This document shows positions 1 through 64,000 of a stretch of 64,000 nucleotides of DNA, piece after piece. Position numbers and translations under genes: made by a program. The notes under the pieces are model-generated. The model had not been told where the DNA came from and ran no database searches. It saw only the letters and a list, made by a program, of their open reading frames with translations. The stretch's first letter is position 1. Each line of letters starts with the position of its first letter. Location of the stretch: the UHGV virus genome UHGV-1374526; one strand, given 5' to 3'. This DNA comes from a virus.

Positions 1-143
1 TCATCGTTCTGTGGGTGTGGTCCTTCATCTACATCACCCTCACGCATCTGTTGAAACGGAGTAACCGGGACATGAACGTCAATATCTTTGGCCTCTCCGC
101 GACATTGGTCACTCTCTTCTTCATAATTATATCACACTAAACT

Positions 144-527
144 ATGTACAACGAAATTGCAATCGCCGCCCAAACTGTTGATTCCCACTTCTCCTATATG
201 GGATTAGAGGAATCAGCCGCTGACCTCCTGCGCCATCTTCTGTGGGAGATTGAAGAATACCGGGAAGCTGACGCGGAGGACCGCGTAAAGGAGGCAACCG
301 ACATCGCCATTCTCGCATTGCGCCTAGTAGCCGCTACGGGGCGCGATGAAGGTTTCTCCTTTGAGGATGGGATATTCCTCGCAAACGAAAAATGCCGGGA
401 AGTCGTGAACCGCATGAACCGTGCCGTGAAGATGTACAAGAAGGACAGAACCGCCGGAATTCCTATGAGCACCCCACAAGAATACTACGCGCAAGCGAAG
501 GAACAACTAAATACACCCAAACACTAA
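144..527 (+). CDS. MazG-like all-alpha NTP pyrophosphohydrolase (tentative)
   Basis: 127 aa. The acidic helix pair LLWEIEEYREADAED...VKEATDIAILALRLV resembles the MazG/HisE EExxE...D motif. Its stop overlaps the downstream start (TAATG). Confidence 0.4.
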   Translation: MYNEIAIAAQTVDSHFSYMGLEESAADLLRHLLWEIEEYREADAEDRVKEATDIAILALRLVAATGRDEGFSFEDGIFLANEKCREVVNRMNRAVKMYKKDRTAGIPMSTPQEYYAQAKEQLNTPKH

Positions 528-2446
528 TGCACGAAGAAATAGACCACCCCCCTATATCATTTTCACTGCCTCGCATTCCGGGGTATGAAATGGAGATTAC
601 AGACGACCAGACCAAACTCACAGGCGATACTCTTGCCGTTGACTTTGAAACGTATTATGAGGGGAAATATTCCCTCAAGTTCATGGACCCGCATTCCTAC
701 TGTCTGGACCCACGGTTCGACGCATACATCATGTCCGTCTATGACGGGAAGTATTGCTGGGTAGGACATCCGAAGGATTTTGACTGGGAGAAAACTACGA
801 AGGACAAAACCCTCGTCGCGTTTAACGCCAGCTTCGACTATGCCGTTTACCTCTTCGCACTTCACGCACCGGGGGCCAAGGGCATCCCGTGCACGCCAAG
901 CTTCCAGCCGCCCTTCAAGGAGTGGCTCTGTTCCCGTGCCGCTTCCAACTATCTCGCCATCTATGGCTCTCTTGACAAGATTGTCGCAAAGCTTTGGGGT
1001 GTAGAGATTAGCAAGGAGGTCCGAGCCAAGGCCGAAGGCGTTGATTTCCGCAAGATGGAAGTCATCCCAGACGACATGAAGGAATACGTGGCGGGCGATA
1101 GTTACTACTGTCTCGCCTTGTGGGACAAGATGAAGAACTTCTGGCCGGAAGATGAACGGGAATGTTGGCTCAATACCTGCATCATGGGATGGCGCGGAGT
1201 TCCGACTTCCCGTCAGTATCTTCTTGACGGATTGGAGAAACTCCATCAGGCGCAGGAGGAATACAAGGAAGCTATCCCGCTTGAAAAGAAACTCTCCATT
1301 CCCCAACTACGTAGAGCGTGCGAGGAACTGAACATCCCGCCGCCGGAGACGACGAGTAAGGCCAGCGAACTATTTACGGACTGGCTGGAAGAGTATGGCC
1401 ACCTCGTCCCGTGGGTAACTCTTATCGGGAAGTACAGGAGCGTGAACCGCATGATTAGCATTACCGAGCGCATGCTTTCCCGCGTCTATACTGACCATGA
1501 AGGGATAGAACGTCTCCCCTATACGCTGACCTACTGTGGCGCAAGCACGGGTCGTTGGACTGCCGGGGGCGACAAGCTCAACCTGCAACAGCTTAACCGT
1601 GAAGACGTTCTGGGCTTTAACCAGCGCAACGCCATTCAAGCACCCGAAGGGTATAAGCTCGTGGTATGTGACTGGGCTGGGATTGAAGCACGTCTGACCG
1701 CTTGGCTCTGCGGGCAGGAGAAAATTCTTGATACCCTCCGTGCTGGTGAGAAGGACATCTATGCCGCTAACGCGAAAGGTTGGGGCCTCATCCCCGCGGA
1801 TGTCAAGGACTTCAAACAGTACTGCAAGGAAACTCCGGGGCAAGCGGACCTTCGTCAGCATGTGAAGGCGGGGGTACTTGCTTGCGGCTTTAGTGCTGGA
1901 TGGAAGGCTATTCAACGCTCGAACCCCGGAATGGACAGGGACCAGTGCCAAGCGATTGTGGACATGTACCGCAGTCGTAGCCCAGAAGTGGTAGCATGGT
2001 GGAGAGAGTTGGACGCATTAGCGGCTCGCGGCTATCGTACCCCCTCCCATAGCTTCGCGCTCTCCCTTCCCTCTGGCCGGAAGCTCTATTATCGTAACTG
2101 TTACAAGAAACTCATTCAACCCAAGGACGGTCGTCGTCCCTATTTCGCAACCTGCGTCGATTTCGGGTACAAGTCCTCCATCGTCAATACTAACCTCCTT
2201 AGCAACAATAACATCCAGTCAATCGCACGTGACCTCATGGTCCGCACGTTCAACCGCCTGTGCAAGGAATTAGAGGGTGCGCAACCTATCCTTCTCGTGC
2301 ATGACGAAGCCGTAGTGATGGTTCCGGCTGACCATGCCGAGGAATACGCCCAGCGCATCGAACAGATAATGGAAGAAACTCCGCAGTGGGCTTCATCCCT
2401 TCCGCTCCTTGCCGAACCTGAAATCATGGACAAGTATCGCAAATGA
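527..2446 (+). CDS. DNA polymerase, family A (T7/PolI-like) with 3'-5' exonuclease domain
   Basis: Exo I motif DFETYY near the N-terminus. Motif A-like VCDWAGIEARLTAWL. Motif C LLVHDEAVVMV. The ATG at 527 overlaps the upstream stop (TAATG). The ORF-track start at 392 would overlap the upstream gene by 136 nt. Confidence 0.85.
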   Translation: MHEEIDHPPISFSLPRIPGYEMEITDDQTKLTGDTLAVDFETYYEGKYSLKFMDPHSYCLDPRFDAYIMSVYDGKYCWVGHPKDFDWEKTTKDKTLVAFNASFDYAVYLFALHAPGAKGIPCTPSFQPPFKEWLCSRAASNYLAIYGSLDKIVAKLWGVEISKEVRAKAEGVDFRKMEVIPDDMKEYVAGDSYYCLALWDKMKNFWPEDERECWLNTCIMGWRGVPTSRQYLLDGLEKLHQAQEEYKEAIPLEKKLSIPQLRRACEELNIPPPETTSKASELFTDWLEEYGHLVPWVTLIGKYRSVNRMISITERMLSRVYTDHEGIERLPYTLTYCGASTGRWTAGGDKLNLQQLNREDVLGFNQRNAIQAPEGYKLVVCDWAGIEARLTAWLCGQEKILDTLRAGEKDIYAANAKGWGLIPADVKDFKQYCKETPGQADLRQHVKAGVLACGFSAGWKAIQRSNPGMDRDQCQAIVDMYRSRSPEVVAWWRELDALAARGYRTPSHSFALSLPSGRKLYYRNCYKKLIQPKDGRRPYFATCVDFGYKSSIVNTNLLSNNNIQSIARDLMVRTFNRLCKELEGAQPILLVHDEAVVMVPADHAEEYAQRIEQIMEETPQWASSLPLLAEPEIMDKYRK

Positions 2447-3798
2447 GTGCGCTTACTCCATTCCCGCCTCAAGAAGATTGCATCCACGATATGGTGGATG
2501 CAATTACCCGGCACGGCTATGTGATAAATAAATCCTGCACGGGTACGGGGAAGACATTGGTTACTATCGAAACCGCGAAGGCTATGGGCAAGAGACTTCT
2601 CGTCGTCTGCCCTGCCATCGTAGTGACCCAATGGAAGCGAGCGATTGAACAGCAAGGAGCGGACGCGGTGGATGTCCTCTCATGGGAGAAGGTGCGCAGG
2701 GGGAGCACCCCCTATTACAAACGCCCCACAAAGATTCCCAAGTCCCGGATAGTCTTCGGGGCTTGGACCCTTCCCGACGATTCCTTGCTGGTCCTTGATG
2801 AAAGCCATAAGGCCAAAACCTATGGTAGCCAAAGCAACATCATGGCATTAACTGCGGCCCATCAAGGACTTCCGACGATTATGCTCTCTGCCACTCCTTT
2901 TATGTCTCCCCTCGATATGAGTGTCCCCGCAACATATGCCAAGTGGATTCAAGACCCCCGGCGAGGGTTCTGGCTCTGGGCACGTATGCACGGATGCACC
3001 GACAGCTTCTGGGGAGGTATCGAGTTTAAGCTCAACCCACGTAACCACGCCATGATGGAGAACCTGAAACAAAAGCTCTTCACTGCTGGGGTTATGACAG
3101 AGATTGACAAGGATAGACTTGACACATTCTTCCCGGAGAATAGAATCGAATATCTGTCCGTGGACGTAGACATGAAAGGTATGAAAGAGATTAAACAATT
3201 ACAGAAAGCACTTGACAAGCTGGACAAATCATGGGACCAGTCCATCGAACGGGCTAACGAGAAGGGAATCGAACTTCCTGCTATCGTTGAACTCCTTCGG
3301 CTTCGCCAGCAATCTGAATTGGCTAAGCTCCCCACGATGGCAGAGAAGGCAGTTGAACTTCTGGACAGTGGATATAGCGTCGCCATCTTCGTGTCTTTCC
3401 TCGACAGTCTCTCCACACTCTCGGAACTCATTAACAATAAATCGGGGAGAACAGTTCCCTACTCCGAGATTAGTGGAGCGGTGACTGGGAAGAACCGACA
3501 GGAAGAGGTGGACAAGTTCCAACGGAATGAAGTTCCTCTCGCTCTCGTGCAGATTAGTGCAGGAGGAACTGGGGTGTCGCTTCACGATACCGAGGGAGGC
3601 CACCCCCGCGCCGCACTCATCTCGCCCGATTTTTCCCTTTCGTCACTCCTGCAAGCTCAAGGACGTATCGCCCGCCTCGGTGCAAAGTCACACACCTTGC
3701 AGTACATTGTGACCGCCTCCGGTACGGTGGAGGAACGAATCATACAATCACTCAACACAAAAGAAATTTGCTTTAACGCATTAACATCAAATGGCTAA
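2443..3798 (+). CDS. SF2 helicase (SNF2/DEAD-like)
   Basis: Walker A CTGTGKT. DEAH-like box VLDESH. Motif V ISAGGTGVSLH. Motif VI QAQGRIARLG. ATGA overlap with the polymerase stop. Confidence 0.8.
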   Translation: MSALTPFPPQEDCIHDMVDAITRHGYVINKSCTGTGKTLVTIETAKAMGKRLLVVCPAIVVTQWKRAIEQQGADAVDVLSWEKVRRGSTPYYKRPTKIPKSRIVFGAWTLPDDSLLVLDESHKAKTYGSQSNIMALTAAHQGLPTIMLSATPFMSPLDMSVPATYAKWIQDPRRGFWLWARMHGCTDSFWGGIEFKLNPRNHAMMENLKQKLFTAGVMTEIDKDRLDTFFPENRIEYLSVDVDMKGMKEIKQLQKALDKLDKSWDQSIERANEKGIELPAIVELLRLRQQSELAKLPTMAEKAVELLDSGYSVAIFVSFLDSLSTLSELINNKSGRTVPYSEISGAVTGKNRQEEVDKFQRNEVPLALVQISAGGTGVSLHDTEGGHPRAALISPDFSLSSLLQAQGRIARLGAKSHTLQYIVTASGTVEERIIQSLNTKEICFNALTSNG

Positions 3799-5005
3799 TA
3801 ACGAAACCAACACTCATAGTAAGTACAGTCCGAGTAAGATGGCATTGCTCGCTACCTGTCCCGGATATGTCCCACGCCCCCTGACTAAAGAGGAAGAAGA
3901 GGATGACTTCTCCCCGGCGGCCATTGGGACCCGTGTTCACGCGGCCCTCGAAACCAAGAACCCAGAATCCCTTCTTACCAAGCATGAGCACATCCTCTAC
4001 ACTGCGGCATCCAACATGGTGGATAGGCTCATGTCCATCTTCGCAACCGAGGTACAAACGGACAAGGTAGAAGTACTCCCGGAACACAAGTTTGAAGGAA
4101 TCGTCTTCAACCCAGACGACGAAGCACAAACCGGAACGGCTGACGTTCTTGTCCGGCATGGTGATACTTCCATGATTATCGACTACAAAATGGGGATGGT
4201 CCCTGTCTCTGACCCTGCCGAGAATACCCAGTTCATCTACTATGGTTTGCTGGAAATGGCAGAACGCCCTGAATGTAAGCGCATTATCCTCGCGGTGGTA
4301 CAACCCAGCCAGACCGAAAGCATGAAGATTGCGGCGTTCTACCGCGACGGTAAGGGGCCGAAGTTCACCACCGACATGTCCGCAGTCCCTATGGACGAGG
4401 CTACCGCAAGGGGAAACATGTCCGCAGTCATTGCCCGCCATTGCCGTGACGCGGAGAACCCCTACGCTTACTCATCCTCTCCGCACGTCTGCCCCTACTG
4501 TTCCCGTCTCGCCCGGTGTAAGAAGGTGACTAGCATGGCCCGTAACTTCTCACTTAAAGTATTGAAGGACAAGGACCTAGCCGAGGGAATGATTGACAAT
4601 GTCGGTACGGCGATGGACAACCCGGAAACCCTTGGCTCCCTTCTTTCCTTTGCGAACATTATCGCGGAGGCCAACAAGGTGCATAAGGACTATGCCAAGA
4701 CCCTCTTCGCTTGCGGCGTTGATGTTCCCGGATGGAAGTATGCACGGCGAGGTAATACCGTAAAGGTGGACAACGATGCCTTCCGTGCCTACGTCGAGCA
4801 GTACATTTCCCCAGAGGAAATTCTGGACAGCATCTCCCGCCTCCCTGTGTCGAAGCTTCTTGACATGGTGGTAGATAAAAACAAAGTTGAAGGAGCCACC
4901 CGTGCCGAGATGAAGGAGGCCAAGGAATCCTTACTCGAAGAGCTTCAAGAACTTGGAGTAGTGAAAGAAGTGACGAGCGCGATGGCTTTGCTCAAAATCA
5001 AATAA
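3791..5005 (+). CDS. PD-(D/E)xK nuclease with Cas4/RecB-like Cys cluster
   Basis: An N-terminal Cys (LATCPGY) plus C-terminal C-x2-C-x5-C (CPYCSRLARC), typical of Cas4-like Fe-S nucleases. Core D..D/ExK-like segment DVLVRHGDTSMIIDYKMG. The start overlaps the helicase stop by 8 nt. Confidence 0.6.
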   Translation: MANNETNTHSKYSPSKMALLATCPGYVPRPLTKEEEEDDFSPAAIGTRVHAALETKNPESLLTKHEHILYTAASNMVDRLMSIFATEVQTDKVEVLPEHKFEGIVFNPDDEAQTGTADVLVRHGDTSMIIDYKMGMVPVSDPAENTQFIYYGLLEMAERPECKRIILAVVQPSQTESMKIAAFYRDGKGPKFTTDMSAVPMDEATARGNMSAVIARHCRDAENPYAYSSSPHVCPYCSRLARCKKVTSMARNFSLKVLKDKDLAEGMIDNVGTAMDNPETLGSLLSFANIIAEANKVHKDYAKTLFACGVDVPGWKYARRGNTVKVDNDAFRAYVEQYISPEEILDSISRLPVSKLLDMVVDKNKVEGATRAEMKEAKESLLEELQELGVVKEVTSAMALLKIK

Positions 5006-5016
5006 ACATCTTGACA

Positions 5017-5044
5017 TTTCACGAACTTGTGATATAGTCGCGTC
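5017..5044 (+). promoter_or_regulatory. sigma70-like promoter (TTGACA-16-TATAGT) upstream of 5115 gene
   Basis: TTGACA 5017-5022, 16-nt spacer, TATAGT 5039-5044. Leader of about 65 nt. Confidence 0.5.
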
Positions 5045-5114
5045 AGAGAAGTTACCGAGGGTAGTTCACTCACCAAAGAAGCCCTCAACCCAAAACCAAG
5101 AATAAACGAATACT

Positions 5115-5882
5115 ATGGCTACTAAGAAAACAGAACACGAAACCTTGGGAATAGACCCGGGAGACGCATTGGAACTGGGAACCCCGGAACCCAATCAACT
5201 CGCAACCGCTACGGAATACCACTCTTTCGAGGGTGAGACCGACGCTTCGGACATTCAGATTCCCTACCTCAAACTGTGGCAAGCCTCTTGCGATGAGGCT
5301 AAACTGGAAGAACCGATTGGCAGTTTGGGTGCGTTCCTTCTCAACGGTCTGGTCGTTGCCGAGCGCAATAATCCTCTTGAATGTATCGTATTGAAGGCTC
5401 GTAAGTTCTTCCGCGAATACATCCCGTACAACGAACGTCAGCCCGGCGTATATGCCAAGACGTGGAATACGAAGGAAGAGTATGAAGCAGAAGGATTTGA
5501 CAAGTCGCAGGTCAACCGTGCCCTTGCCATGTGGCTACTGGTTAAGAAGCCGCAGGGTATTAAGGACGCAAGTACCACCGAGGATGACCTTGACGCTCTC
5601 TTCACCATTGACTTCATGGGCGACCAGTGGACGCTGGCACGCTACACCCCGGAAGGTAATCAGTACACGGGCGTTGGTGCTCCCTTCATTCAGTTCATGA
5701 TGTTGAAGGGGAACAAGCTCGGCTCCCTGCCCTTCCGTGTGCAGATTGGTGCACAACGCGCCGTCTCCCGCGACGGGAAGAACAGCTACGCCAAAGCGTT
5801 CCTCAAGTTCAAACCGCACCCGGTGGAAGGTCAGGTTGAAGCCATCCAAGAGATGGGCCTCCTTTCCGCGGTAACTAAGTAA
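5115..5882 (+). CDS. hypothetical protein in the replication/recombination module (ssDNA-binding or annealing role only guessed)
   Basis: 255-aa ORF with an acidic N-terminus, lying between the nuclease and the RuvC-like gene. It has its own promoter and terminator. No diagnostic motif was recognised. Confidence 0.5.
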   Translation: MATKKTEHETLGIDPGDALELGTPEPNQLATATEYHSFEGETDASDIQIPYLKLWQASCDEAKLEEPIGSLGAFLLNGLVVAERNNPLECIVLKARKFFREYIPYNERQPGVYAKTWNTKEEYEAEGFDKSQVNRALAMWLLVKKPQGIKDASTTEDDLDALFTIDFMGDQWTLARYTPEGNQYTGVGAPFIQFMMLKGNKLGSLPFRVQIGAQRAVSRDGKNSYAKAFLKFKPHPVEGQVEAIQEMGLLSAVTK

Positions 5883-5952
5883 CCCCCTCCCGGCCCTGAC
5901 GGGTTTATCCCGTAGCACCGCATTGCGGGTAAAAAAGGGGCACGTTCTATTC

Positions 5953-5989
5953 GGCCATCATAGTACGCTATGGTGGCCGTCTTATTTTT
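5953..5989 (+). terminator. intrinsic terminator
   Basis: Hairpin ggccatcatag / ctatggtggcc followed by cttattttt. Confidence 0.6.
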
Positions 5990-5993
5990 GTGC

Positions 5994-6022
5994 TTGACCT
6001 TCTGGACTTTGTGGGATATATT
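5994..6022 (+). promoter_or_regulatory. sigma70-like promoter with -10 placed 5 nt before the ATG (leaderless)
   Basis: TTGACC 5994-5999, 17-nt spacer, TATATT 6017-6022, ATG 6028. Confidence 0.55.
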
Positions 6023-6027
6023 CTCCT

Positions 6028-6543
6028 ATGCAACTAGTAGGAGTTGACCCCGGAACCCACGGAGCCCTTGTACTCGCGGACACCCGGAGCAAGAAAATCT
6101 GGATAAAGCACATGCCAGAAGACGAAAGGGAACTGGAAATCATATTGAACAAACTGCCACGTAGCCGTCATCGTATCATGTACATTGAGAAGATGAGCTA
6201 TGCCATGAGCGGAGGCGGCAAGGTGTCCAATCCGAGAAGTAGTGGCGTATTGGGAGAGGCAACCGGGAAGGTCCTCGGTTACGCCGCGGCGGCGGGGTAC
6301 ACCGTCACAAAGGTTTCCCCAATCGTATGGATGCGGGCTATGGGCGCGTATGATACGGGCCTGACTGCCCGGGACCGCACGAAGTGGAAGAACAACCTGA
6401 AACGCATCGCGATGGAGAACTTCCCCGGCGCGAAGGTGACATTGCAGAACGCGGACGCTCTTCTCATTCTATTGTACGCGTACCGGGAACTGAACGACGA
6501 CCACACACTGACCCTCGACAACTGGGATATAGAAAGAATCTGA
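6028..6543 (+). CDS. RuvC-like Holliday junction resolvase
   Basis: N-terminal MQLVGVDPGTHGALVLAD fits the RuvC/YqgF first catalytic Asp motif. About 170 aa, in a replication/recombination context. Confidence 0.65.
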   Translation: MQLVGVDPGTHGALVLADTRSKKIWIKHMPEDERELEIILNKLPRSRHRIMYIEKMSYAMSGGGKVSNPRSSGVLGEATGKVLGYAAAAGYTVTKVSPIVWMRAMGAYDTGLTARDRTKWKNNLKRIAMENFPGAKVTLQNADALLILLYAYRELNDDHTLTLDNWDIERI

Positions 6544-6544
6544 A

Positions 6545-8383
6545 ATGGCACGACACTTTACCCGCTACGGACGACAATGGGAGTACGGAGTATCAGAGCT
6601 TGACATCGAACTCTGGTGCTTCAAATACGCATGGCCCGAAGAGAAGGGAGGGCTGGGCAGGTATGGACACGCTAAGAACGCCATCAATCTCCTGTGGAAT
6701 TACAAGGGCAGTCCTACTCCCATTATCTGGACGCCGTGGATTGAACGGATGATTGAAACCGCGTGCAAATATGATGTGGTCATCATGGGTGGAGGCTCGT
6801 CCTCTGGGAAGTCATTATCTATGGCTATCATGGCGACGCTCTTCTATCTGGCCGACCCCGTCGATACCCTTTGCCTAGTCACATCGACTACTATTGAAGG
6901 TGCGAAGAAACGTATCTTCAAGGATATTAAACGGTTGTGGCGCAAGGAATTTCCGGGCAAGCTCGTTGATGGCAAGGGACAGATTAAAGGCGTGAACGAG
7001 GACGGAGATATTGACGATTCCCGCGGCATCTCCATTATCCCCTGCGCGAACGTCGGCGACCCCAGTAGCCGATTTATCGGTATTAAGGCAAAGAACATGC
7101 ACGTCTTTTACGACGAGCTTTCCGAATTGCCGATTGAACTCGTCGAGGTGTGGCGTACCAACCTCATCACCAACAGAGCGGACACGCCTCCTACCCTGAT
7201 GGCCGCCTCTAACCCCAAGAGCCGCACCGATGCCTTTGGTGTTATGGCTATGCCCAAGGATGGGTGGAACAGCGTTGACATCTTTGAGGAATACGAGTGG
7301 GAGACCAAGGACGGGATTTACATCCGCTTCGACAACACCCAGAACCCCCGCATCAAATATGGCCGCGAGGATTGGAGCTTCTACACCCCGTTGGACATCG
7401 TTCAGCAAACGATTGAACAATATGGGGAGAATAGTCCGTTCGTGATGCGGTTCCACCGGGCAACCTTTTCAGACGATACGGAAGAAGGTTCACTAATGTC
7501 GGAGGCTGAAATTTACGGCAGTGGCGCGGATGCCATGCCCGTCTGGGGAGACGGCGAGTTGATTACCATCGCAGGATTGGACCCTGCCTACACCAACGGC
7601 GGGGACCAGTCATGTTTGAAGCTCGCCAAAGTCGGACGAACGGTTGAAGGGCTTTGGGCGTGCGCGGTGTTCCGTACCTATTTGTTGAAGTCTACGTCCG
7701 ACAAGGAACGGATGAAGCAAAGGAACTTCGACATCGCCCAGCAAGTTGGAGAGATTCTCCGGGCCAACGGGGTTGAAAGTAAGTACCTTGCCGTAGACGT
7801 AACCGGAGGTACTGGTTTCATCGACATCCTCGCCCAGCATGTCGGCACGGACTTCCAGACGGTCAGCTTCGCGGGTATGGCGAGCAAAGTGCCCATTGGC
7901 CTGTTGCAGAATCAGGAGGCATGCCAGCAATATAGCAACAAGGTCTCCGAGCTTTGGGGATGTATGAAACTGGCAATCAATGCTCGCCAACTTTATGGCC
8001 TCGACCCGACAACTATCGTCGAGCTTAAATCCCGGCTCTACACCATGAACGGAACCCGAATTGCCGTGGAACCCAAGGCGGCCATGAAGAAACGGATTCA
8101 TAAATCCCCGGACAACGCGGACGCACTAGCACTTCTCGTCCACGTGTGCCGGGGAATCATGGGACCGGAGTTCGGTAAGATTAGGCTTGACATTCAGAAC
8201 CATAAGGTGGTAGAACATCAAGAGGTAATCAAATATCGCGAAGACGGAACCGCATATATTGAAGCCGCAGACATTGGCAGGTATCTCGGAGGCTTCGTCG
8301 GAGGCAATGCCCCCGCTCCCGCTCCTGCCCGCGACACCTTTGCCTCCGACGTAACCGCCGCAATGAACATGCTATGGACCTAA
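6545..8383 (+). CDS. terminase large subunit
   Basis: 612 aa. Walker-A-like GGGSSSGKS. Size and position immediately upstream of the head genes. Start coupled to the RuvC stop (TGAaATG). Confidence 0.7.
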   Translation: MARHFTRYGRQWEYGVSELDIELWCFKYAWPEEKGGLGRYGHAKNAINLLWNYKGSPTPIIWTPWIERMIETACKYDVVIMGGGSSSGKSLSMAIMATLFYLADPVDTLCLVTSTTIEGAKKRIFKDIKRLWRKEFPGKLVDGKGQIKGVNEDGDIDDSRGISIIPCANVGDPSSRFIGIKAKNMHVFYDELSELPIELVEVWRTNLITNRADTPPTLMAASNPKSRTDAFGVMAMPKDGWNSVDIFEEYEWETKDGIYIRFDNTQNPRIKYGREDWSFYTPLDIVQQTIEQYGENSPFVMRFHRATFSDDTEEGSLMSEAEIYGSGADAMPVWGDGELITIAGLDPAYTNGGDQSCLKLAKVGRTVEGLWACAVFRTYLLKSTSDKERMKQRNFDIAQQVGEILRANGVESKYLAVDVTGGTGFIDILAQHVGTDFQTVSFAGMASKVPIGLLQNQEACQQYSNKVSELWGCMKLAINARQLYGLDPTTIVELKSRLYTMNGTRIAVEPKAAMKKRIHKSPDNADALALLVHVCRGIMGPEFGKIRLDIQNHKVVEHQEVIKYREDGTAYIEAADIGRYLGGFVGGNAPAPAPARDTFASDVTAAMNMLWT

Positions 8384-9033
8384 GAGCCGCCGCAAAGATA
8401 GCCGCCCCCAAACCGATTTCCAACGAGAACACCGTTATACGGAAGGCCATTGAGATGTACAAGGCAGGGACCCCGGTTCCTGTCATCTCGGAAGTTACTG
8501 GCCTCCCCCGTGAACGTGTTGATAAGATTGTTGATAGCGTCCAACTCTCGAAGGAGGAACTGGCTATCCGCAATGAACTTCTCAATACGTACACACAGAA
8601 CACACAGGCACGCATCCTCCAACGCCAAGAGGCGAGGACGAAGATAGAGCTTGACATCGTTGAATCCATGAGTAGCCAGTACAAAGAACTGATGAACAGT
8701 GGATTCTCCCGTGTCGCTTCCTTCATGGCCGACGCAGAGATACAATCAATTAAGGATGTACCTCTCTTCCTCTCTATCATGGAGCGAAGCCACGGTCTGT
8801 GGGAGAAGTTTAACGAAGCGATTGCGAAGCGCGACATGGACCTACTGTCACAGGTCATTCAGCAGTTCGAGCTGGAACAAACCGAGATAGTGACGCAGAT
8901 GGGATTGCAGGGTGGACCAGTAACTCTGAACAAGGATGGCACTCGTCCTGAACTGGAAGAAGGAAGCGCGGCCAGAACTATTACCTTGAAGCTAAAGAAG
9001 AAAGGCGAAAAGCCCGAAGCTGACGAAAAATAA
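8374..9033 (+). CDS. HTH-containing protein (small-terminase-like role possible)
   Basis: 219 aa. Candidate HTH PVPVISEVTGLPRERVDKIV. Coiled-coil C-terminus. Overlaps the TerL stop. Confidence 0.35.
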   Translation: MDLRAAAKIAAPKPISNENTVIRKAIEMYKAGTPVPVISEVTGLPRERVDKIVDSVQLSKEELAIRNELLNTYTQNTQARILQRQEARTKIELDIVESMSSQYKELMNSGFSRVASFMADAEIQSIKDVPLFLSIMERSHGLWEKFNEAIAKRDMDLLSQVIQQFELEQTEIVTQMGLQGGPVTLNKDGTRPELEEGSAARTITLKLKKKGEKPEADEK

Positions 9034-9035
9034 TA

Positions 9036-9063
9036 TTGACAACGTCGTCCATTCGCGTATAGT
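9036..9063 (+). promoter_or_regulatory. sigma70-like promoter with -10 placed 6 nt before the ATG (leaderless)
   Basis: TTGACA 9036-9041, 16-nt spacer, TATAGT 9058-9063, ATG 9070. Confidence 0.55.
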
Positions 9064-9069
9064 GGGGCC

Positions 9070-9834
9070 ATGCCGAAACCCGAATCAATTCAAGAAGTCT
9101 TCCGTCGTTGGACCCCGGTAGCTCTCATGAACTTGCCGGAGGAAGTGAAGACCCCAGAAACGTTCCCCGATTATATGGGGACGGATGATGAACCGTTGCC
9201 TGTTGGTCATAGTCAGGGAATTCTAACGGTCATTGGGTACTCCCACGATGTCCGATATCCGTATGTCGCGCAATGTGCATGTGGGAATGTGGTCACGATG
9301 AACCGTCTGCAATTAACGCGCAAGCAACACCATTGTGGATGCCTGACCCAAATCATGCGCTCATCCTATCTTATCCGCTTGCGGGTAGAAGCTATGCGTT
9401 CATGGTGGCAACAGGTTCCTCTGTGGCTCGATGACCTTGACAAGCTTCGCGAACACGCGAAGAAGTACAAGAAGGCCGTCAAGAGAACGAACAAGTACAA
9501 TGCCAAGCTCTCCCATGTCGAGTACGCGGACGACCCGCTGACGTTTGACAGGGAGGTAGAGACCTCCGGTAGCCCTGACGGGGTGGACGCTTTCCTTTCC
9601 CTCATCGCACCGTCGGAGGAATATAGTCAGTTCCTACGCAGTATTGCCGAGAAGCTGACCAAGGAATATAAACCTTGGCCCGCAATCCCGATGGCGAATA
9701 CAAGCGCGTATGCCAGTTACAAGAACGAACTGCCCGAATTTGACGCGGCTACCTTCATTAACTTCGTCAACTACCTTGCAGACGCACAAGAGGATAAAAA
9801 CCTGAAACCTACGTCCGACAATGGCGATAAGTGA
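9070..9834 (+). CDS. hypothetical protein (Cys/His cluster QCACGN...HHCGC)
   Basis: 254-aa ORF with its own promoter. Possible small zinc-binding element. Confidence 0.45.
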   Translation: MPKPESIQEVFRRWTPVALMNLPEEVKTPETFPDYMGTDDEPLPVGHSQGILTVIGYSHDVRYPYVAQCACGNVVTMNRLQLTRKQHHCGCLTQIMRSSYLIRLRVEAMRSWWQQVPLWLDDLDKLREHAKKYKKAVKRTNKYNAKLSHVEYADDPLTFDREVETSGSPDGVDAFLSLIAPSEEYSQFLRSIAEKLTKEYKPWPAIPMANTSAYASYKNELPEFDAATFINFVNYLADAQEDKNLKPTSDNGDK

Positions 9835-10312
9835 GAATGCCGCCGTCTTCCATGAGGTAGCACGGGATAAGGAGGTGTGGGGAAAAGCATGGAGATACCG
9901 TGCCTACTACCTTGCGTGGGTGAACGGGAAGTCCGCGAGGCTTGCGCCTACACGTGGCGAGGTCATGCACCCCTACCCCGACCGGGCGAACCCTACACAC
10001 GTGATGGCCTTTAAGGATGTTGACCCGGTGCATGGAGTGCGTCCTAAATACTTTCGGACAAAGATATTCTCGAATAGTACGGAAACCCCACTCACTAGAC
10101 CCCTCACGCTAACTCCGGGCAGTCCTCGAAAGTACCCCTTCTTCTCCTATCTAATGTATGAGCCTCTCGTCGAATCCCAGCTCTACTTCCGCTGGTATCT
10201 CTTCCAGCAGTTGGTAACTGAATGGGCATTCAATATCCTGCCGCCTCAAGCGGACACATCCTTGGGCATACAGGCTGAACGCCGCGCCCTCAAAGCAACT
10301 AAAACAAAATAA
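9821..10312 (+). CDS. hypothetical protein
   Basis: 163-aa ORF overlapping its neighbours by a few nt (operon packing). Confidence 0.45.
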   Translation: MAISENAAVFHEVARDKEVWGKAWRYRAYYLAWVNGKSARLAPTRGEVMHPYPDRANPTHVMAFKDVDPVHGVRPKYFRTKIFSNSTETPLTRPLTLTPGSPRKYPFFSYLMYEPLVESQLYFRWYLFQQLVTEWAFNILPPQADTSLGIQAERRALKATKTK

Positions 10313-10318
10313 ACGACA

Positions 10319-11209
10319 ATGGCTACAATAGCAATCCCTTGTGAACCTCGCGTCCTTATCAACGGCGCGAACATTGCACAGAACCTCATTGACAGCGTTG
10401 CGGCTTCCAGCCGTGGCGACCACGATGTTTGGCTCCTGCTCCCTTACCGGGCCAAGGCCGCCGCTGAACCCATGATTAAAATCTTGAAGAATCAGTTCCG
10501 GGACCTTCGCACGATTGAGTTGCTGACCCCTGTCACGGGTAGCTACGCTCTCGTTACTCATCTCTTCGCCCGACTGCAACAGGCTCTGGCTTACGAGAAC
10601 GCGCCGGACGAACGAGCTATCATTTGGGTTTCCGAACGCGGCAATGAAAAGTTTAAGCCCGGCGCGATTGATACGCTGGATGCAACGTTCTATCGCAAGA
10701 AGGCTCCGGTTATTGCGGGTAAATACTTCACCGTTCCCGCTACCGAAGGTTCCTACGAATCTCGCACCGTGGACGGAACCTTCGTCATGTCCAGCCAGCT
10801 GGCGAAGCTCTATCCCCAGCGAGTTCCCTACGTCACCATCTCCCAGCATTTCCGTCTCTTCCTTGACAAGGTGCTGACCGAGAAGTGCTTCAACGTGGAG
10901 AACTGGGACGACCTCATCACCTTTGGTGAAATCCCCGACGCGGACAACTTTAAGCTTCCCCAAGTTCTTGGCGAAGTCACGGTGACGACCCCTGCCGAGG
11001 TATCTATCGCCAGCATCAAAGCGGAATCTATCAATATGATGGGACAGTCCGAGCAAGTAGGTGGAGCAACTAAAGCCCGCGAGGATTTAAGTGAAGCAGA
11101 AGACTTGACACCCAGCGCGAAAGTTGTTACACCTGCACCTGTGAAGCCCAAGACCAAGAAAGCCATGAAGGCTGATGCGGTTGAGGGTAAAGACGAAATT
11201 GACAAATAG
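10319..11209 (+). CDS. hypothetical protein (head-module)
   Basis: 296-aa ORF with an acidic/Lys-rich C-terminus, immediately upstream of the portal candidate. Confidence 0.45.
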   Translation: MATIAIPCEPRVLINGANIAQNLIDSVAASSRGDHDVWLLLPYRAKAAAEPMIKILKNQFRDLRTIELLTPVTGSYALVTHLFARLQQALAYENAPDERAIIWVSERGNEKFKPGAIDTLDATFYRKKAPVIAGKYFTVPATEGSYESRTVDGTFVMSSQLAKLYPQRVPYVTISQHFRLFLDKVLTEKCFNVENWDDLITFGEIPDADNFKLPQVLGEVTVTTPAEVSIASIKAESINMMGQSEQVGGATKAREDLSEAEDLTPSAKVVTPAPVKPKTKKAMKADAVEGKDEIDK

Positions 11210-11214
11210 TAGAT

Positions 11215-13485
11215 ATGCCGAAACCAGACGCAAATGCTCCCGTAGGTCCGGGGGTTATCGGCGTGGTTGACGAGAACGGAACCCTTCTCAAGCGGAGGGT
11301 TCCGACCGCCGACCAAGCCCGCGCCTTGCTCTACTTCTGCCTCACCGCTGACCAGCTATCCATGCAAGCGAGGACAGAGGCACAGGCAGAGCTGGACGGA
11401 CAACGCCCGTATGACCCAATGGCCCTTTCCGCAGTTGGTCAGAATTATCGAACCAACTACAACTTCCGCACGATGCGGATTGTTCGTGAAAAGGTGGCGG
11501 CTAGCCTCCGCGAAGTGTGGGATAACCCCGAACTTGTTTCGGTGCAGACCACCTTCGGAGATAACGCTCGTCGCCCCATTTATTCTGACATCCTTTCCAC
11601 CGAGGTGACGAAGATGGTCAAGTCCATGCCGGGATTCACTTCCATCATGACAGACCTTCTTCACAACTTCTCCTTCCACGGCTTCGGCCTTGCCTACTTT
11701 GAGGACCCTGACACTTGGTACTTCAAGGCAGGTAGTCTGAACGAGTTTGCCTTCGAGCGAAAGGTTAAGCCGGACAGTAGCACCCTTGAGGTTGTGTTTG
11801 CTACTCGTACCCTTCGTGCCCATGAACTCTACGATTTCATTCGTGACCCGCAGACCGCAAGGGAAGCTGGCTGGGATGTGGAAGAGGTCATGAAGGTGTT
11901 GAAGACCTGTAGTTACAATCAGACGGTACAGCCCCAGCGCATTTCTTGGGAGACCGAGAAGATGCTCAAAAACGGAGACTACACCCTGACCGACGTAATT
12001 GGAACCAGTATTCCGATTGCCCACATGTGGGTACGCGAATTCAACGGTACGGTTACTCACTCCATCTTCTTTGTCAACGGAAGCGGCGGCAATGGTCAGG
12101 ATGTGAAGCGTGACCAGAACCGCGATGTAGATGACACCAAGTTCCTCTACACCAAGGAAGGAGCCTACAACTCTATGGAAGAAGCGTTCGTCCTCTTCCC
12201 GCTGGGCAGTAGCACCAACGGCGACATCCATGCTCTCCGCGGATATGGGAATGACCTCCTGCCCCACACTCGTGTCATTGACAAGTTGATGAACCAAGCG
12301 ACGGACGCGGCGTTCCTCGGCATGGCGTTAAACGTCTCTGCCACCAATGAAACCTCCCGTCTCTCCGCAATGGTGAACCCGATGGGGGCCTATACCATTT
12401 TGGACCCGTCAACGCAAGTGGTTCCTAATCCCGTGCCGAATCTGCAACAGGTTGCCGGAACTCCCCTCGCATTCTTGCAGAACCAAATCCGGGAACGCTT
12501 GGGCGAGATTGACGTGAATGCTGATGGAGGCATGGGCCGCACCCAGCTGGAAGCTGAAATCCGTATGGGCAATGCGAGCAAGGTCAGCAATAACATCATG
12601 GATATGCTCTTGGAGCACATGACCATCCTTCTCCGTGAAATCGTTCGCCGTATCATCCGCAAGGACTACGATGAAGGGATTGGCGGGTTTAAGGAACGTG
12701 AACGCATGCTCCAACGTCTGGACGAAGCAGGTGTGCCAAGGGATGCCTTCTTCGCTATCGACCTTGACAGCGTTACCGCTCTTCCCCCTATCGGTGCGGG
12801 CAGTAAGGTTCGCCGCACGATGGCTCTCCGTCAGTGTCTCAACTACATGCAGTTCATGCCACGAGCTGGGCAGGAACGTCTCATCCGCATGGCCATTGCC
12901 AATGAAACGAATGGACGCACCGCGCAGTTGTTCATGCCGTTGAAGGATGACCCCAACCCGTCCGAAACCGTGGCCGCCTCTATCGCATCCATCCAGAACA
13001 ACCAGCTCATGGCAGGTCAGGAAGTTCCGGTTATGCCGAACGAGGACCACAGGACGCACGCGGAAGTGCATGCCAACTTCATCATGTCCATGCTACCGGA
13101 CGCACAGCTGGAACCCGAAGAGATGGCCCAGCTAGCTCAACCTCTACAGCTTCTGGTCGCCCAGTTGGCAGGACACATGGACTATTTGCAGGCCGCCAAG
13201 GAAGTTGTCCCCGAATTTGAACAGTACGAGAAACTGGTCAAGAGGTGCAACGAGGGTATTACCAACGGCATGCGGGCCTTGGAAGCGATGCAACAGAACG
13301 AAGAAGCGGCTCCCCAAGAAGGACCTACTCCTGAACAGATGAAAGCCGAAGCCGAAATTGAATTGAAGCGCATGAAGACGGAAGCTGAAATCCAGTTGGC
13401 TAAGGAAAAGCAGGATGCCGAGATTACTCGTAACGCCGTAGAAGCCAACGCTAAAGCGGCTCAATCGCTGGGAGGTGCACGATGA
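11215..13485 (+). CDS. portal protein (candidate)
   Basis: 756 aa, between terminase and scaffold/capsid genes. Coiled-coil acidic C-terminus. The assignment rests on size and synteny only. Confidence 0.5.
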   Translation: MPKPDANAPVGPGVIGVVDENGTLLKRRVPTADQARALLYFCLTADQLSMQARTEAQAELDGQRPYDPMALSAVGQNYRTNYNFRTMRIVREKVAASLREVWDNPELVSVQTTFGDNARRPIYSDILSTEVTKMVKSMPGFTSIMTDLLHNFSFHGFGLAYFEDPDTWYFKAGSLNEFAFERKVKPDSSTLEVVFATRTLRAHELYDFIRDPQTAREAGWDVEEVMKVLKTCSYNQTVQPQRISWETEKMLKNGDYTLTDVIGTSIPIAHMWVREFNGTVTHSIFFVNGSGGNGQDVKRDQNRDVDDTKFLYTKEGAYNSMEEAFVLFPLGSSTNGDIHALRGYGNDLLPHTRVIDKLMNQATDAAFLGMALNVSATNETSRLSAMVNPMGAYTILDPSTQVVPNPVPNLQQVAGTPLAFLQNQIRERLGEIDVNADGGMGRTQLEAEIRMGNASKVSNNIMDMLLEHMTILLREIVRRIIRKDYDEGIGGFKERERMLQRLDEAGVPRDAFFAIDLDSVTALPPIGAGSKVRRTMALRQCLNYMQFMPRAGQERLIRMAIANETNGRTAQLFMPLKDDPNPSETVAASIASIQNNQLMAGQEVPVMPNEDHRTHAEVHANFIMSMLPDAQLEPEEMAQLAQPLQLLVAQLAGHMDYLQAAKEVVPEFEQYEKLVKRCNEGITNGMRALEAMQQNEEAAPQEGPTPEQMKAEAEIELKRMKTEAEIQLAKEKQDAEITRNAVEANAKAAQSLGGAR

Positions 13486-13799
13486 AGGCAGTTCCTACCT
13501 ACACTGTCGAAGGGTTCAAAAGCAACAAGGCGGCGACTGGCCGCCTTGCTGAACTCCTGCATGACCCGGTAATGGAAGAAGCTCTCTGCATTGTTCAGTC
13601 AAAACTCAATGCGACATTACAGCCCACAATGGAAGCCGCCGCATTAAACGGGGCTTTCGCGGCTGGGGCTAAATCCGTTATCGCCGCTCTCTTCAATCTG
13701 GCCGAAGAGAATGAAGAAACCGAATCCCCGGTAACTATGATGAATCATCCCATGACCGAGCGTAACGCTTGGATTAACTCACTTTCACCCAACAGGTAA
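13482..13799 (+). CDS. hypothetical small head-module protein
   Basis: 105 aa. ATGA overlap with the upstream gene. Confidence 0.45.
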   Translation: MKAVPTYTVEGFKSNKAATGRLAELLHDPVMEEALCIVQSKLNATLQPTMEAAALNGAFAAGAKSVIAALFNLAEENEETESPVTMMNHPMTERNAWINSLSPNR

Positions 13800-13806
13800 T
13801 ACATAG

Positions 13807-15024
13807 ATGGACAACGTAAATATTCCCGCAGTAGCGGAGGGCATCATAGATGGTGCTATTCACAACGACATACATAACATTTTCGAACAGACCCTGTTCG
13901 CCCCGGATTCCACGGATTCCACTCAACCCTCCAATCCCGCTAACCCCACGGCTCCCATTGAATCCCCGGATGGTACGGTAGTCATGCCAGATGCTGGGCC
14001 TCGCATCGCGGATGATGAAGTAGTCAATACCACGGGAACCCCGGTTCCCCCGGATGACACGGAAACCGAGGAAACCGAGGAAGAACAGAACGAAGAGGGG
14101 GAAAACGAAGAGGAAGAAAACGAAGAGGAAGAAAACGAAGAAGGGAAGAAGGAAGAACAGAACAACGGTCCTAAGGAACAGAAAGCGAGCAAGGCCGCGA
14201 GCAAGGCATTCGCTGAAATGCGCGTCCAGTTGAGGGGCGCGAAGAAAGAAATCGCGGACTTGAAGGCCAAGTTGGAAGAAGCGGGTAAATCCTCTCCCAA
14301 CAATGAAGAGCTTGAATCTCTGCGAGAAATTGTACGCGGCTATGCCTTCACCGCAACCGAAGAATACAAGACCAATGTAACTGCCCCGTACAATAAGGCT
14401 AACGCCAAACTTGCAGAGATTGCCCGCGCCTCTGGTGCATCTCTGGACATGGACAAGCTGAATGAAGTTGCCCTTAATCCTGACCTCGACGAGTACGACC
14501 GGGAAGAAGCGTATGAGGCCATTGGGAAGGAACTGGGCATCAGCGATTCTGCCGTGTTCAAATTTGTCCGCATGGCTAAGGTCCGCGACGCGGCCATTGT
14601 CGCCCACGGAAACTATCAGGCCGAAGCCGACAAGTATGTGGAAGAGTTGAAGGCCAGCCGCGGCGGCAAATCCGAAGGTGCAACCTACACCGTCAACCTC
14701 GACAACTACACGTTGGAAGCGATGAAGGAACGCGCCAAGGAACTGGGCATGACCACGGAGATTACCGAAGAGAATGTGAAGCATGCCCGCCATCTTGCTC
14801 ACAAGATAAATAATGGCTCCTTCATGGACGGCGCACTGGCCGAACTCATGGTGAAGGAACTGGCAGATGCTCGCGCGACAATCGAGGCTCTCAACGTGAA
14901 GGTGGCCAAACTTCGCAAGGCCCGCCCCTCCGCTAACAGTGGTAGCTCCAAAGCTCCGGAGACCCAGCCACCCGCCGGGCCGACCGCAGTCGGGGACATT
15001 ATTGGTAGTGCCTTCGGATTATGA
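13807..15024 (+). CDS. scaffolding protein (candidate)
   Basis: 405 aa, highly acidic (EEENEEEENEE repeat), coiled-coil-like. Lies directly upstream of the capsid candidate. Confidence 0.5.
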   Translation: MDNVNIPAVAEGIIDGAIHNDIHNIFEQTLFAPDSTDSTQPSNPANPTAPIESPDGTVVMPDAGPRIADDEVVNTTGTPVPPDDTETEETEEEQNEEGENEEEENEEEENEEGKKEEQNNGPKEQKASKAASKAFAEMRVQLRGAKKEIADLKAKLEEAGKSSPNNEELESLREIVRGYAFTATEEYKTNVTAPYNKANAKLAEIARASGASLDMDKLNEVALNPDLDEYDREEAYEAIGKELGISDSAVFKFVRMAKVRDAAIVAHGNYQAEADKYVEELKASRGGKSEGATYTVNLDNYTLEAMKERAKELGMTTEITEENVKHARHLAHKINNGSFMDGALAELMVKELADARATIEALNVKVAKLRKARPSANSGSSKAPETQPPAGPTAVGDIIGSAFGL

Positions 15025-15236
15025 TAAATAATCCTTGACATACTGGTAATTTTATGACAAGAATGGGGCATCAAATGCGGTGTCCCATTCTTGCTTTCCC
15101 GCGAGCAAACCAAAACAAACCTTTATGCAGGTGTGAAAATTCTTGGTCCTGACCCTGCCATGACCGCGTAAGACCCCAAAACAAAATCTTCCAAAGAGAA
15201 CTAGGCGTTGCAAATTAAACCAAATTTAATTTACAA

Positions 15237-16493
15237 ATGGCTACTTCTCCTAACGATATTCAGGCCCAAGAATTGAAGCTGGTCACGATGACCAACCTTC
15301 TTAACGCCAACATGTTCAGCACCTTTGCTCGTACTTCTCCGTGGAACTCCCAGATGATTATGACGGGAGAATGGACTGACGGTGTTGGTGATTCCGGGCG
15401 CATCGCAACCTTCGGTGCTACGGACCCCCGTGCCGAATGGATGAACATTAACCTCGCTTCCACCTCCAACCAGATTCCGATTACGGTAAATGATACTGGG
15501 GCTACGGAATACTCCTACAGCCGCTTCATCACGAGGCTTTCCTCCCAGAAACTGGACGTACTCCGTATGCGTCAGTCTTGGCAGGCTAAGCAACAGGCCG
15601 AGAATGCGGTGAAGCAGTTGGTCCGTGCCGTCGGTAATACTTGGTCTCGCTTCTATCGTCAGAGCTACATCAACATCGCCAGCTACAAACTCATCCCCAC
15701 GAAGGCGGGTGTTGTTGGTCTCGATGTCGTGAGCAACGATATTAACTCCATGCCGGAAGTTAAGCCCGAAGCCGCTCTGAACGACGACCTGATGAACCAA
15801 GCTTGGCAGTTGCTCATCAATGAAGGTGCTGGCGAATCTGCCGCTCTGATGGACCAAGGTTCCCCTGTCTTCTTGGCTTACACCTCGAAGGACACCGTGG
15901 ACTTCATCCTGCGTCACAACGAAGTTATCCGCAAGGACTGGAACTTCGCAGAGGCCGCGGAAGGCAAGGATGCTACCCTCCTGCGTCAGCTGGGCGTGAA
16001 GTGGACGTACAAGGGCTTTACCTACATCGTGGACAACATGAACCCCCGCTACACCTTCGACGACACCAAGCCGACTGGTCAGAAGTGGGTGGAAGTTCCC
16101 CAGTATATCAAGGTGGAAACGACTGTTGGTAATCGCTATGTGCCGAACCCCGCGTACATGAACGCCCCCTACGAAGATACGATTATCTTTGTGAAGGACG
16201 TGTACAAGTCCCTCGTTCCTCGTCCGGTGTCTGCCTACGGTCAGGCCAAGTGGGACCCCGTGACTTACGCTGGTGAGCTGGTTTGGGTGAACAACAAGGA
16301 CAACGGCGATAACTACATGGGTACGCAGGGCATGTTCATCGCGACGCTTTCTGCCGCTCCGATGCCTGTCTTCCCGCGTCACGGTGTAGTCATCCGACAC
16401 ATTCGCACGACCGCTGGCCGCGAACTCGTTGGTGCTGACGGCAAGCCCGTTGGCTCTCTGGTAAGTACCCCCGCGGCAGTGCCGGGCCTCTAA
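15237..16493 (+). CDS. major capsid protein (candidate)
   Basis: 418 aa, follows the scaffold gene and is followed by a strong intrinsic terminator. No sequence motif was recognised; the call is by synteny. Confidence 0.5.
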   Translation: MATSPNDIQAQELKLVTMTNLLNANMFSTFARTSPWNSQMIMTGEWTDGVGDSGRIATFGATDPRAEWMNINLASTSNQIPITVNDTGATEYSYSRFITRLSSQKLDVLRMRQSWQAKQQAENAVKQLVRAVGNTWSRFYRQSYINIASYKLIPTKAGVVGLDVVSNDINSMPEVKPEAALNDDLMNQAWQLLINEGAGESAALMDQGSPVFLAYTSKDTVDFILRHNEVIRKDWNFAEAAEGKDATLLRQLGVKWTYKGFTYIVDNMNPRYTFDDTKPTGQKWVEVPQYIKVETTVGNRYVPNPAYMNAPYEDTIIFVKDVYKSLVPRPVSAYGQAKWDPVTYAGELVWVNNKDNGDNYMGTQGMFIATLSAAPMPVFPRHGVVIRHIRTTAGRELVGADGKPVGSLVSTPAAVPGL

Positions 16494-16517
16494 GTCTAAA
16501 CCTATAACTCTTAAACC

Positions 16518-16555
16518 GAGGCGGGCGGGATGAACCCGCTCGCCTCAATTTTTAT
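16518..16555 (+). terminator. intrinsic terminator after capsid gene
   Basis: Hairpin gaggcgggcggg-atgaa-cccgctcgcctc followed by aattttta. Confidence 0.6.
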
Positions 16556-16559
16556 CTGC

Positions 16560-16829
16560 ATGAAGATTACGTATGACCCTGAAAAATTTGGAGACCTTAA
16601 ACCGGGGGATGATGTTCAGCTCATGGGAGTTGGCGTTGTTTCAGATGACGGCAAATCTATTGAGATTGTTTCTATCGAGGACCAAGAAATAGGTGACGAC
16701 GATAGTGACGAGGATGAGACCGAAGAAGAAACCGAATCTCCCAAACAGGAAACCGAAACCGAAGAAGCCGAAGAACTGGCAGAAGGAGCCGACATTGGTT
16801 CTATTATCGCCTCTGGCTTTGGAGCATAA
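16560..16829 (+). CDS. small extremely acidic protein
   Basis: C-terminus DDDSDEDETEEETESPKQETETEEAEE. The ORF-track start at 16530 lies inside the terminator hairpin loop, so the second in-frame ATG at 16560 is preferred. Confidence 0.4.
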   Translation: MKITYDPEKFGDLKPGDDVQLMGVGVVSDDGKSIEIVSIEDQEIGDDDSDEDETEEETESPKQETETEEAEELAEGADIGSIIASGFGA

Positions 16830-16859
16830 CCTTTTAACTAAAACTCTTAACGAAGAATT

Positions 16860-17831
16860 ATGGCAATAGAAAATCTTCCCATCCCCGCAGAGAATGCAAC
16901 TATCGCTCGCGGGCAAATCTATCAGCTTACCGGACTGACCGAGGCTACTCGGTATAAGTTTATTGTCACGTCTACCAAGTGCCCGCATGTGGTCATCGCG
17001 AAAGATGAAGCGTTGGAGCAGGTGGAAGCCGAAGGGTATCTTTCTGGCCGTGCTTTCTACTTCGTGACGGAAGGTGGTCAGACTAACGCGTACCTCCGCA
17101 TCGATGCCCTTGAGGGCGCGGAGATTACCCTGACTATGAAGGCTGACCAAATTCCGGCCCCCGAAGAAGCAACTCTTCCCGCAGACTTATCACCTGACAA
17201 GTGGTATAGTATCGGTGATTTAGTCGCAGATACGGGATATGAATTGAAAGTAAGTGCGGAAGTCCCTGTAACCGTATTTGTCAAGACGGGAGATACCATT
17301 GCAGACGCAATAGAAGAACCTCCGTTTGTAACTGCCGCAGGGACCACTCGTTTCACTTCCACTGGCACGAAAGCGTGGGTGTACGTAGATGGAGCAGTAA
17401 AGGCTAACGTTGACATCGTAGCCGCGCAGGGGATTGAGGGTCTTACCGCTCCCCAGCTTACGACCCTTTCGGACACCGTTTCCGACGTAGCTCTTGTAGG
17501 TCCTACCCCTGCCGGATATTACCGCGTGGACTTCGTGACCGAAGCCGCCGCACCTGAATTCCAATACGATGGCAACATCACTATCCAGAACCAGAACGTA
17601 GTCCTTACCAACGTAGTTGGGGAAGCAGGGGCGCAAGGTCTTCTTCCTCTCGAGGCCGCGCAGGGTATTGTGACTGGTAAGAACCTTCGAGGAACTCTTA
17701 TCTTTTCACAGGGGACTGCTCTTGGTGCGGGACAGCGAGCCGCCGTTGCCTCGTTCCAGATTCCTACGGGCGGTGATGCCGGGACCTTTAAGGGGACTGC
17801 GGTGATTACCTTCGTTGGAAATATCGCATAA
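16860..17831 (+). CDS. virion structural protein (candidate)
   Basis: 323 aa, Thr/Ala/Val-rich, beta-rich composition, followed by a terminator. Confidence 0.4.
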   Translation: MAIENLPIPAENATIARGQIYQLTGLTEATRYKFIVTSTKCPHVVIAKDEALEQVEAEGYLSGRAFYFVTEGGQTNAYLRIDALEGAEITLTMKADQIPAPEEATLPADLSPDKWYSIGDLVADTGYELKVSAEVPVTVFVKTGDTIADAIEEPPFVTAAGTTRFTSTGTKAWVYVDGAVKANVDIVAAQGIEGLTAPQLTTLSDTVSDVALVGPTPAGYYRVDFVTEAAAPEFQYDGNITIQNQNVVLTNVVGEAGAQGLLPLEAAQGIVTGKNLRGTLIFSQGTALGAGQRAAVASFQIPTGGDAGTFKGTAVITFVGNIA

Positions 17832-17850
17832 CCAACAATTAAACCTTGAC

Positions 17851-17900
17851 GGGGCTGAACTCATGAGCTAAACTTCTATGGGTTCAGCCCCAAATTTTTA
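17851..17900 (+). terminator. intrinsic terminator
   Basis: Stem ggggctgaac / gttcagcccc followed by aaattttta. Confidence 0.5.
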
Positions 17901-17905
17901 CTATC

Positions 17906-20053
17906 ATGGCACGTAAACGTTCTTCTGAAATCCAAATTGAAAATTACGTCAACGGCTCCCCTATTACGCCGGGCGTAACCTATAAGCTGGGCGATGCCGA
18001 CACGCACACCGCGTGGCTTCTTGCTTCCAGTTCTCCCTGTCTCTTCAAACTTTCCGCTACCGCTCCTACCGACGAACTGTGGTCCAACATTACGCCGGAA
18101 CAGTTCATCATCAATGGTTCGGTCGCGGGACAGGTGATTGAGATTGAATCCCCCGACGGTAAGTACTTCGTCGTCCCTACTAACGCACAGGACAAGAACG
18201 CCTCCGTCGAAAGTGCACACGCGACGATTGCACTTCACCCGCTGGGGTTCGACTACGACCAAGAGTATCAGGCCCTCCCGCTGGATGGTGATGGTCCTGT
18301 CTCCGAAGGTTTCTACAAAATCTCCAACCTCGAAAGCGGTAAGCTCTACTCTATCAATGTGCATCCTGACTTGGGCGGCTTGATGGAAACGAAGCCTAAT
18401 CCGGAATTCAGCTATGCGCTCTTTAGCGTAGGAGCCGACAACAATCCTAAGGCATTCCTCGCTGGTGGTAAGACTACTGACCAGCTGGTCTTTGTGGCAA
18501 CTGAAACTTCTGCAATTCTTTCTCTCGGCAGTACGATTGAAGAAGCGGGCTACTTTGTCTCCATCAGAAATTTTAGTTTAGGCTCCGGTGAGGGTGGCGG
18601 TTCTGGCACTGGCTTTGACCCAGCTAGTGACCAGACAATCTCCGGGGCATGGAGTTTCACCAACACGGCGGGATTGGTTCTCGGAAACGAAGTTCCTTTA
18701 GTTCTCGGACAAGGGGATGACGCGGTGAAAATCCACGGCGATGGTAACGGAGCCGCAGTCATTGAGGGGACGAACGCTTCCCACATGGACGTTGCGATTC
18801 CTGTCAAGTTCCAAGGCTCTACCACTTTCGATGACAGCGTTTCCTTCGTCGCCGCTACTGGCGAGAAGATGAAGTGCATCCTCTTCGGCAAGGAGAGCGG
18901 TCCTACGCGAGCCATACTTTACGAAGAATCCAACGGTTTCCTCTCCATAACTGACCCCAATAACGTCAACGATAAGACATTGACCATCGATGGGGCTGGG
19001 GACTTGTGGGTCTACAGAAATGAAAACCATAACGGGGTAGTTACGTTCAACTCCCAAACCCGTATGCACGGCACTATTGACGTGGGCGGGGTTATGACGT
19101 TCCGCAAAACTCCCAATGCCAACAGCGGCATCAACATCCCGCTGGCCGCGGGCGCACCGACGAATACGGGGGCGGTTAATCGCTTTTATGCGTTGGGATT
19201 GGCTAGCGAGGCGAACATCCTGACCACTAATGCTTTCCTCAATACGACGACCATTACCAAGACAGGGACTTCGACGGTGACACAAACAGTTCCCTACCAT
19301 TTGGCTAGCATTAAGGTTCCACCGGGAACTCATTCGACCATTCAGGCGAACTTTAAGGTGAGCAACCCTCAATGGAATTATTCCAGTTTCGCAGGGTTCT
19401 CTTTCGTTTGGCGTGCTACTGGTGCGGCAAAGTTGACCTTTGGTATCGGACGTGGCGCGAAGACGGTTCGTTCCGACCTTTCCATAGATTCTTACAGTAT
19501 TATCCCGGCAAACGATTTGGCGTACAATCATGGCGAAATTCTGGATATTACCTTTGACAACGTCAGAGATACCCAGCGCAACGGTTATACGGTGCGGGTG
19601 CGTGAGATTTACGCACTCGATTCCACGGCGGGCTGGCAGGTGAAAACCACCACCAGCTTCATCCCGGCCAGTCAAAACGAACCCGTCCCTTGGACGATTG
19701 CCAAGGTTATTTACCAGCAGAACGCTTCGGCCAATATTGCCCTGTATGATAATCTGGGTGCACTCTGGCTCATGCTCACCGGAGGTCAGGCAAATAATCT
19801 GTATAAAATTGCCACCTGCCGTGGCGTCAGTACTTTTGAGACTGGTGTCGGCATTTCCAGCTGGGTGACTGATGTGGTGAATAATTCGACTGGCAACATT
19901 TCTGTTTATGCAGGGAACGGAGAGTACACCTATTACCAGCCGGGAGGCACAAACCCGGTCTTTTATGGACTGGAAGCAATGGCCGTCGATGCCATTGAAT
20001 CCGAGGAAGCCACGGATTTTGTGGATATTAACAACCCCATTGAACAGGCATGA
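17906..20053 (+). CDS. tail fibre / receptor-binding-like structural protein (candidate)
   Basis: 715 aa, Gly/Thr/Asn/Ser-rich beta composition with an internal GSGEGGGSGTG linker. Confidence 0.4.
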   Translation: MARKRSSEIQIENYVNGSPITPGVTYKLGDADTHTAWLLASSSPCLFKLSATAPTDELWSNITPEQFIINGSVAGQVIEIESPDGKYFVVPTNAQDKNASVESAHATIALHPLGFDYDQEYQALPLDGDGPVSEGFYKISNLESGKLYSINVHPDLGGLMETKPNPEFSYALFSVGADNNPKAFLAGGKTTDQLVFVATETSAILSLGSTIEEAGYFVSIRNFSLGSGEGGGSGTGFDPASDQTISGAWSFTNTAGLVLGNEVPLVLGQGDDAVKIHGDGNGAAVIEGTNASHMDVAIPVKFQGSTTFDDSVSFVAATGEKMKCILFGKESGPTRAILYEESNGFLSITDPNNVNDKTLTIDGAGDLWVYRNENHNGVVTFNSQTRMHGTIDVGGVMTFRKTPNANSGINIPLAAGAPTNTGAVNRFYALGLASEANILTTNAFLNTTTITKTGTSTVTQTVPYHLASIKVPPGTHSTIQANFKVSNPQWNYSSFAGFSFVWRATGAAKLTFGIGRGAKTVRSDLSIDSYSIIPANDLAYNHGEILDITFDNVRDTQRNGYTVRVREIYALDSTAGWQVKTTTSFIPASQNEPVPWTIAKVIYQQNASANIALYDNLGALWLMLTGGQANNLYKIATCRGVSTFETGVGISSWVTDVVNNSTGNISVYAGNGEYTYYQPGGTNPVFYGLEAMAVDAIESEEATDFVDINNPIEQA

Positions 20054-20442
20054 ACAACGCAGAAATACAAATTCAATTCCCACAGCCCGGCGACTGGACC
20101 AAGCTCATTATGAGTGTAATCTACGCGGACGCACTGGGCTTTACGCACCTTGACCAGTACAGTGAGACCACGTTGCCGAAGGAGCAGATACCCGCCCTCG
20201 CGGGGGCTATCGAGGCCATTGCCGCTCTTGACGAACAGTGGCAAGCGTGCCAAGTTTGGGCACGATTGGGAGATATTCCCTCCCCTTCCAGCCCGACGGA
20301 CAAAGTGCCCGCAGTCCTTCTGACTGTCGAGGCTACCGGGGATTCCGGGGGTACAAAAATATTTACCCCTGACCAATATCCCCAGTTCGTACTCACCGAT
20401 AGTGGTACACTATCCTTCTTTAACTTCTTCACAAAAGGATGA
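20050..20442 (+). CDS. hypothetical protein
   Basis: 130 aa. ATGA overlap with the upstream gene. Confidence 0.45.
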   Translation: MNNAEIQIQFPQPGDWTKLIMSVIYADALGFTHLDQYSETTLPKEQIPALAGAIEAIAALDEQWQACQVWARLGDIPSPSSPTDKVPAVLLTVEATGDSGGTKIFTPDQYPQFVLTDSGTLSFFNFFTKG

Positions 20443-20502
20443 TAATCATGAGCTTACTCGAACTTCTTGACTTACTTGGCTGGAAGCGCAAGTAGCACAT
20501 CG

Positions 20503-20536
20503 CCCCGGAGGCTAACCCCCTCCGGGGATTTTTATT
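20503..20536 (+). terminator. intrinsic terminator
   Basis: Stem ccccggagg / cctccgggg followed by atttttatt. Confidence 0.65.
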
Positions 20537-20581
20537 AAAATAATTTCTTGACAAATAATAAAATTATTATATGGTGGTGGC

Positions 20582-21169
20582 ATGTCCAAGACATCAAACA
20601 CCAAACAGATAACCAAGATTGTTATTGACGAGGCCAATGGCTTGACACACGTTTATATGTCAGACCTTAGCCCGAAGATAGTTAAAGCCAATACCTCGGC
20701 CCCAACGAACATTCCTACCAAGAGCGAATTCTCTTTTCGCGATGAATCCGTAGAATCGCAAGCAGTAGTTGAGAAGGCCTTTGACGAAGTATTCCCGGAG
20801 GAAGATGGGCATCCTCAACTGTTCTGCCCAATCTGCGGTGGTCTATTGAGAGAAGCACGTCGCGGCAACTACGTGTTCGTAGAGTGTATGAGTTGCGAAT
20901 TAGCGGTGCTGGGAGATGATAGTGACGATTATGAAGAGGCGAAGGAAAAGGCATGGCTTACCGCCCGCCAGTTTATTGAAGAACTCCCTCCGCTTCTGCG
21001 TCTCCAACCCGGCGCCGAAATCCAGTACTACGACGGCATGTTCCATAGGCATACCGGAATCGTTGCAGGAAGAACCCGCGTCTCCATGCGCATCCTGTTG
21101 GAGGATGGGCGAAGCATTGACCCCAGCAGGATAGTTGAATGGCCGTGGGGAATGGAGCAAGCCGAGTAA
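20582..21169 (+). CDS. zinc-ribbon protein with C-terminal WPW domain
   Basis: CPICGG...CMSC zinc ribbon. C-terminus ...RIVEWPWGMEQAE. Paralogous to the next gene. Confidence 0.5.
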   Translation: MSKTSNTKQITKIVIDEANGLTHVYMSDLSPKIVKANTSAPTNIPTKSEFSFRDESVESQAVVEKAFDEVFPEEDGHPQLFCPICGGLLREARRGNYVFVECMSCELAVLGDDSDDYEEAKEKAWLTARQFIEELPPLLRLQPGAEIQYYDGMFHRHTGIVAGRTRVSMRILLEDGRSIDPSRIVEWPWGMEQAE

Positions 21170-21171
21170 CC

Positions 21172-21546
21172 ATGAAGGAGAGCAAAATGAAAACGCCTAA
21201 ATGCCCGGTGTGCGGAAATGAGATGCAGTTGCAATCTGATGAAGTATGTTCAGGGTATTACACACCATTATATTATTACGAGTGCATAGCATGTCCTCTT
21301 GCCACAACGCCAGCAGATACCGCAAAAGACGCCGAGAATCAGATAAAAGAGCTTATTTCCAAGTTCCCGCCTATCATGAGGGTCTGGCCCGAAGATACAG
21401 TAGTATGGAAAAATACTCCTGTCACGATTCTTGATAAGGACGTTCCGTGCGGAGAACTTCTGGTGATAAACTCGCAAGGACGCAAATTCCTCATACCTCA
21501 TCATGCTATTGAGAAATGGCCGTGGGAACTTGAAAGGGTAAACTAA
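21172..21546 (+). CDS. zinc-ribbon protein with C-terminal WPW domain (paralog)
   Basis: CPVCGN...CIAC. C-terminus ...AIEKWPWELERVN. The start is moved to the first ATG after the upstream stop. Confidence 0.45.
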   Translation: MKESKMKTPKCPVCGNEMQLQSDEVCSGYYTPLYYYECIACPLATTPADTAKDAENQIKELISKFPPIMRVWPEDTVVWKNTPVTILDKDVPCGELLVINSQGRKFLIPHHAIEKWPWELERVN

Positions 21547-21548
21547 CC

Positions 21549-22010
21549 ATGAATACATTGCATCTATCAACCACACAATACTTCGCGCTTGCGGTTCTTT
21601 TCGCGCTTGCGGGTGTAGCTCTCCGCGGCTTAGGGGGTACTGCCCTCACCGAGATGGCCAAGAGGCTGAAAGCTCACTTGAAGCTCATTGGCATTGAGAC
21701 CAATAGCTACCGGACGAGAGGAAGCGAGTATACCCTATATGAGCGCAAGGAAATGGAGAACATATACAACCATATCTTCAATACCTCGGTTCAGTGGGTT
21801 ATCTTTGGGCTAATCGGACTGACCGTAAGTATCATTGCCGAGTGCCTCTACACTCTTCCCGCACCTCCGCTTTATGTCCTCTCTCTTATCTCCGCATGGA
21901 TTGCCGCATGGTATCTCTTTATTGTTTTATCTAACTACATAACCACGGGGGTTTTCATGTGGATGACCCGCTATCGACTTTACCGCGAATACCCAAACAT
22001 CAAATTCTAA
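21549..22010 (+). CDS. integral membrane protein (3-4 TM)
   Basis: Hydrophobic segments YFALAVLFALAGVAL, VQWVIFGLIGLTVSIIAECLY and LYVLSLISAWIAAWYLFIVL. Confidence 0.5.
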   Translation: MNTLHLSTTQYFALAVLFALAGVALRGLGGTALTEMAKRLKAHLKLIGIETNSYRTRGSEYTLYERKEMENIYNHIFNTSVQWVIFGLIGLTVSIIAECLYTLPAPPLYVLSLISAWIAAWYLFIVLSNYITTGVFMWMTRYRLYREYPNIKF

Positions 22011-22011
22011 T

Positions 22012-22422
22012 ATGGAAAAGAATCAAATTAAACTCGGAATGATTGTCCGCGTCGACGGCGGCCCTTGCGGTCGCGTCGTGGAAATCGACAACGAACGTTC
22101 TTCCTACCCGTACAAGGTACGCTATTCGGGAGGATTAGCGGAGTGGGCCTCTGCTAACCAGATGGAAGAAATTCTAGATGCGCCAGAAGAATCTGTCCGC
22201 GCTGGTTGCACTAACGCCGCCAAACCCCGGCGACCGTTCAAGAGAGGGGATAGGGTACAATACGTTCCTCGCGGCTGGGTAAGCTATGATGAAGAGCCTA
22301 CGCCCTATCAGGAGTACGCGGTTTACGATGATGAAGACAGCGACGGCTGGGTAGCTATCGATGGAGTAACCGTCAACTACTTCAACACCGTTATGTTCTT
22401 TGACCTCAAACTAATCGATTAA
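22012..22422 (+). CDS. protein with two SH3/KOW-like small beta-barrel repeats
   Basis: GMIVRVDGGPCGRVVEID and GDRVQYVPRGW repeats. Related short motifs recur in the genes at 30997 and 31409. Confidence 0.45.
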   Translation: MEKNQIKLGMIVRVDGGPCGRVVEIDNERSSYPYKVRYSGGLAEWASANQMEEILDAPEESVRAGCTNAAKPRRPFKRGDRVQYVPRGWVSYDEEPTPYQEYAVYDDEDSDGWVAIDGVTVNYFNTVMFFDLKLID

Positions 22423-22427
22423 CCTCC

Positions 22428-22553
22428 ATGATTGCCTACCTCTTATTCATTATCTTCATCGTATGTCCCATGAGCATCGCCGCTCTCGGAATGGTCCTCG
22501 CGTATTACGCTGGGCTAAGGGCAGGTATGAAGCAGAAGGAGGAAGGAGTATGA
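22428..22553 (+). CDS. 41-aa single-TM micro-protein (not in ORF track)
   Basis: MIAYLLFIIFIVCPMSIAALGMVLAYYAGLRAGMKQKEEGV. Its stop overlaps the next start (ATGA). Confidence 0.4.
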   Translation: MIAYLLFIIFIVCPMSIAALGMVLAYYAGLRAGMKQKEEGV

Positions 22554-22681
22554 CACTCTTCCTCAATTTAATCCTTGCATTCTGTATCATAACGAGTACA
22601 TCTATCCTCGTAAGAATTCTATTCTTATTCCTACTAAATCCCAGCAAATACATTCACCATGACCACAACGATATTTGTTAG
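22550..22681 (+). CDS. 43-aa single-TM micro-protein
   Basis: MTLFLNLILAFCIITSTSILVRILFLFLLNPSKYIHHDHNDIC. The ORF-track 22463 version adds an Arg-rich extension that overlaps the upstream micro-ORF. Confidence 0.4.
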   Translation: MTLFLNLILAFCIITSTSILVRILFLFLLNPSKYIHHDHNDIC

Positions 22682-22784
22682 TATTACTGACATCCTTGCA
22701 TGGATAGGAATTACTCTGTGCATCCTCGCCCTATTCACCCTGTGGGTAATCGAAACCATTAAGAAGCATATCAAAAGAAAATGA
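22659..22784 (+). CDS. 41-aa single-TM micro-protein (not in ORF track)
   Basis: MTTTIFVSITDILAWIGITLCILALFTLWVIETIKKHIKRK. Its stop overlaps the ATG of the Cys-rich gene (ATGA). Confidence 0.35.
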   Translation: MTTTIFVSITDILAWIGITLCILALFTLWVIETIKKHIKRK

Positions 22785-23806
22785 ACGACGACGAACCAAA
22801 TTGTTGGACCTGCGCATACAGCAACTTCCCCGAAACCGCGGAACCCTGTGCATCCTGTGACATGTACTTTAGCCACTTTGAATCCAGTGAACCCACGGAA
22901 TCCACGGACACCGCGGCAAGCGAGGATGCACGGAGGTGCTCCCTCTGCAAATTCCGTGATATCCCGATAGTGCAATCCCCCTGCCAGAGGTGTGCTATCA
23001 CTCCCGGACTTCCCTGCTTCACCTCCGATACCAACAAATTGGTAGAGATGGAGAAGTTGAAGCGGGAAGAAGCAAAGCGGAGGGAAGCCAAGATGGCTGG
23101 TCCTACCTGTCTGGCATGTAAACATAAGGGGGTATCTATCCTAGAGGAACCCTGCATCTCCTGCAACGGCTATCAGAATTATACCCCAGATGAATCTGCG
23201 CCATGTGCCGAAGGTACGGACGAGAACGATGATGTCATCGAACCGTGCAATACTTGCACTCACCGGGATAACCTCCGTTGCAATCCTCCATGCTCTCATT
23301 GCCGACAGGAGCGGGGAATTGAGTACCCGGAATATGAAGAGGATAAAGGGGATGAAGAGGATGTCCCCTCCCCCTGCTCCACATGCAAGTACGGGGACTT
23401 GCCCGGAACCGTGGGACCCTGTGCTTCCTGTTTCGACGAGGGGCTGGACCATCCCCTGAACTACGAGGAAGCCACGGAATCCGGGGACGAGGAATCCAAG
23501 GACGAGGATTCCGGGGTCACAGAAATTGTGCCGAAGCATATTGTTGATATGTTTGTCGAAAGAGTGGGGCAAGAGGTGCGACGGCATTTTGAAGCCCACA
23601 ATGCTCATCCACGTCCTTGCCCCTACTGCGGAGAAATCCCGGAGGTCGTGGGGGAAACCATCTATCCCGGAGAGGAACATTGCTATGTCGTCTGCAACGG
23701 GGCCAAGCTTCTTCCTCATAGCATTTCCATTCATGGCCTCACTCGCGAAGAAGCGGTAGCCCGCTGGAATAGCTTCGTATTAACTATGAAGTCCCAAGAA
23801 AAATGA
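22781..23806 (+). CDS. Cys-rich protein with five tandem C-x2-C...P-C-x-S/R-C zinc-finger-like modules
   Basis: CWTC..PCASC; CSLC..PCQRC; CLAC..PCISC; CNTC..PCSHC; CSTC..PCASC; plus C-terminal CPYC...C..C. Acidic P/T/E/S linkers. Confidence 0.55.
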   Translation: MNDDEPNCWTCAYSNFPETAEPCASCDMYFSHFESSEPTESTDTAASEDARRCSLCKFRDIPIVQSPCQRCAITPGLPCFTSDTNKLVEMEKLKREEAKRREAKMAGPTCLACKHKGVSILEEPCISCNGYQNYTPDESAPCAEGTDENDDVIEPCNTCTHRDNLRCNPPCSHCRQERGIEYPEYEEDKGDEEDVPSPCSTCKYGDLPGTVGPCASCFDEGLDHPLNYEEATESGDEESKDEDSGVTEIVPKHIVDMFVERVGQEVRRHFEAHNAHPRPCPYCGEIPEVVGETIYPGEEHCYVVCNGAKLLPHSISIHGLTREEAVARWNSFVLTMKSQEK

Positions 23807-23903
23807 ACGCTCACTGGATAACCATTAGCGGGGGAGGATTCGTCCTCCCCATTAACTCCATACTAATCGCGGAGGGAGACCTCGCCGCATAACATTTCAT
23901 CTC

Positions 23904-24134
23904 ATGAACCTTCCATACATTGGACAAATCAAAGGGCTTCGCCAATATCTTATTGACGAGCGCATTCTCTCTCCTATCGAAGTTGGTCTAGCCTCCGACA
24001 CAGAGCTACTCGACACAATCATTAAACGAGGATATTCCTTCGTCGTACCCTACAATGGTAGCTATACGACTGGGGATGAAATCCTTCTAATCCCTAATGA
24101 CGCATTGAACCATGCAGTCAAATTCTCACGCTAA
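23904..24134 (+). CDS. hypothetical small protein
   Basis: 76-aa ORF downstream of a GC hairpin (23830-23850). Confidence 0.4.
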   Translation: MNLPYIGQIKGLRQYLIDERILSPIEVGLASDTELLDTIIKRGYSFVVPYNGSYTTGDEILLIPNDALNHAVKFSR

Positions 24135-24138
24135 ACGT

Positions 24139-24225
24139 ATGTACACACTAATCGGATTCCTTCTCGGTATTCTCTTTTACTACATCATCGAGAACAATAA
24201 CGACAACGACTTTACCCCTGCATGA
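24139..24225 (+). CDS. 28-aa TM micro-protein (not in ORF track)
   Basis: MYTLIGFLLGILFYYIIENNNDNDFTPA. Its stop overlaps the next ATG (ATGA). Confidence 0.3.
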   Translation: MYTLIGFLLGILFYYIIENNNDNDFTPA

Positions 24226-24698
24226 AGAAGAACAGTAGAGGACTAATCGTCCATCCCGGATTGAAACATTCACGGAGGCCACGGCATAGTACTCCCCCGG
24301 TAAAGAACGTGCCACGGGGCTACATTGCCACTGGGGAGATTGCCGATAAAATCGGGAGAAGCTCCGTATGGGTAATTCACGCCCTGAACCGATTGAAGGT
24401 CAAACACGTTCGTTGTGGGCATACCATGTACTGGGAAGGGGAAGGAGCCAATGAATATATTCAGATGCAGGTCAAAGGTCTATATGACAGCATCCCGGAA
24501 GGGTACGTTGATGTAGCTACCGCATTGGAATCTACGGGCTTGAAGTCTCCGGCGTATCTGACCACCCTATTCAAGCGGGGCAAAGTTCAACGTGTACGGT
24601 ATCGTGATGATAGCGACCCTCGCGGTCGTAGGACACGGTTTGCGTATAATTTGCTTGACCTCCTTTCTCATTTGGGTTTAGATAGCTCTGACGTATGA
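24222..24698 (+). CDS. HTH DNA-binding protein (AlpA/Xis-like, tentative)
   Basis: Segment YIATGEIADKIGRSSVWVIHALNRLKVKHVRCGHTMYW resembles excisionase/AlpA-type HTH. Confidence 0.35.
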   Translation: MKKNSRGLIVHPGLKHSRRPRHSTPPVKNVPRGYIATGEIADKIGRSSVWVIHALNRLKVKHVRCGHTMYWEGEGANEYIQMQVKGLYDSIPEGYVDVATALESTGLKSPAYLTTLFKRGKVQRVRYRDDSDPRGRRTRFAYNLLDLLSHLGLDSSDV

Positions 24699-25048
24699 GA
24701 ACGACCTACTCTACAACCAGAACCATACAGAAGGGCCAGAGCAATCAGCGAGCCTTGCTCGGTCTCCTTCTGAATATTGACCTCCTTGACTTCTCCCTCA
24801 CCGTTGATAACATACGTGTCCTTCTGTACATGCACGCCAATGGATTTGAGAGTGAGCATAGTAACCCGGAAATTAGCAGGGGTACTCGCATCCAGATATC
24901 ATCTCTCTACTATGTCCTGCGCAAGCTGGAAGAAAAAGGGTATATTGAATACGAGGGAGTGAGGGGGTCGAGGAAACAAACTAAAAGTAAACTAACTCCG
25001 AAAGGTATCACTTTCTGTCGTGACATCTTCCGGCCACAAACAATCTAA
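24695..25048 (+). CDS. winged-helix transcriptional regulator (PadR/MarR-like)
   Basis: LYYVLRKLEEKGYIEYEGVRGSRKQTKSKLTPKGITF is a classic wHTH recognition helix plus wing. Confidence 0.5.
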   Translation: MRTTYSTTRTIQKGQSNQRALLGLLLNIDLLDFSLTVDNIRVLLYMHANGFESEHSNPEISRGTRIQISSLYYVLRKLEEKGYIEYEGVRGSRKQTKSKLTPKGITFCRDIFRPQTI

Positions 25049-25056
25049 TCAACGAC

Positions 25057-25491
25057 ATGGAAAAGAACAATCTCGATGAACAGGCAGAAGTCGCGGCCAA
25101 GCTCTATAGCATGGCTGAACTTCCAACCCCGTGGGACCAGCTCACCGCGGTAAAGAAGAAGCCCTACATGAACATGGCGGGCAAACTAATCAAGGGAGAG
25201 GCTGACATCTTTGCCCAGCTGACGGCGAAGTACTGTGTCCAGCTTGGTGTACCCGGCAAGTACAAGACCATCATCTCCGGGATTATTAGTGCCGCCCTTG
25301 GAGCTTTAGCTATGTTTGGAGCGTTGGGGCAGAGTAGTTGCACCTACGCGGATGTGAGTAAGGACCGCGCAGTTATCTGCAATGGAGAATCCTGTGTAAT
25401 CGTTAGCCCCGGAAGGTTGACCTTTACGCAGGAACAGCCTAAGACGGATGCAGGTCCGGTGGTAATCCCCTCCAAAGAATACTGCAAATAA
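25057..25491 (+). CDS. membrane-anchored small protein
   Basis: TM IISGIISAALGALAMFGALG followed by Cys-containing soluble tail. Confidence 0.4.
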   Translation: MEKNNLDEQAEVAAKLYSMAELPTPWDQLTAVKKKPYMNMAGKLIKGEADIFAQLTAKYCVQLGVPGKYKTIISGIISAALGALAMFGALGQSSCTYADVSKDRAVICNGESCVIVSPGRLTFTQEQPKTDAGPVVIPSKEYCK

Positions 25492-25492
25492 T

Positions 25493-26524
25493 ATGGCAGA
25501 AGAGTATCAAGAGATTCCACAAGCTCCTGACCTCTTTAATCATCCCGTACCCTCGGTTCCCGTGGGTACGGAGATGTTTAATGAGGCCCCGCCATTTGAT
25601 TCAATGCCGGACCCGATTGCCCCTGTCTATGGGGATAGTGATGTAGGGACGTTCCATACCCCGGTATATAATGATGACCCCCTCATGCGCAACCGGGAAG
25701 AGAGCATGTTCGCCATTGTGTATGACCCAAAGGATTCCGGGACTAACGCAAAGGTCATGTACACCTGCGGTGTTGTCATTGATGATAATGAGGTGCATGA
25801 AATTGGAGGTGCGCCGGGGACGTTGAAGGCAGTGGATAGTGGAGAGAAAGCACCATTAGATGATGACATCGTCTGGTATGTCAATGTTAAATCCGACCGC
25901 AAGTCCTCCACCGTGTCTAGTAAGAAAGACACCAGCGCGGACTTCTCCGTCCCCATTGCGAGGACGAGCAAGGGCAGGAACGGATATATCCAGCAACTTC
26001 ACCGTGGTGCTATCTTCATTGGAGGCGGCGGTGGTGGCGGCAAGTTCCCATACAAGGTCACGACGACTAAGGAGCAGGACGCAAACAAGAACTGGCATAC
26101 CTACGCAGTTATCGAGCCGGGCGGTTTCCGTGATACCGAACGGAAGAAGGTGGAGATTGACGGGTTCAAAGACGGGGCGGCTAAGAAGGAAATCGTAACC
26201 GACGGTGAACTTCCCGTACTCCTTGAATGGGAATACACTTGGCCCGCCAATACCGTGACGAACGCCAAGCTGGTTGTTGATGATAAGCCGTGGGATGGTA
26301 AGGAGGTAATCACTCCGATTGAGAGTGCCGAGGGAACGGGTAAGAGCAAATGCGCGATTGCCATCCTGACGGTAACGCGAAACCCGCAGGACAATAGTCT
26401 TGACGCAACCGTGAAATCCCAGCTGGTCAATACTGGACTGGCCGCCGTCTGGTACAGCGGATATGTTGATGGCGTTAGCGGACGTGTTGGGCAATATGCA
26501 GAAGTAAGTACCGTAGCACCATGA
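25493..26524 (+). CDS. hypothetical protein (possible virion/tail component)
   Basis: 343 aa with poly-Gly IFIGGGGGGGKFPYK. Confidence 0.4.
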   Translation: MAEEYQEIPQAPDLFNHPVPSVPVGTEMFNEAPPFDSMPDPIAPVYGDSDVGTFHTPVYNDDPLMRNREESMFAIVYDPKDSGTNAKVMYTCGVVIDDNEVHEIGGAPGTLKAVDSGEKAPLDDDIVWYVNVKSDRKSSTVSSKKDTSADFSVPIARTSKGRNGYIQQLHRGAIFIGGGGGGGKFPYKVTTTKEQDANKNWHTYAVIEPGGFRDTERKKVEIDGFKDGAAKKEIVTDGELPVLLEWEYTWPANTVTNAKLVVDDKPWDGKEVITPIESAEGTGKSKCAIAILTVTRNPQDNSLDATVKSQLVNTGLAAVWYSGYVDGVSGRVGQYAEVSTVAP

Positions 26525-27333
26525 AGTCTCACCTCTTACTCCCCACGAACTCGTCGAAGGATATTTCGGTTTTAATGAGGAAGAATAATCCTGACTACAC
26601 TGAACAATATAAAAGTAGTTTGTGGTATGGAACCCAAGGACCCACGGTTTCCGGGCTTCCTGTACCTCTAGGTCGAGCCGTAGCTATTTCACCAAACGCA
26701 ACGCATAAACCGGGGATTAAGTGCAAGAACCTTGTGGACGCGTGGAAAGTCTTCAACACATTGAAAGGATTTAATTCCATCGCGCTTCCGGCGAAGTTGC
26801 CTAGTCAGAATGGCATTCCCGGAGGCGTCGATGCTCGTACTCAATTTCGAGTATACGAGCCAGCACTTTGGTTCGCATGGCAGGGAGTGCCGGAAGGAAC
26901 TGAAATTACTCCACATGAAGTCACATTGCAGGAAGCCCGCGATTGGCCCTACTATGACGACGGCTGGCTATACCAAAACAGTACATACGGACCACATTAT
27001 GGAAGCGGATTTATGGATAATATGTGGTACATTGAATCAGAAAGTGGAGCAGTTTATCTGGATGTAAGTATCGATTTAAGCTTCAAGTATGAGAGAAAAA
27101 CATCCTCTGGTGTATGGCAGACCTTTTCGATACTTGCCTATGTAGGCTACCCCATTAAATATTGGGCGAATGGGAATAAGGCTTCCATGCGAACAGTCAC
27201 ATGGAGCACCACGATAGGTGGAGTAGAAGTTGACTGCCTTGGAAGTTATTACTGTTGGACCCCCTACGTTGCCGCTCCCGAAATCTCCCAAATGAATCAA
27301 TGGTTTAAGGGATTACAGTTCACGACACTTTGA
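26521..27333 (+). CDS. hypothetical protein (possible virion/tail component)
   Basis: 270 aa, W/Y-rich. ATGA overlap with the upstream gene. Confidence 0.4.
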   Translation: MKSHLLLPTNSSKDISVLMRKNNPDYTEQYKSSLWYGTQGPTVSGLPVPLGRAVAISPNATHKPGIKCKNLVDAWKVFNTLKGFNSIALPAKLPSQNGIPGGVDARTQFRVYEPALWFAWQGVPEGTEITPHEVTLQEARDWPYYDDGWLYQNSTYGPHYGSGFMDNMWYIESESGAVYLDVSIDLSFKYERKTSSGVWQTFSILAYVGYPIKYWANGNKASMRTVTWSTTIGGVEVDCLGSYYCWTPYVAAPEISQMNQWFKGLQFTTL

Positions 27334-27385
27334 TATAGCAGTACAACTGGCTTATCGATTTCGTACATCGAAATGTCAGGACGTT

Positions 27386-27488
27386 AAACTCCCACGGAAC
27401 CCACGGAACCCACGGCCAAATGGTCACAATGGGTTCCGTGGGTTCCTTCGTTGTGTCATACCCACTAGCGTGTGCGGTTGTGTCATAC
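27386..27488. repeat. non-coding iteron/inverted-repeat locus A (CCCACGGAA direct repeats + GGGTTCCGTGGGTTCC partner + TGTGTCATAC x2)
   Basis: cccacggaa x2.5 at 27391-27415. Inverted copy at 27431-27446. ttgtgtcatac at 27451 and 27478. Confidence 0.6.
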
Positions 27489-27502
27489 CAATTAAAAATT
27501 TC

Positions 27503-27530
27503 TTGACCAGAATCTTCTTCTGTGTATGAT
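27503..27530 (+). promoter_or_regulatory. sigma70-like promoter (TTGACC-16-TATGAT), leaderless arrangement
   Basis: -10 ends 7 nt before the ATG at 27538. Confidence 0.5.
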
Positions 27531-27537
27531 GGCGGGC

Positions 27538-28203
27538 ATGGACAACAACATCCATTACATCATTAGCGCGTATAACCCCTCCCTTCATTGGCCGGAGAGG
27601 GAATCGAACCTAATCCATTACACGGTCAATTATCTTAAATCCCTGCACATCCCCGGCGAGCACATTACTGTCATGTCCGAGGACCTTGGCGTTCTTTCAT
27701 GGGCCAAAGCGGAGGGGCTGAACGTTGCCCGCGTCCCTGATGCACCCGATGAAGCCATCCTCTCCATCGCCGCAGAGCATGCGGGAATGGACATCATGGT
27801 GCTCGATACTCAATGCCCGGTGCGCGAAGCGGACCTTCTCGACGTTATGGCTAGCCAGATAGCTACCGAGAAGGATGTCATCTTCATCTCCGCATACATG
27901 GGAATGAAGCGGACGAACATCGAAGACTACCCCGCATGGACCAGCATAGTTGATGGTAGTGTGTGGGGGTTCCGGCACGATAGCGACCTGAAAGCCATTA
28001 AGAAAATGAGAAGTATCTATTATGTCTATCATGACGCGTTCGCCGGACACTTCGGAGTGAGCCTCGACTACCAATACGACAAGGAGGTTCTCGACATCGC
28101 CGTGAAACGCGGCTGGGAAAAGAGCGCAAGCACCGCTCCCTGCTCTGCGGATTATCCGCGCCGCGTGCAGATTATAGTTGACAAACCCAAACAGAATATC
28201 TAA
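27538..28203 (+). CDS. cytidylyltransferase-like nucleotidyltransferase (KdsB/NeuA/MobA fold, tentative)
   Basis: N-terminus IHYIISAYNPS matches VVIIPARYAST of CMP-KDO synthetases. Central block ILSIAAEHAGMDIMVLDTQCPVREADLLDVMASQIA matches the ...VIVNVQGDEPMI...IRQVA region. Start moved to the ATG after the -10; the ORF-track 27526 ATG lies inside TATGAT. Confidence 0.45.
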   Translation: MDNNIHYIISAYNPSLHWPERESNLIHYTVNYLKSLHIPGEHITVMSEDLGVLSWAKAEGLNVARVPDAPDEAILSIAAEHAGMDIMVLDTQCPVREADLLDVMASQIATEKDVIFISAYMGMKRTNIEDYPAWTSIVDGSVWGFRHDSDLKAIKKMRSIYYVYHDAFAGHFGVSLDYQYDKEVLDIAVKRGWEKSASTAPCSADYPRRVQIIVDKPKQNI

Positions 28204-28217
28204 TCTTCATCCACATC

Positions 28218-28667
28218 ATGAACACAAACCAAATATATTTTGACGGAAGCCTTGGACAGTTCATTCGCAAGGCGAACTATGAACTGGTAAGCGTAAACCC
28301 TACGTTGGAAGTTCAGCATGGAATATCCTCCCTTGTCCTCCATTTTGGCGCAGGATTTAAGGGAGACCTCCAATTTAATTTCTCCCATGCCTCTGCTCTT
28401 GGCAACATCTCTCTGGAATACCCCTTTATATGGAAGATTCAGTTAGCCCCGCTCAACGCCGGAGCCTTGCCTGTATGGAAGACAGTCGCGTCTGGCATGA
28501 CGGGCCCGGAGGAACCCGGAGGCACTGCTGACACCATTATCCTTCCGATTGGTCCATTGGAATTAGACCCTGCCGAATACCCTATCGGGACCTACTGGAT
28601 GACTGTTGAGTTCTCCGATTCGGTTAACTGGACCTGCACCTTCCCCTTCACTCTTCAAATCATCTAA
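28218..28667 (+). CDS. hypothetical protein
   Basis: 149-aa ORF. Confidence 0.45.
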   Translation: MNTNQIYFDGSLGQFIRKANYELVSVNPTLEVQHGISSLVLHFGAGFKGDLQFNFSHASALGNISLEYPFIWKIQLAPLNAGALPVWKTVASGMTGPEEPGGTADTIILPIGPLELDPAEYPIGTYWMTVEFSDSVNWTCTFPFTLQII

Positions 28668-28669
28668 CC

Positions 28670-29041
28670 ATGCAACTTGATTTATCTCACATCCTGCAAC
28701 TCTACCCCGTCCTGAAGGTCCTCCATTACCAGACAAGTAGTGGATTCCATCATGAACGATACGACGATGCGGTAGAAGAATTGGGCGGCATTGCCGACAG
28801 TTTCATTGAAACCTATCTCGGACTACATGGCCGCGACTGGATGGTAAAGCCCATGTCGTTGCGCCCCGTGTTGCCTGATACTTCTACTAATTGCATTCTC
28901 CTGTACAGAAATGTCATCCTACATGACATCGTTCCCTACCTCTACACCATTGCGGGGAATGAACCCGCGCTAAGGAAACTGGCAGAGGACTTCGAGCAGA
29001 GTGCCCAAAAGATTTACAGCCTACTGAACAATTACGTCTAA
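28670..29041 (+). CDS. hypothetical protein
   Basis: 123-aa ORF. Confidence 0.45.
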   Translation: MQLDLSHILQLYPVLKVLHYQTSSGFHHERYDDAVEELGGIADSFIETYLGLHGRDWMVKPMSLRPVLPDTSTNCILLYRNVILHDIVPYLYTIAGNEPALRKLAEDFEQSAQKIYSLLNNYV

Positions 29042-29049
29042 TAGAACCC

Positions 29050-29559
29050 ATGCCTACAACAACTCGCGTCCGAGAATTTTTCCTCTGCTCCGATGGCCCG
29101 GAGAGCAACCCCGAAGTAATAGCCACGGTACTTCCACGGCTTGACGGGGTTTGCTCCCGCGCCCGGTCCTTGACATGGGGCGTTATTGCCTATTCCCTCT
29201 CTCACTTCAACCTGCCCTTCGGTGTTGCCTTGGAGAACATGAGGAACGGTTATTGTGCCCGCGTCGTAGGAACGCCTACTGGGGAGGAAACCGAGGATGG
29301 GAATGAAGCCGCTGACGTTACCCCTTGGTTCATCCTGCAATCGTTCAAGACCGAGAGCGACGAATGGGACTACCGTTTCATGGCGTTGGAACCAATAGAG
29401 GCAGGAGCCGCCATTGATATGAAGAGGGATTATCTCCTGCCCGACGGGTGGTATAAAGTCGGAGAAGAGGTAACTCTTCGCAACGATTTCATCGCCTCCT
29501 TCTGTTGGGAGATTGCCATTCCCGGCGACACCTTAAAAGTAGAAACCGCAAACGCATAG
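29050..29559 (+). CDS. hypothetical protein
   Basis: 169-aa ORF. Confidence 0.45.
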   Translation: MPTTTRVREFFLCSDGPESNPEVIATVLPRLDGVCSRARSLTWGVIAYSLSHFNLPFGVALENMRNGYCARVVGTPTGEETEDGNEAADVTPWFILQSFKTESDEWDYRFMALEPIEAGAAIDMKRDYLLPDGWYKVGEEVTLRNDFIASFCWEIAIPGDTLKVETANA

Positions 29560-29563
29560 ACCA

Positions 29564-29818
29564 ATGAAGAAGACCAACGATATTAGTATTGTAGATAATA
29601 AGAGAGTAGGAATCCTCAAGGTGAAATATGATGGAGATACCTTTGCCATCTTTAACTATTGTCGGGAGGGAGACGAGAAGGAACAGTGTTATCCCACGCG
29701 CGAAAGGGCTATAGAAATGGCGAAGATGGTTGCTCGCCATCTCATCCACGCGAATCCCGTTATGACAGAAAGGGGCATTGACCTTTACCCGACAGACTGT
29801 ACAATCCAAGACGAATAA
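29564..29818 (+). CDS. tandem-array paralog 1 (~80-aa family)
   Basis: Shares the FxV...A.FNYC...G....T...A...A.K.AR core with the next five genes. Confidence 0.5.
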   Translation: MKKTNDISIVDNKRVGILKVKYDGDTFAIFNYCREGDEKEQCYPTRERAIEMAKMVARHLIHANPVMTERGIDLYPTDCTIQDE

Positions 29819-29821
29819 ACC

Positions 29822-30061
29822 ATGAACGACAAAGTAGCTATTTTAGAAGACAAAGGATTTGGATTCTTCCGAGTAACTCACTGTGGAAGTGTCATTGCAG
29901 ATTTTCTTTACTGCACAGGCTCTGGTGAACAAGGATATATGACACGAGATTCCGCAAAGAAACTGGCAACGAAGATTGCCCGCTACGTAGTTAGCAGAGG
30001 GACAGTTTGTACCATCGAGGGAGTATCACTTAACCAAATCATTTTCAACATCGATGACTGA
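29822..30061 (+). CDS. tandem-array paralog 2
   Basis: GFFRVTHCGSVIADFLYCTG...TRDSAKKLATKIARYV. 8-nt ATGACTGA overlap with paralog 3. Confidence 0.55.
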   Translation: MNDKVAILEDKGFGFFRVTHCGSVIADFLYCTGSGEQGYMTRDSAKKLATKIARYVVSRGTVCTIEGVSLNQIIFNIDD

Positions 30062-30290
30062 CACTCTAAATATTACCACCATAGATGACCCCGATATCGG
30101 GTTTTTCTGGGTCCTGCTTGAAAACTGTTGCGTTGCCACCTTTTACTATTGCGTGAAAGATGATAGTGGCTTCTTCACCAAGGAGCAAGCTAAGAAACTA
30201 GCCAACAAGCTCGCCCGCAAAATTGAGAAGAGCATGATTATCGAAACCGAAAAGGGAATCAAATTGGAAAGGAACAACATCAATGAATAA
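30054..30290 (+). CDS. tandem-array paralog 3
   Basis: MTDTLNITTIDDP...FFTKEQAKKLANKLARKIEKS. N-terminus near-identical to paralog 5. Confidence 0.55.
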   Translation: MTDTLNITTIDDPDIGFFWVLLENCCVATFYYCVKDDSGFFTKEQAKKLANKLARKIEKSMIIETEKGIKLERNNINE

Positions 30291-30519
30291 CGATTCAGAT
30301 ACCCGTGTTTATGACATCCCTACTAGCGGAATGTTCCGCGTCAGGCACAGAGGAAGTTGCGTCGCCGTTTTCAACTATTGCGTGGCAGATGAAAGCGGCT
30401 TCTTCACCAAGAAGCAAGCTAAGAAACTAGCCATCAAGTTCGCCCGCAAAATTGAGAAGAGCACGGTCATAGAAACAAAGATGGGAATCAAACTTAAAAG
30501 GAACAATACTAATGACTGA
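30283..30519 (+). CDS. tandem-array paralog 4
   Basis: FFTKKQAKKLAIKFARKIEKSTVIETKMGIKLKRNN, nearly identical to the paralog 3 C-terminus. Confidence 0.55.
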   Translation: MNNDSDTRVYDIPTSGMFRVRHRGSCVAVFNYCVADESGFFTKKQAKKLAIKFARKIEKSTVIETKMGIKLKRNNTND

Positions 30520-30760
30520 CACTCTAAATATTACCACCGTAGATGACCCCATTGCCGGATTTTTCCGGGTCATGCTTGAAAACTGTTGCGTTGCCGCCTT
30601 TTACTATTGCACGGAAGGCGAGGAAGGACATTTCACCAAGAAGCAAGCCAAGAAGCTGACCGAGAAGCTAGTCCGCAAAATTGAAAATAGTACGACCATC
30701 AAAACCAAAAAAGGATTCAAACTACTTAAACCGAAAGGGAACGACAATGACCAACGATAA
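30512..30760 (+). CDS. tandem-array paralog 5
   Basis: MTDTLNITTVDDP...HFTKKQAKKLTEKLVRKIENS. Confidence 0.55.
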   Translation: MTDTLNITTVDDPIAGFFRVMLENCCVAAFYYCTEGEEGHFTKKQAKKLTEKLVRKIENSTTIKTKKGFKLLKPKGNDNDQR

Positions 30761-31004
30761 GTATCTGCTGGAAACCTTCTTAATGGAATACCCGCGAGCA
30801 GGAATCATTGCGGTGATTCATCGAAACTACCGTATTGCCATGTTCCCCTATCACAGGAGCGAGGATGAGAAGGGACTTCCGACAAGGGACTGCGCCCTCA
30901 ACATGGCAATCGAACTTCGTGACAAGATTAAGAAATGCACGACGGAAGAATCCGACACGGGGATTACCTTCGTCGAAAAGGAACAACCAATCTTCAATGA
31001 CTAA
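30747..31004 (+). CDS. tandem-array paralog 6 (divergent)
   Basis: AGIIAVIHRNYRIAMFPYHRSEDEKGLPTRDCALNMAIELRDKIKK. Start moved to the ATG at 30747, which overlaps paralog 5 by 14 nt. Confidence 0.45.
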   Translation: MTNDKYLLETFLMEYPRAGIIAVIHRNYRIAMFPYHRSEDEKGLPTRDCALNMAIELRDKIKKCTTEESDTGITFVEKEQPIFND

Positions 31005-31428
31005 CAAACGCAAATTCAAAAAGGGAGACCTTGTTCGGTTCATCAACACAGGAAGGCATCCAGAAATACGTGAGAGTTTAGCGGAGGGTTCCCTAGTATA
31101 CGTCCAAGAAGAGGAAGGTATGGACCGTCGCATCCTTGTCAAGACCGGGGATGGGACACATAAGCGGTTCCCCTTCTATGAGTTTGAGCTAGTGGAAGAG
31201 ACCAAACATGAAGTCTTCGTCCGATACACACGGGACGAGGCTATCATCCTCTTCAACTATCAGCCCGTTCTCCGCATACCTACCAGATATAAGCTGGGCG
31301 ACCAAGAGGTCGATATGTGCTGGGAAGTAGAGGGCTGGGCCAAGTGTATTGTTGAAGACCTCAACGAGCATGTCATGTTGCCAGATATAGACAAAACCAA
31401 AAACGAAAATGGAACTGGGAAAGTATAA
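30997..31428 (+). CDS. hypothetical protein with SH3/KOW-like motif
   Basis: MTNKRKFKKGDLVRFINTG... The start overlaps the upstream stop (ATGACTAA). The ORF-track 30835 extension is discounted. Confidence 0.45.
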   Translation: MTNKRKFKKGDLVRFINTGRHPEIRESLAEGSLVYVQEEEGMDRRILVKTGDGTHKRFPFYEFELVEETKHEVFVRYTRDEAIILFNYQPVLRIPTRYKLGDQEVDMCWEVEGWAKCIVEDLNEHVMLPDIDKTKNENGTGKV

Positions 31429-31864
31429 GAACAGATTTAAGTGCGGCGACGTTGTTCTTCGGATAGATACGGGAAGATGTGGCATGTGTGGGGATAGCAT
31501 CCCAACAGGGTCTATCCTCCGGGTAATGTCCGACGAGGATGTTGCTGGTGTCGTTCGTGTCCAATATCCCCAAGCGAATGATGAAGACGAAGAGATACAG
31601 GATGTTATGTGGTACGAAATCGACCACTTACCCGCGAAAGCCAAGGTAGAAGAATTCTCGGATGCCGTGAGGGTGTCCATGAATGGGAACGCTATTGCCA
31701 CCATTCTCACGGACATTGCCACCCCATTGGGCACTCTTCATTTCGAAAGCTGGGCCAGAGAAATTGCCCAGTCGATGGCGAACATTATTAACCTTCAAAT
31801 CTCATTGGGGAAGCTAACCTCGGATGGAATCAAAGTAGAAAAAACTAATGACAAGGAAAGATAA
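31409..31864 (+). CDS. hypothetical protein with SH3/KOW-like motif
   Basis: FKCGDVVLRIDTGRCGMCGDSIPTGSILRV. Confidence 0.45.
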   Translation: MELGKYKNRFKCGDVVLRIDTGRCGMCGDSIPTGSILRVMSDEDVAGVVRVQYPQANDEDEEIQDVMWYEIDHLPAKAKVEEFSDAVRVSMNGNAIATILTDIATPLGTLHFESWAREIAQSMANIINLQISLGKLTSDGIKVEKTNDKER

Positions 31865-32615
31865 GATAAAGGAAATACAGAAGTGGGCGGGAACTACGCC
31901 CGATGGCATCCTTGGTGATAAGACCATTGATGCTATATGGAAGAAGATACAACCCACGGAATCCACGGTTCCCGATGAACAACCCAACGATTCCCCGGAA
32001 TCCGCGGGTCCCGCGGCATACGTGTCTCCGGCAGAGCTTGTCCGCAAGGGCATGGCTAAGAAGATTCTCAACATGGAGGACTACAAGATTACAGGTCCCG
32101 ATTCTCTGCGCGTAACTCGCCTCCCCTCCGGTGACGGCGGTGGCAAGTGGGAGATTGCAGGTATCTGTGATGGGATTGAACCCAAGGAATTCAATCTAAT
32201 CAAATCCATGATGGACCGGGGCGACAGGGATGCGGCATGGGAGGAATGCCTCCGCTATGTTCTCGCCAATACGGAACCGTTGGTTGCCAAGGGAGTTGCA
32301 GGATGCTACGCCATTGAGTTCATGCTTCGTGACATGACCTTCAACATGGGTGTGGCGGGAACGACTAAGGTCGTCCAGCGCATGCTCGACATTGATATTG
32401 ATGGCAAGTGGGGGAAAAATACTCAAGCCAAATGGACAGACGCCATTCAATCATGGGATGAAAAGGAAGTTCTCGATTCGCTGGACCGCGCTTGTCGTGC
32501 CCGCTATTGCTCCATTGTAAGAGCCAATCCGGTGAAGGCGAAGTTCCTTACGGGCTGGTCCAACCGATGCAATGCACGGCTTGCCTACGCTCTTACTCTG
32601 TTGTCAAGGAAATAA
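31848..32615 (+). CDS. endolysin-like protein (GH108-like core with peptidoglycan-binding repeats, tentative)
   Basis: N-terminal PG-binding-like GTTPDGILGDKTIDAIWKKI. LPSGDGGGKWEIAGICDG resembles the GH108 DPGGxTxxGIT block. C-terminal DIDGKWGKNTQAKW resembles PG_binding_3. Confidence 0.4.
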   Translation: MTRKDKIKEIQKWAGTTPDGILGDKTIDAIWKKIQPTESTVPDEQPNDSPESAGPAAYVSPAELVRKGMAKKILNMEDYKITGPDSLRVTRLPSGDGGGKWEIAGICDGIEPKEFNLIKSMMDRGDRDAAWEECLRYVLANTEPLVAKGVAGCYAIEFMLRDMTFNMGVAGTTKVVQRMLDIDIDGKWGKNTQAKWTDAIQSWDEKEVLDSLDRACRARYCSIVRANPVKAKFLTGWSNRCNARLAYALTLLSRK

Positions 32616-32627
32616 TCGGGAATTTTC

Positions 32628-32656
32628 TTGACCCATTAAATCCCAAATGCTAACAT
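32628..32656 (+). promoter_or_regulatory. sigma70-like promoter (TTGACC-17-TAACAT) overlapping a CATGGCGG...CCGCCATG palindrome
   Basis: The palindrome spans 32654-32684 and its 3' arm contains the ATG at 32682. Confidence 0.4.
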
Positions 32657-32681
32657 GGCGGTGAGGTAATTCCTTGCCGCC

Positions 32682-33035
32682 ATGTTTAATTTCATCGCAC
32701 AGCTTAATGCTACTGACGGCAACGTGTGGGCATTGTTTCTCACTCGTATCGTCGATGAAATGTCCCCCGCGTATCTCGTATTCGTGGGGGTTATTTACGT
32801 GGCAGTAAAGCTGGCATATAAGTACCTCTCAAAAAAGATAGAGTTTAGTCTTGATAAGGAGAAGTCATTTCTCATACTATTGCAAGAAGCTCTAAGAGTT
32901 ATATCCGAGTTGGATGATTCTCTAGACCAACTACATGGAAAAATAGACAATCTACGAAGCGACCATGAAGAGATAATCGACCGCGCCTTCTGCGCTATCT
33001 CGCAACAAGATACACACCCCCTCCGACAGAAATGA
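32682..33035 (+). CDS. small TM protein, holin candidate
   Basis: TM AYLVFVGVIYVAVKLAY. Position next to the endolysin-like gene. Confidence 0.35.
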   Translation: MFNFIAQLNATDGNVWALFLTRIVDEMSPAYLVFVGVIYVAVKLAYKYLSKKIEFSLDKEKSFLILLQEALRVISELDDSLDQLHGKIDNLRSDHEEIIDRAFCAISQQDTHPLRQK

Positions 33036-33544
33036 AACTATTCAATCTGTTCCGAAAAAGCCACGAGCAGGAACAACTCGAAAACGAGTTGACCCAGAAT
33101 CTTAATCAATTACAGGAAAGCATCCGTGCGTGTACTGAAAAACTCCGCTCAAGGAATCGGTTCTATGCCTCCCTTCCTATTGGTCGCGAGGGTGAGCTGA
33201 AACTGCCCAGAAACCAATGGGCCTATTTTTTACGGGGGAAAGTAGGAATTCGTTATGACGGAGAAACCCTTACCTCTTCGGTTACACAGGTTAAAACTCG
33301 TGAAGAAGTTCAACTGCCAAGAATTATTGACGCGGAGAGAAGTCATAAATTACTTGTCATACGAGGATATGTTATTGACAGGAGAACAAACCGCACCTAT
33401 TATCAGGGCGAGACAGTAAGTTTTCAGCGGGGAGAACCAATGCAATTAACGTTGAACGGGCATATTAGCATGATGTGGACACCCCCGCTTCCCGATGCAA
33501 TTATGCCGTTCTATCAAACCAATATACATGGCCTTGATTCCTAA
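33032..33544 (+). CDS. hypothetical protein
   Basis: 170 aa. ATGA overlap with the upstream gene. Confidence 0.4.
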   Translation: MKLFNLFRKSHEQEQLENELTQNLNQLQESIRACTEKLRSRNRFYASLPIGREGELKLPRNQWAYFLRGKVGIRYDGETLTSSVTQVKTREEVQLPRIIDAERSHKLLVIRGYVIDRRTNRTYYQGETVSFQRGEPMQLTLNGHISMMWTPPLPDAIMPFYQTNIHGLDS

Positions 33545-36410
33545 CACTCCGGCCTCCAACCCACAGCCTCCGACGATACCCATTGGAACCACGGATTCCT
33601 CGTGGCGCAATGGGTTCAGTCCTGACAGGCCAATGGGTGAGCCGATAATTAACTTTCCCACTCCTGTGGTAAAGAACGTGATGTTCTTCGTTGAGAGGAT
33701 TGCCAAGAATCCCAGCGAGATTACCATTGAATTGGGAACGCCGTTCGTACCCACCGCAGGTACGACCTTCCTCCCGTTTATGCGGGATGCAGTTCTCGTG
33801 CATGTCGAACCCGTCAATGAGGCGGCGAGACAGCACGTTTATCGTTTCTACTACATGGTCCCGCCGGAACAGCAGTTCCGATATAACATTCAGGACATGA
33901 AGAAAATCCGTGACGGCTATACGTTGAAAGATACTGCCGCTACGGGTAAGTTCATGGGTCCGGATGCAGACACGGAAGAGTTGAAGGACTTCTACGAGAT
34001 TACACGGGAATGGGTGGAACCCACGGATTCCGCGTATGCCCCGCTCCCCCTTGGCTCGTTTGACCCCAGCAACGAAAAGCTTGACCCTGACTTCTATGAC
34101 CAGCATTTCTACACGGCATACGATGCCCAGCTGGTATATGAAGAAGTAGCCCAGTTCGAAGAGGAACACCTGCGCAAGTACTTTCGTAAGGTCATCCGTG
34201 TGTATAAAACCCTGCCGGGACCTGTGGTTAAAGAGTTCGTCCCTTATAACATTTGGCAGAAGGGAGATACGGTGTGGGATGAAGGTGGTCCGGGAACGAA
34301 CCAGCCCGAATCTGAATGGGTGGCGCAGCCTGCAATTAAGTTATCAAGAGAGGTCTGGGCCGCGCCGCTTTGGCCCGTCGATGGTGGAGGGAAGGAACCG
34401 GGTCAGGCCCGCATTCCTCACATGCCCCTCCTTGAACTGGACAATAAGCCCGTTAGTGCTGGCTGGGACAAGGGCAGTTATCCGAGTACGCAGATGTACA
34501 CCCTTGTATCTATGTACAAACGGAACAGTAACATTGCGGAGAAAGAGGAACAGAACAGCCTCTCCGGTAATTGTTGTAACCCTGATTCCCGTTTTGTCCG
34601 GTGCATCAACACAACCGTGACGACTAGCCAGTCCGTTGACTGGACAGCAAACGGCGATGTCCCGGCGATTGACCCCCCGGACCCCAGCGAGAACTGTAGC
34701 CAATGGCGTGTAGATTCCTCTGTGGTAGTACATGAAGGGTACTCTCATAAGGAAACGCGAAAGAGTTGCACCACCTACGACCAGATTGATGAATTCTGGG
34801 AATCCTCATTCGATAGGATAACCAATCAGGTCTATCCTGTACTGCGGAAGATTGTACATAATCCGAGCACTGACTTCGATACTGATTGGCAGAATGAAGG
34901 ATTCACCAAATACACGGATGCCGTGGGCAATACCTACTATGGCCGTAAACTGGAATCCCCGGAATCCGTGGCTCCCATTACTATCCCGGACTCCGCTTGG
35001 GAGAAGATAGGCTACAACCTTGCGGACTTCACCGTAGAAGAGGAACCGACGTTTAATACCAAGATGCTCACCGGACTGTCCATGATTAACGGATGGAACG
35101 ACCCAGCCTATCCCCAGTTCTCTGACTACTTCGCTATGCTTGGTAGCTTCACCTCCGACAATAAGGGAGTCCCACGTGGTTCTCTCTACAACGTCCGGTT
35201 TAAGGGTCAACGCTGGTGGCAACTCTGGATTCAAAACGAGATGCCCACAGAAATGTCTCCCGGAACTATCACCGCCACTCCCTTCTATCATGCTCCCAAT
35301 CCTGACGGCCCTTGGTTCTCACAGGATGGGGTTTATAAGGTAAGGGGCGAAATGATGATTAACGATGTCCTCTATGGCGAGGGAGTTACGAGCAATGTCT
35401 GGACATTCCCCGTAGGTTTCATGGATGGTACGCAGATATATAAGCGGAAGGCCTATAACCCTGAAATGAAATTTACCACAGGGGCATTACCTACAGGTAT
35501 TGGGAAGGCGTTCACCACGGTGGAGAACGGAGAATTACTTCTCACCTGCTGGGTACTGAACAGCAATAAGGTTGCCATCAATGGGGAGATTCCCATCATG
35601 ATGAATAGTACGAAGATATTCGACATCAATGTATCTAGCTCTGATGCTCCCAGTACCACGCCGGAACCGAACATAAGCACAACTACCGTGGCTAAGGCAA
35701 AGTATACCGTTGGCAATTATGTATTAGACGCGCAGGTAGTGAATAACCTCAACATCACTTACAACCGGAATAAGTTCCCATTCTTCCAATTCACCATCAC
35801 GCTCTGCTCTCTCCGCGGCAATACGTTCAAGGTCACGCAGGGGGATAAGATTCAACGCGTCGTCCTGCGCCAATGGGTGAACCCCTGTTACGCCGTAGAT
35901 AGTTACATGCAGATTCCGGGAATCGGGTACTACAAAAAATATACCACGACGATGAACTACAGTTTCCCTGCCGTGTTCGGTTCGGTTAGTTGGGTTCCGT
36001 GGAATACGAGGCCCGACCTTTCTGGCAAGAATGCTGGACAGTACTTCCCGCAGACCCGGATGATGAGGGACAGTTACTCCGGCCCCTGCACCGCCGTGGT
36101 AGAGGAAGCCTTCTCCCCTGACGGAACATGGCCTAAAGGCTGGGGCCTTGGGACGTCGGTACAGTTCACGACGAACAGTGGATATTTCTCTTCACCGCTT
36201 TGCGATTACCGTCTGCCCGCATGCCTCCACGGCCCGCTGGCTATAACCGTAGTCATTGGCAATCAGGACGCCAAGTGGCTTCCCGGCGCGTTTAATACGG
36301 CCTTTCCGGGGACTACCCACACAGATTGGAAACCCGTGACCTCCTATTACGCATCCCCGTGGAACGGGGGCATGATGTGCAAGAAAGTAACCATTTATCC
36401 ACCCAGTTAA
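33528..36410 (+). CDS. large virion-associated protein (tail/baseplate candidate)
   Basis: About 961 aa, W/Y/N/T-rich beta composition. Start moved to the ATG at 33528 to limit overlap. Confidence 0.45.
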   Translation: MALIPNTPASNPQPPTIPIGTTDSSWRNGFSPDRPMGEPIINFPTPVVKNVMFFVERIAKNPSEITIELGTPFVPTAGTTFLPFMRDAVLVHVEPVNEAARQHVYRFYYMVPPEQQFRYNIQDMKKIRDGYTLKDTAATGKFMGPDADTEELKDFYEITREWVEPTDSAYAPLPLGSFDPSNEKLDPDFYDQHFYTAYDAQLVYEEVAQFEEEHLRKYFRKVIRVYKTLPGPVVKEFVPYNIWQKGDTVWDEGGPGTNQPESEWVAQPAIKLSREVWAAPLWPVDGGGKEPGQARIPHMPLLELDNKPVSAGWDKGSYPSTQMYTLVSMYKRNSNIAEKEEQNSLSGNCCNPDSRFVRCINTTVTTSQSVDWTANGDVPAIDPPDPSENCSQWRVDSSVVVHEGYSHKETRKSCTTYDQIDEFWESSFDRITNQVYPVLRKIVHNPSTDFDTDWQNEGFTKYTDAVGNTYYGRKLESPESVAPITIPDSAWEKIGYNLADFTVEEEPTFNTKMLTGLSMINGWNDPAYPQFSDYFAMLGSFTSDNKGVPRGSLYNVRFKGQRWWQLWIQNEMPTEMSPGTITATPFYHAPNPDGPWFSQDGVYKVRGEMMINDVLYGEGVTSNVWTFPVGFMDGTQIYKRKAYNPEMKFTTGALPTGIGKAFTTVENGELLLTCWVLNSNKVAINGEIPIMMNSTKIFDINVSSSDAPSTTPEPNISTTTVAKAKYTVGNYVLDAQVVNNLNITYNRNKFPFFQFTITLCSLRGNTFKVTQGDKIQRVVLRQWVNPCYAVDSYMQIPGIGYYKKYTTTMNYSFPAVFGSVSWVPWNTRPDLSGKNAGQYFPQTRMMRDSYSGPCTAVVEEAFSPDGTWPKGWGLGTSVQFTTNSGYFSSPLCDYRLPACLHGPLAITVVIGNQDAKWLPGAFNTAFPGTTHTDWKPVTSYYASPWNGGMMCKKVTIYPPS

Positions 36411-36414
36411 GCTC

Positions 36415-37158
36415 ATGGCATTTATTACCAAATCCTATTTGACCTATCGCAATGTTTGTGACGAGCTTTGTATGCTTATCACAAACCAGCCGCCATCCAA
36501 GTCCAATGTTGACTTCCGTCGTATATTGAAGGAAGCGCAGAACCTCCTGCTCAATGAGGCCACGGTATCTCCGGATTCCGTGGAAACCTTGGACTTTGAA
36601 GGAATCCCTCGCGGGGGTTCTATCTCCCTGCCCGAAGAGTATGATAGTATTGTCGAGGCATGGACACCTAGTGGCAAGAAATACAACATCATTGACCGGG
36701 CCATGTTCGAAAGCAACACTTGGTTCCGTTCCGAATATCCCAAGCACGACAGCGGTTATCATGCTATCATGCTGGACATGGGACTGAATGAACAGAACCT
36801 CCGTACCTACTCGGTATTGTCTGGCAGTAACGGCATCAACGATAATCCTACGAGCAACGTCATGACGGTTTCGGCACGGTGCGCATTGCGCGGCCTGTCC
36901 CTTAACATTTATGACGACGCGGCATGGGAGGACAAGGAGGTTCGTATCTACCCCGGATGTCTTCCCGCATTGAAGGCGATGATGCTGGCCGTGGTCTATA
37001 ACGAGCAGGGCAATACCCAAATGGGGACGGACAGCTACGGCCTTGCCGTCAAATACCTGAACGACCACCTGCGCAAATATCGTCAGGGCACATATCAGGC
37101 TCCGAACATTATTCAGAACGGCGGCATCATGCAGTGCCCCGGACTTAACCTCATGTAA
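36415..37158 (+). CDS. hypothetical protein
   Basis: 247-aa ORF. Confidence 0.45.
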   Translation: MAFITKSYLTYRNVCDELCMLITNQPPSKSNVDFRRILKEAQNLLLNEATVSPDSVETLDFEGIPRGGSISLPEEYDSIVEAWTPSGKKYNIIDRAMFESNTWFRSEYPKHDSGYHAIMLDMGLNEQNLRTYSVLSGSNGINDNPTSNVMTVSARCALRGLSLNIYDDAAWEDKEVRIYPGCLPALKAMMLAVVYNEQGNTQMGTDSYGLAVKYLNDHLRKYRQGTYQAPNIIQNGGIMQCPGLNLM

Positions 37159-37160
37159 TT

Positions 37161-38291
37161 ATGGCAACCAAACGTACAGACATATCGAGCGAGACGAAAG
37201 CGAGCGGGGGCATCCCCGCCGCCAAGTCCATTAAGCAGAAGACGATGGACGAGGTGCTTCCGAAGACGAACCCTGACATCCCTCTCCGTCCAATGAATAA
37301 CAACGACCCGAACAAACCCGTCGACGCGAAGGAGATGAACACCATCGCCGCGGCCAATAGTAACCACGGCATCAAGAATCCCCCGGCATCCGCGGCTCCC
37401 GCGGCGGCCCAGTCTCCTAGTCCTTACGGGCGGGGGATTACTGAACCAGCAGTGCCGGGAGCGGTTGACCCTAACAGCGCGGCCTACGCCGCCCAGCAAC
37501 GGGCAACCTATGCGGCGGGCATGCAACAAGCCGCGGCGGGGAAACTCTCTGCGGAGGACAGGCTCATGCTTCGTGGCGTGGACCAGAACATAAGCCGGGG
37601 GCAGATGCCCACCATATCTCCGGCTATGCCGACGCAAGCGACGGCTACACCCCGGCAAGCGACGGCTACCGCTCCAACCGCTAGCCCCGACACCTCCACG
37701 GCTGGGTTCTATGCGCATGCGGAGAAGATGCTTGGCCCGGATAAGTTCAAGACATTTATGTCCATGCCGGAAGCGCAGAGGAACGCGATATATAGCAAGT
37801 TTGTAGAGAGCCGGACCAAGAACGCGCCCGCCGCGGGAGCTACCGCGGGGGCTACCGCGGGAACCACTGCCGCCCCCTCTGGCTCTAGGTTCCCCGCCTC
37901 TGCTCTCCCCTCTGGCAATGCTCCCGTACCCACGAGCGTCCCGACGACTGCGGGTACTGGAACTGCCGAGAGTATGCTACGAACCTTGAGGGATGATACG
38001 GCAAGCCCCGAAGCAAGAGCACAGGCGCAAACATACCTCCGCGTCCGAACCATGTACGCCCAGCCGGAAAAGTTTGGTAAGGAGATTAAGACCCTCGAAA
38101 AATTGGAACGCGCCAAAATAAAGGAACTTAGCAACATGTTCAGGAATAGATTGAATATCCGGGACCCCCGCTTCGCCCGCCAGTACGCCCAGTATCAGGC
38201 CCTGCGGAAGAAAGACCCGCAAGCGAAGCTCACCCTCTACACTGAACTGATGAAGGGACCGGAGTTCACTCACTTGGACTTCCGAAAATAA
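37161..38291 (+). CDS. Ala/Pro/Thr-rich low-complexity protein
   Basis: AAAGATAGATAGTTAAPSG repeats. Lies upstream of the giant gene; a possible internal virion protein. Confidence 0.45.
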   Translation: MATKRTDISSETKASGGIPAAKSIKQKTMDEVLPKTNPDIPLRPMNNNDPNKPVDAKEMNTIAAANSNHGIKNPPASAAPAAAQSPSPYGRGITEPAVPGAVDPNSAAYAAQQRATYAAGMQQAAAGKLSAEDRLMLRGVDQNISRGQMPTISPAMPTQATATPRQATATAPTASPDTSTAGFYAHAEKMLGPDKFKTFMSMPEAQRNAIYSKFVESRTKNAPAAGATAGATAGTTAAPSGSRFPASALPSGNAPVPTSVPTTAGTGTAESMLRTLRDDTASPEARAQAQTYLRVRTMYAQPEKFGKEIKTLEKLERAKIKELSNMFRNRLNIRDPRFARQYAQYQALRKKDPQAKLTLYTELMKGPEFTHLDFRK

Positions 38292-38394
38292 ATTTGACAT
38301 AATACATATTTCACTTGACCCTCGCCCCACTCATGATAGGATGTTGAAGACCCACATGAGTGGGGCAAACTTATTATACTAATACTCAACAAAC

Positions 38395-41300
38395 ATGGCT
38401 ATTGACTTTAGTACCGCCAATATGTCCGACTTCACTCCGAAGTCGGGAAGCAGTATTGCACGTGAACAGCGAGCCGCAGAAAGGCACGCCGCGTGGCAAG
38501 AGACGCAAGCGCAGAAACAGCAGGACCGAGAACAGAAAGCACTGGACCGCGAGCAAAGGTTAGCGGAAAAGAAACAGACCCGTGCCGAGAAGGGAGCGAC
38601 GGCGACCGCAGACTATGACACCTTCCTCTTTAAGTCTGTTGATGACTTTGCGGAGAAACAGAAAAAGGATGCGGAACACGCAAATAATGTAGAATGGCAA
38701 AATAAATCCCGCGCCCATACGGAACAAGAATGGAAAACCGCCGAGGAAAATAAAGCCCTCGACATCTTGAACAAAGGAAACCGTGGGTACAGCTTTGAGG
38801 GAATCGACTACATGAAAGACTATGTAGACCGCGGGGAAGATGCGCTGGTCGATTTGAAGGCCGCTTCCCGCGGTGATAGCGAGGCCATTAAGAAGCTTGC
38901 CAACAATACGGGACTTACCGTTGTGTCTTCTTCCGAGCTTACGCCTACGCACCCCACCTTCTTATCCCGCTCTGGCTTCGGAAGTGGAGAGGACGGGAAC
39001 CCCGTCGTAACGGAAAAGTTCCTCGCCATTGCCGCGGACAGAAACCGTAACGCAAAGGCGGTTGCCAAAGGCATTGCCAACACAATGGAAAAGGCCCGGA
39101 AGGATTACCTCAACTCGAATCTAGATGTTGGAACGGGTAAACCTACGGCGCAAGCCATCGAGACCGCACCTATTGCTTACACCGCAGAAGAAATAGAAAG
39201 CGTCATCAATACGATTAGGCGCGAAGACATTGGCAACTATCGTGCCGCTAAGGCTCTTTACGACAAACACCGCTCTTCTTCGACGGAAGGCGTGCAGAAG
39301 AAAACCCCCAGCCAAACGAGCGTGGGGGAGCTTGGCGTTGGCGAATTCTCTGATTCAGCACCTTCATTTACTGGGAATGTTTTTGCTGAACTCGCCAACC
39401 TTTCCAAGTCTCCCAGCAAAATGTTCCAGCTTGTCCGCGACTACGGGGATTACCTTTCCCGGAGTACGGAAGATATTGAATCCCCGGAATCTGCTACAGC
39501 GGATGCGAAACAACTCCATACAGACCAAGCAAAACTCATTTCAAAAAAAGAAAAACCTGTTGAGGATAGGATTCGTGAACAGATAGAAACAGCCGACAAA
39601 ATCGTAAGACGCCTCGAAGAGGACTACACTGGCCTTCCCTATCTCGAACTTCGCGACGCGCTTCTCAATCCAGAGGCCGCGGCCTCTGCCCTTCTGTCTT
39701 TAGTCCCCGGTGCTGACATGGACGCAATACGTGCACGGGCAAAGGTCATTACCGAGGAAGTTCGCCGCCAGAAGGACCGCCCTCTGACCGTCGAAAACCC
39801 CGAACAGATTGGCATGAGTGAGGCTATACTGGAAGCCGTGGCCACAAGGTTTCCGGGGGTTCCAAAATCTGCCCTGCGCCAAGCGGGAGTAACCAAACTG
39901 ATTCAGGACTATACCGCCAAAGCCACGCCGAAAGGCACTCTCATGGATGCAGTCAAAGGCGCACTGGCTAACTACCGAAGCACGGCGGGACAAATTGCGG
40001 ACGTACTTACCTTCCAACCGGATAATAGTGTGGGTAAGTACGCCGACCCAATGAGCTTGATGGAATGGAGGAAGGGAACGAGGCGTGGCTCATGGTGGTA
40101 TGGCATGCCGGGCGGCCCGTCCTTTGAAGTCGGACCGGAGAGGTTGAAGGAATACATGGCCCAGTACCATATTGAAAGTACTCGCGATGCCCTCAACTCC
40201 CTCTCCCATGCCGCACGTATGGGTGACTTGGGCGTTGGCCGTGGCAGTCTCTTTGCGTACAATCCGCACACCAAGGAAGTTGATACGAACGCCACGCTCG
40301 AACTGAATCCCAATGCTCTCTACAATGATAAGCTGATGGACCAGAGCATTGAGGCTCTCCGTGCTAGTGGCGCGGACGAGAAGCTTATCAATCGCACCAT
40401 TGAGAAGTTCCAGAACCTCCGCAAGAAATCCGCACAGGAACTTGTGAAGGACAACATGGCATTGGACGAGACGCTGGGGACGCTTCGCGATACGTGGCTT
40501 GGCTCCGGCTTGCAGTTCAACCCTGTCTTGACTGAATCCATGAAGCATCTGGACAAGTACCTTTCCTTCAAGAATTTCTACAACGAACAGAAGGAAGCGG
40601 GCAAGAGCGACGAGGACATCCTCTCCGCATGGCAGGAGAAAGGGCAAGCCACCTTCGATTCTGTTCTCCGTGGGTTACAGATAGGTACACACAAGGCAAT
40701 CGACCTTGGGACAAGTACCGCCTATGGTGCTCTTCTCTTTGCACAGAATGCAGTTGGCAGTCGTGCGGCGATGGAACATACCCGCACCCTCTGGGACCAG
40801 CTGAACAAAAAACAGGAAGCAGAAGCCGAGTTGGTTCGAGGCAATATCCTTGCGGACTATACTGCGGAAATCGCTAACCTCGGCTACCAAATGGTAGCAA
40901 CCGCGGGGGCTGGTAAAGTTGGTGGCCTCGCTGGCCGTGCACTGACACGTACCGCGCTCAATAAATTCATGAAGGCAACGGCTAACGTCGTAGCGAAGCG
41001 GGCCGAAGCTCTTGTCCCTGCCGCCCGTCCGGGATTGGCGGGACGTTTGAGTGGAACTATTCAGCGCAACCTCGACAACCTTGCGGCGTTGAACCTCGAA
41101 CGGGCAGGAGCCGGAGCCGGGGTAAATCTTAGCATCATCTCGCAGGTTGCACCGAATGCTTACTCCGACATCTTCTATACCATTTATGATAGGGAGATGG
41201 AAGGGAAGGAACCGACTGCCGAGAACACGAACAGGGCACAGAGCATTGCCAACATGCGTGCTCTCTTTGGTGCGGCTCTCGTATCTACTGGTAGTACTCT

Positions 41301-44300
41301 CATCAACAACCGCGCAGGTATGGATTCCTTCATGCGTAAGATTGTTGGGGCTAAAAACCTTCGCGGTCAATCTCCATTCCAAACTCTTGAACGGAAGATG
41401 GCCGGATGGAGAAGCAAGCCATTTAAGGAGATGAACACGAAGGAAAAGACGTTTGCCGTTGCTTCCTATCTGTACAGCCAGAGCAAGGCCGTAGTGGAAG
41501 GAGCCACCGAAGAACTGGCAGACGAATTCCAAGAGTGGGCGTTTACCGAACTGGTGAAGAACGGAGAAATCTCCGAATCCTCTATTGCCACTACTGACCA
41601 AGTGATTAGCACAGGCATGAAGATTGCTTTCCTCGGAGGTATCGGCGGCTACGTTGGTAGCCACTTAGCTGGTGAAGGGAACATACGTTTCCAAACCGAA
41701 GCCGCTCCCACTCTCGATGTAAAGGATGCTACTTCCATGCTACCGGATATTACGAAAGATGCGAGCAACATCATCGAGGAAACGGGCAAAGCCATTACCA
41801 AAAACAATGTGCCGGAAAGCTTGGTAGAAACCGGAAAGAAGGTTATCGAGATTGCCGGGGAGAAGGGAGATGCCGCGGAAGTTGCCCGCGAATGGGTGGA
41901 CAAATCCATTGCCCATGAAAGTCTGGCAGTCTCCGATGAAACCCGCAAGGCGTGGGTGGAAGGAGCAACCCGTATGGGCATCAGCAACTTCACCCAGTTC
42001 CGCAACCTAGTGGAACGGGCCTCCGAAATATATACCTATGAGGGCAGTGCCGCGGCAAGCTCATTCATGGCAGAAGCCATTAACGACCTGCCCAATACCC
42101 TGTCATTCCCAAATAAGGAAAACCTCGACACCATGCGCACCATGCTTTCGGAGGCCCTTGATGCTATGGGAGACCGGGTTCAGGTTATCGAAGTAGACGA
42201 CGACCTGTCCATCATTACTACAGGGGACGAGGACCTTGATGCCGCCATTAACGTTATTAACGGATTGACGGAAGCCGCGGCTACCACGGAACCCAAGGAA
42301 TCCCCGGCTACCGCGGAACCCACGGAATCCCCGGTAGCTATTGCCCGGAAGGAGAGGGACAATGCTATTGCCCCCATCACTGCTATGGTAGAGACGGGAG
42401 TAGTTACCCCAGAAGCTACCGCTTCCGTGGATAACATGGATGCGGCAATCACCTCGTTCGACCCCAACACCGGGGCATGGCTCTCATCCGGTTCACCTCT
42501 GGACCGCGGCGCGAAGCTCGTCTCCCTGAACGAGATGACCGGGATTAACGCCCCCATGATTACCAGCAACACGGGAGAAACCGTTGTCATCGCTCCGCAC
42601 GCAAGCATGTACAACACAGGTGAGGGAGGGACACCCAGCACCAAGTGGGGGGACAAGGTCTCCGCTCTCAATCTCCCGACGGATGGGACTGGCGCAAATG
42701 CCTACGGCACGCTTCGCGGCCTTCAAGTTAATGCCTCCCCCGCACAGGCCGCGGCCATTGATGGAGTGCTCCGCGCACTGCATGCCGCTGGTTTGGACGT
42801 CGCTATCCGTGCAACCAATGCCCCGGCGAACATCTCTTCCCCTGCCAGTATCACCTACATGAACGGCACGGACGGGAAGCTTGTCGGCGGTGTCATTGAC
42901 CTGTACGTGAACCGGGATAACCCGATTGAAAGCGTAACGGGAACGGTACTACACGAAGTCATCCACCTCATTGACCGTCATCTTCGTACCACCAACACGG
43001 ACTATTCCCAGCGGATGGATAGGATTAGAAGCGCGATTGCAGAGAACTACAACAACATTGTCGATAGTCTCTCCGCTATGTATGACGCTAGCGTGGACAT
43101 CAATGAGATGAACGCCATCGCCGCGCTCGCTTCCGACCTCAACTACGGTCTCCGCGGTGCGGACGAATTTGCCAGTGTCGCGTTCTCCAATCCTGTCATG
43201 AACTTCATGGTAGCGGAAGCTAGCGGAGACAATATCACCATCACGGATTTGGCTCGCTATGCCGAAGCGGCGGGAGGCCGGAAGCCCGTGCACGTGCGCC
43301 TCGTCGAATGGCTTAAAGATTTGATTAGGGACATCAAAGATACTGCGGACGATATGGACGGAACCACCGCCGCAGAACGCGTGGCTGAATGGGATTCCTA
43401 TGTGGCCCGCGTCGCGGACATGACCCCCGGCAAGTGGTTCGATATGCCTCGCACTCCGTCATGGAAAGTAGATGATACGGATTATACTATGGGCAACGGG
43501 GTAGATTATTTTAACCCGATGGCCTATGAGACCGACATGACCCGGAGATTGTCCTTCGGCCTTGGCGCAGAAATCATTGGCACGAAGGCCGGGAACTGGG
43601 TAACTAGTATTAAGAACGTATGGCAAGGCGTGTCTAAGGGCTTGGACAAAGCAGGCATCAATGTTAAGTCCGAGGAACAGAAGCTGGTTGTGCTGGAACA
43701 AATGGCCAATGTTAATGCGGCGTATGAACGCAGTATTAAACGCATTGACAAAATTGGTGATATGCTTCAACGCCGTGCGGATAATCTGGGCTGGGATGCC
43801 GCTACGCGAAAGAAATGGAGCAAGTCCATTCTTGACATGTCGGGGAATATGGACAACGATATTGACCCTGAAACTGTTGCACGCATTAACGCAGAGGCTC
43901 AAGCAGAAGTTCGTCAGCATGAACAGACCCGCGACTTCCGTATCGCGTTGGCTAAGAAGACTGTCACCGATGCCGTCAATAGGCACGCGGAAGCGGTGCG
44001 TCTGGCTAACTCCCTTGCGCTTAATAGTGAAGGGCGATTGGAAATCAACGACATGATGCGCCGGATTAAAGACATGAGCGGCAAGGGATATGGAGCCATG
44101 CTGGACAAGCAGGTAGCTCTCCCCATGCTCTCCCAGCAGATTCACAAATCTCTCTCCGACCTTGGCTCTCGTATCTCCGCGACGGGGGATGCCAATCTGG
44201 ATATCACCTACTTTGGCCTTGCCCGCGACACGCAAAACTATCTCGCGGATATGATTAACGAAGTGGATAGTCCCTTCTCTATGGATGAACTTCTGGACAG

Positions 44301-47300
44301 GTGGTCCAACCTTCGCAATGACTTCCTCTATGCGGAGAGTACAAACCATCCCGTCATCGCTCCTATGATTCAGGACATCGCTAAGGCACGGGCCGAAGCT
44401 AAACAAATCATCCGGGAAGCCAATGATGATTTCCACGCCGCAACAAAGAGGGCAGGTGTAACTCGCGCTGGCGTAGCTACCCCTGCTGGTTCCGTGTGGC
44501 TGAAACGAGACAACGCTATCCTCAATGCTCGCCGTCAAAAACAAGCGGAGTATATGGCTAAGCGGGATGCCGCTGAACAGTGGCTTCTGTCACAAGGAGT
44601 TGTAGGCCAACTGGTCCACAATGTCATCGCCGATTCCCGTAAAGAAATTGCCGCAACGCAAATCTCTATTGCCAAGCTCATTGGAGATAGCCGTATGGCT
44701 GACAACGCCGCGGAGATGAATTATCTTCATCGCACCTACATGGCCGTTGGACGCCATGCCGGAGACTTCACCCGGACGATGAAGGACATCATCGCAAACC
44801 CCAACGGAGAACTGGCGCAGAAATACGATGGTCTGACGAAACTGTTGCAGGAAGCCGCAATCTCTCATGCCGAAGCGCACCAGAGAGAACTATCCGAAAA
44901 CGTAAGCCAAGTGCTGGACAACATGCAGGCATTGGCCGCGCTCCACGACGAGTTGAAACTTCCGCTGGTGTCAGCTCCCACGGGAGCCTCTTCGAATTAT
45001 AAACTCCTGTTCGAAGGTGTAGCCAAGAACTACAGGACCAGAGAAATTCTTGACTTCATTCAGAACAACTTCGGTCAGGTTCAAATGCTTGCGGACTTGA
45101 GGGACGGCCACAACATCAGTGCCATATATAATAAGGCCATGAGCATGATAGCACAGGCAGACTATCGCACGAAGTCAAAGATGACAGAGAGGAAGGAAAC
45201 TCTGGACATGAATGCCAGAGATAGTTTCCTCGCTGATGTCTTCTCCAGCCTTCCGGGAAAAACGATTGCGGACAAAATCGGCAGTCTTCAATCCCCGGCA
45301 TCCGTGGCTTCCGAAGTGAACAAGGCCATCCCCACTATCCCGACTTCGGCCATTGACCAGATATGGAACACGCCTAATATGAATGCCGCAGAACGACTGG
45401 ACAAGACGCTCAATCTTCTTCGCGGTCAGGCTGGCGTTCTCATGAGGATGAACGGCATGGGCAACGTCATCTCCGCTACCGACTTGAAAGCGTTGCAATA
45501 TCCGGAACTCTCCCGTCTTGCGGTGAACGATGCCATGAAGGCCATTGACGAAGTACTGTCCAAGAAGAGGACGAATGAAGATGCGCTGGCCCAGCGGAAA
45601 CGCTTGCCCGAATGGCAGAGGAAAGCTATGTATGAACTTAGCGACCTCACCATTGGGGATGCCATTGGGACGTTACAGAATACCCTATCCATGCAGTCGA
45701 AGATTGCCGTGAACCAGTTGCTTGCTGACGAGTATACCTCCGTACTGAAAGCGCAGGGTGTGGTCGTACCCCCGAATTCCACGAACCGTACTTCGGACAT
45801 GGTGGAAATCTCCTTGAAGAATACGAAGAATGCGTTGAACGGAATGTACGCCGACAAGGATGTAGCCGATGCCATCTACCGCATCTACAGGCCGAGCGAC
45901 GACATCCTGAATAGCAGGACGGACGACTATAAGGAGGTCCGCGAGTACTGGCAGAAGTCCGGCAAGGGGCAAGGATGGTGGAGTAAGGCGGGTGGCTTGG
46001 CTAACCTTTCTGTCTTAATAGCGAGTCCTAATTCCACGTTACGTAACTTATATGGTACAGTAGCTCAAATGACCCATGCGGGTGCACTTCCATTCACGGG
46101 GAGTAAAGAAATCGCAAAGCTTATCGGAGATTGGAGCCAGATGTATAAACTGCGGAAGTTGTCCCGCGGTAAAGACCTTGCTTCACAGGCTTCCGCGGAT
46201 AGACTGCTGGCCGCGGAAGACAGGTACAACGAGAAGATTCGCTACTGGCAAGAGCTTGGTCTGCTGGACGCAGGTCAAGGGGAGTTCCTGCGCAACGTCT
46301 GGAAGTCTGACGAGTTCAGTAAGATGGCAGGAGAATTTGAAGAAGTGAATGAGGATTCCTTCTTCAAACTGGCCGAAGCTCTGAACGAGAAACAGGAACG
46401 GACGAAGGGCGAGGTGGCTAAGGATGTCGCCAAGACGGCGGGCAAAGTCGTAGCATGGCCCATCAAAACGATGTCCTTCGCCTATGGCTTGCCGGACGCG
46501 GCGGCCAAGATTGCTCTCTTCACTAACCAGAGAGCGATTGCCGATACCCAATTAAAGGTACAACTGGCACGGGCGAAAGGCAAGGCCAACCCCAATGCAC
46601 GGGACCAGATACTCCTTGACGCGAGCCAGACTACCCAGAGTTGGGATGCTTATGTGGACAGGTATACTGCCAACATGGTGAAGAGCTTGCTCCCCACGGG
46701 TTCGCGTACTCCTTCGTGGGTGAAAACCCTGAATATAGTTGCGGCTCCGTTCTTCATGTTCCAGTACCATACCTTCCAGTCTGTAGCCTACAACCTTGGC
46801 CACGCCATAGGTGAAGGGGTAGACGGTGTGTGGGCTATCAATAACGGCATGAAGAAGGAGGGGGCTTACCTCTTGGGACGCGCTATCCTTCGCATCGCTG
46901 GTTCCGCAGTAACTATTGGTGCAACCTCTGCGGTCTCTTCCTGGGTTGCCCGACAGATTATCGCCAGTGTCTTGGGAGATGACGATGACCATAAAATCAT
47001 TGACGACGCGGAAGTCATGAGGAAGCTGGCAGATAGTGGGCTAATTCCTGACTATGATAAGTTCGGGGACTTGATTGGCATCATAGATATGAAGCGACAT
47101 GAGTTCGAGTATTTGACCCTTGAATACATGAACCCGTTCAAGACCATCAGGGTGTTAGCCAAACCCCTGCCCAGCCTCTTCATGGATATGGATGTGGACA
47201 AGTGGGGGATGAACAAGGTTGCCGAACTGAAAAACCTGCTGGAAAATACGGTGCTTGAAGAATCCCTCCTTCTGAACACAGCTACTGAATTGTTTAATGA

Positions 47301-48090
47301 GGAAGACTTCAATTACAAGCATAGCCTCTCCGGTGATGAAAGCGTCAACGTTCTCCCGGCAGTCGGCAACGCAATCCTGTTGGCCGCAGGGCTGAACCCC
47401 TCGTTCGGCAGTGGACACACGTGGCAAGCCCTTGAACGTGTCGCGACGGTTGCCAATAAAAAGATTCCCGTCTACGGCTGGTTAGTCAAGTCTGGTAAAC
47501 AAATGTTTAGTGATACGCCCGACATGAGTGCCGAGGCATACGGGTTACAGACCTTTGGTACTGGTCTCCGTCGTCCGAAGGATTTGACCGAAGCCCTTGC
47601 CGCCGGGTTAAAGAATGCCAACGCGGCAGTCACTAAGTCGAAGCGAATGAGCGTCCTTCGTCCGGACTTCTACAAGAGAATGGAATCCGGGGTGGATGTG
47701 GAATCTATGGAAGCCGTGGAAACCGCGGATGCCGTGAAGAATTTCACCAAGCTAGTCAATAGTGTCCGGTTTGTTACGGAAATTACAAACATGCTTGACC
47801 CCGCTCTGCGGAAGGAAGTTCTGGCTTCCGCGATTGAGAGTTCCGGTATGAGTGCCAAGACCTACGGCGCGGCCATGAAAGGCATCATGCCCTACATCAT
47901 TAGCCCGCAAGCAGGACGTGAGGCTATCGCGAAACTCAACCGCGAATTGCAGAAGTCTAATACCACGGACGAGGGCAAACGCCTAATCGAAGAGCAGAAG
48001 AAACTCATTATCAACCTCATGAGGAAGGGTAGCATTCAGATTGATGGGGCATTGAGTGCGGAGGAAATTCATAATCGGATGAAGCAGTAG
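38395..48090 (+). CDS. giant 3231-aa protein with embedded HExxH zincin-like motif (virion/ejection polyvalent-protein or tape-measure-like candidate)
   Basis: Uninterrupted 9.7-kb ORF. TVLHEVIHLIDRH at about nt 42950. Largely helical, low-complexity composition with coiled-coil N-terminus. No RNAP motifs seen. Confidence 0.65.
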   Translation: MAIDFSTANMSDFTPKSGSSIAREQRAAERHAAWQETQAQKQQDREQKALDREQRLAEKKQTRAEKGATATADYDTFLFKSVDDFAEKQKKDAEHANNVEWQNKSRAHTEQEWKTAEENKALDILNKGNRGYSFEGIDYMKDYVDRGEDALVDLKAASRGDSEAIKKLANNTGLTVVSSSELTPTHPTFLSRSGFGSGEDGNPVVTEKFLAIAADRNRNAKAVAKGIANTMEKARKDYLNSNLDVGTGKPTAQAIETAPIAYTAEEIESVINTIRREDIGNYRAAKALYDKHRSSSTEGVQKKTPSQTSVGELGVGEFSDSAPSFTGNVFAELANLSKSPSKMFQLVRDYGDYLSRSTEDIESPESATADAKQLHTDQAKLISKKEKPVEDRIREQIETADKIVRRLEEDYTGLPYLELRDALLNPEAAASALLSLVPGADMDAIRARAKVITEEVRRQKDRPLTVENPEQIGMSEAILEAVATRFPGVPKSALRQAGVTKLIQDYTAKATPKGTLMDAVKGALANYRSTAGQIADVLTFQPDNSVGKYADPMSLMEWRKGTRRGSWWYGMPGGPSFEVGPERLKEYMAQYHIESTRDALNSLSHAARMGDLGVGRGSLFAYNPHTKEVDTNATLELNPNALYNDKLMDQSIEALRASGADEKLINRTIEKFQNLRKKSAQELVKDNMALDETLGTLRDTWLGSGLQFNPVLTESMKHLDKYLSFKNFYNEQKEAGKSDEDILSAWQEKGQATFDSVLRGLQIGTHKAIDLGTSTAYGALLFAQNAVGSRAAMEHTRTLWDQLNKKQEAEAELVRGNILADYTAEIANLGYQMVATAGAGKVGGLAGRALTRTALNKFMKATANVVAKRAEALVPAARPGLAGRLSGTIQRNLDNLAALNLERAGAGAGVNLSIISQVAPNAYSDIFYTIYDREMEGKEPTAENTNRAQSIANMRALFGAALVSTGSTLINNRAGMDSFMRKIVGAKNLRGQSPFQTLERKMAGWRSKPFKEMNTKEKTFAVASYLYSQSKAVVEGATEELADEFQEWAFTELVKNGEISESSIATTDQVISTGMKIAFLGGIGGYVGSHLAGEGNIRFQTEAAPTLDVKDATSMLPDITKDASNIIEETGKAITKNNVPESLVETGKKVIEIAGEKGDAAEVAREWVDKSIAHESLAVSDETRKAWVEGATRMGISNFTQFRNLVERASEIYTYEGSAAASSFMAEAINDLPNTLSFPNKENLDTMRTMLSEALDAMGDRVQVIEVDDDLSIITTGDEDLDAAINVINGLTEAAATTEPKESPATAEPTESPVAIARKERDNAIAPITAMVETGVVTPEATASVDNMDAAITSFDPNTGAWLSSGSPLDRGAKLVSLNEMTGINAPMITSNTGETVVIAPHASMYNTGEGGTPSTKWGDKVSALNLPTDGTGANAYGTLRGLQVNASPAQAAAIDGVLRALHAAGLDVAIRATNAPANISSPASITYMNGTDGKLVGGVIDLYVNRDNPIESVTGTVLHEVIHLIDRHLRTTNTDYSQRMDRIRSAIAENYNNIVDSLSAMYDASVDINEMNAIAALASDLNYGLRGADEFASVAFSNPVMNFMVAEASGDNITITDLARYAEAAGGRKPVHVRLVEWLKDLIRDIKDTADDMDGTTAAERVAEWDSYVARVADMTPGKWFDMPRTPSWKVDDTDYTMGNGVDYFNPMAYETDMTRRLSFGLGAEIIGTKAGNWVTSIKNVWQGVSKGLDKAGINVKSEEQKLVVLEQMANVNAAYERSIKRIDKIGDMLQRRADNLGWDAATRKKWSKSILDMSGNMDNDIDPETVARINAEAQAEVRQHEQTRDFRIALAKKTVTDAVNRHAEAVRLANSLALNSEGRLEINDMMRRIKDMSGKGYGAMLDKQVALPMLSQQIHKSLSDLGSRISATGDANLDITYFGLARDTQNYLADMINEVDSPFSMDELLDRWSNLRNDFLYAESTNHPVIAPMIQDIAKARAEAKQIIREANDDFHAATKRAGVTRAGVATPAGSVWLKRDNAILNARRQKQAEYMAKRDAAEQWLLSQGVVGQLVHNVIADSRKEIAATQISIAKLIGDSRMADNAAEMNYLHRTYMAVGRHAGDFTRTMKDIIANPNGELAQKYDGLTKLLQEAAISHAEAHQRELSENVSQVLDNMQALAALHDELKLPLVSAPTGASSNYKLLFEGVAKNYRTREILDFIQNNFGQVQMLADLRDGHNISAIYNKAMSMIAQADYRTKSKMTERKETLDMNARDSFLADVFSSLPGKTIADKIGSLQSPASVASEVNKAIPTIPTSAIDQIWNTPNMNAAERLDKTLNLLRGQAGVLMRMNGMGNVISATDLKALQYPELSRLAVNDAMKAIDEVLSKKRTNEDALAQRKRLPEWQRKAMYELSDLTIGDAIGTLQNTLSMQSKIAVNQLLADEYTSVLKAQGVVVPPNSTNRTSDMVEISLKNTKNALNGMYADKDVADAIYRIYRPSDDILNSRTDDYKEVREYWQKSGKGQGWWSKAGGLANLSVLIASPNSTLRNLYGTVAQMTHAGALPFTGSKEIAKLIGDWSQMYKLRKLSRGKDLASQASADRLLAAEDRYNEKIRYWQELGLLDAGQGEFLRNVWKSDEFSKMAGEFEEVNEDSFFKLAEALNEKQERTKGEVAKDVAKTAGKVVAWPIKTMSFAYGLPDAAAKIALFTNQRAIADTQLKVQLARAKGKANPNARDQILLDASQTTQSWDAYVDRYTANMVKSLLPTGSRTPSWVKTLNIVAAPFFMFQYHTFQSVAYNLGHAIGEGVDGVWAINNGMKKEGAYLLGRAILRIAGSAVTIGATSAVSSWVARQIIASVLGDDDDHKIIDDAEVMRKLADSGLIPDYDKFGDLIGIIDMKRHEFEYLTLEYMNPFKTIRVLAKPLPSLFMDMDVDKWGMNKVAELKNLLENTVLEESLLLNTATELFNEEDFNYKHSLSGDESVNVLPAVGNAILLAAGLNPSFGSGHTWQALERVATVANKKIPVYGWLVKSGKQMFSDTPDMSAEAYGLQTFGTGLRRPKDLTEALAAGLKNANAAVTKSKRMSVLRPDFYKRMESGVDVESMEAVETADAVKNFTKLVNSVRFVTEITNMLDPALRKEVLASAIESSGMSAKTYGAAMKGIMPYIISPQAGREAIAKLNRELQKSNTTDEGKRLIEEQKKLIINLMRKGSIQIDGALSAEEIHNRMKQ

Positions 48091-48106
48091 TCCTCTGTTT
48101 ATATCC

Positions 48107-48135
48107 TTGACCTTCGGGGGCATGGGAGATATAAT
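48107..48135 (+). promoter_or_regulatory. sigma70-like promoter TTGACC-17-TATAAT inside perfect palindrome; leaderless
   Basis: Palindrome CATGGGAGA-TATAAT-TCTCCCATG spans 48121-48144. ATG at 48142. Confidence 0.55.
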
Positions 48136-48141
48136 TCTCCC

Positions 48142-48747
48142 ATGCCCTCTTTTCGTATAGTACCCAATCATATCATGGCCACCCCTCCGGGAGGCTGGAA
48201 GTTTATTGTCCCTGAATCCATGAGTGTCAGGCTCAAGGGAACCAAGGTTTCCGCGGGTTCACTGGAACAACTCCGCAAGGCGGTCGCCCGTCTCTTCATG
48301 AATAACGGAGAACCCTTTCAGGTTGCGCTCTTTGAATCAGAGCTTTGCGCTTCTCTCCCTCCCCAGTACTGCACCACCTGCGGTGATAAGGGAATTGAAT
48401 GGAAGGAGTATGAACCCATGAGTGCCAAGAAGATATTGGCCTTCTTCGGTACTATGGTTCTCTGGTATCGACGGGGACACAGGTTTGTAGACGAGGCAGA
48501 AGCTCGCCGCCGCTATGCTATCTGCGCCTCCTGTCCGTATGCTACCTCTACGCCTCCCCCGGATTTAGAGAAGCAAGGGTGCGCCACATGTGGAGCCGAA
48601 GGAGCTGGCCGCAAATTCCTCAAGGAAAAAATCTCCGGGCTTGCGGACCTGACCAACGGGAAGGCCCCTCTCTATTGTACCTTATGTGGTTGCGACCTAT
48701 CAGTAAAGGCTCACTTCGATATTGAATCTGACTGCTGGCTAAAATAG
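48142..48747 (+). CDS. Cys-rich (zinc-binding) protein
   Basis: CTTCGD, CASCPY, CATCGAEG and CTLCGC clusters. Confidence 0.5.
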   Translation: MPSFRIVPNHIMATPPGGWKFIVPESMSVRLKGTKVSAGSLEQLRKAVARLFMNNGEPFQVALFESELCASLPPQYCTTCGDKGIEWKEYEPMSAKKILAFFGTMVLWYRRGHRFVDEAEARRRYAICASCPYATSTPPPDLEKQGCATCGAEGAGRKFLKEKISGLADLTNGKAPLYCTLCGCDLSVKAHFDIESDCWLK

Positions 48748-48787
48748 TCCTTGACATTATTTCAAGTTGATACATACTTCCCTCCGT

Positions 48788-49147
48788 ATGAACTCAATAT
48801 TCACAGCAGAAGAAGCTAGCAAGCTCCCCCTGTATAAGGGATGCACGGTGTTCATTAACGTACATTGCGGTGGCATGCCCACAGTGAGAGCCGTTGAAGT
48901 ATCTGATGTCGCCTTCGAATGTTTCGTTTCTCGTGTCAGAATCGAATACATCAACCACCGATTCAGAACCACAGATAATGGCTATCTCAACCACACTGTC
49001 TTCCTCACCTATCAGGACGCGGCCAAGCATGCGTGCCACGATTACGTCGAAGAGATAGAGAGGCTCGAACAACTACTCGAAACCAAAAAGAAAAAGCTCG
49101 CCGAACTGATGGCGAGCATTGAGAAAAACGAAGTTCCTGTCAGTTAG
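48788..49147 (+). CDS. hypothetical protein with coiled-coil C-terminus
   Basis: The ORF-track start at 48767 is a TTG. The first ATG at 48788 follows the putative promoter at 48751-48779. Confidence 0.4.
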   Translation: MNSIFTAEEASKLPLYKGCTVFINVHCGGMPTVRAVEVSDVAFECFVSRVRIEYINHRFRTTDNGYLNHTVFLTYQDAAKHACHDYVEEIERLEQLLETKKKKLAELMASIEKNEVPVS

Positions 49148-49233
49148 GTATTGACATCATAGGTACTGCATGGTATAAAGAATCCACAACGACATCATTC
49201 TGTTTGGACTGTAAGTTGTTTGGGTTCTAAGCG

Positions 49234-49272
49234 AAAACCCCGGAAGGAAATATCTTCCGGGGTTTTTGTTTT
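49234..49272. terminator. bidirectional intrinsic terminator between convergent gene blocks
   Basis: aaaa-ccccggaag-gaaatat-cttccgggg-tttttgtttt. A-run and T-run on either side. Confidence 0.65.
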
Positions 49273-49777
49273 AGTTCTGTTTCGCTTCGAGGGATTCTAT
49301 TAGCTGGGTAATCTCTCCGATACATCGTTGCAATTCCGATGCGGGGTTTACCTCAACCAACTTATCATGCGCCCAGATATAGAAGAGCCGTACCAGAATG
49401 GAATCTTCGGGGCTACGTTGGTAGCTATGGCTCATGACTGTACGCCTGAACTGTTCAAGGATAAGGTAAAGGTCAAACGTTTCGAACACCTTGGACCAGT
49501 GCTTAGCGTGGTACTCCAAATACCATCGTGCTTTCTTGAGGTCTTCAATACGGTTCTTCTTGTACTGTGACCGCATCAAATACTTGACGGCGTTCCCTAA
49601 TGCGAAGGGAAGCTTGCCAGTAATTTCTATGGTCTCGATTCCGCTGGGGTGGGAGGTGTAATGCTTCGGGTGGTTGACGGCATCGTTCATGGATTCCTTT
49701 CCTTCCGGCAGGTCGGGGAAAGCCTGTGAGTTTACCTTGGTTGAAACGATTGCGTTGATTGCTTCGTGAGCGTGCAT
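49271..49777 (-). CDS. DUF3310-like protein (tentative)
   Basis: AVNHPKHYTS resembles the HPxHY signature I associate with DUF3310. Confidence 0.35.
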   Translation of the reverse strand: MHAHEAINAIVSTKVNSQAFPDLPEGKESMNDAVNHPKHYTSHPSGIETIEITGKLPFALGNAVKYLMRSQYKKNRIEDLKKARWYLEYHAKHWSKVFETFDLYLILEQFRRTVMSHSYQRSPEDSILVRLFYIWAHDKLVEVNPASELQRCIGEITQLIESLEAKQN

Positions 49778-49778
49778 A

Positions 49779-50384
49779 CTATTTGGTGAGGTGCTTGTAA
49801 ATTTGTTTGTTGATATATTTGCGAATAGACATCTTGGCTATGACGAAGAGGCGGGGAGAGGGTAGAGTTAAACATCCCTCTTTGACTGTCCACTTCCTTG
49901 TAATTCTCCGTGCGAACTTGTACGCCTTCCTGCATATTTCCAGAGCCGCAGAGGAACTTCCAACAAGAGCCACGGGGACTTCACCTTTGATGAAATAGCC
50001 ATGAAATTTAAACTGGAAGAAAAAGGAGTTGTCCTCCTTAATCCAGCTAGGGGTTTCATCTGGGGTAGTTTCTCCAACTGCACCTATGGAAAGTTTACTG
50101 GACGCAAGGATGCGACCATAGGTTAGTTGTTCCTCGGTCAGTTGTTTCTTCGACCGGAGAGAGGCATGGATAAGTTGCTTATGTTCAGGCATGATGCGAG
50201 ACCGAAGCTTGTTAGCTTTTGTCTCCCTCAAGAACTTCCTTTGCTCCGCGGGACTATCTCGATACCAGTAAAATTTGTCTCCGTATTTCTTGCACTTGAA
50301 CTTTCCTCTTCGACGCTTCGCAGTTGGGGCTTTCATGTTAGCCGCCATCTGTTCCCGATACTTCTTGAGACTTATTTTGCCCAT
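49779..50384 (-). CDS. hypothetical basic protein
   Basis: 201 aa, Lys/Arg-rich N-terminus. Confidence 0.45.
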   Translation of the reverse strand: MGKISLKKYREQMAANMKAPTAKRRRGKFKCKKYGDKFYWYRDSPAEQRKFLRETKANKLRSRIMPEHKQLIHASLRSKKQLTEEQLTYGRILASSKLSIGAVGETTPDETPSWIKEDNSFFFQFKFHGYFIKGEVPVALVGSSSAALEICRKAYKFARRITRKWTVKEGCLTLPSPRLFVIAKMSIRKYINKQIYKHLTK

Positions 50385-51043
50385 AGTTCTGGAACGGAAT
50401 GAAGTCGGTTAGCATTAACGGGGATGTCCTTGAATGCCCATGCGAGGTCGTACTTCAATTCCATCTTTTGCCGGAGGGCCAGAAGGAGCGCACGGATTTG
50501 CGGTTGGGCCGCGCCGTCCAATCGCATACGGAAGATGTGCCTCCACTCGCGGAGGTTAGCAGTCACGCCAATCACCGTAGCCGTACAGTTCGGAAGCAAT
50601 CCCCGCGCTTCTTCGGGAGGCAGTCCTCCTTGGACAAGTTCCACGTACTTCTCCGCAAGGTTCTGGCAGGTATTCTTAAACTCTTCAATGGTCTTCGGGT
50701 CAACCTTCTCGTCGCTAAAGAACTGCGGACGGACGAAGCAAATGATTCCCTTCCGGGAGTAGTTGACAAACCTCTGGCTCTCCATGCTGACGCTCATGTG
50801 ACGATGACGGACAAGCTGATGTGTCACCGCTCTATCCGTCGAGAGGACTGCCGGGATGTTGATATGCTCGATGACACTTTCATGTCCGCGGTTAATGATA
50901 CGGGAGAGAAACGCAATGGGGTCGCCCTTCGGTTCGCTTTTATAGCAGACACGGCCCATTATCTCTGCGGCCTCAACCTGTTTATCTATTACTGATTTAG
51001 TTAGCGGAAGTGTGACTTCCTGATTTATCCATAGAACGTTCAT
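50372..51043 (-). CDS. thyX: flavin-dependent thymidylate synthase ThyX
   Basis: RHRHMSVSMESQRF matches the ThyX RHRx7S motif. N-terminus MNVLWINQEVTL...AAEIMGRVCYKSE matches the ThyX start, so the start is trimmed from the ORF-track 51199. Confidence 0.7.
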   Translation of the reverse strand: MNVLWINQEVTLPLTKSVIDKQVEAAEIMGRVCYKSEPKGDPIAFLSRIINRGHESVIEHINIPAVLSTDRAVTHQLVRHRHMSVSMESQRFVNYSRKGIICFVRPQFFSDEKVDPKTIEEFKNTCQNLAEKYVELVQGGLPPEEARGLLPNCTATVIGVTANLREWRHIFRMRLDGAAQPQIRALLLALRQKMELKYDLAWAFKDIPVNANRLHSVPELWAK

Positions 51044-51317
51044 GAATGATATGTTTGGCTTTGTAGTTTGCGAGTTCAAGAGTGGGGAATGTCCATCCAT
51101 ACTGGCCCCACTCACTGGTGCTGGGGAGGTATTCATCTCCGGCTTTAACCTTGATGAAATCATTGTCCGCTTTGTGCTGACGGATGATGACAACCTCATA
51201 ATTGTTTACCTTCCCGCTTCCTTTATGGGTTAGCTCATAGATGGCAACGCCAGCCTCACGGAAAATGAGGCGACAGGTGAAGGGGTTGCGTGTAAATTCG
51301 TTAGGAATTTTTTTCAT
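50997..51317 (-). CDS. hypothetical protein
   Basis: 106-aa ORF overlapping the ThyX start. Confidence 0.35.
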   Translation of the reverse strand: MKKIPNEFTRNPFTCRLIFREAGVAIYELTHKGSGKVNNYEVVIIRQHKADNDFIKVKAGDEYLPSTSEWGQYGWTFPTLELANYKAKHIIHERSMDKSGSHTSAN

Positions 51318-53271
51318 TTGTAATTGAAGGGTTAATCATTTGCATGAATTCTTCTTCTGTAATTGAAGGAATCTTGTGGAGCCTCGCAATCTTTTGCTTG
51401 TGCTCCCCCGGTTCCTTACCGACAACAAGGTAGTTGGTCTTCCTTGACACGTTCTCCTTGACCGTGCCTCCCATGTCCTGAACGAGCAGGTTATATACAT
51501 GGCGAGGCTGGGACAGGGTTCCCGTGATGACGAAGTTTACTCCCCGCAACGCGGTGCTCTTGGGAACATTGCCCTCGGCATTGGGAATATCTCCTGTCAT
51601 AACCATTGCCGTCATCTCGTTCCACGTTGGCACGGTCTCCATGTAATTCAGAATTGCCTCGGTCATCAGGGGGCCGAACTCCGCATGACGCTTGTTCCTT
51701 AAATCTTCGGGGAAGAGAGTGAGGAAAGAGTAGAGATTGGGGTAAGCATAGGAGAGACTTTCCGCACGGGTGCAACCGACATGGGGAATCTCCATCGCAG
51801 TAATCCATTGAGCAAGGGTTGCATGGTGCTTCCGTTCCTCCACGATTTCAAGGAATCCTCTGTACCCTTGGGTTCCGGGGATTCCGTTGATGAGATTGTC
51901 CATCGTGCCGGACATGAGAAGCAGGAACGGGTGATGGAGGTAAGCAGTTTCTGCGGTCGGAGGCTCTACATCATTCTCCCCGGCGAGCAGTTTGTCTGCA
52001 ATCATACGTGAGAATACAAGTCCCATGCCATCAATGTCCAGTGCATTCTTACCGCATGCGTATTCCAGCTTGGCCGCTACCTTATCCCTGCACAACGGAT
52101 TGGTACAGAAGATGTTGAGGTCACTAGAGGATAACGTGGAGCCGCAACAGGGACAGGTCAGAGGGACAACGGAAACCGTATTGCCACAGCCGCGGACCCT
52201 ACGAACGTAGGGAATAATCTCCCCTGCCTTAATCACCTCCACGGTATCACCAATGTGGAAGGAGGCCGCATTAGCCACGTTGGAGAGGGTGGCACGGGAA
52301 ACGTTGGTTCCACCAATCTTCACCGTATCGAAGACAGCAACCGGGGTAAGAACTCCGGTTCTGCCTACTTGCCAAATGACATCTCGGAGGGTAGTTTCAA
52401 CTCCCTGCGGGTTGAACTTAAAGGCTACCGCGTCCTTCGGGTGATGGGCGGTAGCCTCTCCCGCATGGATTATAGCATTCTTCTGGTTCAACTTAAACAC
52501 AATACCATCAGTGGGATAGGCATTGTCGTCGCGCAGGTACTTGGCCATGTCCCGGATGTATTCATCCGTCAGAGCTTCACCTTCTGGCCATTCATTGGGG
52601 AGGGTTACGAGGTCAAACATTTCCATCAGCCACCCATGCAGTTCCATGCGGGATTCAACACCCTCCGGGAAGGGACTTGCATCGAACGGGATGAAGGTAA
52701 TGAGCCAGTCAGACCACTTGAGCTTATTGTTGCGGAGTTGACCAACGGCACAGGCGCGGAGGTTGGAGTACCCCATGCTTTCCACCCGCCCCTCTTCGCT
52801 CTTAGCTACGACCACTTCCCCACGGATAGCTCCCGTGTAATTGCCATAACTTGGCGGGACCATGTAGAGAACCTTATCAAGGGGGATTACTTCCCCCTCG
52901 GTTCCGTTGCCACGGGTAACGGCCTTGACGAGCCGCCCCTTTTCAATGTACAGGACGAGGGTGAGGCCGTCATACTTTGGTTCAACCACGACGTCACGTC
53001 CGGCAATCCAGCCGCGAAGCTGGTCCATACCAATGCCGTCCTTGCCCTCATGAATCTTGGCAAGGGAGAGCACGGGATTAGGATGCCGGAAGGTCTTGGC
53101 TCCCCGTTGTACGTCGTCCCCAAGACTATCGAGTTCCTTGGATTCCGGGGAACGGGAACGCAGTTCTTCAACCAGCGTATCGTAAACCGTGTCAGGGAGA
53201 AGGGTTTTCCCCTCTTTGTAGTAGGAGCTATTGAAGATAGCAATCACTTCTTCCAACTCCATCACGCTCAT
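51301..53271 (-). CDS. ligA: NAD-dependent DNA ligase LigA
   Basis: Adenylation motif EPKYDGLTL (KxDG). Cys4 zinc finger CPCCGS...C...C. C-terminal BRCT-like region. N-terminus SYYKEGKTLLPDTVYDTLVEELR is typical of LigA, so the start is placed at M26 of the ORF-track sequence (53271) to match the LigA N-terminus. Confidence 0.8.
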   Translation of the reverse strand: MSVMELEEVIAIFNSSYYKEGKTLLPDTVYDTLVEELRSRSPESKELDSLGDDVQRGAKTFRHPNPVLSLAKIHEGKDGIGMDQLRGWIAGRDVVVEPKYDGLTLVLYIEKGRLVKAVTRGNGTEGEVIPLDKVLYMVPPSYGNYTGAIRGEVVVAKSEEGRVESMGYSNLRACAVGQLRNNKLKWSDWLITFIPFDASPFPEGVESRMELHGWLMEMFDLVTLPNEWPEGEALTDEYIRDMAKYLRDDNAYPTDGIVFKLNQKNAIIHAGEATAHHPKDAVAFKFNPQGVETTLRDVIWQVGRTGVLTPVAVFDTVKIGGTNVSRATLSNVANAASFHIGDTVEVIKAGEIIPYVRRVRGCGNTVSVVPLTCPCCGSTLSSSDLNIFCTNPLCRDKVAAKLEYACGKNALDIDGMGLVFSRMIADKLLAGENDVEPPTAETAYLHHPFLLLMSGTMDNLINGIPGTQGYRGFLEIVEERKHHATLAQWITAMEIPHVGCTRAESLSYAYPNLYSFLTLFPEDLRNKRHAEFGPLMTEAILNYMETVPTWNEMTAMVMTGDIPNAEGNVPKSTALRGVNFVITGTLSQPRHVYNLLVQDMGGTVKENVSRKTNYLVVGKEPGEHKQKIARLHKIPSITEEEFMQMINPSITNEKNS

Positions 53272-53281
53272 GTTTTTAGGA

Positions 53282-53533
53282 TTACCTATCTCCATTGTCG
53301 TCTTCCTTTCTGACTGGAATAATACCTTCACTAATGAGATTGTCAAGTTCTTTCTCTACTATCTTGTGACAATCTGAAGGAGGCATAAGTACAAACTCCA
53401 ATAAGGTAACATACTCCATCCTCAAAGGGACTGTGTTATACTCGCTAGCTTTCTTCACTAAATTCTTACAGATTGTCCGAATAATTTTCCGTACAAGTTT
53501 ACGATATTTCTCCTGTTCTCTAGTCATTTCCAT
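53282..53533 (-). CDS. hypothetical small protein
   Basis: Start trimmed to avoid a 53-nt overlap. Confidence 0.35.
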   Translation of the reverse strand: MEMTREQEKYRKLVRKIIRTICKNLVKKASEYNTVPLRMEYVTLLEFVLMPPSDCHKIVEKELDNLISEGIIPVRKEDDNGDR

Positions 53534-53537
53534 TGCT

Positions 53538-54137
53538 TTATGCTTCGTGGGGCAGAATAATTTTACGGGTGTTAGCTTCCTTCTCGGCAAGCTCCGACTT
53601 ATCTACGAAGGTAAGAGTGGATTGTTCCAATAGGTTCATGGAAATTACATTGCTCGCCACGGAGAAGAGACGGAATGCGGAGATGCCTCCCTTCTCTTCA
53701 TCAATGCGGTCCGGGTCGTTCTGACTGGCATACGCTACCAAGAGGTGAATGGCCATGAAGAGGACGAGTGCCTTAATCATGACGTGGGAATCTGTAAAGA
53801 TATTGCACGCCTTGCCGGGGTTCTCAAGCTCCTGCATAAAGGCAATGTATTCCTTTACAGTGACGAGGTTCTCGGCGACTTCTGCCATGATGAACTGAAC
53901 TCCCGCCAACGGCGGGGGTTCAATATCAAAGATGTTGGAGGCGTAGTCCCCCAGTTCAAGAGCCTTCTCGGCAACCGCCTCCGCGGGCGCGTCGATGGGC
54001 AGGTTGAAGGCAGGGACTGCATCCCACTCCCGTTGCAGTCTTTCCTTCAACATGATAGACTTCGGTTCGGTGAGAATGCGGGCTACCTCTTCCTGAATAT
54101 TATCAAGGCTCAATTCGTTTGGTTCTGTGGTATTCAT
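53538..54137 (-). CDS. hypothetical protein
   Basis: 199 aa. Own promoter at 54145-54174. Confidence 0.45.
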   Translation of the reverse strand: MNTTEPNELSLDNIQEEVARILTEPKSIMLKERLQREWDAVPAFNLPIDAPAEAVAEKALELGDYASNIFDIEPPPLAGVQFIMAEVAENLVTVKEYIAFMQELENPGKACNIFTDSHVMIKALVLFMAIHLLVAYASQNDPDRIDEEKGGISAFRLFSVASNVISMNLLEQSTLTFVDKSELAEKEANTRKIILPHEA

Positions 54138-54144
54138 GTGGGGA

Positions 54145-54174
54145 TAATAGTATCTGGGTTTTATTACTTGTCAA
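54145..54174 (-). promoter_or_regulatory. leftward sigma70-like promoter (TTGACA-16-TACTAT)
   Basis: Read on the minus strand. The -10 ends 9 nt before the ATG at 54137. Confidence 0.4.
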
Positions 54175-54700
54175 GCTCTTTCTTTTCGTCTTTATCTATT
54201 TCATTCAGAAGATTGCAGAGACGTTCCATTTCGGTTGTTCCCTCACATGAAGGGTTGACACGTAAGGACTGGTTCTTCTTGAAGTCCCAAATAGCTCCGT
54301 CGATAACTCTGAACCGATAATGCAGGTCGATTGGCCTGATGAGAAGAAGAGAGGCAGGGGTTACTGCTTTGATAGTTCCTGTACATTTATCCTTAATACC
54401 GACAAGAACGGAATCCTTCTCGTCCTCCATTACAGTCCATTTACCTATATGTTCTCTACAAATTACCTCGTCCCCCTCCTTAAACTTCCGAAGAGGTGTA
54501 GGGTAACATTTGATTGCTTCTTCATGACGGACAACCCCCTCACCCAGAGGGAAAGCATTTAAGACTTTGTATCTGTAGAAGTTCGGGGAAAGCTCGACTA
54601 CTCTCCCCACGTAATACTCTCCACCCAGTTCTCTGACAATGTAGTCACCGGGGTTAATGTCCTCGTCGATATATCTTTGATAGTCTTTGGGTTCTAACAT
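54164..54700 (-). CDS. hypothetical protein
   Basis: 178-aa ORF. Confidence 0.45.
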   Translation of the reverse strand: MLEPKDYQRYIDEDINPGDYIVRELGGEYYVGRVVELSPNFYRYKVLNAFPLGEGVVRHEEAIKCYPTPLRKFKEGDEVICREHIGKWTVMEDEKDSVLVGIKDKCTGTIKAVTPASLLLIRPIDLHYRFRVIDGAIWDFKKNQSLRVNPSCEGTTEMERLCNLLNEIDKDEKKELDK

Positions 54701-54814
54701 ATTCTTGATAGTAGTGGTTATAACTTTTTGGATTTCGTTCGTATTCTTTTTTCTGTTCCTCCATTATCTCCCGAGTTAAACGGGAAACCCGAAGGAGTGC
54801 AAGAAATTGTTGGG

Positions 54815-55390
54815 TTAAACTCTTAGATTGCATTGGAAGGAATCTTTGTGGAGCGAGAGGATTTCATCCTTAGATAGCGTGCTCATGTTAAGCACCATGT
54901 GGTCAGGCGTCATGGACAGAATCTCCGCACCCGGCTCCGTAGGAAATATACAACCCAATTTAACGGAGCGGGCAAGAGATGGGCGGGCCTTAAACATAGC
55001 GTCGTAAAGGGTTTTGCTATACCTAACGGCGTAAAAATTATGGTAGGAAAATAGGGTCGCATAATCATGGTTTTCTCCGCGCTTCACCTTATGGTAGTTG
55101 AGACGAATGATGCGCACCGTTCTATCCTCATAGGCATTTGGGTCGTAGAGTGTCCTAACCGCAAAGAAGATGCCTGACGTGAATACCTCCCCAATACCGA
55201 AGGATTCAATCTGGAATTTGGTCTGTTCAGATTGGAGAATATTATCCTCCGGGTTCCGGGGAATATAGAACTCTCCCTTGACATGGGCAGGAAGAACCAT
55301 AGGGCTTCCAAGTTTTCCGGTACGACCATTATTATCCCGTGCCCAAGAATGAAGGAGCATGATTTGTTGAGCGAGTGCGATAGGTTTCAT
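54815..55390 (-). CDS. hypothetical protein
   Basis: Start moved to MKPIALAQ (55390), which sits about 25 nt downstream of a TTAGAAACCTCA motif. The ORF-track start at 55498 would overlap the next gene. Confidence 0.45.
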   Translation of the reverse strand: MKPIALAQQIMLLHSWARDNNGRTGKLGSPMVLPAHVKGEFYIPRNPEDNILQSEQTKFQIESFGIGEVFTSGIFFAVRTLYDPNAYEDRTVRIIRLNYHKVKRGENHDYATLFSYHNFYAVRYSKTLYDAMFKARPSLARSVKLGCIFPTEPGAEILSMTPDHMVLNMSTLSKDEILSLHKDSFQCNLRV

Positions 55391-55424
55391 ATCTGTTTTG
55401 TTTTTGTAGAGCGATGTGAGGTTT

Positions 55425-55778
55425 CTAAATATCCAGTTTCCAGCGAATAGTTGGGTAGCCGTCCTCACTGGATTCAAGGTAAAGGAAGATGCCGTCACGA
55501 GATATTACGAAGGTCACGCTATCTGGGACGTACCCGCACAGATAAATGTATATATCCTTGACAACCATAGAATAGGGCAACCTATAGGTTCGTATGGGGA
55601 AGATGTTTTCTCCAGTCTTTGATGATATTGTTTGTTGAAGACAAAGTAGCATCCGCTTTTTCCGACTAGATATTTTGAAGCTGATTGCAAGAGGGTCCTG
55701 CTCTTTCGGCTTATCGGGGTACGGCTTCCTTCCAGTTGTGGTTTCTGCTTGGCTAAGTATTAGGTCAAAATTCTCCAT
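55425..55778 (-). CDS. hypothetical protein
   Basis: 117 aa, preceded by the TTAGAAACCTCA motif. Confidence 0.4.
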   Translation of the reverse strand: MENFDLILSQAETTTGRKPYPDKPKEQDPLAISFKISSRKKRMLLCLQQTISSKTGENIFPIRTYRLPYSMVVKDIYIYLCGYVPDSVTFVISRDGIFLYLESSEDGYPTIRWKLDI

Positions 55779-55809
55779 AATAATTTCTAGCGTGCTTTGA
55801 GGTTTCTAA

Positions 55810-56163
55810 TTAGAAGATAGGTCGAGTGAATCCCATGTCTTCAAGGCAACGGGCGAGGCGATTTGCTTCCAGCTGATGCCGCTTTAGGCGTCGGCGTATG
55901 ATGTCAATGCCCCATTCTACCAGTAGCTGGAAGACAAACCAGCCCGTGATGATGACGCACCATGTAAGGTACGATACGAGAAGTTCACCAGTGGCAAGGA
56001 GATAACCTAAACAAACCAGCGCACTTACGAGGGCAACAATGTCCACTACCGAGTGCAGGTGCTCCACGAGGCTCCACAAGGCATGAAGCCTATCGGCTCG
56101 CCCGATGTGGTGGAGACAGTTCTTGCGGAGGATGACGACGTTAGATTCTTTTTCGGATGTCAT
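55810..56163 (-). CDS. small membrane protein
   Basis: TM segments LVSALVCLGYLLATG and VIITGWFVFQLLVEWGIDII. Confidence 0.4.
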   Translation of the reverse strand: MTSEKESNVVILRKNCLHHIGRADRLHALWSLVEHLHSVVDIVALVSALVCLGYLLATGELLVSYLTWCVIITGWFVFQLLVEWGIDIIRRRLKRHQLEANRLARCLEDMGFTRPIF

Positions 56164-56193
56164 ACTATAGAGCTATGTGAGGTTTCTAAGGGT

Positions 56194-56799
56194 TCAACGG
56201 AGTACGAGCTTCACGGTTTCCAGATTCAATTCATCGTGCCATTTGTTGCTCGTAAACTTCACCATGCAGGGGAGGAAGAAACGTTCTGCCAGCTTGCGAA
56301 CCTTTATGGAGTTAAGTTTATTCATGGATTCCTTATCGGGTGTGAGGAATCGGAAGCGCATATAGGTGAGGCTACCGTCAACCATGAAGTCCACCGCCCC
56401 CGCTTCCTGCGCAATACGCAACCCCACTTCCTGCCAGTTCTGATTAACCACCGCAATAAAGTGCTTTGCCAGTTCTATAGCATCCCCTACAGTCATAGCC
56501 GCCGTTTCCGCAAGTTTCCACACCGTGCCATTCCACTTCAACTTGTGGAGCCGGACAATGCACGCACCATTGTGTGTGCGTTCCAGTTCGATTGCGTAGG
56601 GCCGCATGTACGGCTTAACATACACCGTGCCTTCTCCATCCCACTCGGAAGGCCTGTCTATCCTATGGGATATTACACCTGCCTTAAAAGAAAAGATTGC
56701 AGGTTGAAGTTTATTGATTTGATTTGTGAGTTTAAGCCATTCCGTGCGGGAAAGTTCATCACGTTTCCTGCCCTTAATATCAATGTCAAATGCAGTCAT
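56194..56799 (-). CDS. hypothetical protein
   Basis: 201-aa ORF. Confidence 0.45.
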   Translation of the reverse strand: MTAFDIDIKGRKRDELSRTEWLKLTNQINKLQPAIFSFKAGVISHRIDRPSEWDGEGTVYVKPYMRPYAIELERTHNGACIVRLHKLKWNGTVWKLAETAAMTVGDAIELAKHFIAVVNQNWQEVGLRIAQEAGAVDFMVDGSLTYMRFRFLTPDKESMNKLNSIKVRKLAERFFLPCMVKFTSNKWHDELNLETVKLVLR

Positions 56800-56860
56800 A
56801 ATTTTGTAGTGTTCTTTGTTGGTTCTAAGAGAAAAGATAATACTCTATCAGGTTTTTACT

Positions 56861-57190
56861 TTAGTATGTATGATACTGTCCTTCAAGGATATTTGCATAG
56901 GCTTCAACGCGTTCGGTAGATACGATATGAAAGCCGTTGCAACTTGCGAGCCGTTCCATATCCCGCATTTGCCGGGTAGTGGTTTGTGAATATTCTTTGG
57001 TCGTAATATACAGTACTTTACCTCGGCGGTCGACGGTGGCAACGTGCGTTTGATAGGAGAAAAGTCGGGTGCGCTTCCATGACATGGAGCGCAAACGCTC
57101 TCCGTATAATCCAGTCCGCAAGGGAGACTTGCCACTTTCTTTTCTGCCTTCAAGGTATTCCTTGCCTAATTTTTCAATGTAGGTTCTCAT
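56861..57190 (-). CDS. hypothetical protein
   Basis: 109-aa ORF. Confidence 0.4.
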   Translation of the reverse strand: MRTYIEKLGKEYLEGRKESGKSPLRTGLYGERLRSMSWKRTRLFSYQTHVATVDRRGKVLYITTKEYSQTTTRQMRDMERLASCNGFHIVSTERVEAYANILEGQYHTY

Positions 57191-57227
57191 GGTGTTTTAT
57201 TGTTTAGGTTTTCAGTTGTATGATAAA

Positions 57228-57554
57228 TTAGAGCGGCCAAGAAATAGTTTCCGGGGAATCAGAAAGGGCAAGTACAAAGTCAGTTTCAAACTGTCTTATC
57301 ACAATGTACCCTTGTTCCGGCGTATATCCTTTAAGTTCTCCCAGAATGTACCAAGAATCCAGCCTGATTTTAATCTCACTTCCCCGGGGTAGGGTGGGAA
57401 GTAGCTTCCTTGCTTTTTCGATTCCCTTGCATACCCTATCCGTAACGGTAAGCATGAGGGCGGTATCTTCCTTCCAGTTATGGGGCAAGATTGTCATCTT
57501 GTCAGGGTCTGATACGTCCATTTCGTCATAGTCTAATTTTAGTATTTCTTTCAT
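57228..57554 (-). CDS. hypothetical protein
   Basis: 108-aa ORF. Confidence 0.45.
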   Translation of the reverse strand: MKEILKLDYDEMDVSDPDKMTILPHNWKEDTALMLTVTDRVCKGIEKARKLLPTLPRGSEIKIRLDSWYILGELKGYTPEQGYIVIRQFETDFVLALSDSPETISWPL

Positions 57555-57641
57555 AAGTTATTTCTTTCTAATGGTGTTTTATTGTTTGGTTAGAGTTATT
57601 TGAGGGTTCTAATAAATAGGGTAGCTGGGGCGGGGTTTAAG

Positions 57642-58391
57642 TCATGCCCTGTAGGAGGGAAGGGTGGAAACGGTTGTGTGGTTATAGTCGAAGCGATAGT
57701 ATTGTGCACCAGTCAGGTTTTTAAGGCCTTGCTTCAAGCTCTCCACTTGTTCTTCCACTTTAACGGCTTGTGCAAAATAGGCGCACACGTAGTCGGAATT
57801 GCAAAGGCGGTAGTTTGAATCCTCAATTTCTTGAAGCTTGGTATCAAGGCGAACCATATCATTGAAGATTCCTTCAATGAATTTCTCCATGTCCCTCCCG
57901 GTGACAATCCGCTTCTGCCCCTGCGTCAATTCATTGACGTCAAAGTTAAAGGAAATATTTACGGTATCATACATGCCGGGGAGGATATGATGAAATACCA
58001 CTTTCTGCCATGAGTAGTGACTCCTATCTATATAGGCTCGGATTTTAATGTCCGCATCAACGCTTTGTTCGATTGCGGCGGCCAGACAGTCATTCATCAT
58101 CCGTTCTACTCGGACGTTATAGACCTTGCCTTCAAACTGGCGGAGGCGTTCGGCCACTAGTATCAGCATGCGGTGAGTAATAAAGGCGGCCAGACCATAG
58201 GCGGCATTATCTCGGACAACCTGTTTCAGGTTATGCCCCATGTTTTTCACCGGGATGACATAGTCATTCTGATTATTCTTCATGAGGTCGTCACGCACCT
58301 TGTCTACGGCGGCATCGATAGCGGCATTTGCCCGTTCAGTAAGGGCATTAATGGCGGCGGCACTGTTGAGGTTTGCGGATGTAGTATTCAT
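57642..58391 (-). CDS. hypothetical protein
   Basis: 249-aa ORF with promoter/hairpin cassette upstream. Confidence 0.45.
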   Translation of the reverse strand: MNTTSANLNSAAAINALTERANAAIDAAVDKVRDDLMKNNQNDYVIPVKNMGHNLKQVVRDNAAYGLAAFITHRMLILVAERLRQFEGKVYNVRVERMMNDCLAAAIEQSVDADIKIRAYIDRSHYSWQKVVFHHILPGMYDTVNISFNFDVNELTQGQKRIVTGRDMEKFIEGIFNDMVRLDTKLQEIEDSNYRLCNSDYVCAYFAQAVKVEEQVESLKQGLKNLTGAQYYRFDYNHTTVSTLPSYRA

Positions 58392-58464
58392 TGCTTTATT
58401 CTTTCTATTAGTTTATTGTTGTTTGGTTTATTGTTGCGGGGTTTGTCCCCCGCTGGATGATTTC

Positions 58465-58492
58465 AGTTTAGCAGATTTTCTTATCTTGTCAA
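58465..58492 (-). promoter_or_regulatory. leftward promoter cassette copy (TTGACAAGATAAGAAAATCTGCTAAACTG)
   Basis: -35 TTGACA and -10 TAAACT on the minus strand, followed by leader hairpin gcgggg/ccccgc at 58436-58453. Confidence 0.55.
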
Positions 58493-58530
58493 ATTATTTT
58501 TTAAGTTGTATGACAAAAAGCGTATCTTAT

Positions 58531-58959
58531 TTATTTTGAGAAGAGAACAACGAGGGGGATAGGAATATCCAAAAAGTTTCTATCTGTGTAAAGGGTAAAA
58601 GAATCAGAGTTTGTGCCATAATATTGCACGGCTCTTTCCCGGAATAATCTAATAGAGTTGCTTCTCACATACGGTTCGGCTTTCGGCTCGCACGTAGGAA
58701 CGGTGGTTGTGCAATCGGAAAGACGAGCACGGAACCTTTCTGTATTTTCAATCAAGTCCCTAACCTTGTAAGCGTTAAACTCTACAAGTTTAATGCTAAC
58801 GGCATTCTGAATACTGACGTGTTCATGAATCTCCTGCGCGTCCGGGTAGTAGTCATAGGTGCGCACAATGCGGCACTTTTCACCTTGGCTATTAACGGCG
58901 TTTGATGAAACGTCTTGCGCTTCCGTAGTTCCCCATACTTCAATCTCATTTTCTTTCAT
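58531..58959 (-). CDS. hypothetical protein
   Basis: 142-aa ORF. Confidence 0.45.
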   Translation of the reverse strand: MKENEIEVWGTTEAQDVSSNAVNSQGEKCRIVRTYDYYPDAQEIHEHVSIQNAVSIKLVEFNAYKVRDLIENTERFRARLSDCTTTVPTCEPKAEPYVRSNSIRLFRERAVQYYGTNSDSFTLYTDRNFLDIPIPLVVLFSK

Positions 58960-59011
58960 AGTATTATTCTTTCTATTGTTTTGTTGATATAGTTGCCGCC
59001 CTTCCGGTGGC

Positions 59012-59039
59012 TGATGAATGTACTTTAGCAGATTTTCTT
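59012..59039 (-). promoter_or_regulatory. leftward promoter cassette copy
   Basis: TTGACAAGATAAGAAAATCTGCTAAAGT on the minus strand. Confidence 0.55.
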
Positions 59040-59109
59040 ATCTTGTCAAATACTTTTTGTAGAGCGGCGTAGTTATTCACGGTCTGTAATTTATGATTGG
59101 TTTATTGTT

Positions 59110-59264
59110 AAACCCCGGAATCCCCGGAACCCGTTGCACCCGATATCCCCCGCATTCCGGGGGCGGGAATTATTCCTTTGTCTTTCTACTTTTTCTTTCT
59201 ATTTGGTTAGAGTTATTTGACGGGTTCCGGGGGTTCCGGGGTTTAAATGTTCCACGTGGAACAA
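59110..59264. repeat. iteron/inverted-repeat locus B: 24-bp arms AAACCCCGGAATCCCCGGAACCCG / CGGGTTCCGGGGGTTCCGGGGTTT (1 mismatch) separated by about 87 bp, plus palindrome TGTTCCACGTGGAACA
   Basis: Arms at 59110-59133 and 59221-59244. Palindrome at 59249-59264. Non-coding 317-nt gap. Confidence 0.65.
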
Positions 59265-59276
59265 GCCGCAAGTGGT

Positions 59277-59807
59277 TTATATTCTTCCAGTTGCCAGCGT
59301 TTGGCCGTGCATCGTGCGAACCCAGAAATTAACGATATCACGGGGACGGGGCGATACATTGTGCCCGTTCATATCGGTGAAAGTATGTCCCATTTCTACC
59401 AAGCCAATCAGGTTGCGGATAGTACTACGCAGGGTTTGATTTCCTTTCAGGTACACCTTTACCCGGCTACCGTCTGTAAGCTTGAGTTCAAGGTAGCAGT
59501 TAGTCATCCGGCAACCCGGATTTATCCATGACAAGACGGCGCCCATGTAGCGGGGCAGGACATAGTATTTTACACAGGGGCAGGGGGAACCGAAAGCCGG
59601 AGTGGCAGAATGAAGGGCAACCTGCTGGCCTTCAACGAGGTAGGCAAGATAGTAGTCTTTTTCCCACTCTTCAATGTTTTCAATGTCATCAGGGGCGAGG
59701 CTTTCATCTTCCCCACACGCCAAGTAATTGAGGGCATAGGTGGGAATGTCATGGATAAGGGCATAGTCTGATACTTTAAGAACTTCCGGTTTAGTTGTAG
59801 TCTTCAT
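59277..59807 (-). CDS. hypothetical protein
   Basis: 176-aa ORF. Confidence 0.45.
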   Translation of the reverse strand: MKTTTKPEVLKVSDYALIHDIPTYALNYLACGEDESLAPDDIENIEEWEKDYYLAYLVEGQQVALHSATPAFGSPCPCVKYYVLPRYMGAVLSWINPGCRMTNCYLELKLTDGSRVKVYLKGNQTLRSTIRNLIGLVEMGHTFTDMNGHNVSPRPRDIVNFWVRTMHGQTLATGRI

Positions 59808-59861
59808 AATATGGTTGCTTTCTATTGTTTTATTGTTGTTTGATTTTATAGGGCGGCGTAG

Positions 59862-60191
59862 TTATTCAATGGGAAGCGGGAATAATTGAGCATGGGAAGC
59901 TTTAGCTACTGGCTGGCAGAACCGTTGTTCCAGATACTGGTTAATTTCCGCCGGGTCGTAGGTACACCAAGCCCCTAACTCATTCTCTTTCACCGCCTTC
60001 CACAATCGGGCTATGTCAGAATCATCTAATTCTGGCAGGGCGTCCCACGGGTATATGTTAAGCAGGGCGGCAATGGGGCGTGCATGCGAGGATGACTTGG
60101 CGAAAAAGATAAGAGACAGAAGGCCTTCGCCGTTTTCGTAGAATGCCCATGCCGGGATTTCGTTGTCTTTCAATGTGATTTGAGTGTTCAT
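59862..60191 (-). CDS. early-region paralog A (MN.QI.LKD.E...WA.YENG.G.LSL family)
   Basis: Aligns along its length with the 62324..62692 product (HARP.AA...I.PWD shared). Confidence 0.5.
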   Translation of the reverse strand: MNTQITLKDNEIPAWAFYENGEGLLSLIFFAKSSSHARPIAALLNIYPWDALPELDDSDIARLWKAVKENELGAWCTYDPAEINQYLEQRFCQPVAKASHAQLFPLPIE

Positions 60192-60250
60192 GATATAGTG
60201 TTTTTTAGGTTTGAGGTTATGCGGGAGACAAGCTCCCGCTTGCTGATTTT

Positions 60251-60278
60251 AGTTTATCGGATTTTATTATCTTGTCAA
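60251..60278 (-). promoter_or_regulatory. leftward promoter cassette copy
   Basis: TTGACAAGATAATAAAATCCGATAAACT on the minus strand. Leader hairpin gcgggag/ctcccgc at 60221-60239. Confidence 0.55.
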
Positions 60279-60315
60279 ATACTTTTTTAGGGCGGTGTAA
60301 CTTTTCAGGGGGAAC

Positions 60316-60618
60316 TTAACGGTTATACACAATCCTTGCGCCCGCTTCTTCCAGTGCAAGACATAATGGGTCTGAAATAAAGGCACGGCTGACTACCATT
60401 TCATGAGGGCGATAGTCCGCAATGCTGATTGCCCGCATTTCCCCAGATTCCCGGCCCCTGACAAGCAAGGTAAGCTTGCTTCCGGTTGCTTCCGCTAGTG
60501 CGGCGATTAGTCCTAGCTCTTCATCATGGCGTGCGGATAGTTGGAATAGATAGGGGCGTGTTTCCCGGATATGAGCGGCTAAAATATCGATTGCCTTTTT
60601 CTTTTCGTCTTCATTCAT
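60316..60618 (-). CDS. hypothetical protein
   Basis: 100-aa ORF with conserved A-rich leader. Confidence 0.45.
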   Translation of the reverse strand: MNEDEKKKAIDILAAHIRETRPYLFQLSARHDEELGLIAALAEATGSKLTLLVRGRESGEMRAISIADYRPHEMVVSRAFISDPLCLALEEAGARIVYNR

Positions 60619-60694
60619 TGTCTTATTTCTTTCTATTGTTTTATTGTTAATATGTTAGGGCGGTGTAATTATTCAGCTTTAACGGGTTTCATAT

Positions 60695-61084
60695 TCATTG
60701 AATGATACGCAGATAAGATACATGTTGTGAATTAGAATGCCGGGTATCTTCTACCTGCTGGACGTTTTCAATGCCGAAGGGGAGCCATGCTATCTTTTCC
60801 GCTAGCGATAATCTTTCAAGGGTTAAATATGGAGATTCATTCACGGATGAAATTATCATAACGTCATAAGCACCAATCCGATAGATAGAAAACGTATCTT
60901 TCAGGTACATGCTTCCCGGCTTGGCCGTCTTGTCCTGTAGTACTTCCGAAGCTGCCCACATGGCGGGGGAAAGGGTATACTCTTTTCGGTGCAAGGAATT
61001 AAAGCTTTCAATGGCGAGGTGAACTTTTCCATTTCCTTCTACTTTTATTTCCTTTCTGATATGTAATTCTGATATGTCTTTCAT
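60695..61084 (-). CDS. hypothetical protein
   Basis: 129-aa ORF with conserved leader. Confidence 0.45.
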   Translation of the reverse strand: MKDISELHIRKEIKVEGNGKVHLAIESFNSLHRKEYTLSPAMWAASEVLQDKTAKPGSMYLKDTFSIYRIGAYDVMIISSVNESPYLTLERLSLAEKIAWLPFGIENVQQVEDTRHSNSQHVSYLRIIQ

Positions 61085-61139
61085 GGCTTAGTTTTCTTTC
61101 TATTGTTTTATTTTATAGAGCGGCGTATCTTTTCAAGGT

Positions 61140-61568
61140 TCAATAAATCTCTTCCAGCTCTTCCCATTCACCCGGGCGGGTGAAGAAGGTTTTAAGTTCT
61201 GCGTACTCGTGACATGCGCCCGTGTACATGCTATAGGAAAGCATATTGCGTTCCCCCGTTTCCTCGTCATACTCGGGCAATCCCATATCTTCACAAAAAT
61301 CTTGATATGAGCCACAATCGGACTTACACAGACAGGCAAGCACGTCATATGCGGTGGGCGTCTTTCCTCGGTTGGCAAGAGACTGATAGAAGGTGATGAA
61401 GATTGCATGCCTTTCTCCCTTCTGACGGTCTTCCCGGTGTAAGACAATTTCCCATGTACTATGTTGCTTGTCATCCCATAAGGGCGTGAACATGCCCTTA
61501 TACTTTCCGGTAATGCGGATTCCGCAATTTTCAAGGAATCTTTTTGCGTGTTCTGTATATATGCTCAT
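61140..61568 (-). CDS. hypothetical Cys-containing protein
   Basis: 142 aa. The start abuts the conserved AACAATAGAAAGAAATAATACA leader. Preferred over the alternate-frame 61133..61534. Confidence 0.45.
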   Translation of the reverse strand: MSIYTEHAKRFLENCGIRITGKYKGMFTPLWDDKQHSTWEIVLHREDRQKGERHAIFITFYQSLANRGKTPTAYDVLACLCKSDCGSYQDFCEDMGLPEYDEETGERNMLSYSMYTGACHEYAELKTFFTRPGEWEELEEIY

Positions 61569-61637
61569 TGTATTATTTCTTTCTATTGTTGATTTTTGAT
61601 TTTATAGGGCGGTGTAACTTTTCAAGGGGGGGGGAAA

Positions 61638-62189
61638 TTATACCCGGCTCACCAGTTTGAGGACAAGATTTAACCCTTCATCGTAGGTGCGCACCATATG
61701 ACGGCCTGCCTCATAGGTCTCACATTCTGCGGGCGTCAAATAGTAGCGGTGGACGAAAAACGCAGGACTAGGACGGCCATAGCGGTTATAGTCCCATGAG
61801 GCAGGGGCCTGTGCGTTGTCCCACTGTAGCCATGCAACGGGAACATAGTCTTGCGAGGTATAAAGGTCTACGAGTTTATCGGTGGACAGGGCGAAAAGCC
61901 ACTTACCGCCGTGAGAGTGGATAGAGCCGAAAACGTCATCCAATGGGACTACCGCACCCGGGTTTTTGACTAGGGTAGCAATCTCGCCGTTAGGTAGGAT
62001 TGCCCACACGGCGGAGACGCGCCCGCCGTCATTATCTCCTTCAATGTAGGCATACAGGCCCGCCCCTTCATAATAATCCGGAGAATGTACGTCTACCGCA
62101 CCTTTGATTCCTTCCGGGTGCATGTTCCTGAAATGATTTGCGAGGCCTGTGAATGTGGTGGCGGGAATATTAATGATTTGATTGTTCAT
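61638..62189 (-). CDS. hypothetical protein
   Basis: 183-aa ORF with conserved leader. Confidence 0.45.
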   Translation of the reverse strand: MNNQIINIPATTFTGLANHFRNMHPEGIKGAVDVHSPDYYEGAGLYAYIEGDNDGGRVSAVWAILPNGEIATLVKNPGAVVPLDDVFGSIHSHGGKWLFALSTDKLVDLYTSQDYVPVAWLQWDNAQAPASWDYNRYGRPSPAFFVHRYYLTPAECETYEAGRHMVRTYDEGLNLVLKLVSRV

Positions 62190-62257
62190 TGTCTTATTCT
62201 TTCTATTGTTTTAGTGTTTCTTTTCGTTGTCCGGGTTGTTCCCCCGTTGATGATTTC

Positions 62258-62285
62258 AATTTATCAGATTTTCGTATCTTGTCAA
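62258..62285 (-). promoter_or_regulatory. leftward promoter cassette copy
   Basis: TTGACAAGATACGAAAATCTGATAAATT on the minus strand. Confidence 0.55.
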
Positions 62286-62323
62286 ATTGTTTTTTGAGTT
62301 GTATGACAAAAAGCGTAAGTTAT

Positions 62324-62692
62324 TCAGCACACGAGGGAGACGAGGCCGAACGCCCACTTTGCGGTGTAGCCCATGCGCTCTTCTTCCATGATTGTTTCAA
62401 CGTTGCCCGTAGGGTAGATGACGGTAGTATACGCAACTGGCCGGGTAGCCTCTTGCCTCAAAAATGTGTGGATATCGGCAATGTCATAGTTAACGCCTTC
62501 CCACATGTGAATCATGTCAAGGTCTGCCAGCGCGGGCTTAACGTCCCATGGGAGAATGTCAAACACCGCCGCAACAGGGCGGGCGTGTGCGATTGTTTCA
62601 GCGTACAGGACAAGAGACAGGACGCCGGAACCGTTTTCGTAGATTGCCCATGTCAGCGTTTCACCGTCTTTCAATTTGATTTGATTGTTCAT
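62324..62692 (-). CDS. early-region paralog B
   Basis: Paralogous to 59862..60191. Confidence 0.5.
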   Translation of the reverse strand: MNNQIKLKDGETLTWAIYENGSGVLSLVLYAETIAHARPVAAVFDILPWDVKPALADLDMIHMWEGVNYDIADIHTFLRQEATRPVAYTTVIYPTGNVETIMEEERMGYTAKWAFGLVSLVC

Positions 62693-62761
62693 TGTTTAAT
62701 CTCCTATCTATTGTTTTAGTGTTTCTTTTCGTTATCCGGGTTGTTCCCCCGTTGATGATTT

Positions 62762-62789
62762 CAATTTATCAGATTTTCGTATCTTGTCA
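62762..62789 (-). promoter_or_regulatory. leftward promoter cassette copy
   Basis: Near-identical to the copy at 62258-62285, including about 60 nt of flanking sequence. Confidence 0.55.
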
Positions 62790-62833
62790 AATAGTTTTTT
62801 GAGTTGTATGACACAATCATAAGTGCCTGATTA

Positions 62834-63472
62834 TCATAGGGTGAAGAGAGCCGTGTACTCTCTTGTACCGTCTCCCGTGCCTCTGAAAATATCATCAGCG
62901 GGAAAGGGCAGGGCCTTAACTGCGGCAAGTAGGGCGTCTTCAATCGCGTCCGCCTTTTCCGCTGGCAAGCCCGCGCCGTAAGTCACAGAGAGAAGAATCT
63001 CTGTAGGTTCAGGGTCTTCCGTGCCAAGCGGGCCGCATGTGAGAGCTTCAACCGCTTCCAGATAGTCCACATTGCCAAGGCGTCTATCATGCACGATTGC
63101 AAGACGGTCTTTCTTAATTTTCCGGCGCAACCGGGTGGCAACCTTGCGGATGATTGCGAGCTTTTCAGCCGCAACGGCGGGTGCGTCATCTTCTGTCTTT
63201 TCTGTCTCTTCTGTCTCTTCTGTCCACCGCACCGCCTTGATGAATAAGCACAAGTCAAGAAAATTGTGGTGGTGGATATCCGGGTTGCAACCGCCGGAGA
63301 TGACATAATCCATGAGTGCGGCCTTGACGTCATCTTCATTTCCGCTATCAACGGCGGTGGCAAGGTTGTTCATGTGGAAAAACGTTGCGTAGTCATAGAT
63401 TGCTTTAAGGTGCGTTGCGGGAACATAATTGATTGCACCCTCGCGGCGGTCTAAAATGATATCGATAATCAT
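62834..63472 (-). CDS. hypothetical acidic protein (TEETEETEKTEDD repeat)
   Basis: 212 aa. The first gene of the leftward block as seen in this window. Confidence 0.45.
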   Translation of the reverse strand: MIIDIILDRREGAINYVPATHLKAIYDYATFFHMNNLATAVDSGNEDDVKAALMDYVISGGCNPDIHHHNFLDLCLFIKAVRWTEETEETEKTEDDAPAVAAEKLAIIRKVATRLRRKIKKDRLAIVHDRRLGNVDYLEAVEALTCGPLGTEDPEPTEILLSVTYGAGLPAEKADAIEDALLAAVKALPFPADDIFRGTGDGTREYTALFTL

Positions 63473-63526
63473 GATTTTAATCCTTTCTTTTAGATAGTGT
63501 TCTCATTGTTCCGGGTTGTTCCCGGT

Positions 63527-63554
63527 GGATGATTGCAATTTAACATGATTGCGG
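63527..63554 (-). promoter_or_regulatory. leftward promoter (TTGACG-16-TAAATT) with CCGGG-AACAA-CCCGG leader hairpin
   Basis: Hairpin at 63501-63515 (plus strand) between the promoter and the ATG at 63472. Confidence 0.5.
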
Positions 63555-63619
63555 AGAGCGTCAAGCGGTTTTCTTTCCGGCGCGTTGTAACTCGCTAACT
63601 ATCTGCGAGTTATAATTGT

Positions 63620-64000
63620 GTCATACAACTTTTGTGTGCGGTTGCGTCATACTCGCTAGCGCGTGCGGTTGCGTCATACAACTTTCCCGGTTCCCCCGGT
63701 TCCCCCGGTTCCCCCGGTTCCCCCGGTTCCCCCGGTTCCCTTTTATATATATAGTGTAGGGAAATGTAAATGTAAATGTAAATGTTCCACATGGAACATT
63801 TATGCAATCCGGATTCCGGATTCCGGCAATCGGGCAATCGGTTTGTTGTGGTGGGATAGCGGGTTCAACGGCTTCAACGGGTATCAGGATTCAACGGGTA
63901 TCAGGATTCAACGGCTTCAACGGGTATCAGGATTCAACGGATATCCGGTAGTTGTGGTGGGATAGCGGGTTCAACGGGTTCAACGGGTTCAACGGGTTCA
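63620..64000. repeat. repeat-dense non-coding region with multiple tandem repeat families (candidate genome terminus/origin)
   Basis: GCGTGCGGTTGCGTCATAC x2. CCGGTTCCC x6 (63686-63740). AAATGT x4. Palindrome AATGTTCCACATGGAACATT (63781-63800). GGATTCC x2. GGCAATCG x2. Roughly 30-bp unit GTTGTGGTGGGATAGCGGGTTCAACGG x2. Many (G/C/A)TTCAACGG and GGTATCAGGA units up to the window edge. Confidence 0.7.

Follow-up and report, generated by a model that had tools for sequence, protein, structure and literature searches.

The 3500-residue virion RNA polymerase (vRNAP) of phage N4 is a textbook oddity, and to our knowledge its NTD and CTD, which make up two thirds of the protein, are not known to do anything other than "injection" and "encapsidation". 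The window analyzed here is a 64,000-nt stretch of the viral genome UHGV-1374526 and contains a reading frame for a protein of similar size, with an HExxH motif near its middle. This locus raises the question of what such a giant protein does for the phage and whether its HExxH motif marks a working metallopeptidase.

A giant reading frame conserved over its whole length

The giant ORF is a single ATG-to-stop frame (38395..48090, plus strand) that codes for 3231 amino acids without a cysteine, and its start is backed by an MAIDF N-terminus that is kept in the homologues. A sequence-only reading had described one uninterrupted 9.7-kb frame, and this description is confirmed by more than 200 independent assemblies in which the frame is unbroken by frameshifts. 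Near-identical full-length copies (at least 120 listed of 400 scored) are 3222-3243 aa long and come from independent assemblies on contigs of up to ~72-76 kb. Seven further, diverged clusters of 3199-3470 aa, with 24-77% identity, are colinear with the giant ORF from end to end. Because full-length copies are found in independent assemblies and the diverged clusters are colinear, the frame is not an assembly artefact, and the giant ORF codes for a real, conserved 3.2-3.5-kaa protein. The diverged homologues are all located on contigs of ~70 kb from uncultured phages, of which one is listed in the human-gut MGV catalogue, and an exhaustive representative search with aa 1320-2519 returned only three distant full-length clusters.

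The giant protein has no match in Pfam, PHROGs, or PDB sequences, either as a single sequence or as a family profile, and megablast and tblastn searches of the gene against 50,697 GenBank phage records returned no match. A scan of 185,579 species genomes revealed no relatives and therefore provides no prophage or host clue, and the E. coli complete genomes also have no match to the protein. Transmembrane helices are absent, with a maximum Kyte-Doolittle 19-residue mean of 1.38, and regex searches of the protein for Walker, GDD, DxDxD, and motif-B patterns gave no conserved match.

The protein had been described as mostly low-complexity, with charged repeats at the N-terminus. Low complexity is found only at aa ~25-110 and in the PT-rich part of a linker (aa ~1291-1315), and the sequence elsewhere is ordinary and evenly conserved. 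The N-terminal stretch (aa ~25-110; 38467..38724, plus strand) is charged, coiled-coil-like, and poorly conserved between clades, and the charged segment KQQDREQKALDREQRLAEKKQTRAEK is located in it at aa 41-66. It is followed by a conserved orphan region (aa ~111-1290; 38725..42264, plus strand) that features the conserved blocks FAYNPxTKEVxxNATLxxNPxALY, INNRAGM..RK.VGAK, and AVEGAxEELADEFxEW and has no similarity to the N4 NTD, N4 Pol, T7-like RNAPs, or gp51/52/53. The Pro/Thr/Glu-rich flexible linker (aa ~1291-1320; 42265..42354, plus strand) is an indel hot spot among the near-identical copies.

The HExxH domain and the CTD of N4 vRNAP

The HExxH domain is real and conserved. It spans aa 1435-1648 (42697..43338, plus strand) and holds the sole HExxH of the giant protein, HEVIH at residue 1520, within TVLHEVIHLIDRH (aa 1517-1529). 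The motif had been placed near residue 1520 from the sequence, where it is indeed found, and the chance expectation from the composition of the protein is ~0.03 HExxH. In the homologue alignment the motif HEVIHLIDRH occupies aa 1520-1529 (42952..42981, plus strand). HExxH is present in 14 of 15 diverse homologues, while P0130 has HKAAH; H1520, H1524, and D1527 never vary, E1521 occurs in 14 of the 15, and P0134 has lost H1529. The downstream Glu pointed out in the sequence-only reading, E1550 in AIAENY, is located where it was described, but this position is not conserved and is D, A, S, or E in the homologues. E1591 is invariant across the homologues and belongs to the motif DEFASVAFSN (aa 1590-1599; 43162..43191, plus strand), which is shared with NEFMAWGLAN of N4 C1. 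This residue is a better candidate for the third metal ligand than E1550, and a gluzincin-type site is plausible. We infer that HExxH...EFxxxxxxN is a gluzincin-like putative metal site made up of H1520, H1524, and probably E1591.

The AF2 model of the domain features a helix, a three-stranded sheet, the HExxH helix, and then a helical bundle, with HExxH located within helix 195-214 (model numbering) in a zincin-like topology. No significant sequence or fold match to a curated zincin family was found; weak structural matches fall on several zincins, none of them significant, and one family member matched Peptidase_M91 (NleD-type effector) with E=0.006. The model topology, this match, the presence of HExxH in most members, and the invariant E1591 are what would be expected of a polyvalent virion effector that delivers an active zincin metallopeptidase into the host, as had been proposed for this ORF. 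However, the defining feature of polyvalent proteins is a series of several recognizable effector domains (Iyer et al. 2017, PMC5512222), and no other enzymatic domain is recognizable in the 3231 aa, nor was a second effector domain found in the giant family. Conservation is even along the entire protein, although the HExxH domain accounts for just ~7% of it, and the lineage with HKAAH also argues against a peptidase effector. Additionally, the homologous domain of N4 belongs to a CTD involved in encapsidation and autoinhibition, and no peptidase activity is reported for it in PMC13434306 or PMC13492108. A polyvalent effector with an embedded metallopeptidase is thus not supported and is considered quite unlikely.

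Profile comparisons show homology between this central domain and CTD-C1, a subdomain of the vRNAPs of N4 and its Schitoviridae relatives. In N4, C1 comprises residues 2124-2375 and has a conserved HExxH, and C2 is a large alpha-helical domain without a structural homologue (PMC13434306). Hhalign of aa 1321-1720 against the N4-family C1 gave Prob 91% and P=1.1e-6 over 186 columns, a homology of one domain obtained from shallow alignments (Neff ~3-4) without a secondary-structure term, and reversed controls gave P values of at least 0.14. The observed score of 54.2 compares with 11.9±1.9 for column-shuffled templates and 22.7±3.9 (maximum 38.6) for templates shuffled in 8-column blocks, which places it ~8 SD over the motif-preserving shuffles. 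The alignment pairs HExxH with HExxH and DEFASVxFSN with NEFMAWGLAN at top confidence, so that the common second motif is (N/D)EFxxxxxxN. In the whole-protein comparison the best alignment falls at the same C1 place and continues colinearly into C2, and in an hmmsearch with the HExxH domain of the giant protein the C1 region ranked first or second among the domains matched in 8 of 9 vRNAPs. The vRNAP of Ruegeria phage V21 has a second HExxH (aa 1178), and its separate match to the motif of the giant protein covers 17 residues only.

The conserved middle region (aa ~1649-2486; 43339..45852, plus strand) is predicted to be all-alpha and occupies the position of the bulk of the N4 CTD-C2, to which it has no significant similarity; the whole-C2 hhalign comparison is also not significant. 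The block that follows (aa 2487-2810; 45853..46824, plus strand) weakly resembles the terminal ~320 aa of CTD-C2, in the same order and spacing, with P=0.0037 and a score of 30.8 versus 17.8±2.8 (maximum 26.3) for block-shuffled templates (z~4.6). In this alignment N2551 is paired with N3225 and D2701 (DAAAK) with D3371 (DFIAK), so that the two residues are 150 aa apart in the giant protein and 146 aa apart in N4. The conserved C-terminal extension (aa 2811-3231; 46825..48087, plus strand) has no counterpart in N4 gp50 and is mostly alpha-helical in the model of aa 2032-3231, which is itself almost entirely alpha-helical. Hhalign of this extension and of the N-terminal 1320 aa, taken in three pieces, gave nothing against the N4 NTD, Pol, C2, gp51, gp52, and gp53 or against the three proteins encoded upstream of the giant ORF.

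Polymerase motifs, gene order, and cysteine content

The relation to gp50 brings up the alternative that the giant protein is a genuine virion RNA polymerase, in which aa ~110-1290 would be a polymerase that escapes recognition because of its divergence or a different fold, and that it transcribes some of the first-entering genes as N4 gp50 does. The size class, the lack of cysteine, the CTD-C1 homology, and the gene position are all as in gp50, and the conserved region of ~1180 aa is located directly upstream of the linker and C1, where N4 has its 1097-aa Pol. However, the sequence-only reading had reported no RNAP motifs, and both the regex search for the T/DxxGR, A, B, and C polymerase motifs and a calibrated profile test agree with it. 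Hhalign of the giant protein gave P values of at least 0.12 against N4 Pol and of 0.5-0.6 against T7-like RNAPs, whereas the positive control, N4 Pol against T7-like RNAPs by the same method, gave Prob 97.5% and P=6e-12. DFDxD is absent from the giant protein, none of its three DxDxD strings (1278, 1820, and 2931) is kept in the homologues, and Foldseek with the model of aa 2032-3231 returned no RNAP. The Ala/Gly-rich stretches in aa ~110-1290 are also untypical of polymerase cores. No RNAP families were found among the precomputed Pfam matches for the first ~21 kb and for 36-66 kb of the ~72-kb genome, and the genes scanned in the window and in the fetched loci include no N4-type RNAPII genes or RNAP families. 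By these sequence comparisons, a T7-like polymerase module is not detectable in the giant protein.

The promoters also argue against a virion polymerase. A six-copy family of strong, canonical sigma70-type promoters is located on the minus strand at 58465-58492, 59022-59049, 60251-60278, 62258-62285, 62763-62790, and 63537-63564, before small minus-strand genes of early type, and a non-exhaustive look revealed no hairpin-promoter family. Because of these six promoters, early transcription is read as driven by the host RNA polymerase; the promoters suggest this as context evidence and are no proof that those genes go first. Together with a PG_binding_3 endolysin, the sigma70 promoters also point to Gram-negative Proteobacteria of the gut as candidate hosts. 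By the sequence comparisons and the promoters, a virion polymerase is considered unlikely.

The gene order of the late operon parallels that of N4. In N4 the order is portal (763 aa), 115, 405, MCP (401 aa) ... gp52, gp51, and gp50 last, convergent with the other arm; in the window it is 756, 105, 405, 418 ... 247, 376, and the giant ORF last, again convergent with the other arm. The giant ORF is thus the last gene of the late operon, as gp50 is after gp52 and gp51, and the sizes run in parallel. The operon is closed by a terminator-like hairpin with a 14-bp stem and a T-run (48116..48149, plus strand), 26 nt past the stop codon. The synteny argument is one of order and size, since the portal, capsid, gp51, gp52, and gp53 have no detectable sequence similarity to the N4 counterparts. 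Hhalign of the three upstream proteins against gp51/52/53 returned nothing, and when all ORFs of the window were compared by phmmer with every ORF of nine N4-like loci, thymidylate synthase was the only match. The 376-aa ORF immediately upstream (37161..38291, plus strand) is cysteine-free in three diverged phages, and by analogy with the cysteine-free N4 gp51/gp52 its product is a candidate co-ejected partner.

This gene order also bears on the proposal that the giant ORF codes for a tape measure protein of a long-tailed phage. The protein is very long, largely alpha-helical, and encoded in the late operon, all of which fit a tape measure. However, at the usual scale of ~1.5 Å per residue it would correspond to a tail of ~480 nm. 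The gene is the last of the operon, and what follows it is the terminator and the convergent arm instead of genes for the distal tail or baseplate; upstream there is neither a tail tube nor a chaperone-frameshift pair, and no tail-tube or chaperone families were recognized. The only detectable relatives are podovirus ejection proteins, and the alpha/beta fold of the HExxH domain and the flexible PT linker also count against a tape measure. The tape measure proposal is not supported on account of the end-of-operon place, the missing tail context, and the podovirus relatives, and it is very improbable indeed.

The giant protein has 0 Cys in 3231 aa, whereas the cysteine content of the other window proteins is 1.68% (P~1e-24), and its homologues have 0-3 Cys each. 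Nine Schitoviridae vRNAPs (3068-3644 aa) all have 0 Cys, and in N4 gp50, gp51, and gp52 have 0 Cys while the other N4 proteins have 0.86%. Cysteine absence as a vRNAP criterion is an observation of the present analysis and not a published criterion, and a literature search on cysteine-free ejection proteins found nothing relevant. The virion association of the giant protein is itself deduced, and for most of its length relatives are detectable only within its own small family, so that a non-virion intracellular protein, such as a scaffold or a factor for host takeover whose relation to N4 gp50 is limited to one domain, has also been considered. The location of the gene within the late/structural operon, the total lack of cysteine, which is common specifically to the ejected N4 proteins, and the two N4-like blocks that are colinear in order and spacing all count against this explanation, which is given little likelihood.

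Proposed role and comparison with known systems

Of the roles that had been put forward from the sequence, that of an ejection protein is favored, because of the C1 homology to a known giant ejection protein, the lack of cysteine, and the same late-operon place; the tape measure and polyvalent effector roles are not retained. The giant protein is probably a virion ejection (pilot) protein, the polymerase-less counterpart of N4 gp50 in a very divergent ~72-kb uncultured gut phage. The N4 ejection proteins are gp50/51/52 (PMC13434306), and the CTD of gp50 is required for encapsidation and the NTD for injection (PMC13492108). The giant protein would accordingly be made late and be packaged into the capsid via its CTD-like part. 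At infection it would leave the particle by the narrow tail as a loosely folded chain, like beads on a string, and with no cysteine it would escape disulfide trapping while it crosses the oxidizing periplasm. The giant protein, probably with the cysteine-free product of the 376-aa upstream ORF, may then help to build or traverse a trans-envelope DNA conduit, after which the host RNA polymerase would transcribe the early genes. The HExxH...EFxxxxxxN site may cleave an envelope or host target, or it may have a structural or regulatory role, as may hold in N4.

A more far-reaching version of this proposal is tentative. The naturally polymerase-less giant protein may be the autonomous, older form of an encapsidation and DNA-ejectosome device made up of a cysteine-free HExxH-C1 and a helical C2, onto which a T7-like polymerase was grafted by N4-like phages, or from which it was lost here; the HExxH...EF..N site would then be a working metal-dependent hydrolase in envelope passage. 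In a gut-phage lineage that is often assembled, the CTD-like part with HExxH seems to be retained without a polymerase and alongside the use of host sigma70 promoters. If this is true, the ejection and packaging role of the CTD-like module is separable from transcription, and the lineage offers a natural comparison for how megadalton-scale proteins get through a tail channel of ~35 Å, as well as a means of probing the purpose of the conserved HExxH site. Cysteine absence is put forward as a simple sequence marker by which ejected proteins may be recognized in uncultured phages.

Several known systems share features with the giant protein. The core proteins gp14, gp15, and gp16 of T7-like podoviruses are capsid-internal, are expelled before the DNA, and bridge the Gram-negative envelope, and their genes are late and adjacent and code for large, helical products. 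The same role is proposed for the giant protein, as a functional analogy from general knowledge; it is 2.5 times longer than gp16, however, has no sequence similarity to these core proteins, and has no lytic transglycosylase domain by Pfam. The crAss-like phage phi14:2 has gp66, a virion two-barrel RNAP with DFDxD and double-psi beta-barrels. The giant protein resembles gp66 as a putative virion-packaged protein of an abundant gut-phage lineage, but it lacks DFDxD, and a profile search against PDB sequences, among which gp66 is assumed to be included, was empty. Zincins and gluzincins (the minimal zincin PDB 3e11, Peptidase_M91, and the thermolysin-type HExxH...E) also have HExxH on a helix after a small beta-sheet, as is predicted here, and the invariant Glu of the giant protein is located ~67-71 residues downstream of HExxH, in a helix. 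Unlike these enzymes, one giant-protein lineage has Lys in place of the catalytic Glu. Polyvalent proteins are likewise very large, and the giant protein is similar to them in being possibly virion-delivered with a zincin-like module, but apart from the weak zincin signal, no domain from Pfam, PHROGs, or PDB sequences was found in the 15 giant-family members.

The closest comparison is with the Schitoviridae vRNAP gp50 (PDB 9PNR, 11GP; PMC13434306, PMC13492108). The giant protein differs from gp50 in several ways: a T7-like polymerase domain is not detectable, the N-terminal 1290 aa are not related to the N4 NTD or Pol, and there is an additional C-terminal extension of 420 aa. It has no PHROG, Pfam, or BLAST similarity, and the portal, capsid, TerL, and replication genes of its genome are not recognizably N4-like. 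Like gp50, which in this family is a single polypeptide of 3.1-3.6 kaa without cysteine, it features a flexible low-complexity linker, a domain with HExxH and (N/D)EFxxxxxxN, and then a long stretch predicted to be alpha-helical, with the weak colinear match to the C2 end. In the giant protein ~1290 aa separate HExxH from the end of the C2-like block, and in the nine vRNAPs HExxH is 1019-1312 aa away from the C-terminus.

The giant frame and its family

The giant ORF (38395-48090, plus strand) is a single ATG-initiated frame of 3231 codons. Of the 400 scored matches from a search of 5.8 billion proteins, those listed include at least 120 full-length copies of 3222-3243 aa from separate assemblies that are 96-100% identical. 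The uninterrupted frame of the sequence-only reading is therefore no assembly artefact, and the copies in other assemblies are full-length rather than split by frameshifts. The features quoted in that reading were also all found: the charged repeat at aa 41-66, TVLHEVIHLIDRH at aa 1517-1529, and AIAENY downstream. Among the matches listed, many near-identical copies sit on 64-76-kb contigs, and one is MGV_14780 of the Metagenomic Gut Virus catalogue. In 39 near-identical copies the variation is distributed along the whole protein, and the length changes only at aa ~380-386 and in a Pro/Thr-rich linker at aa ~1294-1307.

The protein has no match in Pfam, PHROGs, PDB sequences, or GenBank phages (DNA and tblastn). 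An exhaustive phmmer search of 1.84 billion cluster representatives with aa 1320-2519 returned, apart from fragments, just three full-length distant relatives, which are 3211-3381 aa long with identities of 45%, 30%, and 28%. Two more word-indexed searches seeded with the distant relatives widened the family, which comprises eight sequence clusters of 3199-3470 aa each. All eight are colinear with the query end to end with fairly even conservation, and no relative was found in 185,579 species genomes of bacteria and archaea, which argues that the 3.2-kaa protein is conserved as a single whole in a small family confined to phages.

The HExxH domain and its relation to N4 gp50

The HEVIH at aa 1520 is the sole HExxH in the protein, where about 0.03 would be expected by chance from its composition (40 His, 216 Glu). 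Conservation was scored across 15 diverse family members, in which H1520, H1524, and D1527 are invariant and E1521 is kept in 14. The exception, the homologue P0130 (10001-20227 in L004, the locus of a relative), features HKAAH where its sister sequences feature HEAAH; if the difference is real, the putative catalytic glutamate has been lost naturally in this lineage. H1529 is absent in the homologue P0134. E1550, proposed earlier as the third ligand, is replaced by D, A, or S in other members and is not conserved. A downstream block, DEFASVxFSNP, features invariant E1591, F1592, N1599, and P1600. The region aa 1320-1720 was modelled with AlphaFold2 from a 15-sequence alignment (moderate confidence; pLDDT 65.8, pTM 0.64). 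In the model a helix and a three-stranded sheet precede the HExxH helix (model residues 195-214), which is followed by a helical bundle, and this predicted layout is zincin-like. The proposed zincin-like motif is thus unique, conserved, and placed in a zincin-like model, but no significant zincin was matched by Foldseek (top match the minimal zincin 3e11, E=0.67), and in a Pfam scan of the 15 members the sole relevant match was Peptidase_M91 in a single member (E=0.006).

A 2026 cryo-EM study of gp50, the virion RNA polymerase (vRNAP) of coliphage N4, describes an NTD (residues 1-906) that is not resolved in the maps, a low-complexity linker (907-1006), a T7-like RNAP (1007-2101), a CTD-C1 (2124-2375) that carries a conserved HExxH motif, and a mostly alpha-helical CTD-C2 (2376-3500) without a structural homologue (PMC13434306). 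Nine vRNAPs of N4 and eight other diverse Schitoviridae each have an HExxH, at residue 2049-2403. Profiles were compared by local hhalign, with shallow underlying alignments. Comparison of the full-length family with the full-length N4 family gave one notable alignment, which places HExxH on HExxH and then runs colinear into C2 (P=4.5e-5). The region aa 1321-1720 matched N4-family C1 over 186 columns (Prob 91%, P=1.1e-6, score 54.2), while N4 NTD, Pol, and C2 gave P>=0.058 and reversed templates P>=0.14. Shuffled C1 templates scored 11.9+-1.9 (60 column shuffles) and 22.7+-3.9 with a maximum of 38.6 (60 motif-preserving 8-column block shuffles), and with the HExxH columns removed a C1 match persisted upstream (P=0.008). 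The highest-confidence pairs are tIHEaxH with xxxHElvHa and xEFasvxlSNP with nEFxawxltN. Homology of the HExxH domain to N4 C1 is well supported at the profile level. The vRNAP of Ruegeria phage V21 (L007 1044-11942) has a second HExxH, ILIHEAGHLVDNH, at aa 1174-1190, far upstream of its C1 motif; it is closer to the gut-phage-family form HExxHLxDxH than the C1 motifs of N4-like phages are.

Further downstream, aa 2487-2810 aligned with the last ~320 residues of N4 C2 (P=0.0037, score 30.8; block shuffles 17.8+-2.8, maximum 26.3). Residues invariant in one family fall on residues invariant in the other, N2551 on N3225 and D2701 (DAAAK) on D3371 (DFIAK), with spacings of 150 and 146 aa. Counted from HExxH, this block ends after ~1290 aa, and the nine vRNAPs reach their C-terminus after 1019-1312 aa. 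The correspondence to the end of C2 is suggestive only, because C2 compared as a whole gave no significant match and one of the reversed controls came out at P=0.016.

The HExxH...E1591 site resembles the metal site of gluzincins, and its conservation in both families argues for a function. The site may be catalytic, though one lineage carries the E-to-K change and no activity is reported for N4. A polyvalent virion protein that carries a metallopeptidase effector into the host, one of three roles proposed earlier, is unsupported and improbable.

Polymerase search and early transcription

The protein has no T/DxxGR, motif B, or DFDxD strings, and none of its three DxDxD strings is conserved. 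Its N-terminal 1320 aa and the whole family gave nothing against N4 Pol (P>=0.12). In a calibration with a six-member T7-like RNAP alignment, N4 Pol was recovered as the positive control (Prob 97.5%, P=6e-12), as was the whole 3400-column N4 profile (P=6e-11), while the N-terminal region gave P=0.64 and the whole family P=0.51. Because motifs are missing and no profile matches where the control does, a T7-like polymerase module appears to be absent within the reach of sequence profiles, in agreement with the earlier remark that there are no RNAP motifs. In an almost all-alpha model of aa 2032-3231 (moderate confidence, pLDDT 61), Foldseek found no polymerase and nothing else significant, with fold-library returns that contained no full-length N4 structure; the libraries may be older than those structures. 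A cryptic vRNAP, with a polymerase of another or unrecognisable kind in the N-terminal 1290 aa, is a minority alternative that we consider unlikely.

Six near-consensus sigma70 promoters (58465-63564, minus strand) precede small minus-strand genes at 58-64 kb. They take the form A-tract, TTGACA, 16 nt, TGnTAAAnT and lie inside 55-113-nt repeats. This promoter family implies a host with canonical sigma70 recognition, and therefore not Bacteroidota. The ~8 kb upstream of the window on a ~72-kb contig encodes a VapE/D5-like primase-helicase and no RNAP, and N4-type RNAPII genes were found in no scan. Together these results fit early transcription by the host RNA polymerase. Two other repeated intergenic elements (59055-61628 and 55403-57615) could be middle promoters or operator sites; one has six copies of TGAATAACTACGCCGCCCTATAAAA on the minus strand, mostly ~30-60 nt upstream of a start codon, and the other has four copies with the core GAGGTTTCTAA. 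Near the window and contig end, 9-bp tandem repeats of the CCCGGTTCC (x~7) and GGGTTCAAC / GGGTATCAGGATTCAAC types (63677-63748, 63861-64000), together with an inverted pair of related sequence at 59108-59246 (59108-59134 / 59220-59246), could represent an origin, iterons, or a terminal element.

Cysteine absence, gene order and the N4 ejection proteins

The giant protein has no cysteine in 3231 residues; the mean for the remaining ORFs of the window is 1.68% Cys, at which this has P ~1e-24. Its homologues have 0, 0, 0, 1, 1, 1, and 3. The nine Schitoviridae vRNAPs (L006-L014; 3068-3644 aa, 30,989 residues in total) all have none. N4 gp50 and the other N4 ejection proteins, gp51 and gp52 (PMC13434306), have no Cys, where other N4 proteins average 0.86%, and the homologues of gp51 and gp52 in five other phages likewise lack it. 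The word 'cysteine' is absent from PMC13434306 and PMC13492108, both on N4. The 376-aa protein encoded directly upstream of the giant gene (37161-38291; counterparts 8801-9898 in L002 and 8635-9888 in L004, loci of relatives) has zero Cys in three diverged phages, unlike the 247-aa and 971-aa proteins, and by analogy with gp51/gp52 is a candidate co-ejected protein. In contrast to the giant, three ORFs are cysteine-rich and may encode zinc-binding proteins: 22781-23806 (341 aa, 27 Cys), 48142-48747 (201 aa, 11 Cys; immediately after the giant gene), and 62189-62719 (176 aa, 14 Cys).

The plus arm encodes DNA polymerase A, helicase, exonuclease, and TerL, then ORFs of 756, 105, 405, 418, 99, 323, and 715 aa, many small genes and an endolysin, and finally ORFs of 971, 247, and 376 aa and the giant. 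A tandem array of five paralogues (29564-30760; 78-84 aa, 25-32% identical to the first) shares the core G..V....A.F.YC...T...A. A strong hairpin (48116-48149) starts 26 nt after the giant stop codon and extends into the beginning of the next ORF. Between this hairpin and a bidirectional terminator with a 19-bp stem (49229-49271), where the plus and minus arms meet, lie one or two small ORFs on the plus strand. The N4 late operon likewise converges with the other arm and encodes portal (763 aa), 115, 405, capsid (401), 208, 299, 885, gp52 (150), gp51 (644), and gp50 (3500). The parallel in gene order and size is striking, with no sequence similarity behind it. A 29%-identity relative has the same layout (843, 248, and 417 aa, then the giant). 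The 405-aa (13807-15024) and 418-aa (15237-16493) ORFs, which family libraries did not recognise, are the putative scaffold and major capsid protein solely by position and size relative to N4 gp57 (405 aa) and gp56 (401 aa); all four are cysteine-free.

The giant-ORF protein is probably an ejection protein that lacks cysteine and corresponds to N4 gp50 without the polymerase. The ejection role is thus favoured among the three proposed earlier, and the tape-measure role is unsupported and very improbable. In N4 gp50 the CTD is needed for encapsidation and the NTD for injection (PMC13492108, recalling earlier work). By analogy, the CTD-like part would direct packaging of the giant protein, and the flexible, segmented, cysteine-free chain would pass through the tail channel and then the oxidising periplasm, where a chain without Cys would not become disulfide-locked. 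The protein shares with N4 gp50 the CTD-like part, C1 clearly and the end of C2 weakly, and unlike N4 gp50 it has an N-terminal part of 1290 aa that is its own, plus a C-terminal extension of 420 aa.

Follow-up and report, generated by a model that had tools for sequence, protein, structure and literature searches.

The promoter-early stem-loops (PeSLs) of T4-type phages (Arbiol et al. 2010, PMC2839356; Comeau et al. 2014, PMC4122927) share both their composition and their proposed roles with a set of reiterated cassettes that we describe here from an uncultivated phage of about 70 kb that is widespread in the human gut. The stretch of DNA analysed, hereafter called the window, comprises 64,000 nucleotides of virus genome UHGV-1374526. 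The promoters of all six cassettes are located on its minus strand (58465-63564), in an early block that adjoins a non-coding region rich in iterons, a frequent break point in assemblies. As with PeSLs, an early promoter that matches the sigma70 consensus, with AT-rich sequence upstream, is combined with a GC (polyG/polyC) stem-loop, and the unit spans the interval from the upstream gene's stop codon to the downstream ribosome site and start codon. Elements of both types recur ahead of orphan genes within a plastic region, at sites where close relatives differ by insertions, deletions and replacements. Moreover, one of the five PeSL subclasses carries its stem-loop downstream of the -10 element, as in our phage. 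PeSLs are the closest known system.

There are also differences. The gut phage is unrelated to T4 (it has PolA, and T4 core genes were not detected), its stem-loops occupy one fixed position rather than five variable ones, they lie after the presumed start site and lack a terminator tail, a shared A-rich leader replaces the Shine-Dalgarno (SD) sequence, and an extra module (M2/M3) is present. Terminator activity and mini-circles have been demonstrated for PeSLs.

Early host-takeover promoters are also clustered at the genome ends of other phages, including the SPO1 terminal redundancy, T7 A1-A3 and the T5 pre-early and early regions. These clusters likewise consist of tandem strong host-type promoters serving small genes of unknown function at the end that enters first. 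To our knowledge, they are not described as units of promoter, 5' hairpin and common leader, and T7 carries long RNase III stem-loops between its early genes, in contrast to the hairpins of 4-8 bp observed here. A further comparison is with the start-associated sequences (SAS) that mycobacteriophages of cluster K carry. Like our leader, these are short conserved motifs that precede the start codons of some of the genes by a few nucleotides. However, SAS are 13-mers that are GC-rich, contain an SD sequence and occur throughout the genome, whereas the leader described below is A-rich, lacks an SD sequence and is limited to the early block.

Predicted promoters of the early block

A search of the window for TTGACAAGATAnGAAAATCTGnTAAAnT (up to three mismatches) gave five matches, all on the minus strand, where 100 shuffles predicted none. 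The shared form is TTGACA, a 16-nt spacer and TGnTAAAnT, represented by five near-identical copies and a diverged sixth that comes first, beside the non-coding control region (Table 1). Every copy scores 9-10 of 12 as a promoter with a spacer of 16 nt, and TG precedes the -10 in five of the six. In diverged copies the spacer has been swapped (for example, AGATAAG to ACACTCT) while TTGAC(A/G), TG and TAnnnT are retained. The first promoter carries four different GC-rich spacers among the copies compared, and its hexamers and TG are conserved among relatives. Conservation extends to the G at -14 and to the A-tract upstream, neither of which was part of the search pattern. One relative (L017) has a similar promoter in the opposite orientation and without a hairpin. 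Judging from this consensus and pattern of conservation, the host's RNA polymerase, with its primary sigma factor, probably uses the element as a strong promoter.

An earlier sequence-only reading had recognized the reiterated cassettes and their sigma70-like -35/-10 elements, and both proposals are borne out, the latter as a -35 with an extended -10. The consensus it quoted is exact in three copies, but the copy at 59049 reads TAAAGT, that at 60278 has two differences and that at 63564 has another spacer. Its cassette boundaries are accurate except for the second (59012-59040), which clips the promoter and misses the hairpin.

The same reading also fitted the element to TTTG...TAnnTTG, which raises the prospect of a Bacteroidota-type promoter (-33 TTTG, -7 TAnnTTTG) in a phage that is SD-less like that phylum. 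TTTG does lie 19 nt ahead of TA in most copies, SD sequences are nearly absent from the phage, and among gut phyla without SD sequences Bacteroidota are the principal one (PMC6847099; PMC10783764). However, the fit is poor: the -7 box lacks TTTG, its sequence being TAAACTGA, TAAAGTAC or TAAACTAA; several copies have GTTGACA instead of TTTG; only the sigma70-type assignment accounts for the conservation of TG at -15/-14 and of ACA within TTGACA; and the window shows no excess of TAnnTTTG (30 occurrences against 30 expected). Akkermansia is likewise SD-scarce (PMC10783764), with -35/-10 promoters (PMC4782308), and may be the host. We thus consider a Bacteroidota-type promoter improbable. If the host were nevertheless a member of the Bacteroidota, we would not expect its polymerase to recognize TTGACA/TATAAT-type promoters, which would count against our main interpretation.

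Table 1. Positions of cassette components and associated features in the window.
Feature	Position	Strand	Details
Cassette 6 promoter	63537-63564	-	TTGACG-16-TGTTAAATT (spacer 16 nt, TGT, TAAATT); diverged
Cassette 5 promoter	62763-62790	-	TTGACA-16-TGATAAATT; A-tract and G-box (62803-62813) upstream
Cassette 4 promoter	62258-62285	-	same sequence as cassette 5; G-box 62298-62308
Cassette 3 promoter	60251-60278	-	TTGACAAGATAATAAAATCCGATAAACT; M2 (60283-60300) immediately upstream
Cassette 2 promoter	59022-59049	-	TTGACA-16-TGCTAAAGT; M2 (59055-59072) upstream
Cassette 1 promoter	58465-58492	-	TTGACA-16-TGCTAAACT; G-box 58505-58515
Cassette 6 hairpin	63511-63525	-	CCGGG-AACAA-CCCGG; 12 nt after -10; -8.8 kcal/mol, z -2.1
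Cassette 5 hairpin	62737-62751	-	CGGG-GGAACAA-CCCG; weak; -7.1 kcal/mol, z -1.5
Cassette 4 hairpin	62232-62246	-	CGGG-GGAACAA-CCCG; weak; -7.1 kcal/mol, z -1.9
Cassette 3 hairpin	60221-60239	-	GCGGGAG-CTTGT-CTCCCGC; -13.2 kcal/mol, z -3.5
Cassette 2 hairpin	58995-59011	-	GCCACC-GGAA-GGGCGGC; A·C mismatch; -8.6 kcal/mol, z -1.8
Cassette 1 hairpin	58436-58453	-	GCGGGG-GACAAA-CCCCGC; -14.3 kcal/mol, z -4.4
Leader core AACAATAGAAAGAA	57562, 58399, 58967, 59816, 60627, 61094, 61577, 62197, 62702	-	each 7-9 nt before ATG
M2 copies	59055-59083, 59844-59872, 60283-60311, 60651-60679, 61111-61139, 61600-61628	-	overlap or follow upstream gene's stop codon
Ten small early genes	62834-63472, 62324-62692, 61638-62189, 61140-61568, 60695-61084, 60316-60618, 59862-60191, 59277-59807, 58531-58959, 57642-58391	-	cassette-served
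Canonical terminator	49229-49271		hairpin and T-run
Giant ORF	38395-48090		3231-aa protein

The stem-loop downstream of the -10 element

By folding, two of the window hairpins are individually strong, and the other four are moderate, being marginally better than shuffles. Their significance lies in being placed alike, 11-12 nt downstream of the -10. The survey covered 76 copies, drawn from 23 related loci in gut viromes as well as from the window, and comprising 38 distinct downstream variants. The hairpin is kept in 36 of these, its 5' base lies 11-14 nt after the -10 (mode 12), and the mean folding energy of the variants is -10.6 kcal/mol, compared with -3.5 for shuffled sequences. At least nine stem classes are represented, including GCGGGG, GCGGGAG, CCGGG, CGGGGG(G), GGGGG, GCCACC and CCCCGCCC, and relatives at 80% identity have further ones. 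Stem length (3-8 bp) and loop length (3-9 nt) vary freely, and the loops are not conserved (GACAA, AACAA, GGAA and GCAA, but also CTTGT, TTG, CCTTAT, AAG and ACAAGCC). In relatives, the loop of the cassette 3 hairpin is inverted (ACAAG), and the cassette 2 hairpin has a perfect GGGTGGC arm.

When the hairpins are aligned to a structural model, 98.8% of cells are paired and double changes occur in two pairs. The covariation score, 0.090 versus 0.032, is matched by none of 500 shuffles, and all slid registers are far worse, with counts drawn from paralogues and orthologues that are not independent events and from an alignment fitted to the model. Compensatory changes, whose absence the sequence-only reading had named as grounds for abandoning its proposal, are therefore present across copies and relatives. 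Selection acts on the structure of the hairpin and leaves its sequence free. Among mismatched variants, A·C (about four or five) is commoner in the mRNA sense than G·U (two), which is contrary to the expectation from pure RNA-level selection, although these numbers are too small to weigh.

A functionless hairpin, arising at G/C runs through recombination or through slippage during replication and hitch-hiking with the promoter, could account for polyG lengths of G5 to G9, the inverted loop, two recombination junctions within hairpins and the promoters that lack one. Indeed, some relatives carry the promoter without any hairpin ahead of the same gene families, and so the structure is dispensable. 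However, pairing that is kept through double substitutions, in so many stem classes and at a fixed position, requires selection for structure, and we give this explanation little credence.

Two other roles would make the hairpin a protein-recognition site. N4 promoters, which require a 3-nt loop and specific bases, come to mind given the small GC hairpins ahead of early genes, the early block at a genome end and the giant ORF at the end of the structural module, as in N4-like phages. A virion-delivered RNA polymerase, possibly the 3231-aa protein, would then read the template-strand hairpin and start just downstream. We found no support for this arrangement and regard it as extremely improbable: stem sequence, stem length and loop are all free, one loop is inverted, the conserved parts are the flanking sigma70 hexamers, some relatives' promoters lack the hairpin, and the giant protein matches nothing in Pfam, PHROG or the PDB sequences and lacks T7-like and DxDGD motifs that would signal an RNA polymerase. 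A nut/boxB-like site, or another target of a phage RNA-binding protein (antiterminator, translational repressor or endonuclease guide), is suggested by the short GC stem close to the promoter and by many purine- or A-rich loops that recall the GNRA-like loops of boxB. We consider this very doubtful, because the loops are unconserved, no RNA-binding or N-like protein was recognized, an Rfam search gave no match and there are no downstream terminators to override. Indeed, the 14-kb leftward block has a single canonical terminator, at its far end, leaving the anti-termination role suggested earlier with nothing to act on.

A more credible alternative, albeit still unlikely in our judgement, is that the stem-loops chiefly attenuate or terminate read-through from upstream cassettes, insulating each gene without affecting its own 5' end. 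A polyG/polyC stem-loop of a PeSL lowered lacZ expression to an extent similar to that seen with rrnB T1 (PMC2839356), and with six tandem promoters and no canonical terminator before the end of the 14 kb, transcription would otherwise accumulate. However, no T-run follows any of the hairpins, though the phage possesses a classical hairpin-plus-T-run terminator; two window hairpins have only 4 bp; and a strict offset from the -10 would be unneeded, although shared ancestry could explain it. Attenuation is compatible with our main explanation.

That explanation, which we judge to be probably correct, is that each cassette joins a host sigma70-type promoter, a 5' stem-loop serving as stabilizer and/or attenuator, and an SD-less leader, and doubles as a portable recombination module. 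Stem-loops at the 5' terminus are established mRNA stabilizers; the review PMC3997798 lists the primary papers (Emory 1992; Bouvet and Belasco 1992; Arnold 1998, ompA). With a start site assumed 7 nt after the -10, which if displaced by at least 3 nt would alter the length of the single-stranded tail, the RNA would read AUC(C/A)A and then the hairpin, with the remaining UTR predicted to be mostly unpaired. The predicted 5' tail of 4-5 nt would be at the upper limit for RNase E protection. The ompA and papA 5' UTRs of Escherichia coli and the polypurine/ribosome-binding stabilizer of phage SP82 in Bacillus subtilis (PMC3997798) likewise have a stable hairpin a few nucleotides from the 5' end followed by an unstructured translated leader, whereas our hairpins are assigned a putative function from their position.

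We propose that TTGACA, the 16-nt spacer, the extended -10 TGnTAAAnT and the upstream A-tract recruit the host polymerase. Given its fixed position, the GC stem-loop would begin some 5 nt into the transcript, and because it lacks a U-tract its most likely role is to shield each early mRNA from 5'-end-dependent decay. A further possible role, proposed also for the stem-loops of PeSLs, is to damp read-through that arrives from promoters upstream. The RNase-site and translation-enhancer roles suggested earlier are putative.

Leaders, intergenic modules and gene mobility

The fixed offset ties the hairpin to the promoter; the leader is tied instead to the start codon. Nine copies of the leader core (up to two mismatches, against 0.5 expected in the window) are confined to the early block (57562-62715). 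An A/C-rich leader follows most cassette hairpins, although the cassette at 60278 lacks the core and that at 63564 has AAAGAAAGGA in its place. The region around the AUG is predicted to be largely unpaired, and genome-wide the sequences upstream of starts are A/C-rich and nearly devoid of SD sequences. The unstructured leader, with AACAATAGAAAGAA shortly before the AUG, may therefore be an SD-independent translation initiation region. The sequence-only reading described correctly the leaders that have no promoter (60619-60694, 61085-61139 and 61569-61637), each of which has M2 upstream, and its view that the leader is separable from the promoter agrees with the core copies and the gene-order comparison.

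A second reiterated element (M2/M3) follows almost every stop codon. M2 (consensus TGAAnAnnTACRCCGCYCTAYAAAA; repeat families D6 and D9) has six minus-strand copies (59055-61628), each immediately ahead of either a promoter or a leader. The same promoter and hairpin are found behind either M2 or the G-box, ahead of differing leaders and genes. The earlier reading noted neither M2/M3 nor the hairpin-promoter tie, nor the gene-shuffling evidence that follows.

The small early genes (57642-63472) are all orphans except for one DUF6926 match. Across 24 loci, families F1, F2, F7, F8, F10, F11, F15 and F16 vary in order and copy number, and the downstream series from F3 to ligase is essentially fixed; the cassette 1 promoter is the last before this conserved series, which reaches the terminator. 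Homology of moved genes begins 21-43 nt before the ATG, within the leader, and stops in the next cassette. Breakpoints in relatives map to three places, namely the leader, the A-tract ahead of the -35 and the hairpin, with two junctions inside hairpins (L010 6315; L018 13710 / L041 5348). Copy comparison and relatives' gene orders thus support the cassette duplication proposed earlier, as part of a recombining family.

The region is best explained as an early, host-takeover-type block of this phage. Because 6-15 repeats of the modules are packed into 6 kb, they also serve as joints for homologous recombination, and comparison with relatives shows that the cassettes act in this way, moving, duplicating and deleting the orphan genes between them.

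Promoters and control region of the leftward block

The window covers most of a phage genome of ~70 kb that has no close isolated relative. Its plus strand carries, in order, PolA, a helicase, an exonuclease, TerL, structural genes and a 3231-aa ORF, and its minus strand carries a leftward block that runs from 63472 down to a terminator and comprises small orphan genes followed by NAD-ligase, ThyX and a DUF3310 protein. No match was returned when the block (megablast) and TerL (tblastn) were compared with 50,697 phage records, and the matches of PolA and the ligase among phage records were all <30% identical and gave no clue to the host. The 3231-aa ORF had no Pfam, PHROG or PDB-sequence match and no polymerase motifs were recognised in it; more than 400 near-identical copies of this gene (96-100%) are present in public metagenomes, the longest contig with one measuring 71.9 kb, and given that its homologues are all >=96% identical, no useful profile was available. 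On the plus strand at 29822-30760, neighbouring ORFs of 78-82 aa, four in all, are apparent tandem paralogues, since the 30 nt preceding the starts at 30283 and 30512 are ~80% identical.

A search for the promoter string with <=3 mismatches yielded five matches, all on the minus strand at 58465-62790, where none was expected by chance, and a sixth, diverged copy was located at 63537-63564. The sequence-only reading had described at least six near-identical units of promoter, hairpin and leader; its count stands as five matching cassettes and one diverged copy, the consensus it quoted is exact in only three, and the range it gave for the second misses that cassette's hairpin (58995-59011). All six promoters exhibit TTGAC(A/G), a 16-nt spacer and TAAAnT, and in five of them TG directly precedes the -10 to give an extended -10. 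They are clustered within 5.1 kb, with none elsewhere in the 64 kb window. Since the search pattern itself fixed the hexamers, per-column conservation is in part circular, and only the unforced columns (G at -14 and the A-tract) were used. In diverged copies from relatives the spacer has been swapped while the -35, TG and -10 are retained, which is the signature of a sigma70-type promoter. We consider it well supported, at the level of sequence, that the cassettes carry sigma70-type early promoters. The fit to a TTTG...TAnnTTG pattern that had also been proposed is poor, and a Bacteroidota -33/-7 promoter is unlikely: the cassette boxes read TAAAnTnn without TTTG, none of the cassettes has the TAnnTTTG -7 box, and the window shows no enrichment of it. 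In cassettes 1, 4 and 5, a further motif, the G-box, lies 12-14 nt upstream of the -35 and might serve as the operator at which some regulator acts on the early promoters.

Beyond the first early promoter, on its right-hand side, is a non-coding region of ~1.5 kb, which spans 63600-64000 of the window and continues onward in relatives (5960-7400 of L017, a virome contig). In addition to several different iteron arrays and a palindrome, this region holds an AT-rich patch. Many independent virome contigs terminate exactly here, which indicates that the cassette block adjoins a genome end or origin, and the iteron-rich region is probably a replication origin and/or the genome terminus. Early genes usually sit beside such sites.

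Two smaller observations concern the block itself. The gap between 59277 and 58959 is unusually long. Within it, 59130-59263 carries GGAACC/CCGGGG repeats, the palindrome for a second time (TAAATGTTCCACGTGGAACA, 59244-59263) and an orphan leader (AAATAGAAAGAAAAAGTAGAAAG) that no gene follows; this stretch has the look of the control region duplicated in part, or of a remnant left when a cassette was lost. The first early gene contains three tandem 9-nt repeats (63189-63224) that encode EETEETEKTE.

Positions of the principal features in the window
Feature	Position	Strand	Remark
PolA	392-2446	+	start of plus-strand gene run
TerL	6545-8383	+	
3231-aa ORF	38395-48090	+	last gene of structural module
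Bidirectional intrinsic terminator	49229-49271		19-bp stem, hairpin and T-run; junction of leftward block and rightward genes
M3	55417-57612	-	on or just after stop codons
M2	59055-61628	-	on or just after stop codons
Hairpin, cassette 1	58436-58453	-	
Hairpin, cassette 2	58995-59011	-	
Hairpin, cassette 3	60221-60239	-	
Hairpin, cassette 4	62232-62246	-	
Hairpin, cassette 5	62737-62751	-	
Hairpin, cassette 6	63511-63525	-	
G-box TGTCATACAAC	58505-58515, 62298-62308, 62803-62813	-	
G-box TGTCATACAAC, inverted orientation	63619-63629, 63672-63682	+	upstream of first promoter
Iteron array GGGAACCGG x6	63686-63748		non-coding region
24-bp palindrome	63779-63802		non-coding region
Iteron array, 17/9-nt units	63861-63946		non-coding region
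Iteron array GAACCCGTT x4	63965-64000		non-coding region
TACATT x3 repeat			non-coding region right of first early promoter

Structure and candidate roles of the hairpin

On folding, two of the six hairpins in the window are strong (z -4.4 and -3.5) and four are moderate (z -1.5 to -2.1). An exact-pattern scan of IMG/VR provided 23 further loci on human-gut contigs of up to 70.5 kb, and a protein-based scan added relatives of ~80% identity. The window and the 23 loci hold 76 promoter copies with 38 distinct downstream sequences, 36 of which fold into the hairpin, with the first paired base 11-14 nt after the -10 (mode 12) and a mean folding energy of -10.6 kcal/mol versus -3.5 for shuffled sequences. 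At least nine stem classes are represented, among them GCGGGG/CCCCGC, GCGGGAG/CTCCCGC, GCGGGGG/CCCCCGC and CCGGG/CCCGG, together with CGGGGG(G)/C(C)CCCCG, GGGGG/CCCCC, GCCACC/GGTGGC, CCCCGCCC/GGGCGGGG and GCGGGGA/TCCCCGC. Stems are variable (3-8 bp) and loops (3-9 nt) are unrelated in sequence, one being the exact inversion of another (ACAAG versus CTTGT).

MAFFT alone did not bring the 3' hairpin arms into register, and a covariance model built from five sequences was used to align 67 hits, of which 31 are distinct. In this alignment 98.8% of cells are paired, double substitutions occur at two pairs, and the covariation score of 0.090 (versus 0.032) was equalled in none of 500 shuffles, with slid registers all much worse, these figures overstating independence to the extent that the alignment is fitted to the model and the copies are related by descent. 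Stem classes outside the model add more compensatory variation. The sequence-only reading had staked its hairpins on compensatory change across copies or relatives; such change is present, and the pattern indicates that the structure is under selection. A few promoters in relatives lack the hairpin and precede the same gene families, which suggests that it is helpful rather than essential. More mismatches are A·C than G·U, which might hint at a function in template-strand DNA, but this idea was set aside because the events are too few.

The hairpin keeps a constant offset from the promoter but stands anywhere between about 20 and 50 nt from the ATG. If transcription is assumed to start 7 nt after the -10, the transcript would read AUC(C/A)A and then enter the stem, with the remaining UTR predicted to be open. 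A stem located a few nucleotides from the 5' end is a classical stabiliser of bacterial mRNA. Primary papers on 5'-terminal stems of this type are listed in PMC3997798. With regard to its specific job, we reason that the hairpin would stabilise early mRNA through its position near the RNA 5' end. In a second and non-exclusive role it could damp read-through from upstream promoters, an effect demonstrated for the stem-loop of one promoter-early stem-loop (PeSL) element of T4-type phages (PMC2839356).

Other roles appear less compatible with the collected hairpins. No T-run follows them in any cassette, whereas the terminator at the end of the block does have one; thus they are not canonical terminators, and the missing T-run argues weakly against termination or attenuation. 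Both stem and loop sequences are free to vary, which argues against a sequence-specific reader of the kind exemplified by lambda N/boxB or the N4 virion polymerase, and an N4-type hairpin promoter is very unlikely given that there is neither a fixed loop size nor conserved bases. An anti-termination structure, one of the options raised at the outset, is unlikely, as is a lambda-type nut site, since loops are not conserved and the block contains no internal terminators to override. An analogy with integron attC sites fails because the hairpins are much shorter than it would require and no integrase turned up. Searches of 20 leftward-block and 9 large proteins against Pfam and PHROGs revealed no RNA polymerase, sigma factor, integrase or RNA-binding protein. 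Rfam offered no family for the hairpins across 48000-64000, where its sole match at E<=1 (His_leader, 31.9 bits, sub-threshold) is spurious and falls on the terminator.

Leaders, stop-codon elements and gene shuffling

The leader core, AACAATAGAAAGAA, is present in nine copies, all in this block, 7-9 nt before an ATG. It is tied to the ATG and occurs without a promoter as well, as had been noticed for three genes whose leaders we confirm; the accompanying claim of a leader in every cassette fails at cassette 3 (promoter 60251-60278), which has no AACAATAGAAAGAA leader. Across the whole window, Shine-Dalgarno (SD) sequences are almost absent upstream of 75 ORFs, and the regions before their starts are A/C-rich and G-poor. 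SD-independent initiation depends on open structure and upstream adenines (PMC6847099), and the A/C-rich leader would fit such a mechanism; ACA-type enhancers (PMC3879156) are a further possibility. SD-scarce gut genomes are mainly those of Bacteroidota and also include Akkermansia (PMC10783764), whose transcription start sites have -35/-10 elements (PMC4782308). Given the scarcity of SD sequences and the sigma70-type promoters, an SD-scarce, non-Bacteroidota host such as Akkermansia is a reasonable guess, drawn only from the literature. GTDB genomes scanned with TerL peptides and with the promoter motif gave no match for either.

Two related elements at stop codons were absent from the earlier account of the block. 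M2, TGAAnAnnTACRCCGCYCTAYAAAA, lies on or after the stop codon of six early genes and is followed by either a promoter or a leader, and M3, TTAGAAACCTCAnAnnGCTCTAnA, fills 30-nt gaps between the next genes. They are found in the leftward block only, at the stop codon of nearly every gene. M2 was rejected as a sigma70 promoter on account of its 13-15 nt spacer, and as a sigma32-like promoter (CCCCCTTGAA...CCCTAT) because the spacer is too short and the C-run is missing in many copies. Its boxA-like string, CGCTCTAC, is the only one found and lies upstream of the promoter rather than beside the hairpin; both this position and the loose resemblance speak against boxA. Possible functions of M2 and M3 are those of a second class of promoters, of processing or protein-binding sites, or of recombination linkers.

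ORFs of 24 loci were grouped into families (F1, F2 and so on) and then mapped by gene order. Downstream of cassette 1 the order is essentially fixed (F3-F9-F4-F5-(F19)-F6-F12-F14-F13-ligase), with F19 and F16 variably present; upstream of it, F1, F2, F7, F8, F10, F11, F15 and F16 have been moved, lost or duplicated. F8 occupies three different slots among the 24 loci, F16 lies between F7 and F1 or between F3 and F9, F15 lies before F3 or after the first F1, and F1, F2 or F8 occurs twice in some genomes. The small early genes have no family matches except one DUF.

For moved genes (92-95% identity), homology sets in within the leader, 21-43 nt upstream of the ATG, and stops in the next cassette. 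One and the same promoter-hairpin unit can follow either M2 or the G-box and precede varied leaders and genes; these mosaic partners place additional joints in the A-tract that precedes the -35 and immediately past the hairpin. Two junctions fall inside hairpins. At position 6315 of locus L010, a promoter-hairpin is fused mid-gene at a 9-nt microhomology (GCCCCTGCC) to a member of a 183-aa gene family (~6256-6315, locus minus strand; window 61638-62189), the product of illegitimate recombination within the hairpin 3' arm. The cassette duplication initially supposed is borne out by reiterated copies, mosaic partners and duplicated genes in relatives, and these comparisons support well a role of the cassettes in recombination and shuffling.

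Relation to PeSLs and significance

PeSLs consist of a sigma70 early promoter, an AT-rich tract, a polyG/polyC stem-loop and a ribosome site, and they recur before orphan genes in hyperplastic regions, where they mediate modular shuffling (PMC2839356; PMC4122927). Four of their defining features were sought and found in the cassettes: a sigma70-like promoter with an AT-rich tract, at the level of the consensus (predicted TTGACA-16-TGnTAAAnT preceded by an A-tract); a stable GC-rich stem-loop at the promoter, with compensatory changes; reiterated intergenic copies before orphan genes in a plastic region; and rearrangement junctions at the cassettes, as seen in the 24-locus maps, breakpoints and mosaic partners. 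PeSLs have further been described with terminator activity and with excised mini-circles that carry one gene and a chimeric cassette. Unlike PeSLs, the cassettes have a stem fixed after the presumed start, no terminator tail, a common SD-less leader and the extra M2/M3 module. Moreover, PeSL-bearing phages are T4-type myoviruses, and this phage (~70 kb, with PolA, helicase, TerL and ligase) is not, so we regard the cassettes as an analogue in a new lineage and not as strict PeSL members. The feature is real and sharply bounded, and the description that suits it best is that of PeSL-like cassettes, both regulatory and recombinational, in the early region of a gut phage that has not been cultivated; the principle itself is not new.

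We judge it improbable that the +5 hairpin, the early-only leader and M2/M3 together constitute a dedicated early-gene regulon code, read by a phage factor in an SD-less host such as Akkermansia. Such a factor might stabilise all early messages and then shut off the whole class in a RegB/RegA-like manner, with M2/M3 perhaps acting as a further class of promoters or as sites of processing. We know of no phage regulatory system described for Akkermansia.

As PeSL-like cassettes, these elements bear on a phage that is common in human gut metagenomes and yet lacks any cultured relative, its early genes being almost all unannotated. They provide a ready map of its early transcription units and, for a host that is hard to work with, candidates for strong promoters and for leaders that act independently of SD sequences. 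They also extend beyond T4-type phages the idea that regulatory repeats double as recombination joints for orphan genes, and suggest a general route by which phages may build and turn over host-takeover gene sets.

What the first reader, a model, noticed from the sequence alone, without database searches (positions are those of the whole stretch)
59110..59264. 24-bp inverted repeat pair flanking an ~87-bp spacer plus CACGTG-core palindrome in the early region
AAACCCCGGAATCCCCGGAACCCG (59110-59133) and its reverse complement (59221-59244, 1 mismatch) bracket a spacer containing a CCCCCG/CGGGGG hairpin. The palindrome TGTTCCACGTGGAACA follows immediately. The module lies in a 317-bp gene-free gap between an upstream gene end and the next promoter cassette. 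A homologous module (GGTTCC repeats plus AATGTTCCACATGGAACATT) occurs at 63.69-63.80 kb. The structure resembles an iteron-type origin or centromere-like site rather than a terminator.
Basis: seen in the sequence. Interest (0 to 1): 0.65.

Follow-up and report, generated by a model that had tools for sequence, protein, structure and literature searches.

The report
Phage repeat module with centromere palindrome
An uncultured ~70-kb human-gut phage carries, between two early genes, a 139-bp inverted-repeat element built from its own 9-bp repeats, next to a 16-bp palindrome that matches letter for letter the bacterial chromosome centromere site parS; it looks like a spare copy of the phage's replication/partition control DNA, but that function is inferred, not shown.

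Summary
A 27-nt inverted repeat (59108-59134 / 59220-59246, 26/27 complementary) brackets an 85-nt spacer, with a perfect palindrome at 59248-59263.

Three findings change the reading.
- TGTTCCACGTGGAACA is exactly the chromosomal ParB-binding site parS. A second copy with one mismatch lies at 63783-63798. I found no ParA or ParB gene in the phage.
- The arms are two opposed pairs of CCCCGGAAY 9-mers. The same 9-mer occurs as direct arrays in the non-coding control region, next to a primase-helicase related to SaPI Rep. It persists there in species whose primase-helicase is only 66% identical.
- The element is single-copy, specific to this lineage and absent from 3 of 37 related loci. It shows no real covariation. 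In half of the relatives a promoter-less gene follows it directly.

A sole essential origin, an efficient terminator, a MITE and an inverton are therefore all unlikely. My best guess (0.35) is an accessory DNA-level protein-binding module: iteron-like repeats around a 75% A+T tract, plus a parS-type site, copied from the control region. The main rival (0.25) is an intercistronic RNA hairpin acting as an RNase III site or 3' stabiliser.

The parts
59220..59246 (.). Arm of the inverted repeat nearest the upstream gene. In the gene-sense (minus) direction it reads TTAAACCCCGGAACCCCCGGAACCCGT: two CCCCGGAAC 9-mers plus an inner GGAACCCGT unit.
   Evidence: The unit number varies from 2 to 3 among relatives (L005).
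59108..59134 (.). Arm of the inverted repeat nearest the downstream promoter. In the gene-sense direction it reads ACGGGTTCCGGGGATTCCGGGGTTTAA.
   Evidence: The mid-arm position (A/G) varies independently of its partner (C/T): C/A 11, T/A 6, C/G 2, T/G 1 among 20 distinct sequences.
59168..59219 (.). A+T-rich part of the spacer: 52 nt, 75% A+T, purine-rich on the gene-sense strand. Its sequence resembles the phage's own translation leaders (TCAAATAACTCTAACCAAATAGAAAGAAA).
   Evidence: It is homologous to the intergenic leader at 57555-57641. Relatives carry 1-nt and 5-nt indels, so it is non-coding.
59139..59167 (.). G+C-rich internal hairpin, CCCG(ATAT)CCCCCG-CATTC-CGGGGG-CGGG.
   Evidence: Its stems are invariant in relatives apart from C-run length. 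The loop varies (GAATG/GATTG).
59248..59263 (.). Perfect 16-bp palindrome TGTTCCACGTGGAACA, identical to the canonical chromosomal parS (ParB-binding centromere).
   Evidence: 0.00 expected by chance; literature. The outer 12 positions are invariant in every intact copy found; only the central CpG varies, as ACGT/ACAT/ATGT. As an RNA hairpin it is weak: -7.1 kcal/mol, z -0.98.
59022..59049 (-). Sigma70-like promoter cassette, TTGACA-16-TAAAGT, followed by a 5' stem-loop. It drives gene 58531-58959 and starts 59 bp beyond the inverted repeat.
   Evidence: It is one of six near-identical cassettes. It is missing in 17 of 34 relatives, where an ORF follows the element directly.
63779..63802 (.). 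Second parS-like palindrome, TAAATGTTCCACATGGAACATTTA, in the non-coding control region.
   Evidence: It is conserved in relatives.
63686..63740 (.). Direct array (GGTTCCCCC)x6.1, from the same GGAAC-core 9-mer family as the arms. An 81% A+T stretch (63741-63782) separates it from the second palindrome.
   Evidence: Equivalent CCCCGGAAC arrays occur in relatives and in sister species (L036, L056, L067, L186, L327).
27391..27446 (.). Sibling inverted repeat built from CCCACGGAA 9-mers: 17-bp perfect arms and a 17-nt loop. It lies between a stop codon and a TTGACC-17-TATGAT promoter and is followed by GTCATAC/GTGCGGTTG motifs that also flank the control-region array.
   Evidence: -41.2 kcal/mol. 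It is conserved even where the upstream gene is only 49% identical (L145).

Best explanation
The module is a cis-acting DNA site. It is a recent, dispensable, partial copy of the repeat set that fills the phage's main non-coding control region, which lies between the divergent early operon and the primase-helicase gene.

I infer that its two opposed pairs of GGAAC-core 9-mers act as iterons for a phage DNA-binding protein. The most likely candidate is the primase-helicase related to SaPI Rep. The small winged-helix protein encoded at 24695-25048 is an alternative. The 52-nt A+T-rich tract between the repeat pairs would be the segment that bends or melts.

The adjoining palindrome is a parS-type site. 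Because the phage has no detectable ParB, the host's ParB could load there. Together they would form an accessory origin- or partition-like module, not the phage's only origin.

Shown: the anatomy; the exact identity to parS; the sharing of motifs with the control region; the conservation of the 9-mer sequence across species; the dispensability.

Inferred: which proteins bind, and what binding achieves.
For: 1. The palindrome plus GGAAC-core repeats plus an A+T-rich stretch occur together twice: at 59.1-59.26 kb and in the control region at 63.69-63.80 kb. In the control region the repeats are direct arrays. Direct arrays cannot form a hairpin, so the shared feature is the sequence motif, not a fold.

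2. The CCCCGGAAC 9-mer array persists in the non-coding control region of sister species. These have a DNA polymerase 81-84% identical, or a primase-helicase 66% identical. That indicates constraint on the sequence itself.

3. The arms tolerate a central mismatch in 11 of 20 distinct sequences and an unequal unit number (3 versus 2). Of 40 predicted pairs, 33 never vary. The RNAalifold covariation term is -0.17.

4. The geometry matches SaPI origins: at least two short iterons on each side of an AT-rich region, pointing in opposite directions, recognised by the Rep winged-helix domain (PMC9371898). The phage's 952-aa primase-helicase matches the SaPI1 Rep1 helicase 7PDS with E = 2.7e-5 and carries the VapE-like domain.

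5. TGTTCCACGTGGAACA is a published parS, and chance expectation in the window is 0.00. ParABS homologues and consensus parS sites were found in all 12 gut bacteria examined in PMC10197239.

6. The element is 94-100% identical among relatives whose flanking gene is only 86-98% identical at the nucleotide level.
Against: - No binding, melting or partition has been shown.
- The element is absent from L012, L021 and L157 and from sister species. It cannot be essential.
- It lies about 6 kb from the primase-helicase gene, whereas SaPI origins lie immediately downstream of rep. Downstream of this gene there is only a promoter.
- The control region holds at least six other repeat types, including eight ~19-bp repeats that look more like classical iterons.
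- The C-terminal winged helix of the primase-helicase could not be verified, because the AlphaFold2 model reached only pLDDT 39.
- The centre of the palindrome is polymorphic (CG/CA/TG) and many genomes have no perfect copy. This is also what a hairpin loop would show.
- Sister species lack the palindrome.
- The identity to parS could be coincidence, given that the phage's repeats are built on GTTCC.
- High conservation may reflect youth and recombination rather than selection.
- CCCCGGAA also forms the stem of a bona fide terminator at 49229-49271.
Confidence: 0.35

Rival explanations
1. RNA-level element. The early operon is transcribed through the module. The 27-bp stem, with the internal hairpin, folds in the mRNA and serves as an RNase III processing site and/or a protective 3' structure that uncouples the upstream and downstream cistrons, as the intercistronic RNase III sites do in T7 early mRNA. 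It might also attenuate transcription weakly.
For: - The RNA fold is very stable: -86.6 kcal/mol with z -6.7 for the 231-nt region, and -69.4 kcal/mol with z -7.5 for the element alone.
- It lies 30 nt after a stop codon.
- In 17 of 34 relatives a promoter-less ORF starts 27-30 nt downstream, so the element must be transcribed within a polycistronic RNA.
- Every early promoter cassette carries a 5' stem-loop, so this phage uses RNA structure heavily.
- The outer stem, AAACCCCGGAA/TTCCGGGGTTT, equals the stem of the convergent terminator at 49229-49271.
- The sibling repeat at 27.4 kb has a short loop and a U/C-rich tail.
- One lineage (L009, L150) extends the stem by matched changes on both sides.
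Against: - There is no real covariation. The mid-stem position is a C.A mismatch in the sense RNA in 11 of 20 distinct sequences, and the two sides vary independently.
- Matched changes occur in two sequences from one lineage, and they are broken in L005 and L023.
- The 85-nt loop is as conserved as the stem, which a stem-only function does not require.
- There is no U-tract after the stem: UUUAAC in most, GAACAAU in L005, L009 and L150.
- It does not explain why the same 9-mers form direct arrays beside the same palindrome in the control region.
- No Rfam family matches. The best hit scores 24.6 bits against a gathering score of 180.
Confidence: 0.25
2. The element has no function of its own. 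It is a young by-product of the slippage-prone, recombination-prone repeats of this phage: an inverted duplication of 9-mers from the control region or a terminator, around a captured leader fragment. It is kept similar among genomes by recent ancestry and by exchange of mosaic modules.
For: - It is restricted to one species-level cluster. It is absent from L012, L021 and L157 and from sister species.
- Deletions bounded by short direct repeats are frequent here. L021 lost everything between two TTCCGGGG copies. The window itself lost 19 bp between two TTGTTCC copies.
- Unit number varies (L005).
- The spacer is a patchwork of a leader-like segment (homologous to 57555-57641) and a segment resembling control-region sequence (GGGTGCAACGG in L036).
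- The flanks are mosaic, with three alternative downstream modules.
- The loop of the 49.25-kb terminator flips among relatives, which shows that inverted repeats here rearrange at the DNA level.
Against: - It is retained in 34 of 37 loci and is more conserved than the adjacent coding sequence.
- It survived a deletion that removed the 3' half of the upstream gene (L159).
- The exact parS sequence beside it, conserved at two loci, is unlikely to be junk.
Confidence: 0.15
3. Upstream operator arrays. The GGAAC 9-mers, and perhaps the palindrome, are binding sites for a phage or host transcription regulator that controls the sigma70-like promoters lying 60-120 bp downstream of each array.
For: Arrays precede promoters at three places: 59 bp before the -35 at 59049, 58 bp before the -35 at 27504, and about 120 bp before the -35 at 63564. 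The 27.4-kb and control-region copies share the intervening GTCATAC/GTGCGGTTG motifs. A MarR/PadR-like winged-helix protein is encoded at 24695-25048.
Against: Half of the relatives keep the element but have no promoter after it. The motif between array and promoter differs at 59.1 kb. No regulator has been linked to the sites.
Confidence: 0.1
4. A mobile or invertible element: either a MITE with 27-bp terminal inverted repeats, or an invertible DNA switch.
For: It is 139 bp long with 27-bp terminal inverted repeats, flanked by TTAA/TTTAA, and present or absent among close relatives.
Against: - There is one copy per genome, always in the same context.
- No copy of the paired arms exists in the genomes of 185,579 bacterial species. 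The single arm occurs only seven times, scattered in unrelated environmental MAGs.
- The deletion in L021 ends in TTCCGGGG direct repeats, not at the ends of the inverted repeat.
- The spacer has the same orientation in all 34 copies.
- No transposase or recombinase was found (Pfam).
Confidence: 0.03

Closest known systems
Chromosomal parS, the ParB-binding centromere of the ParABS system (consensus tGTTNCACGTGAAACa; TGTTCCACGTGGAACA in Pseudomonas aeruginosa and P. putida)
   Same: The 16-bp palindrome at 59248-59263 is identical to it. The copy at 63783-63798 differs at one central base. As on chromosomes, one copy lies in the putative replication-control region.
   Different: It is on a phage that encodes no detectable ParA or ParB. 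The central CpG is polymorphic among relatives. Sister species lack it. Binding by any ParB is untested and the host is unknown.
SaPI replication origins bound by Rep or Pri-Rep self-loading helicases (PMC9371898)
   Same: Short GC-rich repeats with a 5-nt core, at least two on each side of an A+T-rich centre, pointing in opposite directions. The genome encodes a fused primase-helicase whose helicase core matches SaPI1 Rep1, PDB 7PDS.
   Different: - SaPI origins lie immediately 3' of rep. This element is about 6 kb away, in another operon.
- The repeat period is 9 nt.
- Part of the 'centre' is a G+C-rich hairpin.
- The element is dispensable.
- The Rep winged helix could not be confirmed.
Satellite phage P4 ori plus crr: two separated clusters of TGTTCACC octamers bound by the alpha primase-helicase (from my own knowledge, not checked here)
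   Same: Two separated cis sites, here 4.5 kb apart, carry the same short repeat in direct and inverted orientation. The genome's initiator candidate is a primase-helicase.
   Different: P4 crr is required for replication, whereas this element is dispensable. The repeat sequence and the protein family differ in detail. Nothing was tested.
Dispersed centromere sites of the linear plasmid-prophage N15 (inverted repeats bound by SopB; from my own knowledge)
   Same: Several copies of a centromere palindrome are scattered in a phage genome, some close to phage promoters.
   Different: N15 encodes its own SopA and SopB and is a known plasmid prophage. This phage shows no partition or lysogeny genes.
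RNase III processing sites between T7 early genes, and REP/BIME elements of enterobacteria (from my own knowledge)
   Same: Intercistronic, hairpin-forming and dispensable. BIME/RIP elements are likewise two inverted G+C-rich units around an A+T-rich protein-binding linker.
   Different: This element is single-copy with a much longer, near-perfect stem. No processing data exist, no covariation is seen, and no IHF consensus is present in the spacer.

Membership tests
Chromosomal-type parS centromere | A 16-bp palindrome matching tGTTNCACGTGAAACa | tested here: met
   It matches the Pseudomonas parS at 16 of 16 positions and the B. subtilis consensus at 15 of 16. Chance expectation in the window is 0.00.
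Chromosomal-type parS centromere | A cognate ParB (and ParA) encoded by the replicon or available in the host | tested here: inconclusive
   No ParBc or ParA Pfam hit in any window ORF of 100 aa or more that was scanned with Pfam, nor in the ~6 kb outside the window. The DNA polymerase, helicase and terminase ORFs were scanned with PHROGs only. The host is unknown. ParABS was reported in all 12 gut species of PMC10197239.
Chromosomal-type parS centromere | ParB nucleation and spreading, and ParA-dependent stabilisation of the replicon | not testable with these tools
   This needs ChIP-seq, gel-shift or plasmid-stability assays in the host.
Chromosomal-type parS centromere | Conservation of the site among relatives | tested here: inconclusive
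   The outer 12 bases are invariant at both sites, but the central CG varies as CG/CA/TG. The site is absent from sister species.
Iteron-type origin of the SaPI Rep kind | At least two short iterons on each side of an A+T-rich region, pointing in opposite directions | tested here: met
   There are 2-3 GGAAC-core 9-mers per side in opposite orientation, with a 52-nt tract of 75% A+T between them. The definition comes from PMC9371898.
Iteron-type origin of the SaPI Rep kind | An initiator that is a self-loading helicase with a C-terminal winged-helix domain | tested here: inconclusive
   The helicase core is homologous to SaPI1 Rep1 (7pds_A, E = 2.7e-5; VapE-like domain). About 170 residues follow the core, but the AlphaFold2 model was unusable (pLDDT 39).
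Iteron-type origin of the SaPI Rep kind | Origin located immediately next to the rep gene | tested here: not met
   The element is about 6 kb from the primase-helicase gene. The 350 nt downstream of that gene hold a promoter and no repeats. The control-region arrays do lie upstream of the gene.
Iteron-type origin of the SaPI Rep kind | Required for replication | tested here: not met
   It is absent from L012, L021 and L157 and from sister species. It can only be an accessory site.
Intrinsic (Rho-independent) terminator | A G+C-rich hairpin with a short loop, followed at once by a U-tract | tested here: not met
   The loop is 85 nt. The sense-strand tail is UUUAAC, or GAACAAU in L005, L009 and L150. 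In 17 of 34 relatives a promoter-less ORF lies 27-30 nt downstream.
RNase III processing site / structured intercistronic RNA | At least 20 bp of dsRNA within a transcript, with pairing maintained in evolution | tested here: inconclusive
   A 27-bp stem is predicted. However, 33 of 40 pairs never vary, the mid-stem is mismatched in 11 of 20 sequences, and matched changes occur in only one lineage.
MITE (e.g. Correia-like element) | Many dispersed copies with terminal inverted repeats and target-site duplications | tested here: not met
   There is one copy per genome in one context, and none in the genomes of 185,579 bacterial species.
Invertible DNA switch (inverton) | Both orientations of the segment found in populations, with a recombinase | tested here: not met
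   The spacer has the same orientation in all 34 copies. No recombinase was found.

The most novel reading that the evidence does not exclude
A virulent-looking human-gut phage with no integrase and no ParA or ParB detected carries two host-type parS centromere sites. They bracket its first eight early genes, and one lies in the replication-control region. Host ParB-CTP clamps would load on the incoming or replicating phage DNA. The phage episome could then be partitioned by the host's ParABS system during a carrier state. Alternatively, its early operon could be silenced or organised by ParB spreading, or host ParB could be titrated away from the chromosome. The adjacent opposed 9-mer iterons would make this a compact 'origin plus centromere' cassette that the lineage has duplicated.
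Probability: 0.2. Interest if true: 0.75.

Novelty: new variant of a known kind. Interest (0 to 1): 0.5.

Why it matters
Persistent gut phages are often maintained for long periods without classical lysogeny, and how their DNA is inherited is an open question. A phage that borrows the host centromere sequence without encoding its own ParB would make that question testable. One could use ParB ChIP, parS point mutants and plasmid-stability assays with the 59.1-kb or 63.7-kb module.

The module also marks the likely replication-control DNA of an uncharacterised phage lineage. Most of its proteins lack any database match. These include the 3231-aa virion-region ORF, for which I found no homologue.

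If the element turns out to be only an intercistronic RNA hairpin or a recombination scar, the finding is ordinary. The exact parS match would still need an explanation.

Tried and rejected
- **Known phage relatives.** The nucleotide search and a terminase protein search found nothing. The DNA polymerase and ligase are under 30% identical to anything in GenBank phages.
- **Rfam.** Gathering thresholds on the whole window and a permissive search on 58900-59400 gave only chance-level hits. No tRNA genes were found.
- **MITE.** Rejected.
- **Inverton.** Rejected, because only one spacer orientation occurs.
- **Protein coding.** The + strand ORF 59093-59332 is broken by 1-nt and 5-nt indels in relatives. 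A 15-codon sense ORF that starts in the hairpin loop loses its ATG in L003 and L147.
- **Efficient terminator.** Rejected (see the membership test).
- **GC-skew switch at 59 kb.** None; skew follows the direction of transcription.
- **Genome-wide enrichment or strand bias of GGAACCC.** None: 19 and 12 copies against about 14 and 13 expected. Half-parS GTTCCAC occurs 15 times against 8.2 expected, and three of the 15 lie in the palindromes themselves.
- **Giant ORF as a virion RNA polymerase, which would have suggested N4-type hairpin promoters.** No Pfam, PHROG or PDB-sequence hit and no DxDGD motif.
- **IHF consensus in the spacer.** None convincing, by eye.
- **Winged helix in the primase-helicase.** Only five homologues exist and the AlphaFold2 model failed (pLDDT 39), so no fold search was run.
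- **Literature on phages carrying host-type parS without a ParB gene.** I found nothing in the held library. Canonical parS 16-mers are nevertheless common in IMG/VR contigs.
- **Livny et al. 2007.** Not held in the library.

Full report
**Context**

The window is most of a ~70-kb phage genome known only from human-gut metagenomes. IMG/VR relatives mostly come from sample 3300045988, and ENA and Logan hold gut assemblies. It has no close relative among GenBank phages.

Genes from 0.4 to 48.7 kb are on the + strand. They include DNA polymerase A, a helicase, a PD-(D/E)XK nuclease, the terminase and a 3231-aa ORF with no detectable homologue. Genes from 49.3 to 63.5 kb are on the minus strand. 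They include ThyX, an NAD-dependent ligase and about 15 small orphan early genes.

The early genes are served by six near-identical cassettes. Each has a sigma70-like promoter (TTGACA-16-TAAAYT), a 5' stem-loop and an AATAGAAAGAA leader. Shine-Dalgarno motifs are almost absent.

The window ends inside a 2-3 kb non-coding region packed with tandem arrays. In relatives this region separates the early operon from a divergently transcribed 952-aa primase-helicase gene.

**The observation**

- The inverted repeat has 27-nt arms (59108-59134 and 59220-59246) with 26 of 27 positions complementary. It is the longest in the window.
- The 85-nt spacer consists of a G+C-rich hairpin (59139-59167) and a 52-nt tract of 75% A+T with strong purine/pyrimidine asymmetry.
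- The palindrome TGTTCCACGTGGAACA is at 59248-59263.
- A second palindrome (63783-63798, one mismatch) lies beside a (GGTTCCCCC)x6 array.

Read in the direction of transcription, the order is: stop codon, palindrome, inverted-repeat element, promoter, next gene.

**What the palindrome is**

A full-text search for the sequence returned only papers on bacterial chromosome segregation. TGTTCCACGTGGAACA is the perfect parS of Pseudomonas aeruginosa and P. putida. It differs at one position from the Bacillus/Burkholderia consensus TGTTNCACGTGAAACA. No shuffle of the window produced even one site within one mismatch of the consensus, whereas two sites are observed.

In relatives both sites are retained. 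Their outer 12 bases are invariant and only the central CpG varies, as ACGT, ACAT or ATGT. As an RNA hairpin the palindrome is weak, at -7.1 kcal/mol with z -0.98.

I found no ParA or ParB domain in any ORF scanned with Pfam, which covered nearly all window ORFs of 100 aa or more and the ~6 kb outside the window. If the site is used, the host's ParB is the obvious candidate. ParABS and consensus parS sites were reported in all 12 gut species studied in PMC10197239.

Three cautions apply.
- The phage's own repeats are built on GTTCC/GGAAC, so a palindrome on that core has a small but real chance of matching parS by accident.
- The polymorphic centre is also what a hairpin loop would show.
- Sister species lack the palindrome.

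**What the arms are**

Each arm is two CCCCGGAAY 9-mers plus an inner GGAACCCGT unit. One relative has three 9-mers on one side. The same family of 9-mers, a GGAAC core plus a four-base G/C run, occurs elsewhere:
- as direct arrays in the control region of this phage (63686-63740);
- in close relatives (L036, L067);
- in a sister species with DNA polymerase 81-84% identical (L056 and L186, six copies);
- in a third species whose primase-helicase is 66% identical (L327:1789-1821).

A second inverted repeat of this family (CCCACGGAA units, 17-bp arms, 17-nt loop) lies at 27391-27446, between a stop codon and a promoter. It is followed by the same GTCATAC/GTGCGGTTG motifs that flank the control-region array. 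The convergent terminator at 49229-49271 uses a single CCCCGGAAG unit as its stem.

**Comparative behaviour of the element**

- **Occurrence.** It is present in 34 of 37 related loci that cover the position; some metagenome contigs duplicate IMG/VR ones. It is always single-copy and always in the same place.
- **Absences.** It is missing from L012, from L021 (a deletion between two TTCCGGGG repeats that also removes the palindrome) and from L157, and from the early region of a sister species.
- **Conservation.** It is 94-100% identical among genomes whose upstream gene is 86-98% identical at the nucleotide level. It survived a deletion of that gene's 3' half (L159).
- **Downstream context.** It is followed either by a promoter cassette (17 relatives plus the window) or directly by a promoter-less ORF 27-30 nt away (17 relatives). 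Transcription must therefore cross it.
- **Pairing.** Thirty-three of 40 predicted pairs never vary. The one variable mid-arm position changes independently on the two sides: C/A 11, T/A 6, C/G 2, T/G 1. Matched changes are confined to four outer pairs in two sequences of one lineage and are broken in two others. The RNAalifold covariation term is -0.17.
- **Orientation.** The spacer is never inverted, although the 7-nt loop of the 49.25-kb terminator is found in both orientations.
- **Other genomes.** No copy exists in the genomes of 185,579 bacterial species.
- **Coding potential.** The + strand ORF across the element is broken by indels in relatives, so it is non-coding.

**Interpretation**

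An efficient terminator, a MITE, an inverton and a sole essential origin are each contradicted by a tested feature (see the membership table). Two readings remain.

I prefer the DNA-level reading at 0.35, for three reasons.
- The palindrome, the GGAAC 9-mers and an A+T-rich stretch occur together at two loci, and at one of them the repeats are direct and cannot form a hairpin.
- The 9-mer is conserved as sequence in non-coding DNA across species.
- Pairing in the arms is not protected.

The geometry is that of SaPI origins: at least two short iterons on each side of an AT-rich region, pointing in opposite directions, recognised by the winged helix of a self-loading Rep helicase (PMC9371898). 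The phage's primase-helicase is related to SaPI1 Rep1 (7PDS, E = 2.7e-5).

I therefore read the module as an accessory copy of the phage's replication/partition control DNA: iteron-like repeats around a segment that can melt, plus a parS-type site. Which proteins bind, and with what effect, is inference.

Four points weaken this reading.
- The element is far from the primase-helicase gene.
- The element is dispensable.
- The control region contains other repeat types that look more like classical iterons.
- The initiator's winged helix could not be confirmed.

The main rival, at 0.25, is an RNA hairpin within the polycistronic early mRNA, acting as an RNase III site or a 3' stabiliser. It explains the position and the very stable fold. 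It does not explain the sharing of motifs with the control region or the conserved 85-nt loop.

Two further readings are less likely: a neutral by-product of the repeat-rich, mosaic early region (0.15), and promoter-upstream operator arrays (0.1).

**Verdict**

The feature is real and specific to this lineage. The palindrome is literally a centromere consensus and the repeat geometry has a precise precedent. Function is unproven and an essential origin is excluded. Novelty is a new variant of known kinds. Interest is moderate (0.5). It would rise if a host-type parS on a phage without ParB proves functional.

Noticed in passing
window 63564, 62790, 62285, 60278, 59049, 58492 (-35 positions, minus strand): Six near-identical early promoter cassettes: TTGACA-16-TAAAYT, then a 5' stem-loop, then an AACAATAGAAAGAA leader. 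They separate orphan early genes. Shorter intergenic modules (TACGCCGCCCTATAAAA, TGTCATACAAC) also recur. The pattern recalls the promoter/stem-loop cassettes that shuffle genes in T4-type phages.
   Followed up: partly
window 49229-49271, and the same site in L096-L120: The convergent bidirectional terminator has its 7-nt loop in both orientations among close relatives (GATATTTC versus GGAAATAT). This is a hairpin-loop flip polymorphism.
   Followed up: partly
window 38395-48090 (+): A 3231-aa ORF at the end of the structural module has no Pfam, PHROG or PDB-sequence match and no DxDGD motif. Its function is unknown.
   Followed up: partly
window 29564-30760 (+): A 229-bp tandem repeat x3 (71% matches) corresponds to four or five tandem paralogous ORFs of 78-84 aa.
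   Followed up: no
whole window: Almost no gene has a Shine-Dalgarno motif; upstream regions are A-rich. Yet the promoters look like canonical sigma70 promoters, and G+C is 50.8%. The primase-helicase shows a faint BT4734-like N-terminal domain. The host is unknown.
   Followed up: partly
window 63800-64000, and L171:1470-4700, L006:430-3600: A 2-3 kb non-coding region lies between the divergent early operon and the primase-helicase gene. It holds at least six different tandem arrays: 7-, 8-, 9- and 17-mers and eight ~19-bp repeats. It also holds a TATATATA stretch and duplicated ~100-bp segments with promoter-like sequences. It is probably the real replication/control region.
   Followed up: partly
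window 24695-25048 (+): A 117-aa winged-helix protein (HTH_27/MarR/PadR-like) with weak PHROG similarity to lambda-O-like replication initiators. It is a candidate binder for the palindromes or repeats.
   Followed up: no
window 59248-59263 and 63783-63798, and relatives: At both palindromes the only polymorphism is at the central CpG (ACGT, ACAT, ATGT), and it recurs in many genomes. This suggests a mutational hot spot such as a methylated CpG, or relaxed constraint at the centre.
   Followed up: partly
L009, L150, L005, L023 (region downstream of the 59277-59807 homologue): In some relatives the intact palindrome is gone. Its halves, AATYGTTCC and GGAACRATT, instead flank the whole inverted-repeat element and extend the repeat by about 9 bp. 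L005 and L023 carry only one of the two changes.
   Followed up: partly
IMG/VR loci L206-L325: Canonical parS 16-mers are frequent in viral contigs. TGTTTCACGTGAAACA occurred 95 times against 16-26 for each of the three sister variants. It is often clustered, with 3-5 sites within a few kb. Whether these contigs are phage-plasmids, contaminants or phages without ParB was not examined.
   Followed up: no
window 42270-42334, 22880-22908, 23476-23516, 13904-14082: GGAA(C/T)CC-type 9-mer and 27-mer repeats also occur inside coding regions, including the giant ORF. They probably encode P/G/T/E-rich linkers. A conserved coding copy, ATCCCCGGAACCCCCGGAACCCC, exists in relatives.
   Followed up: no
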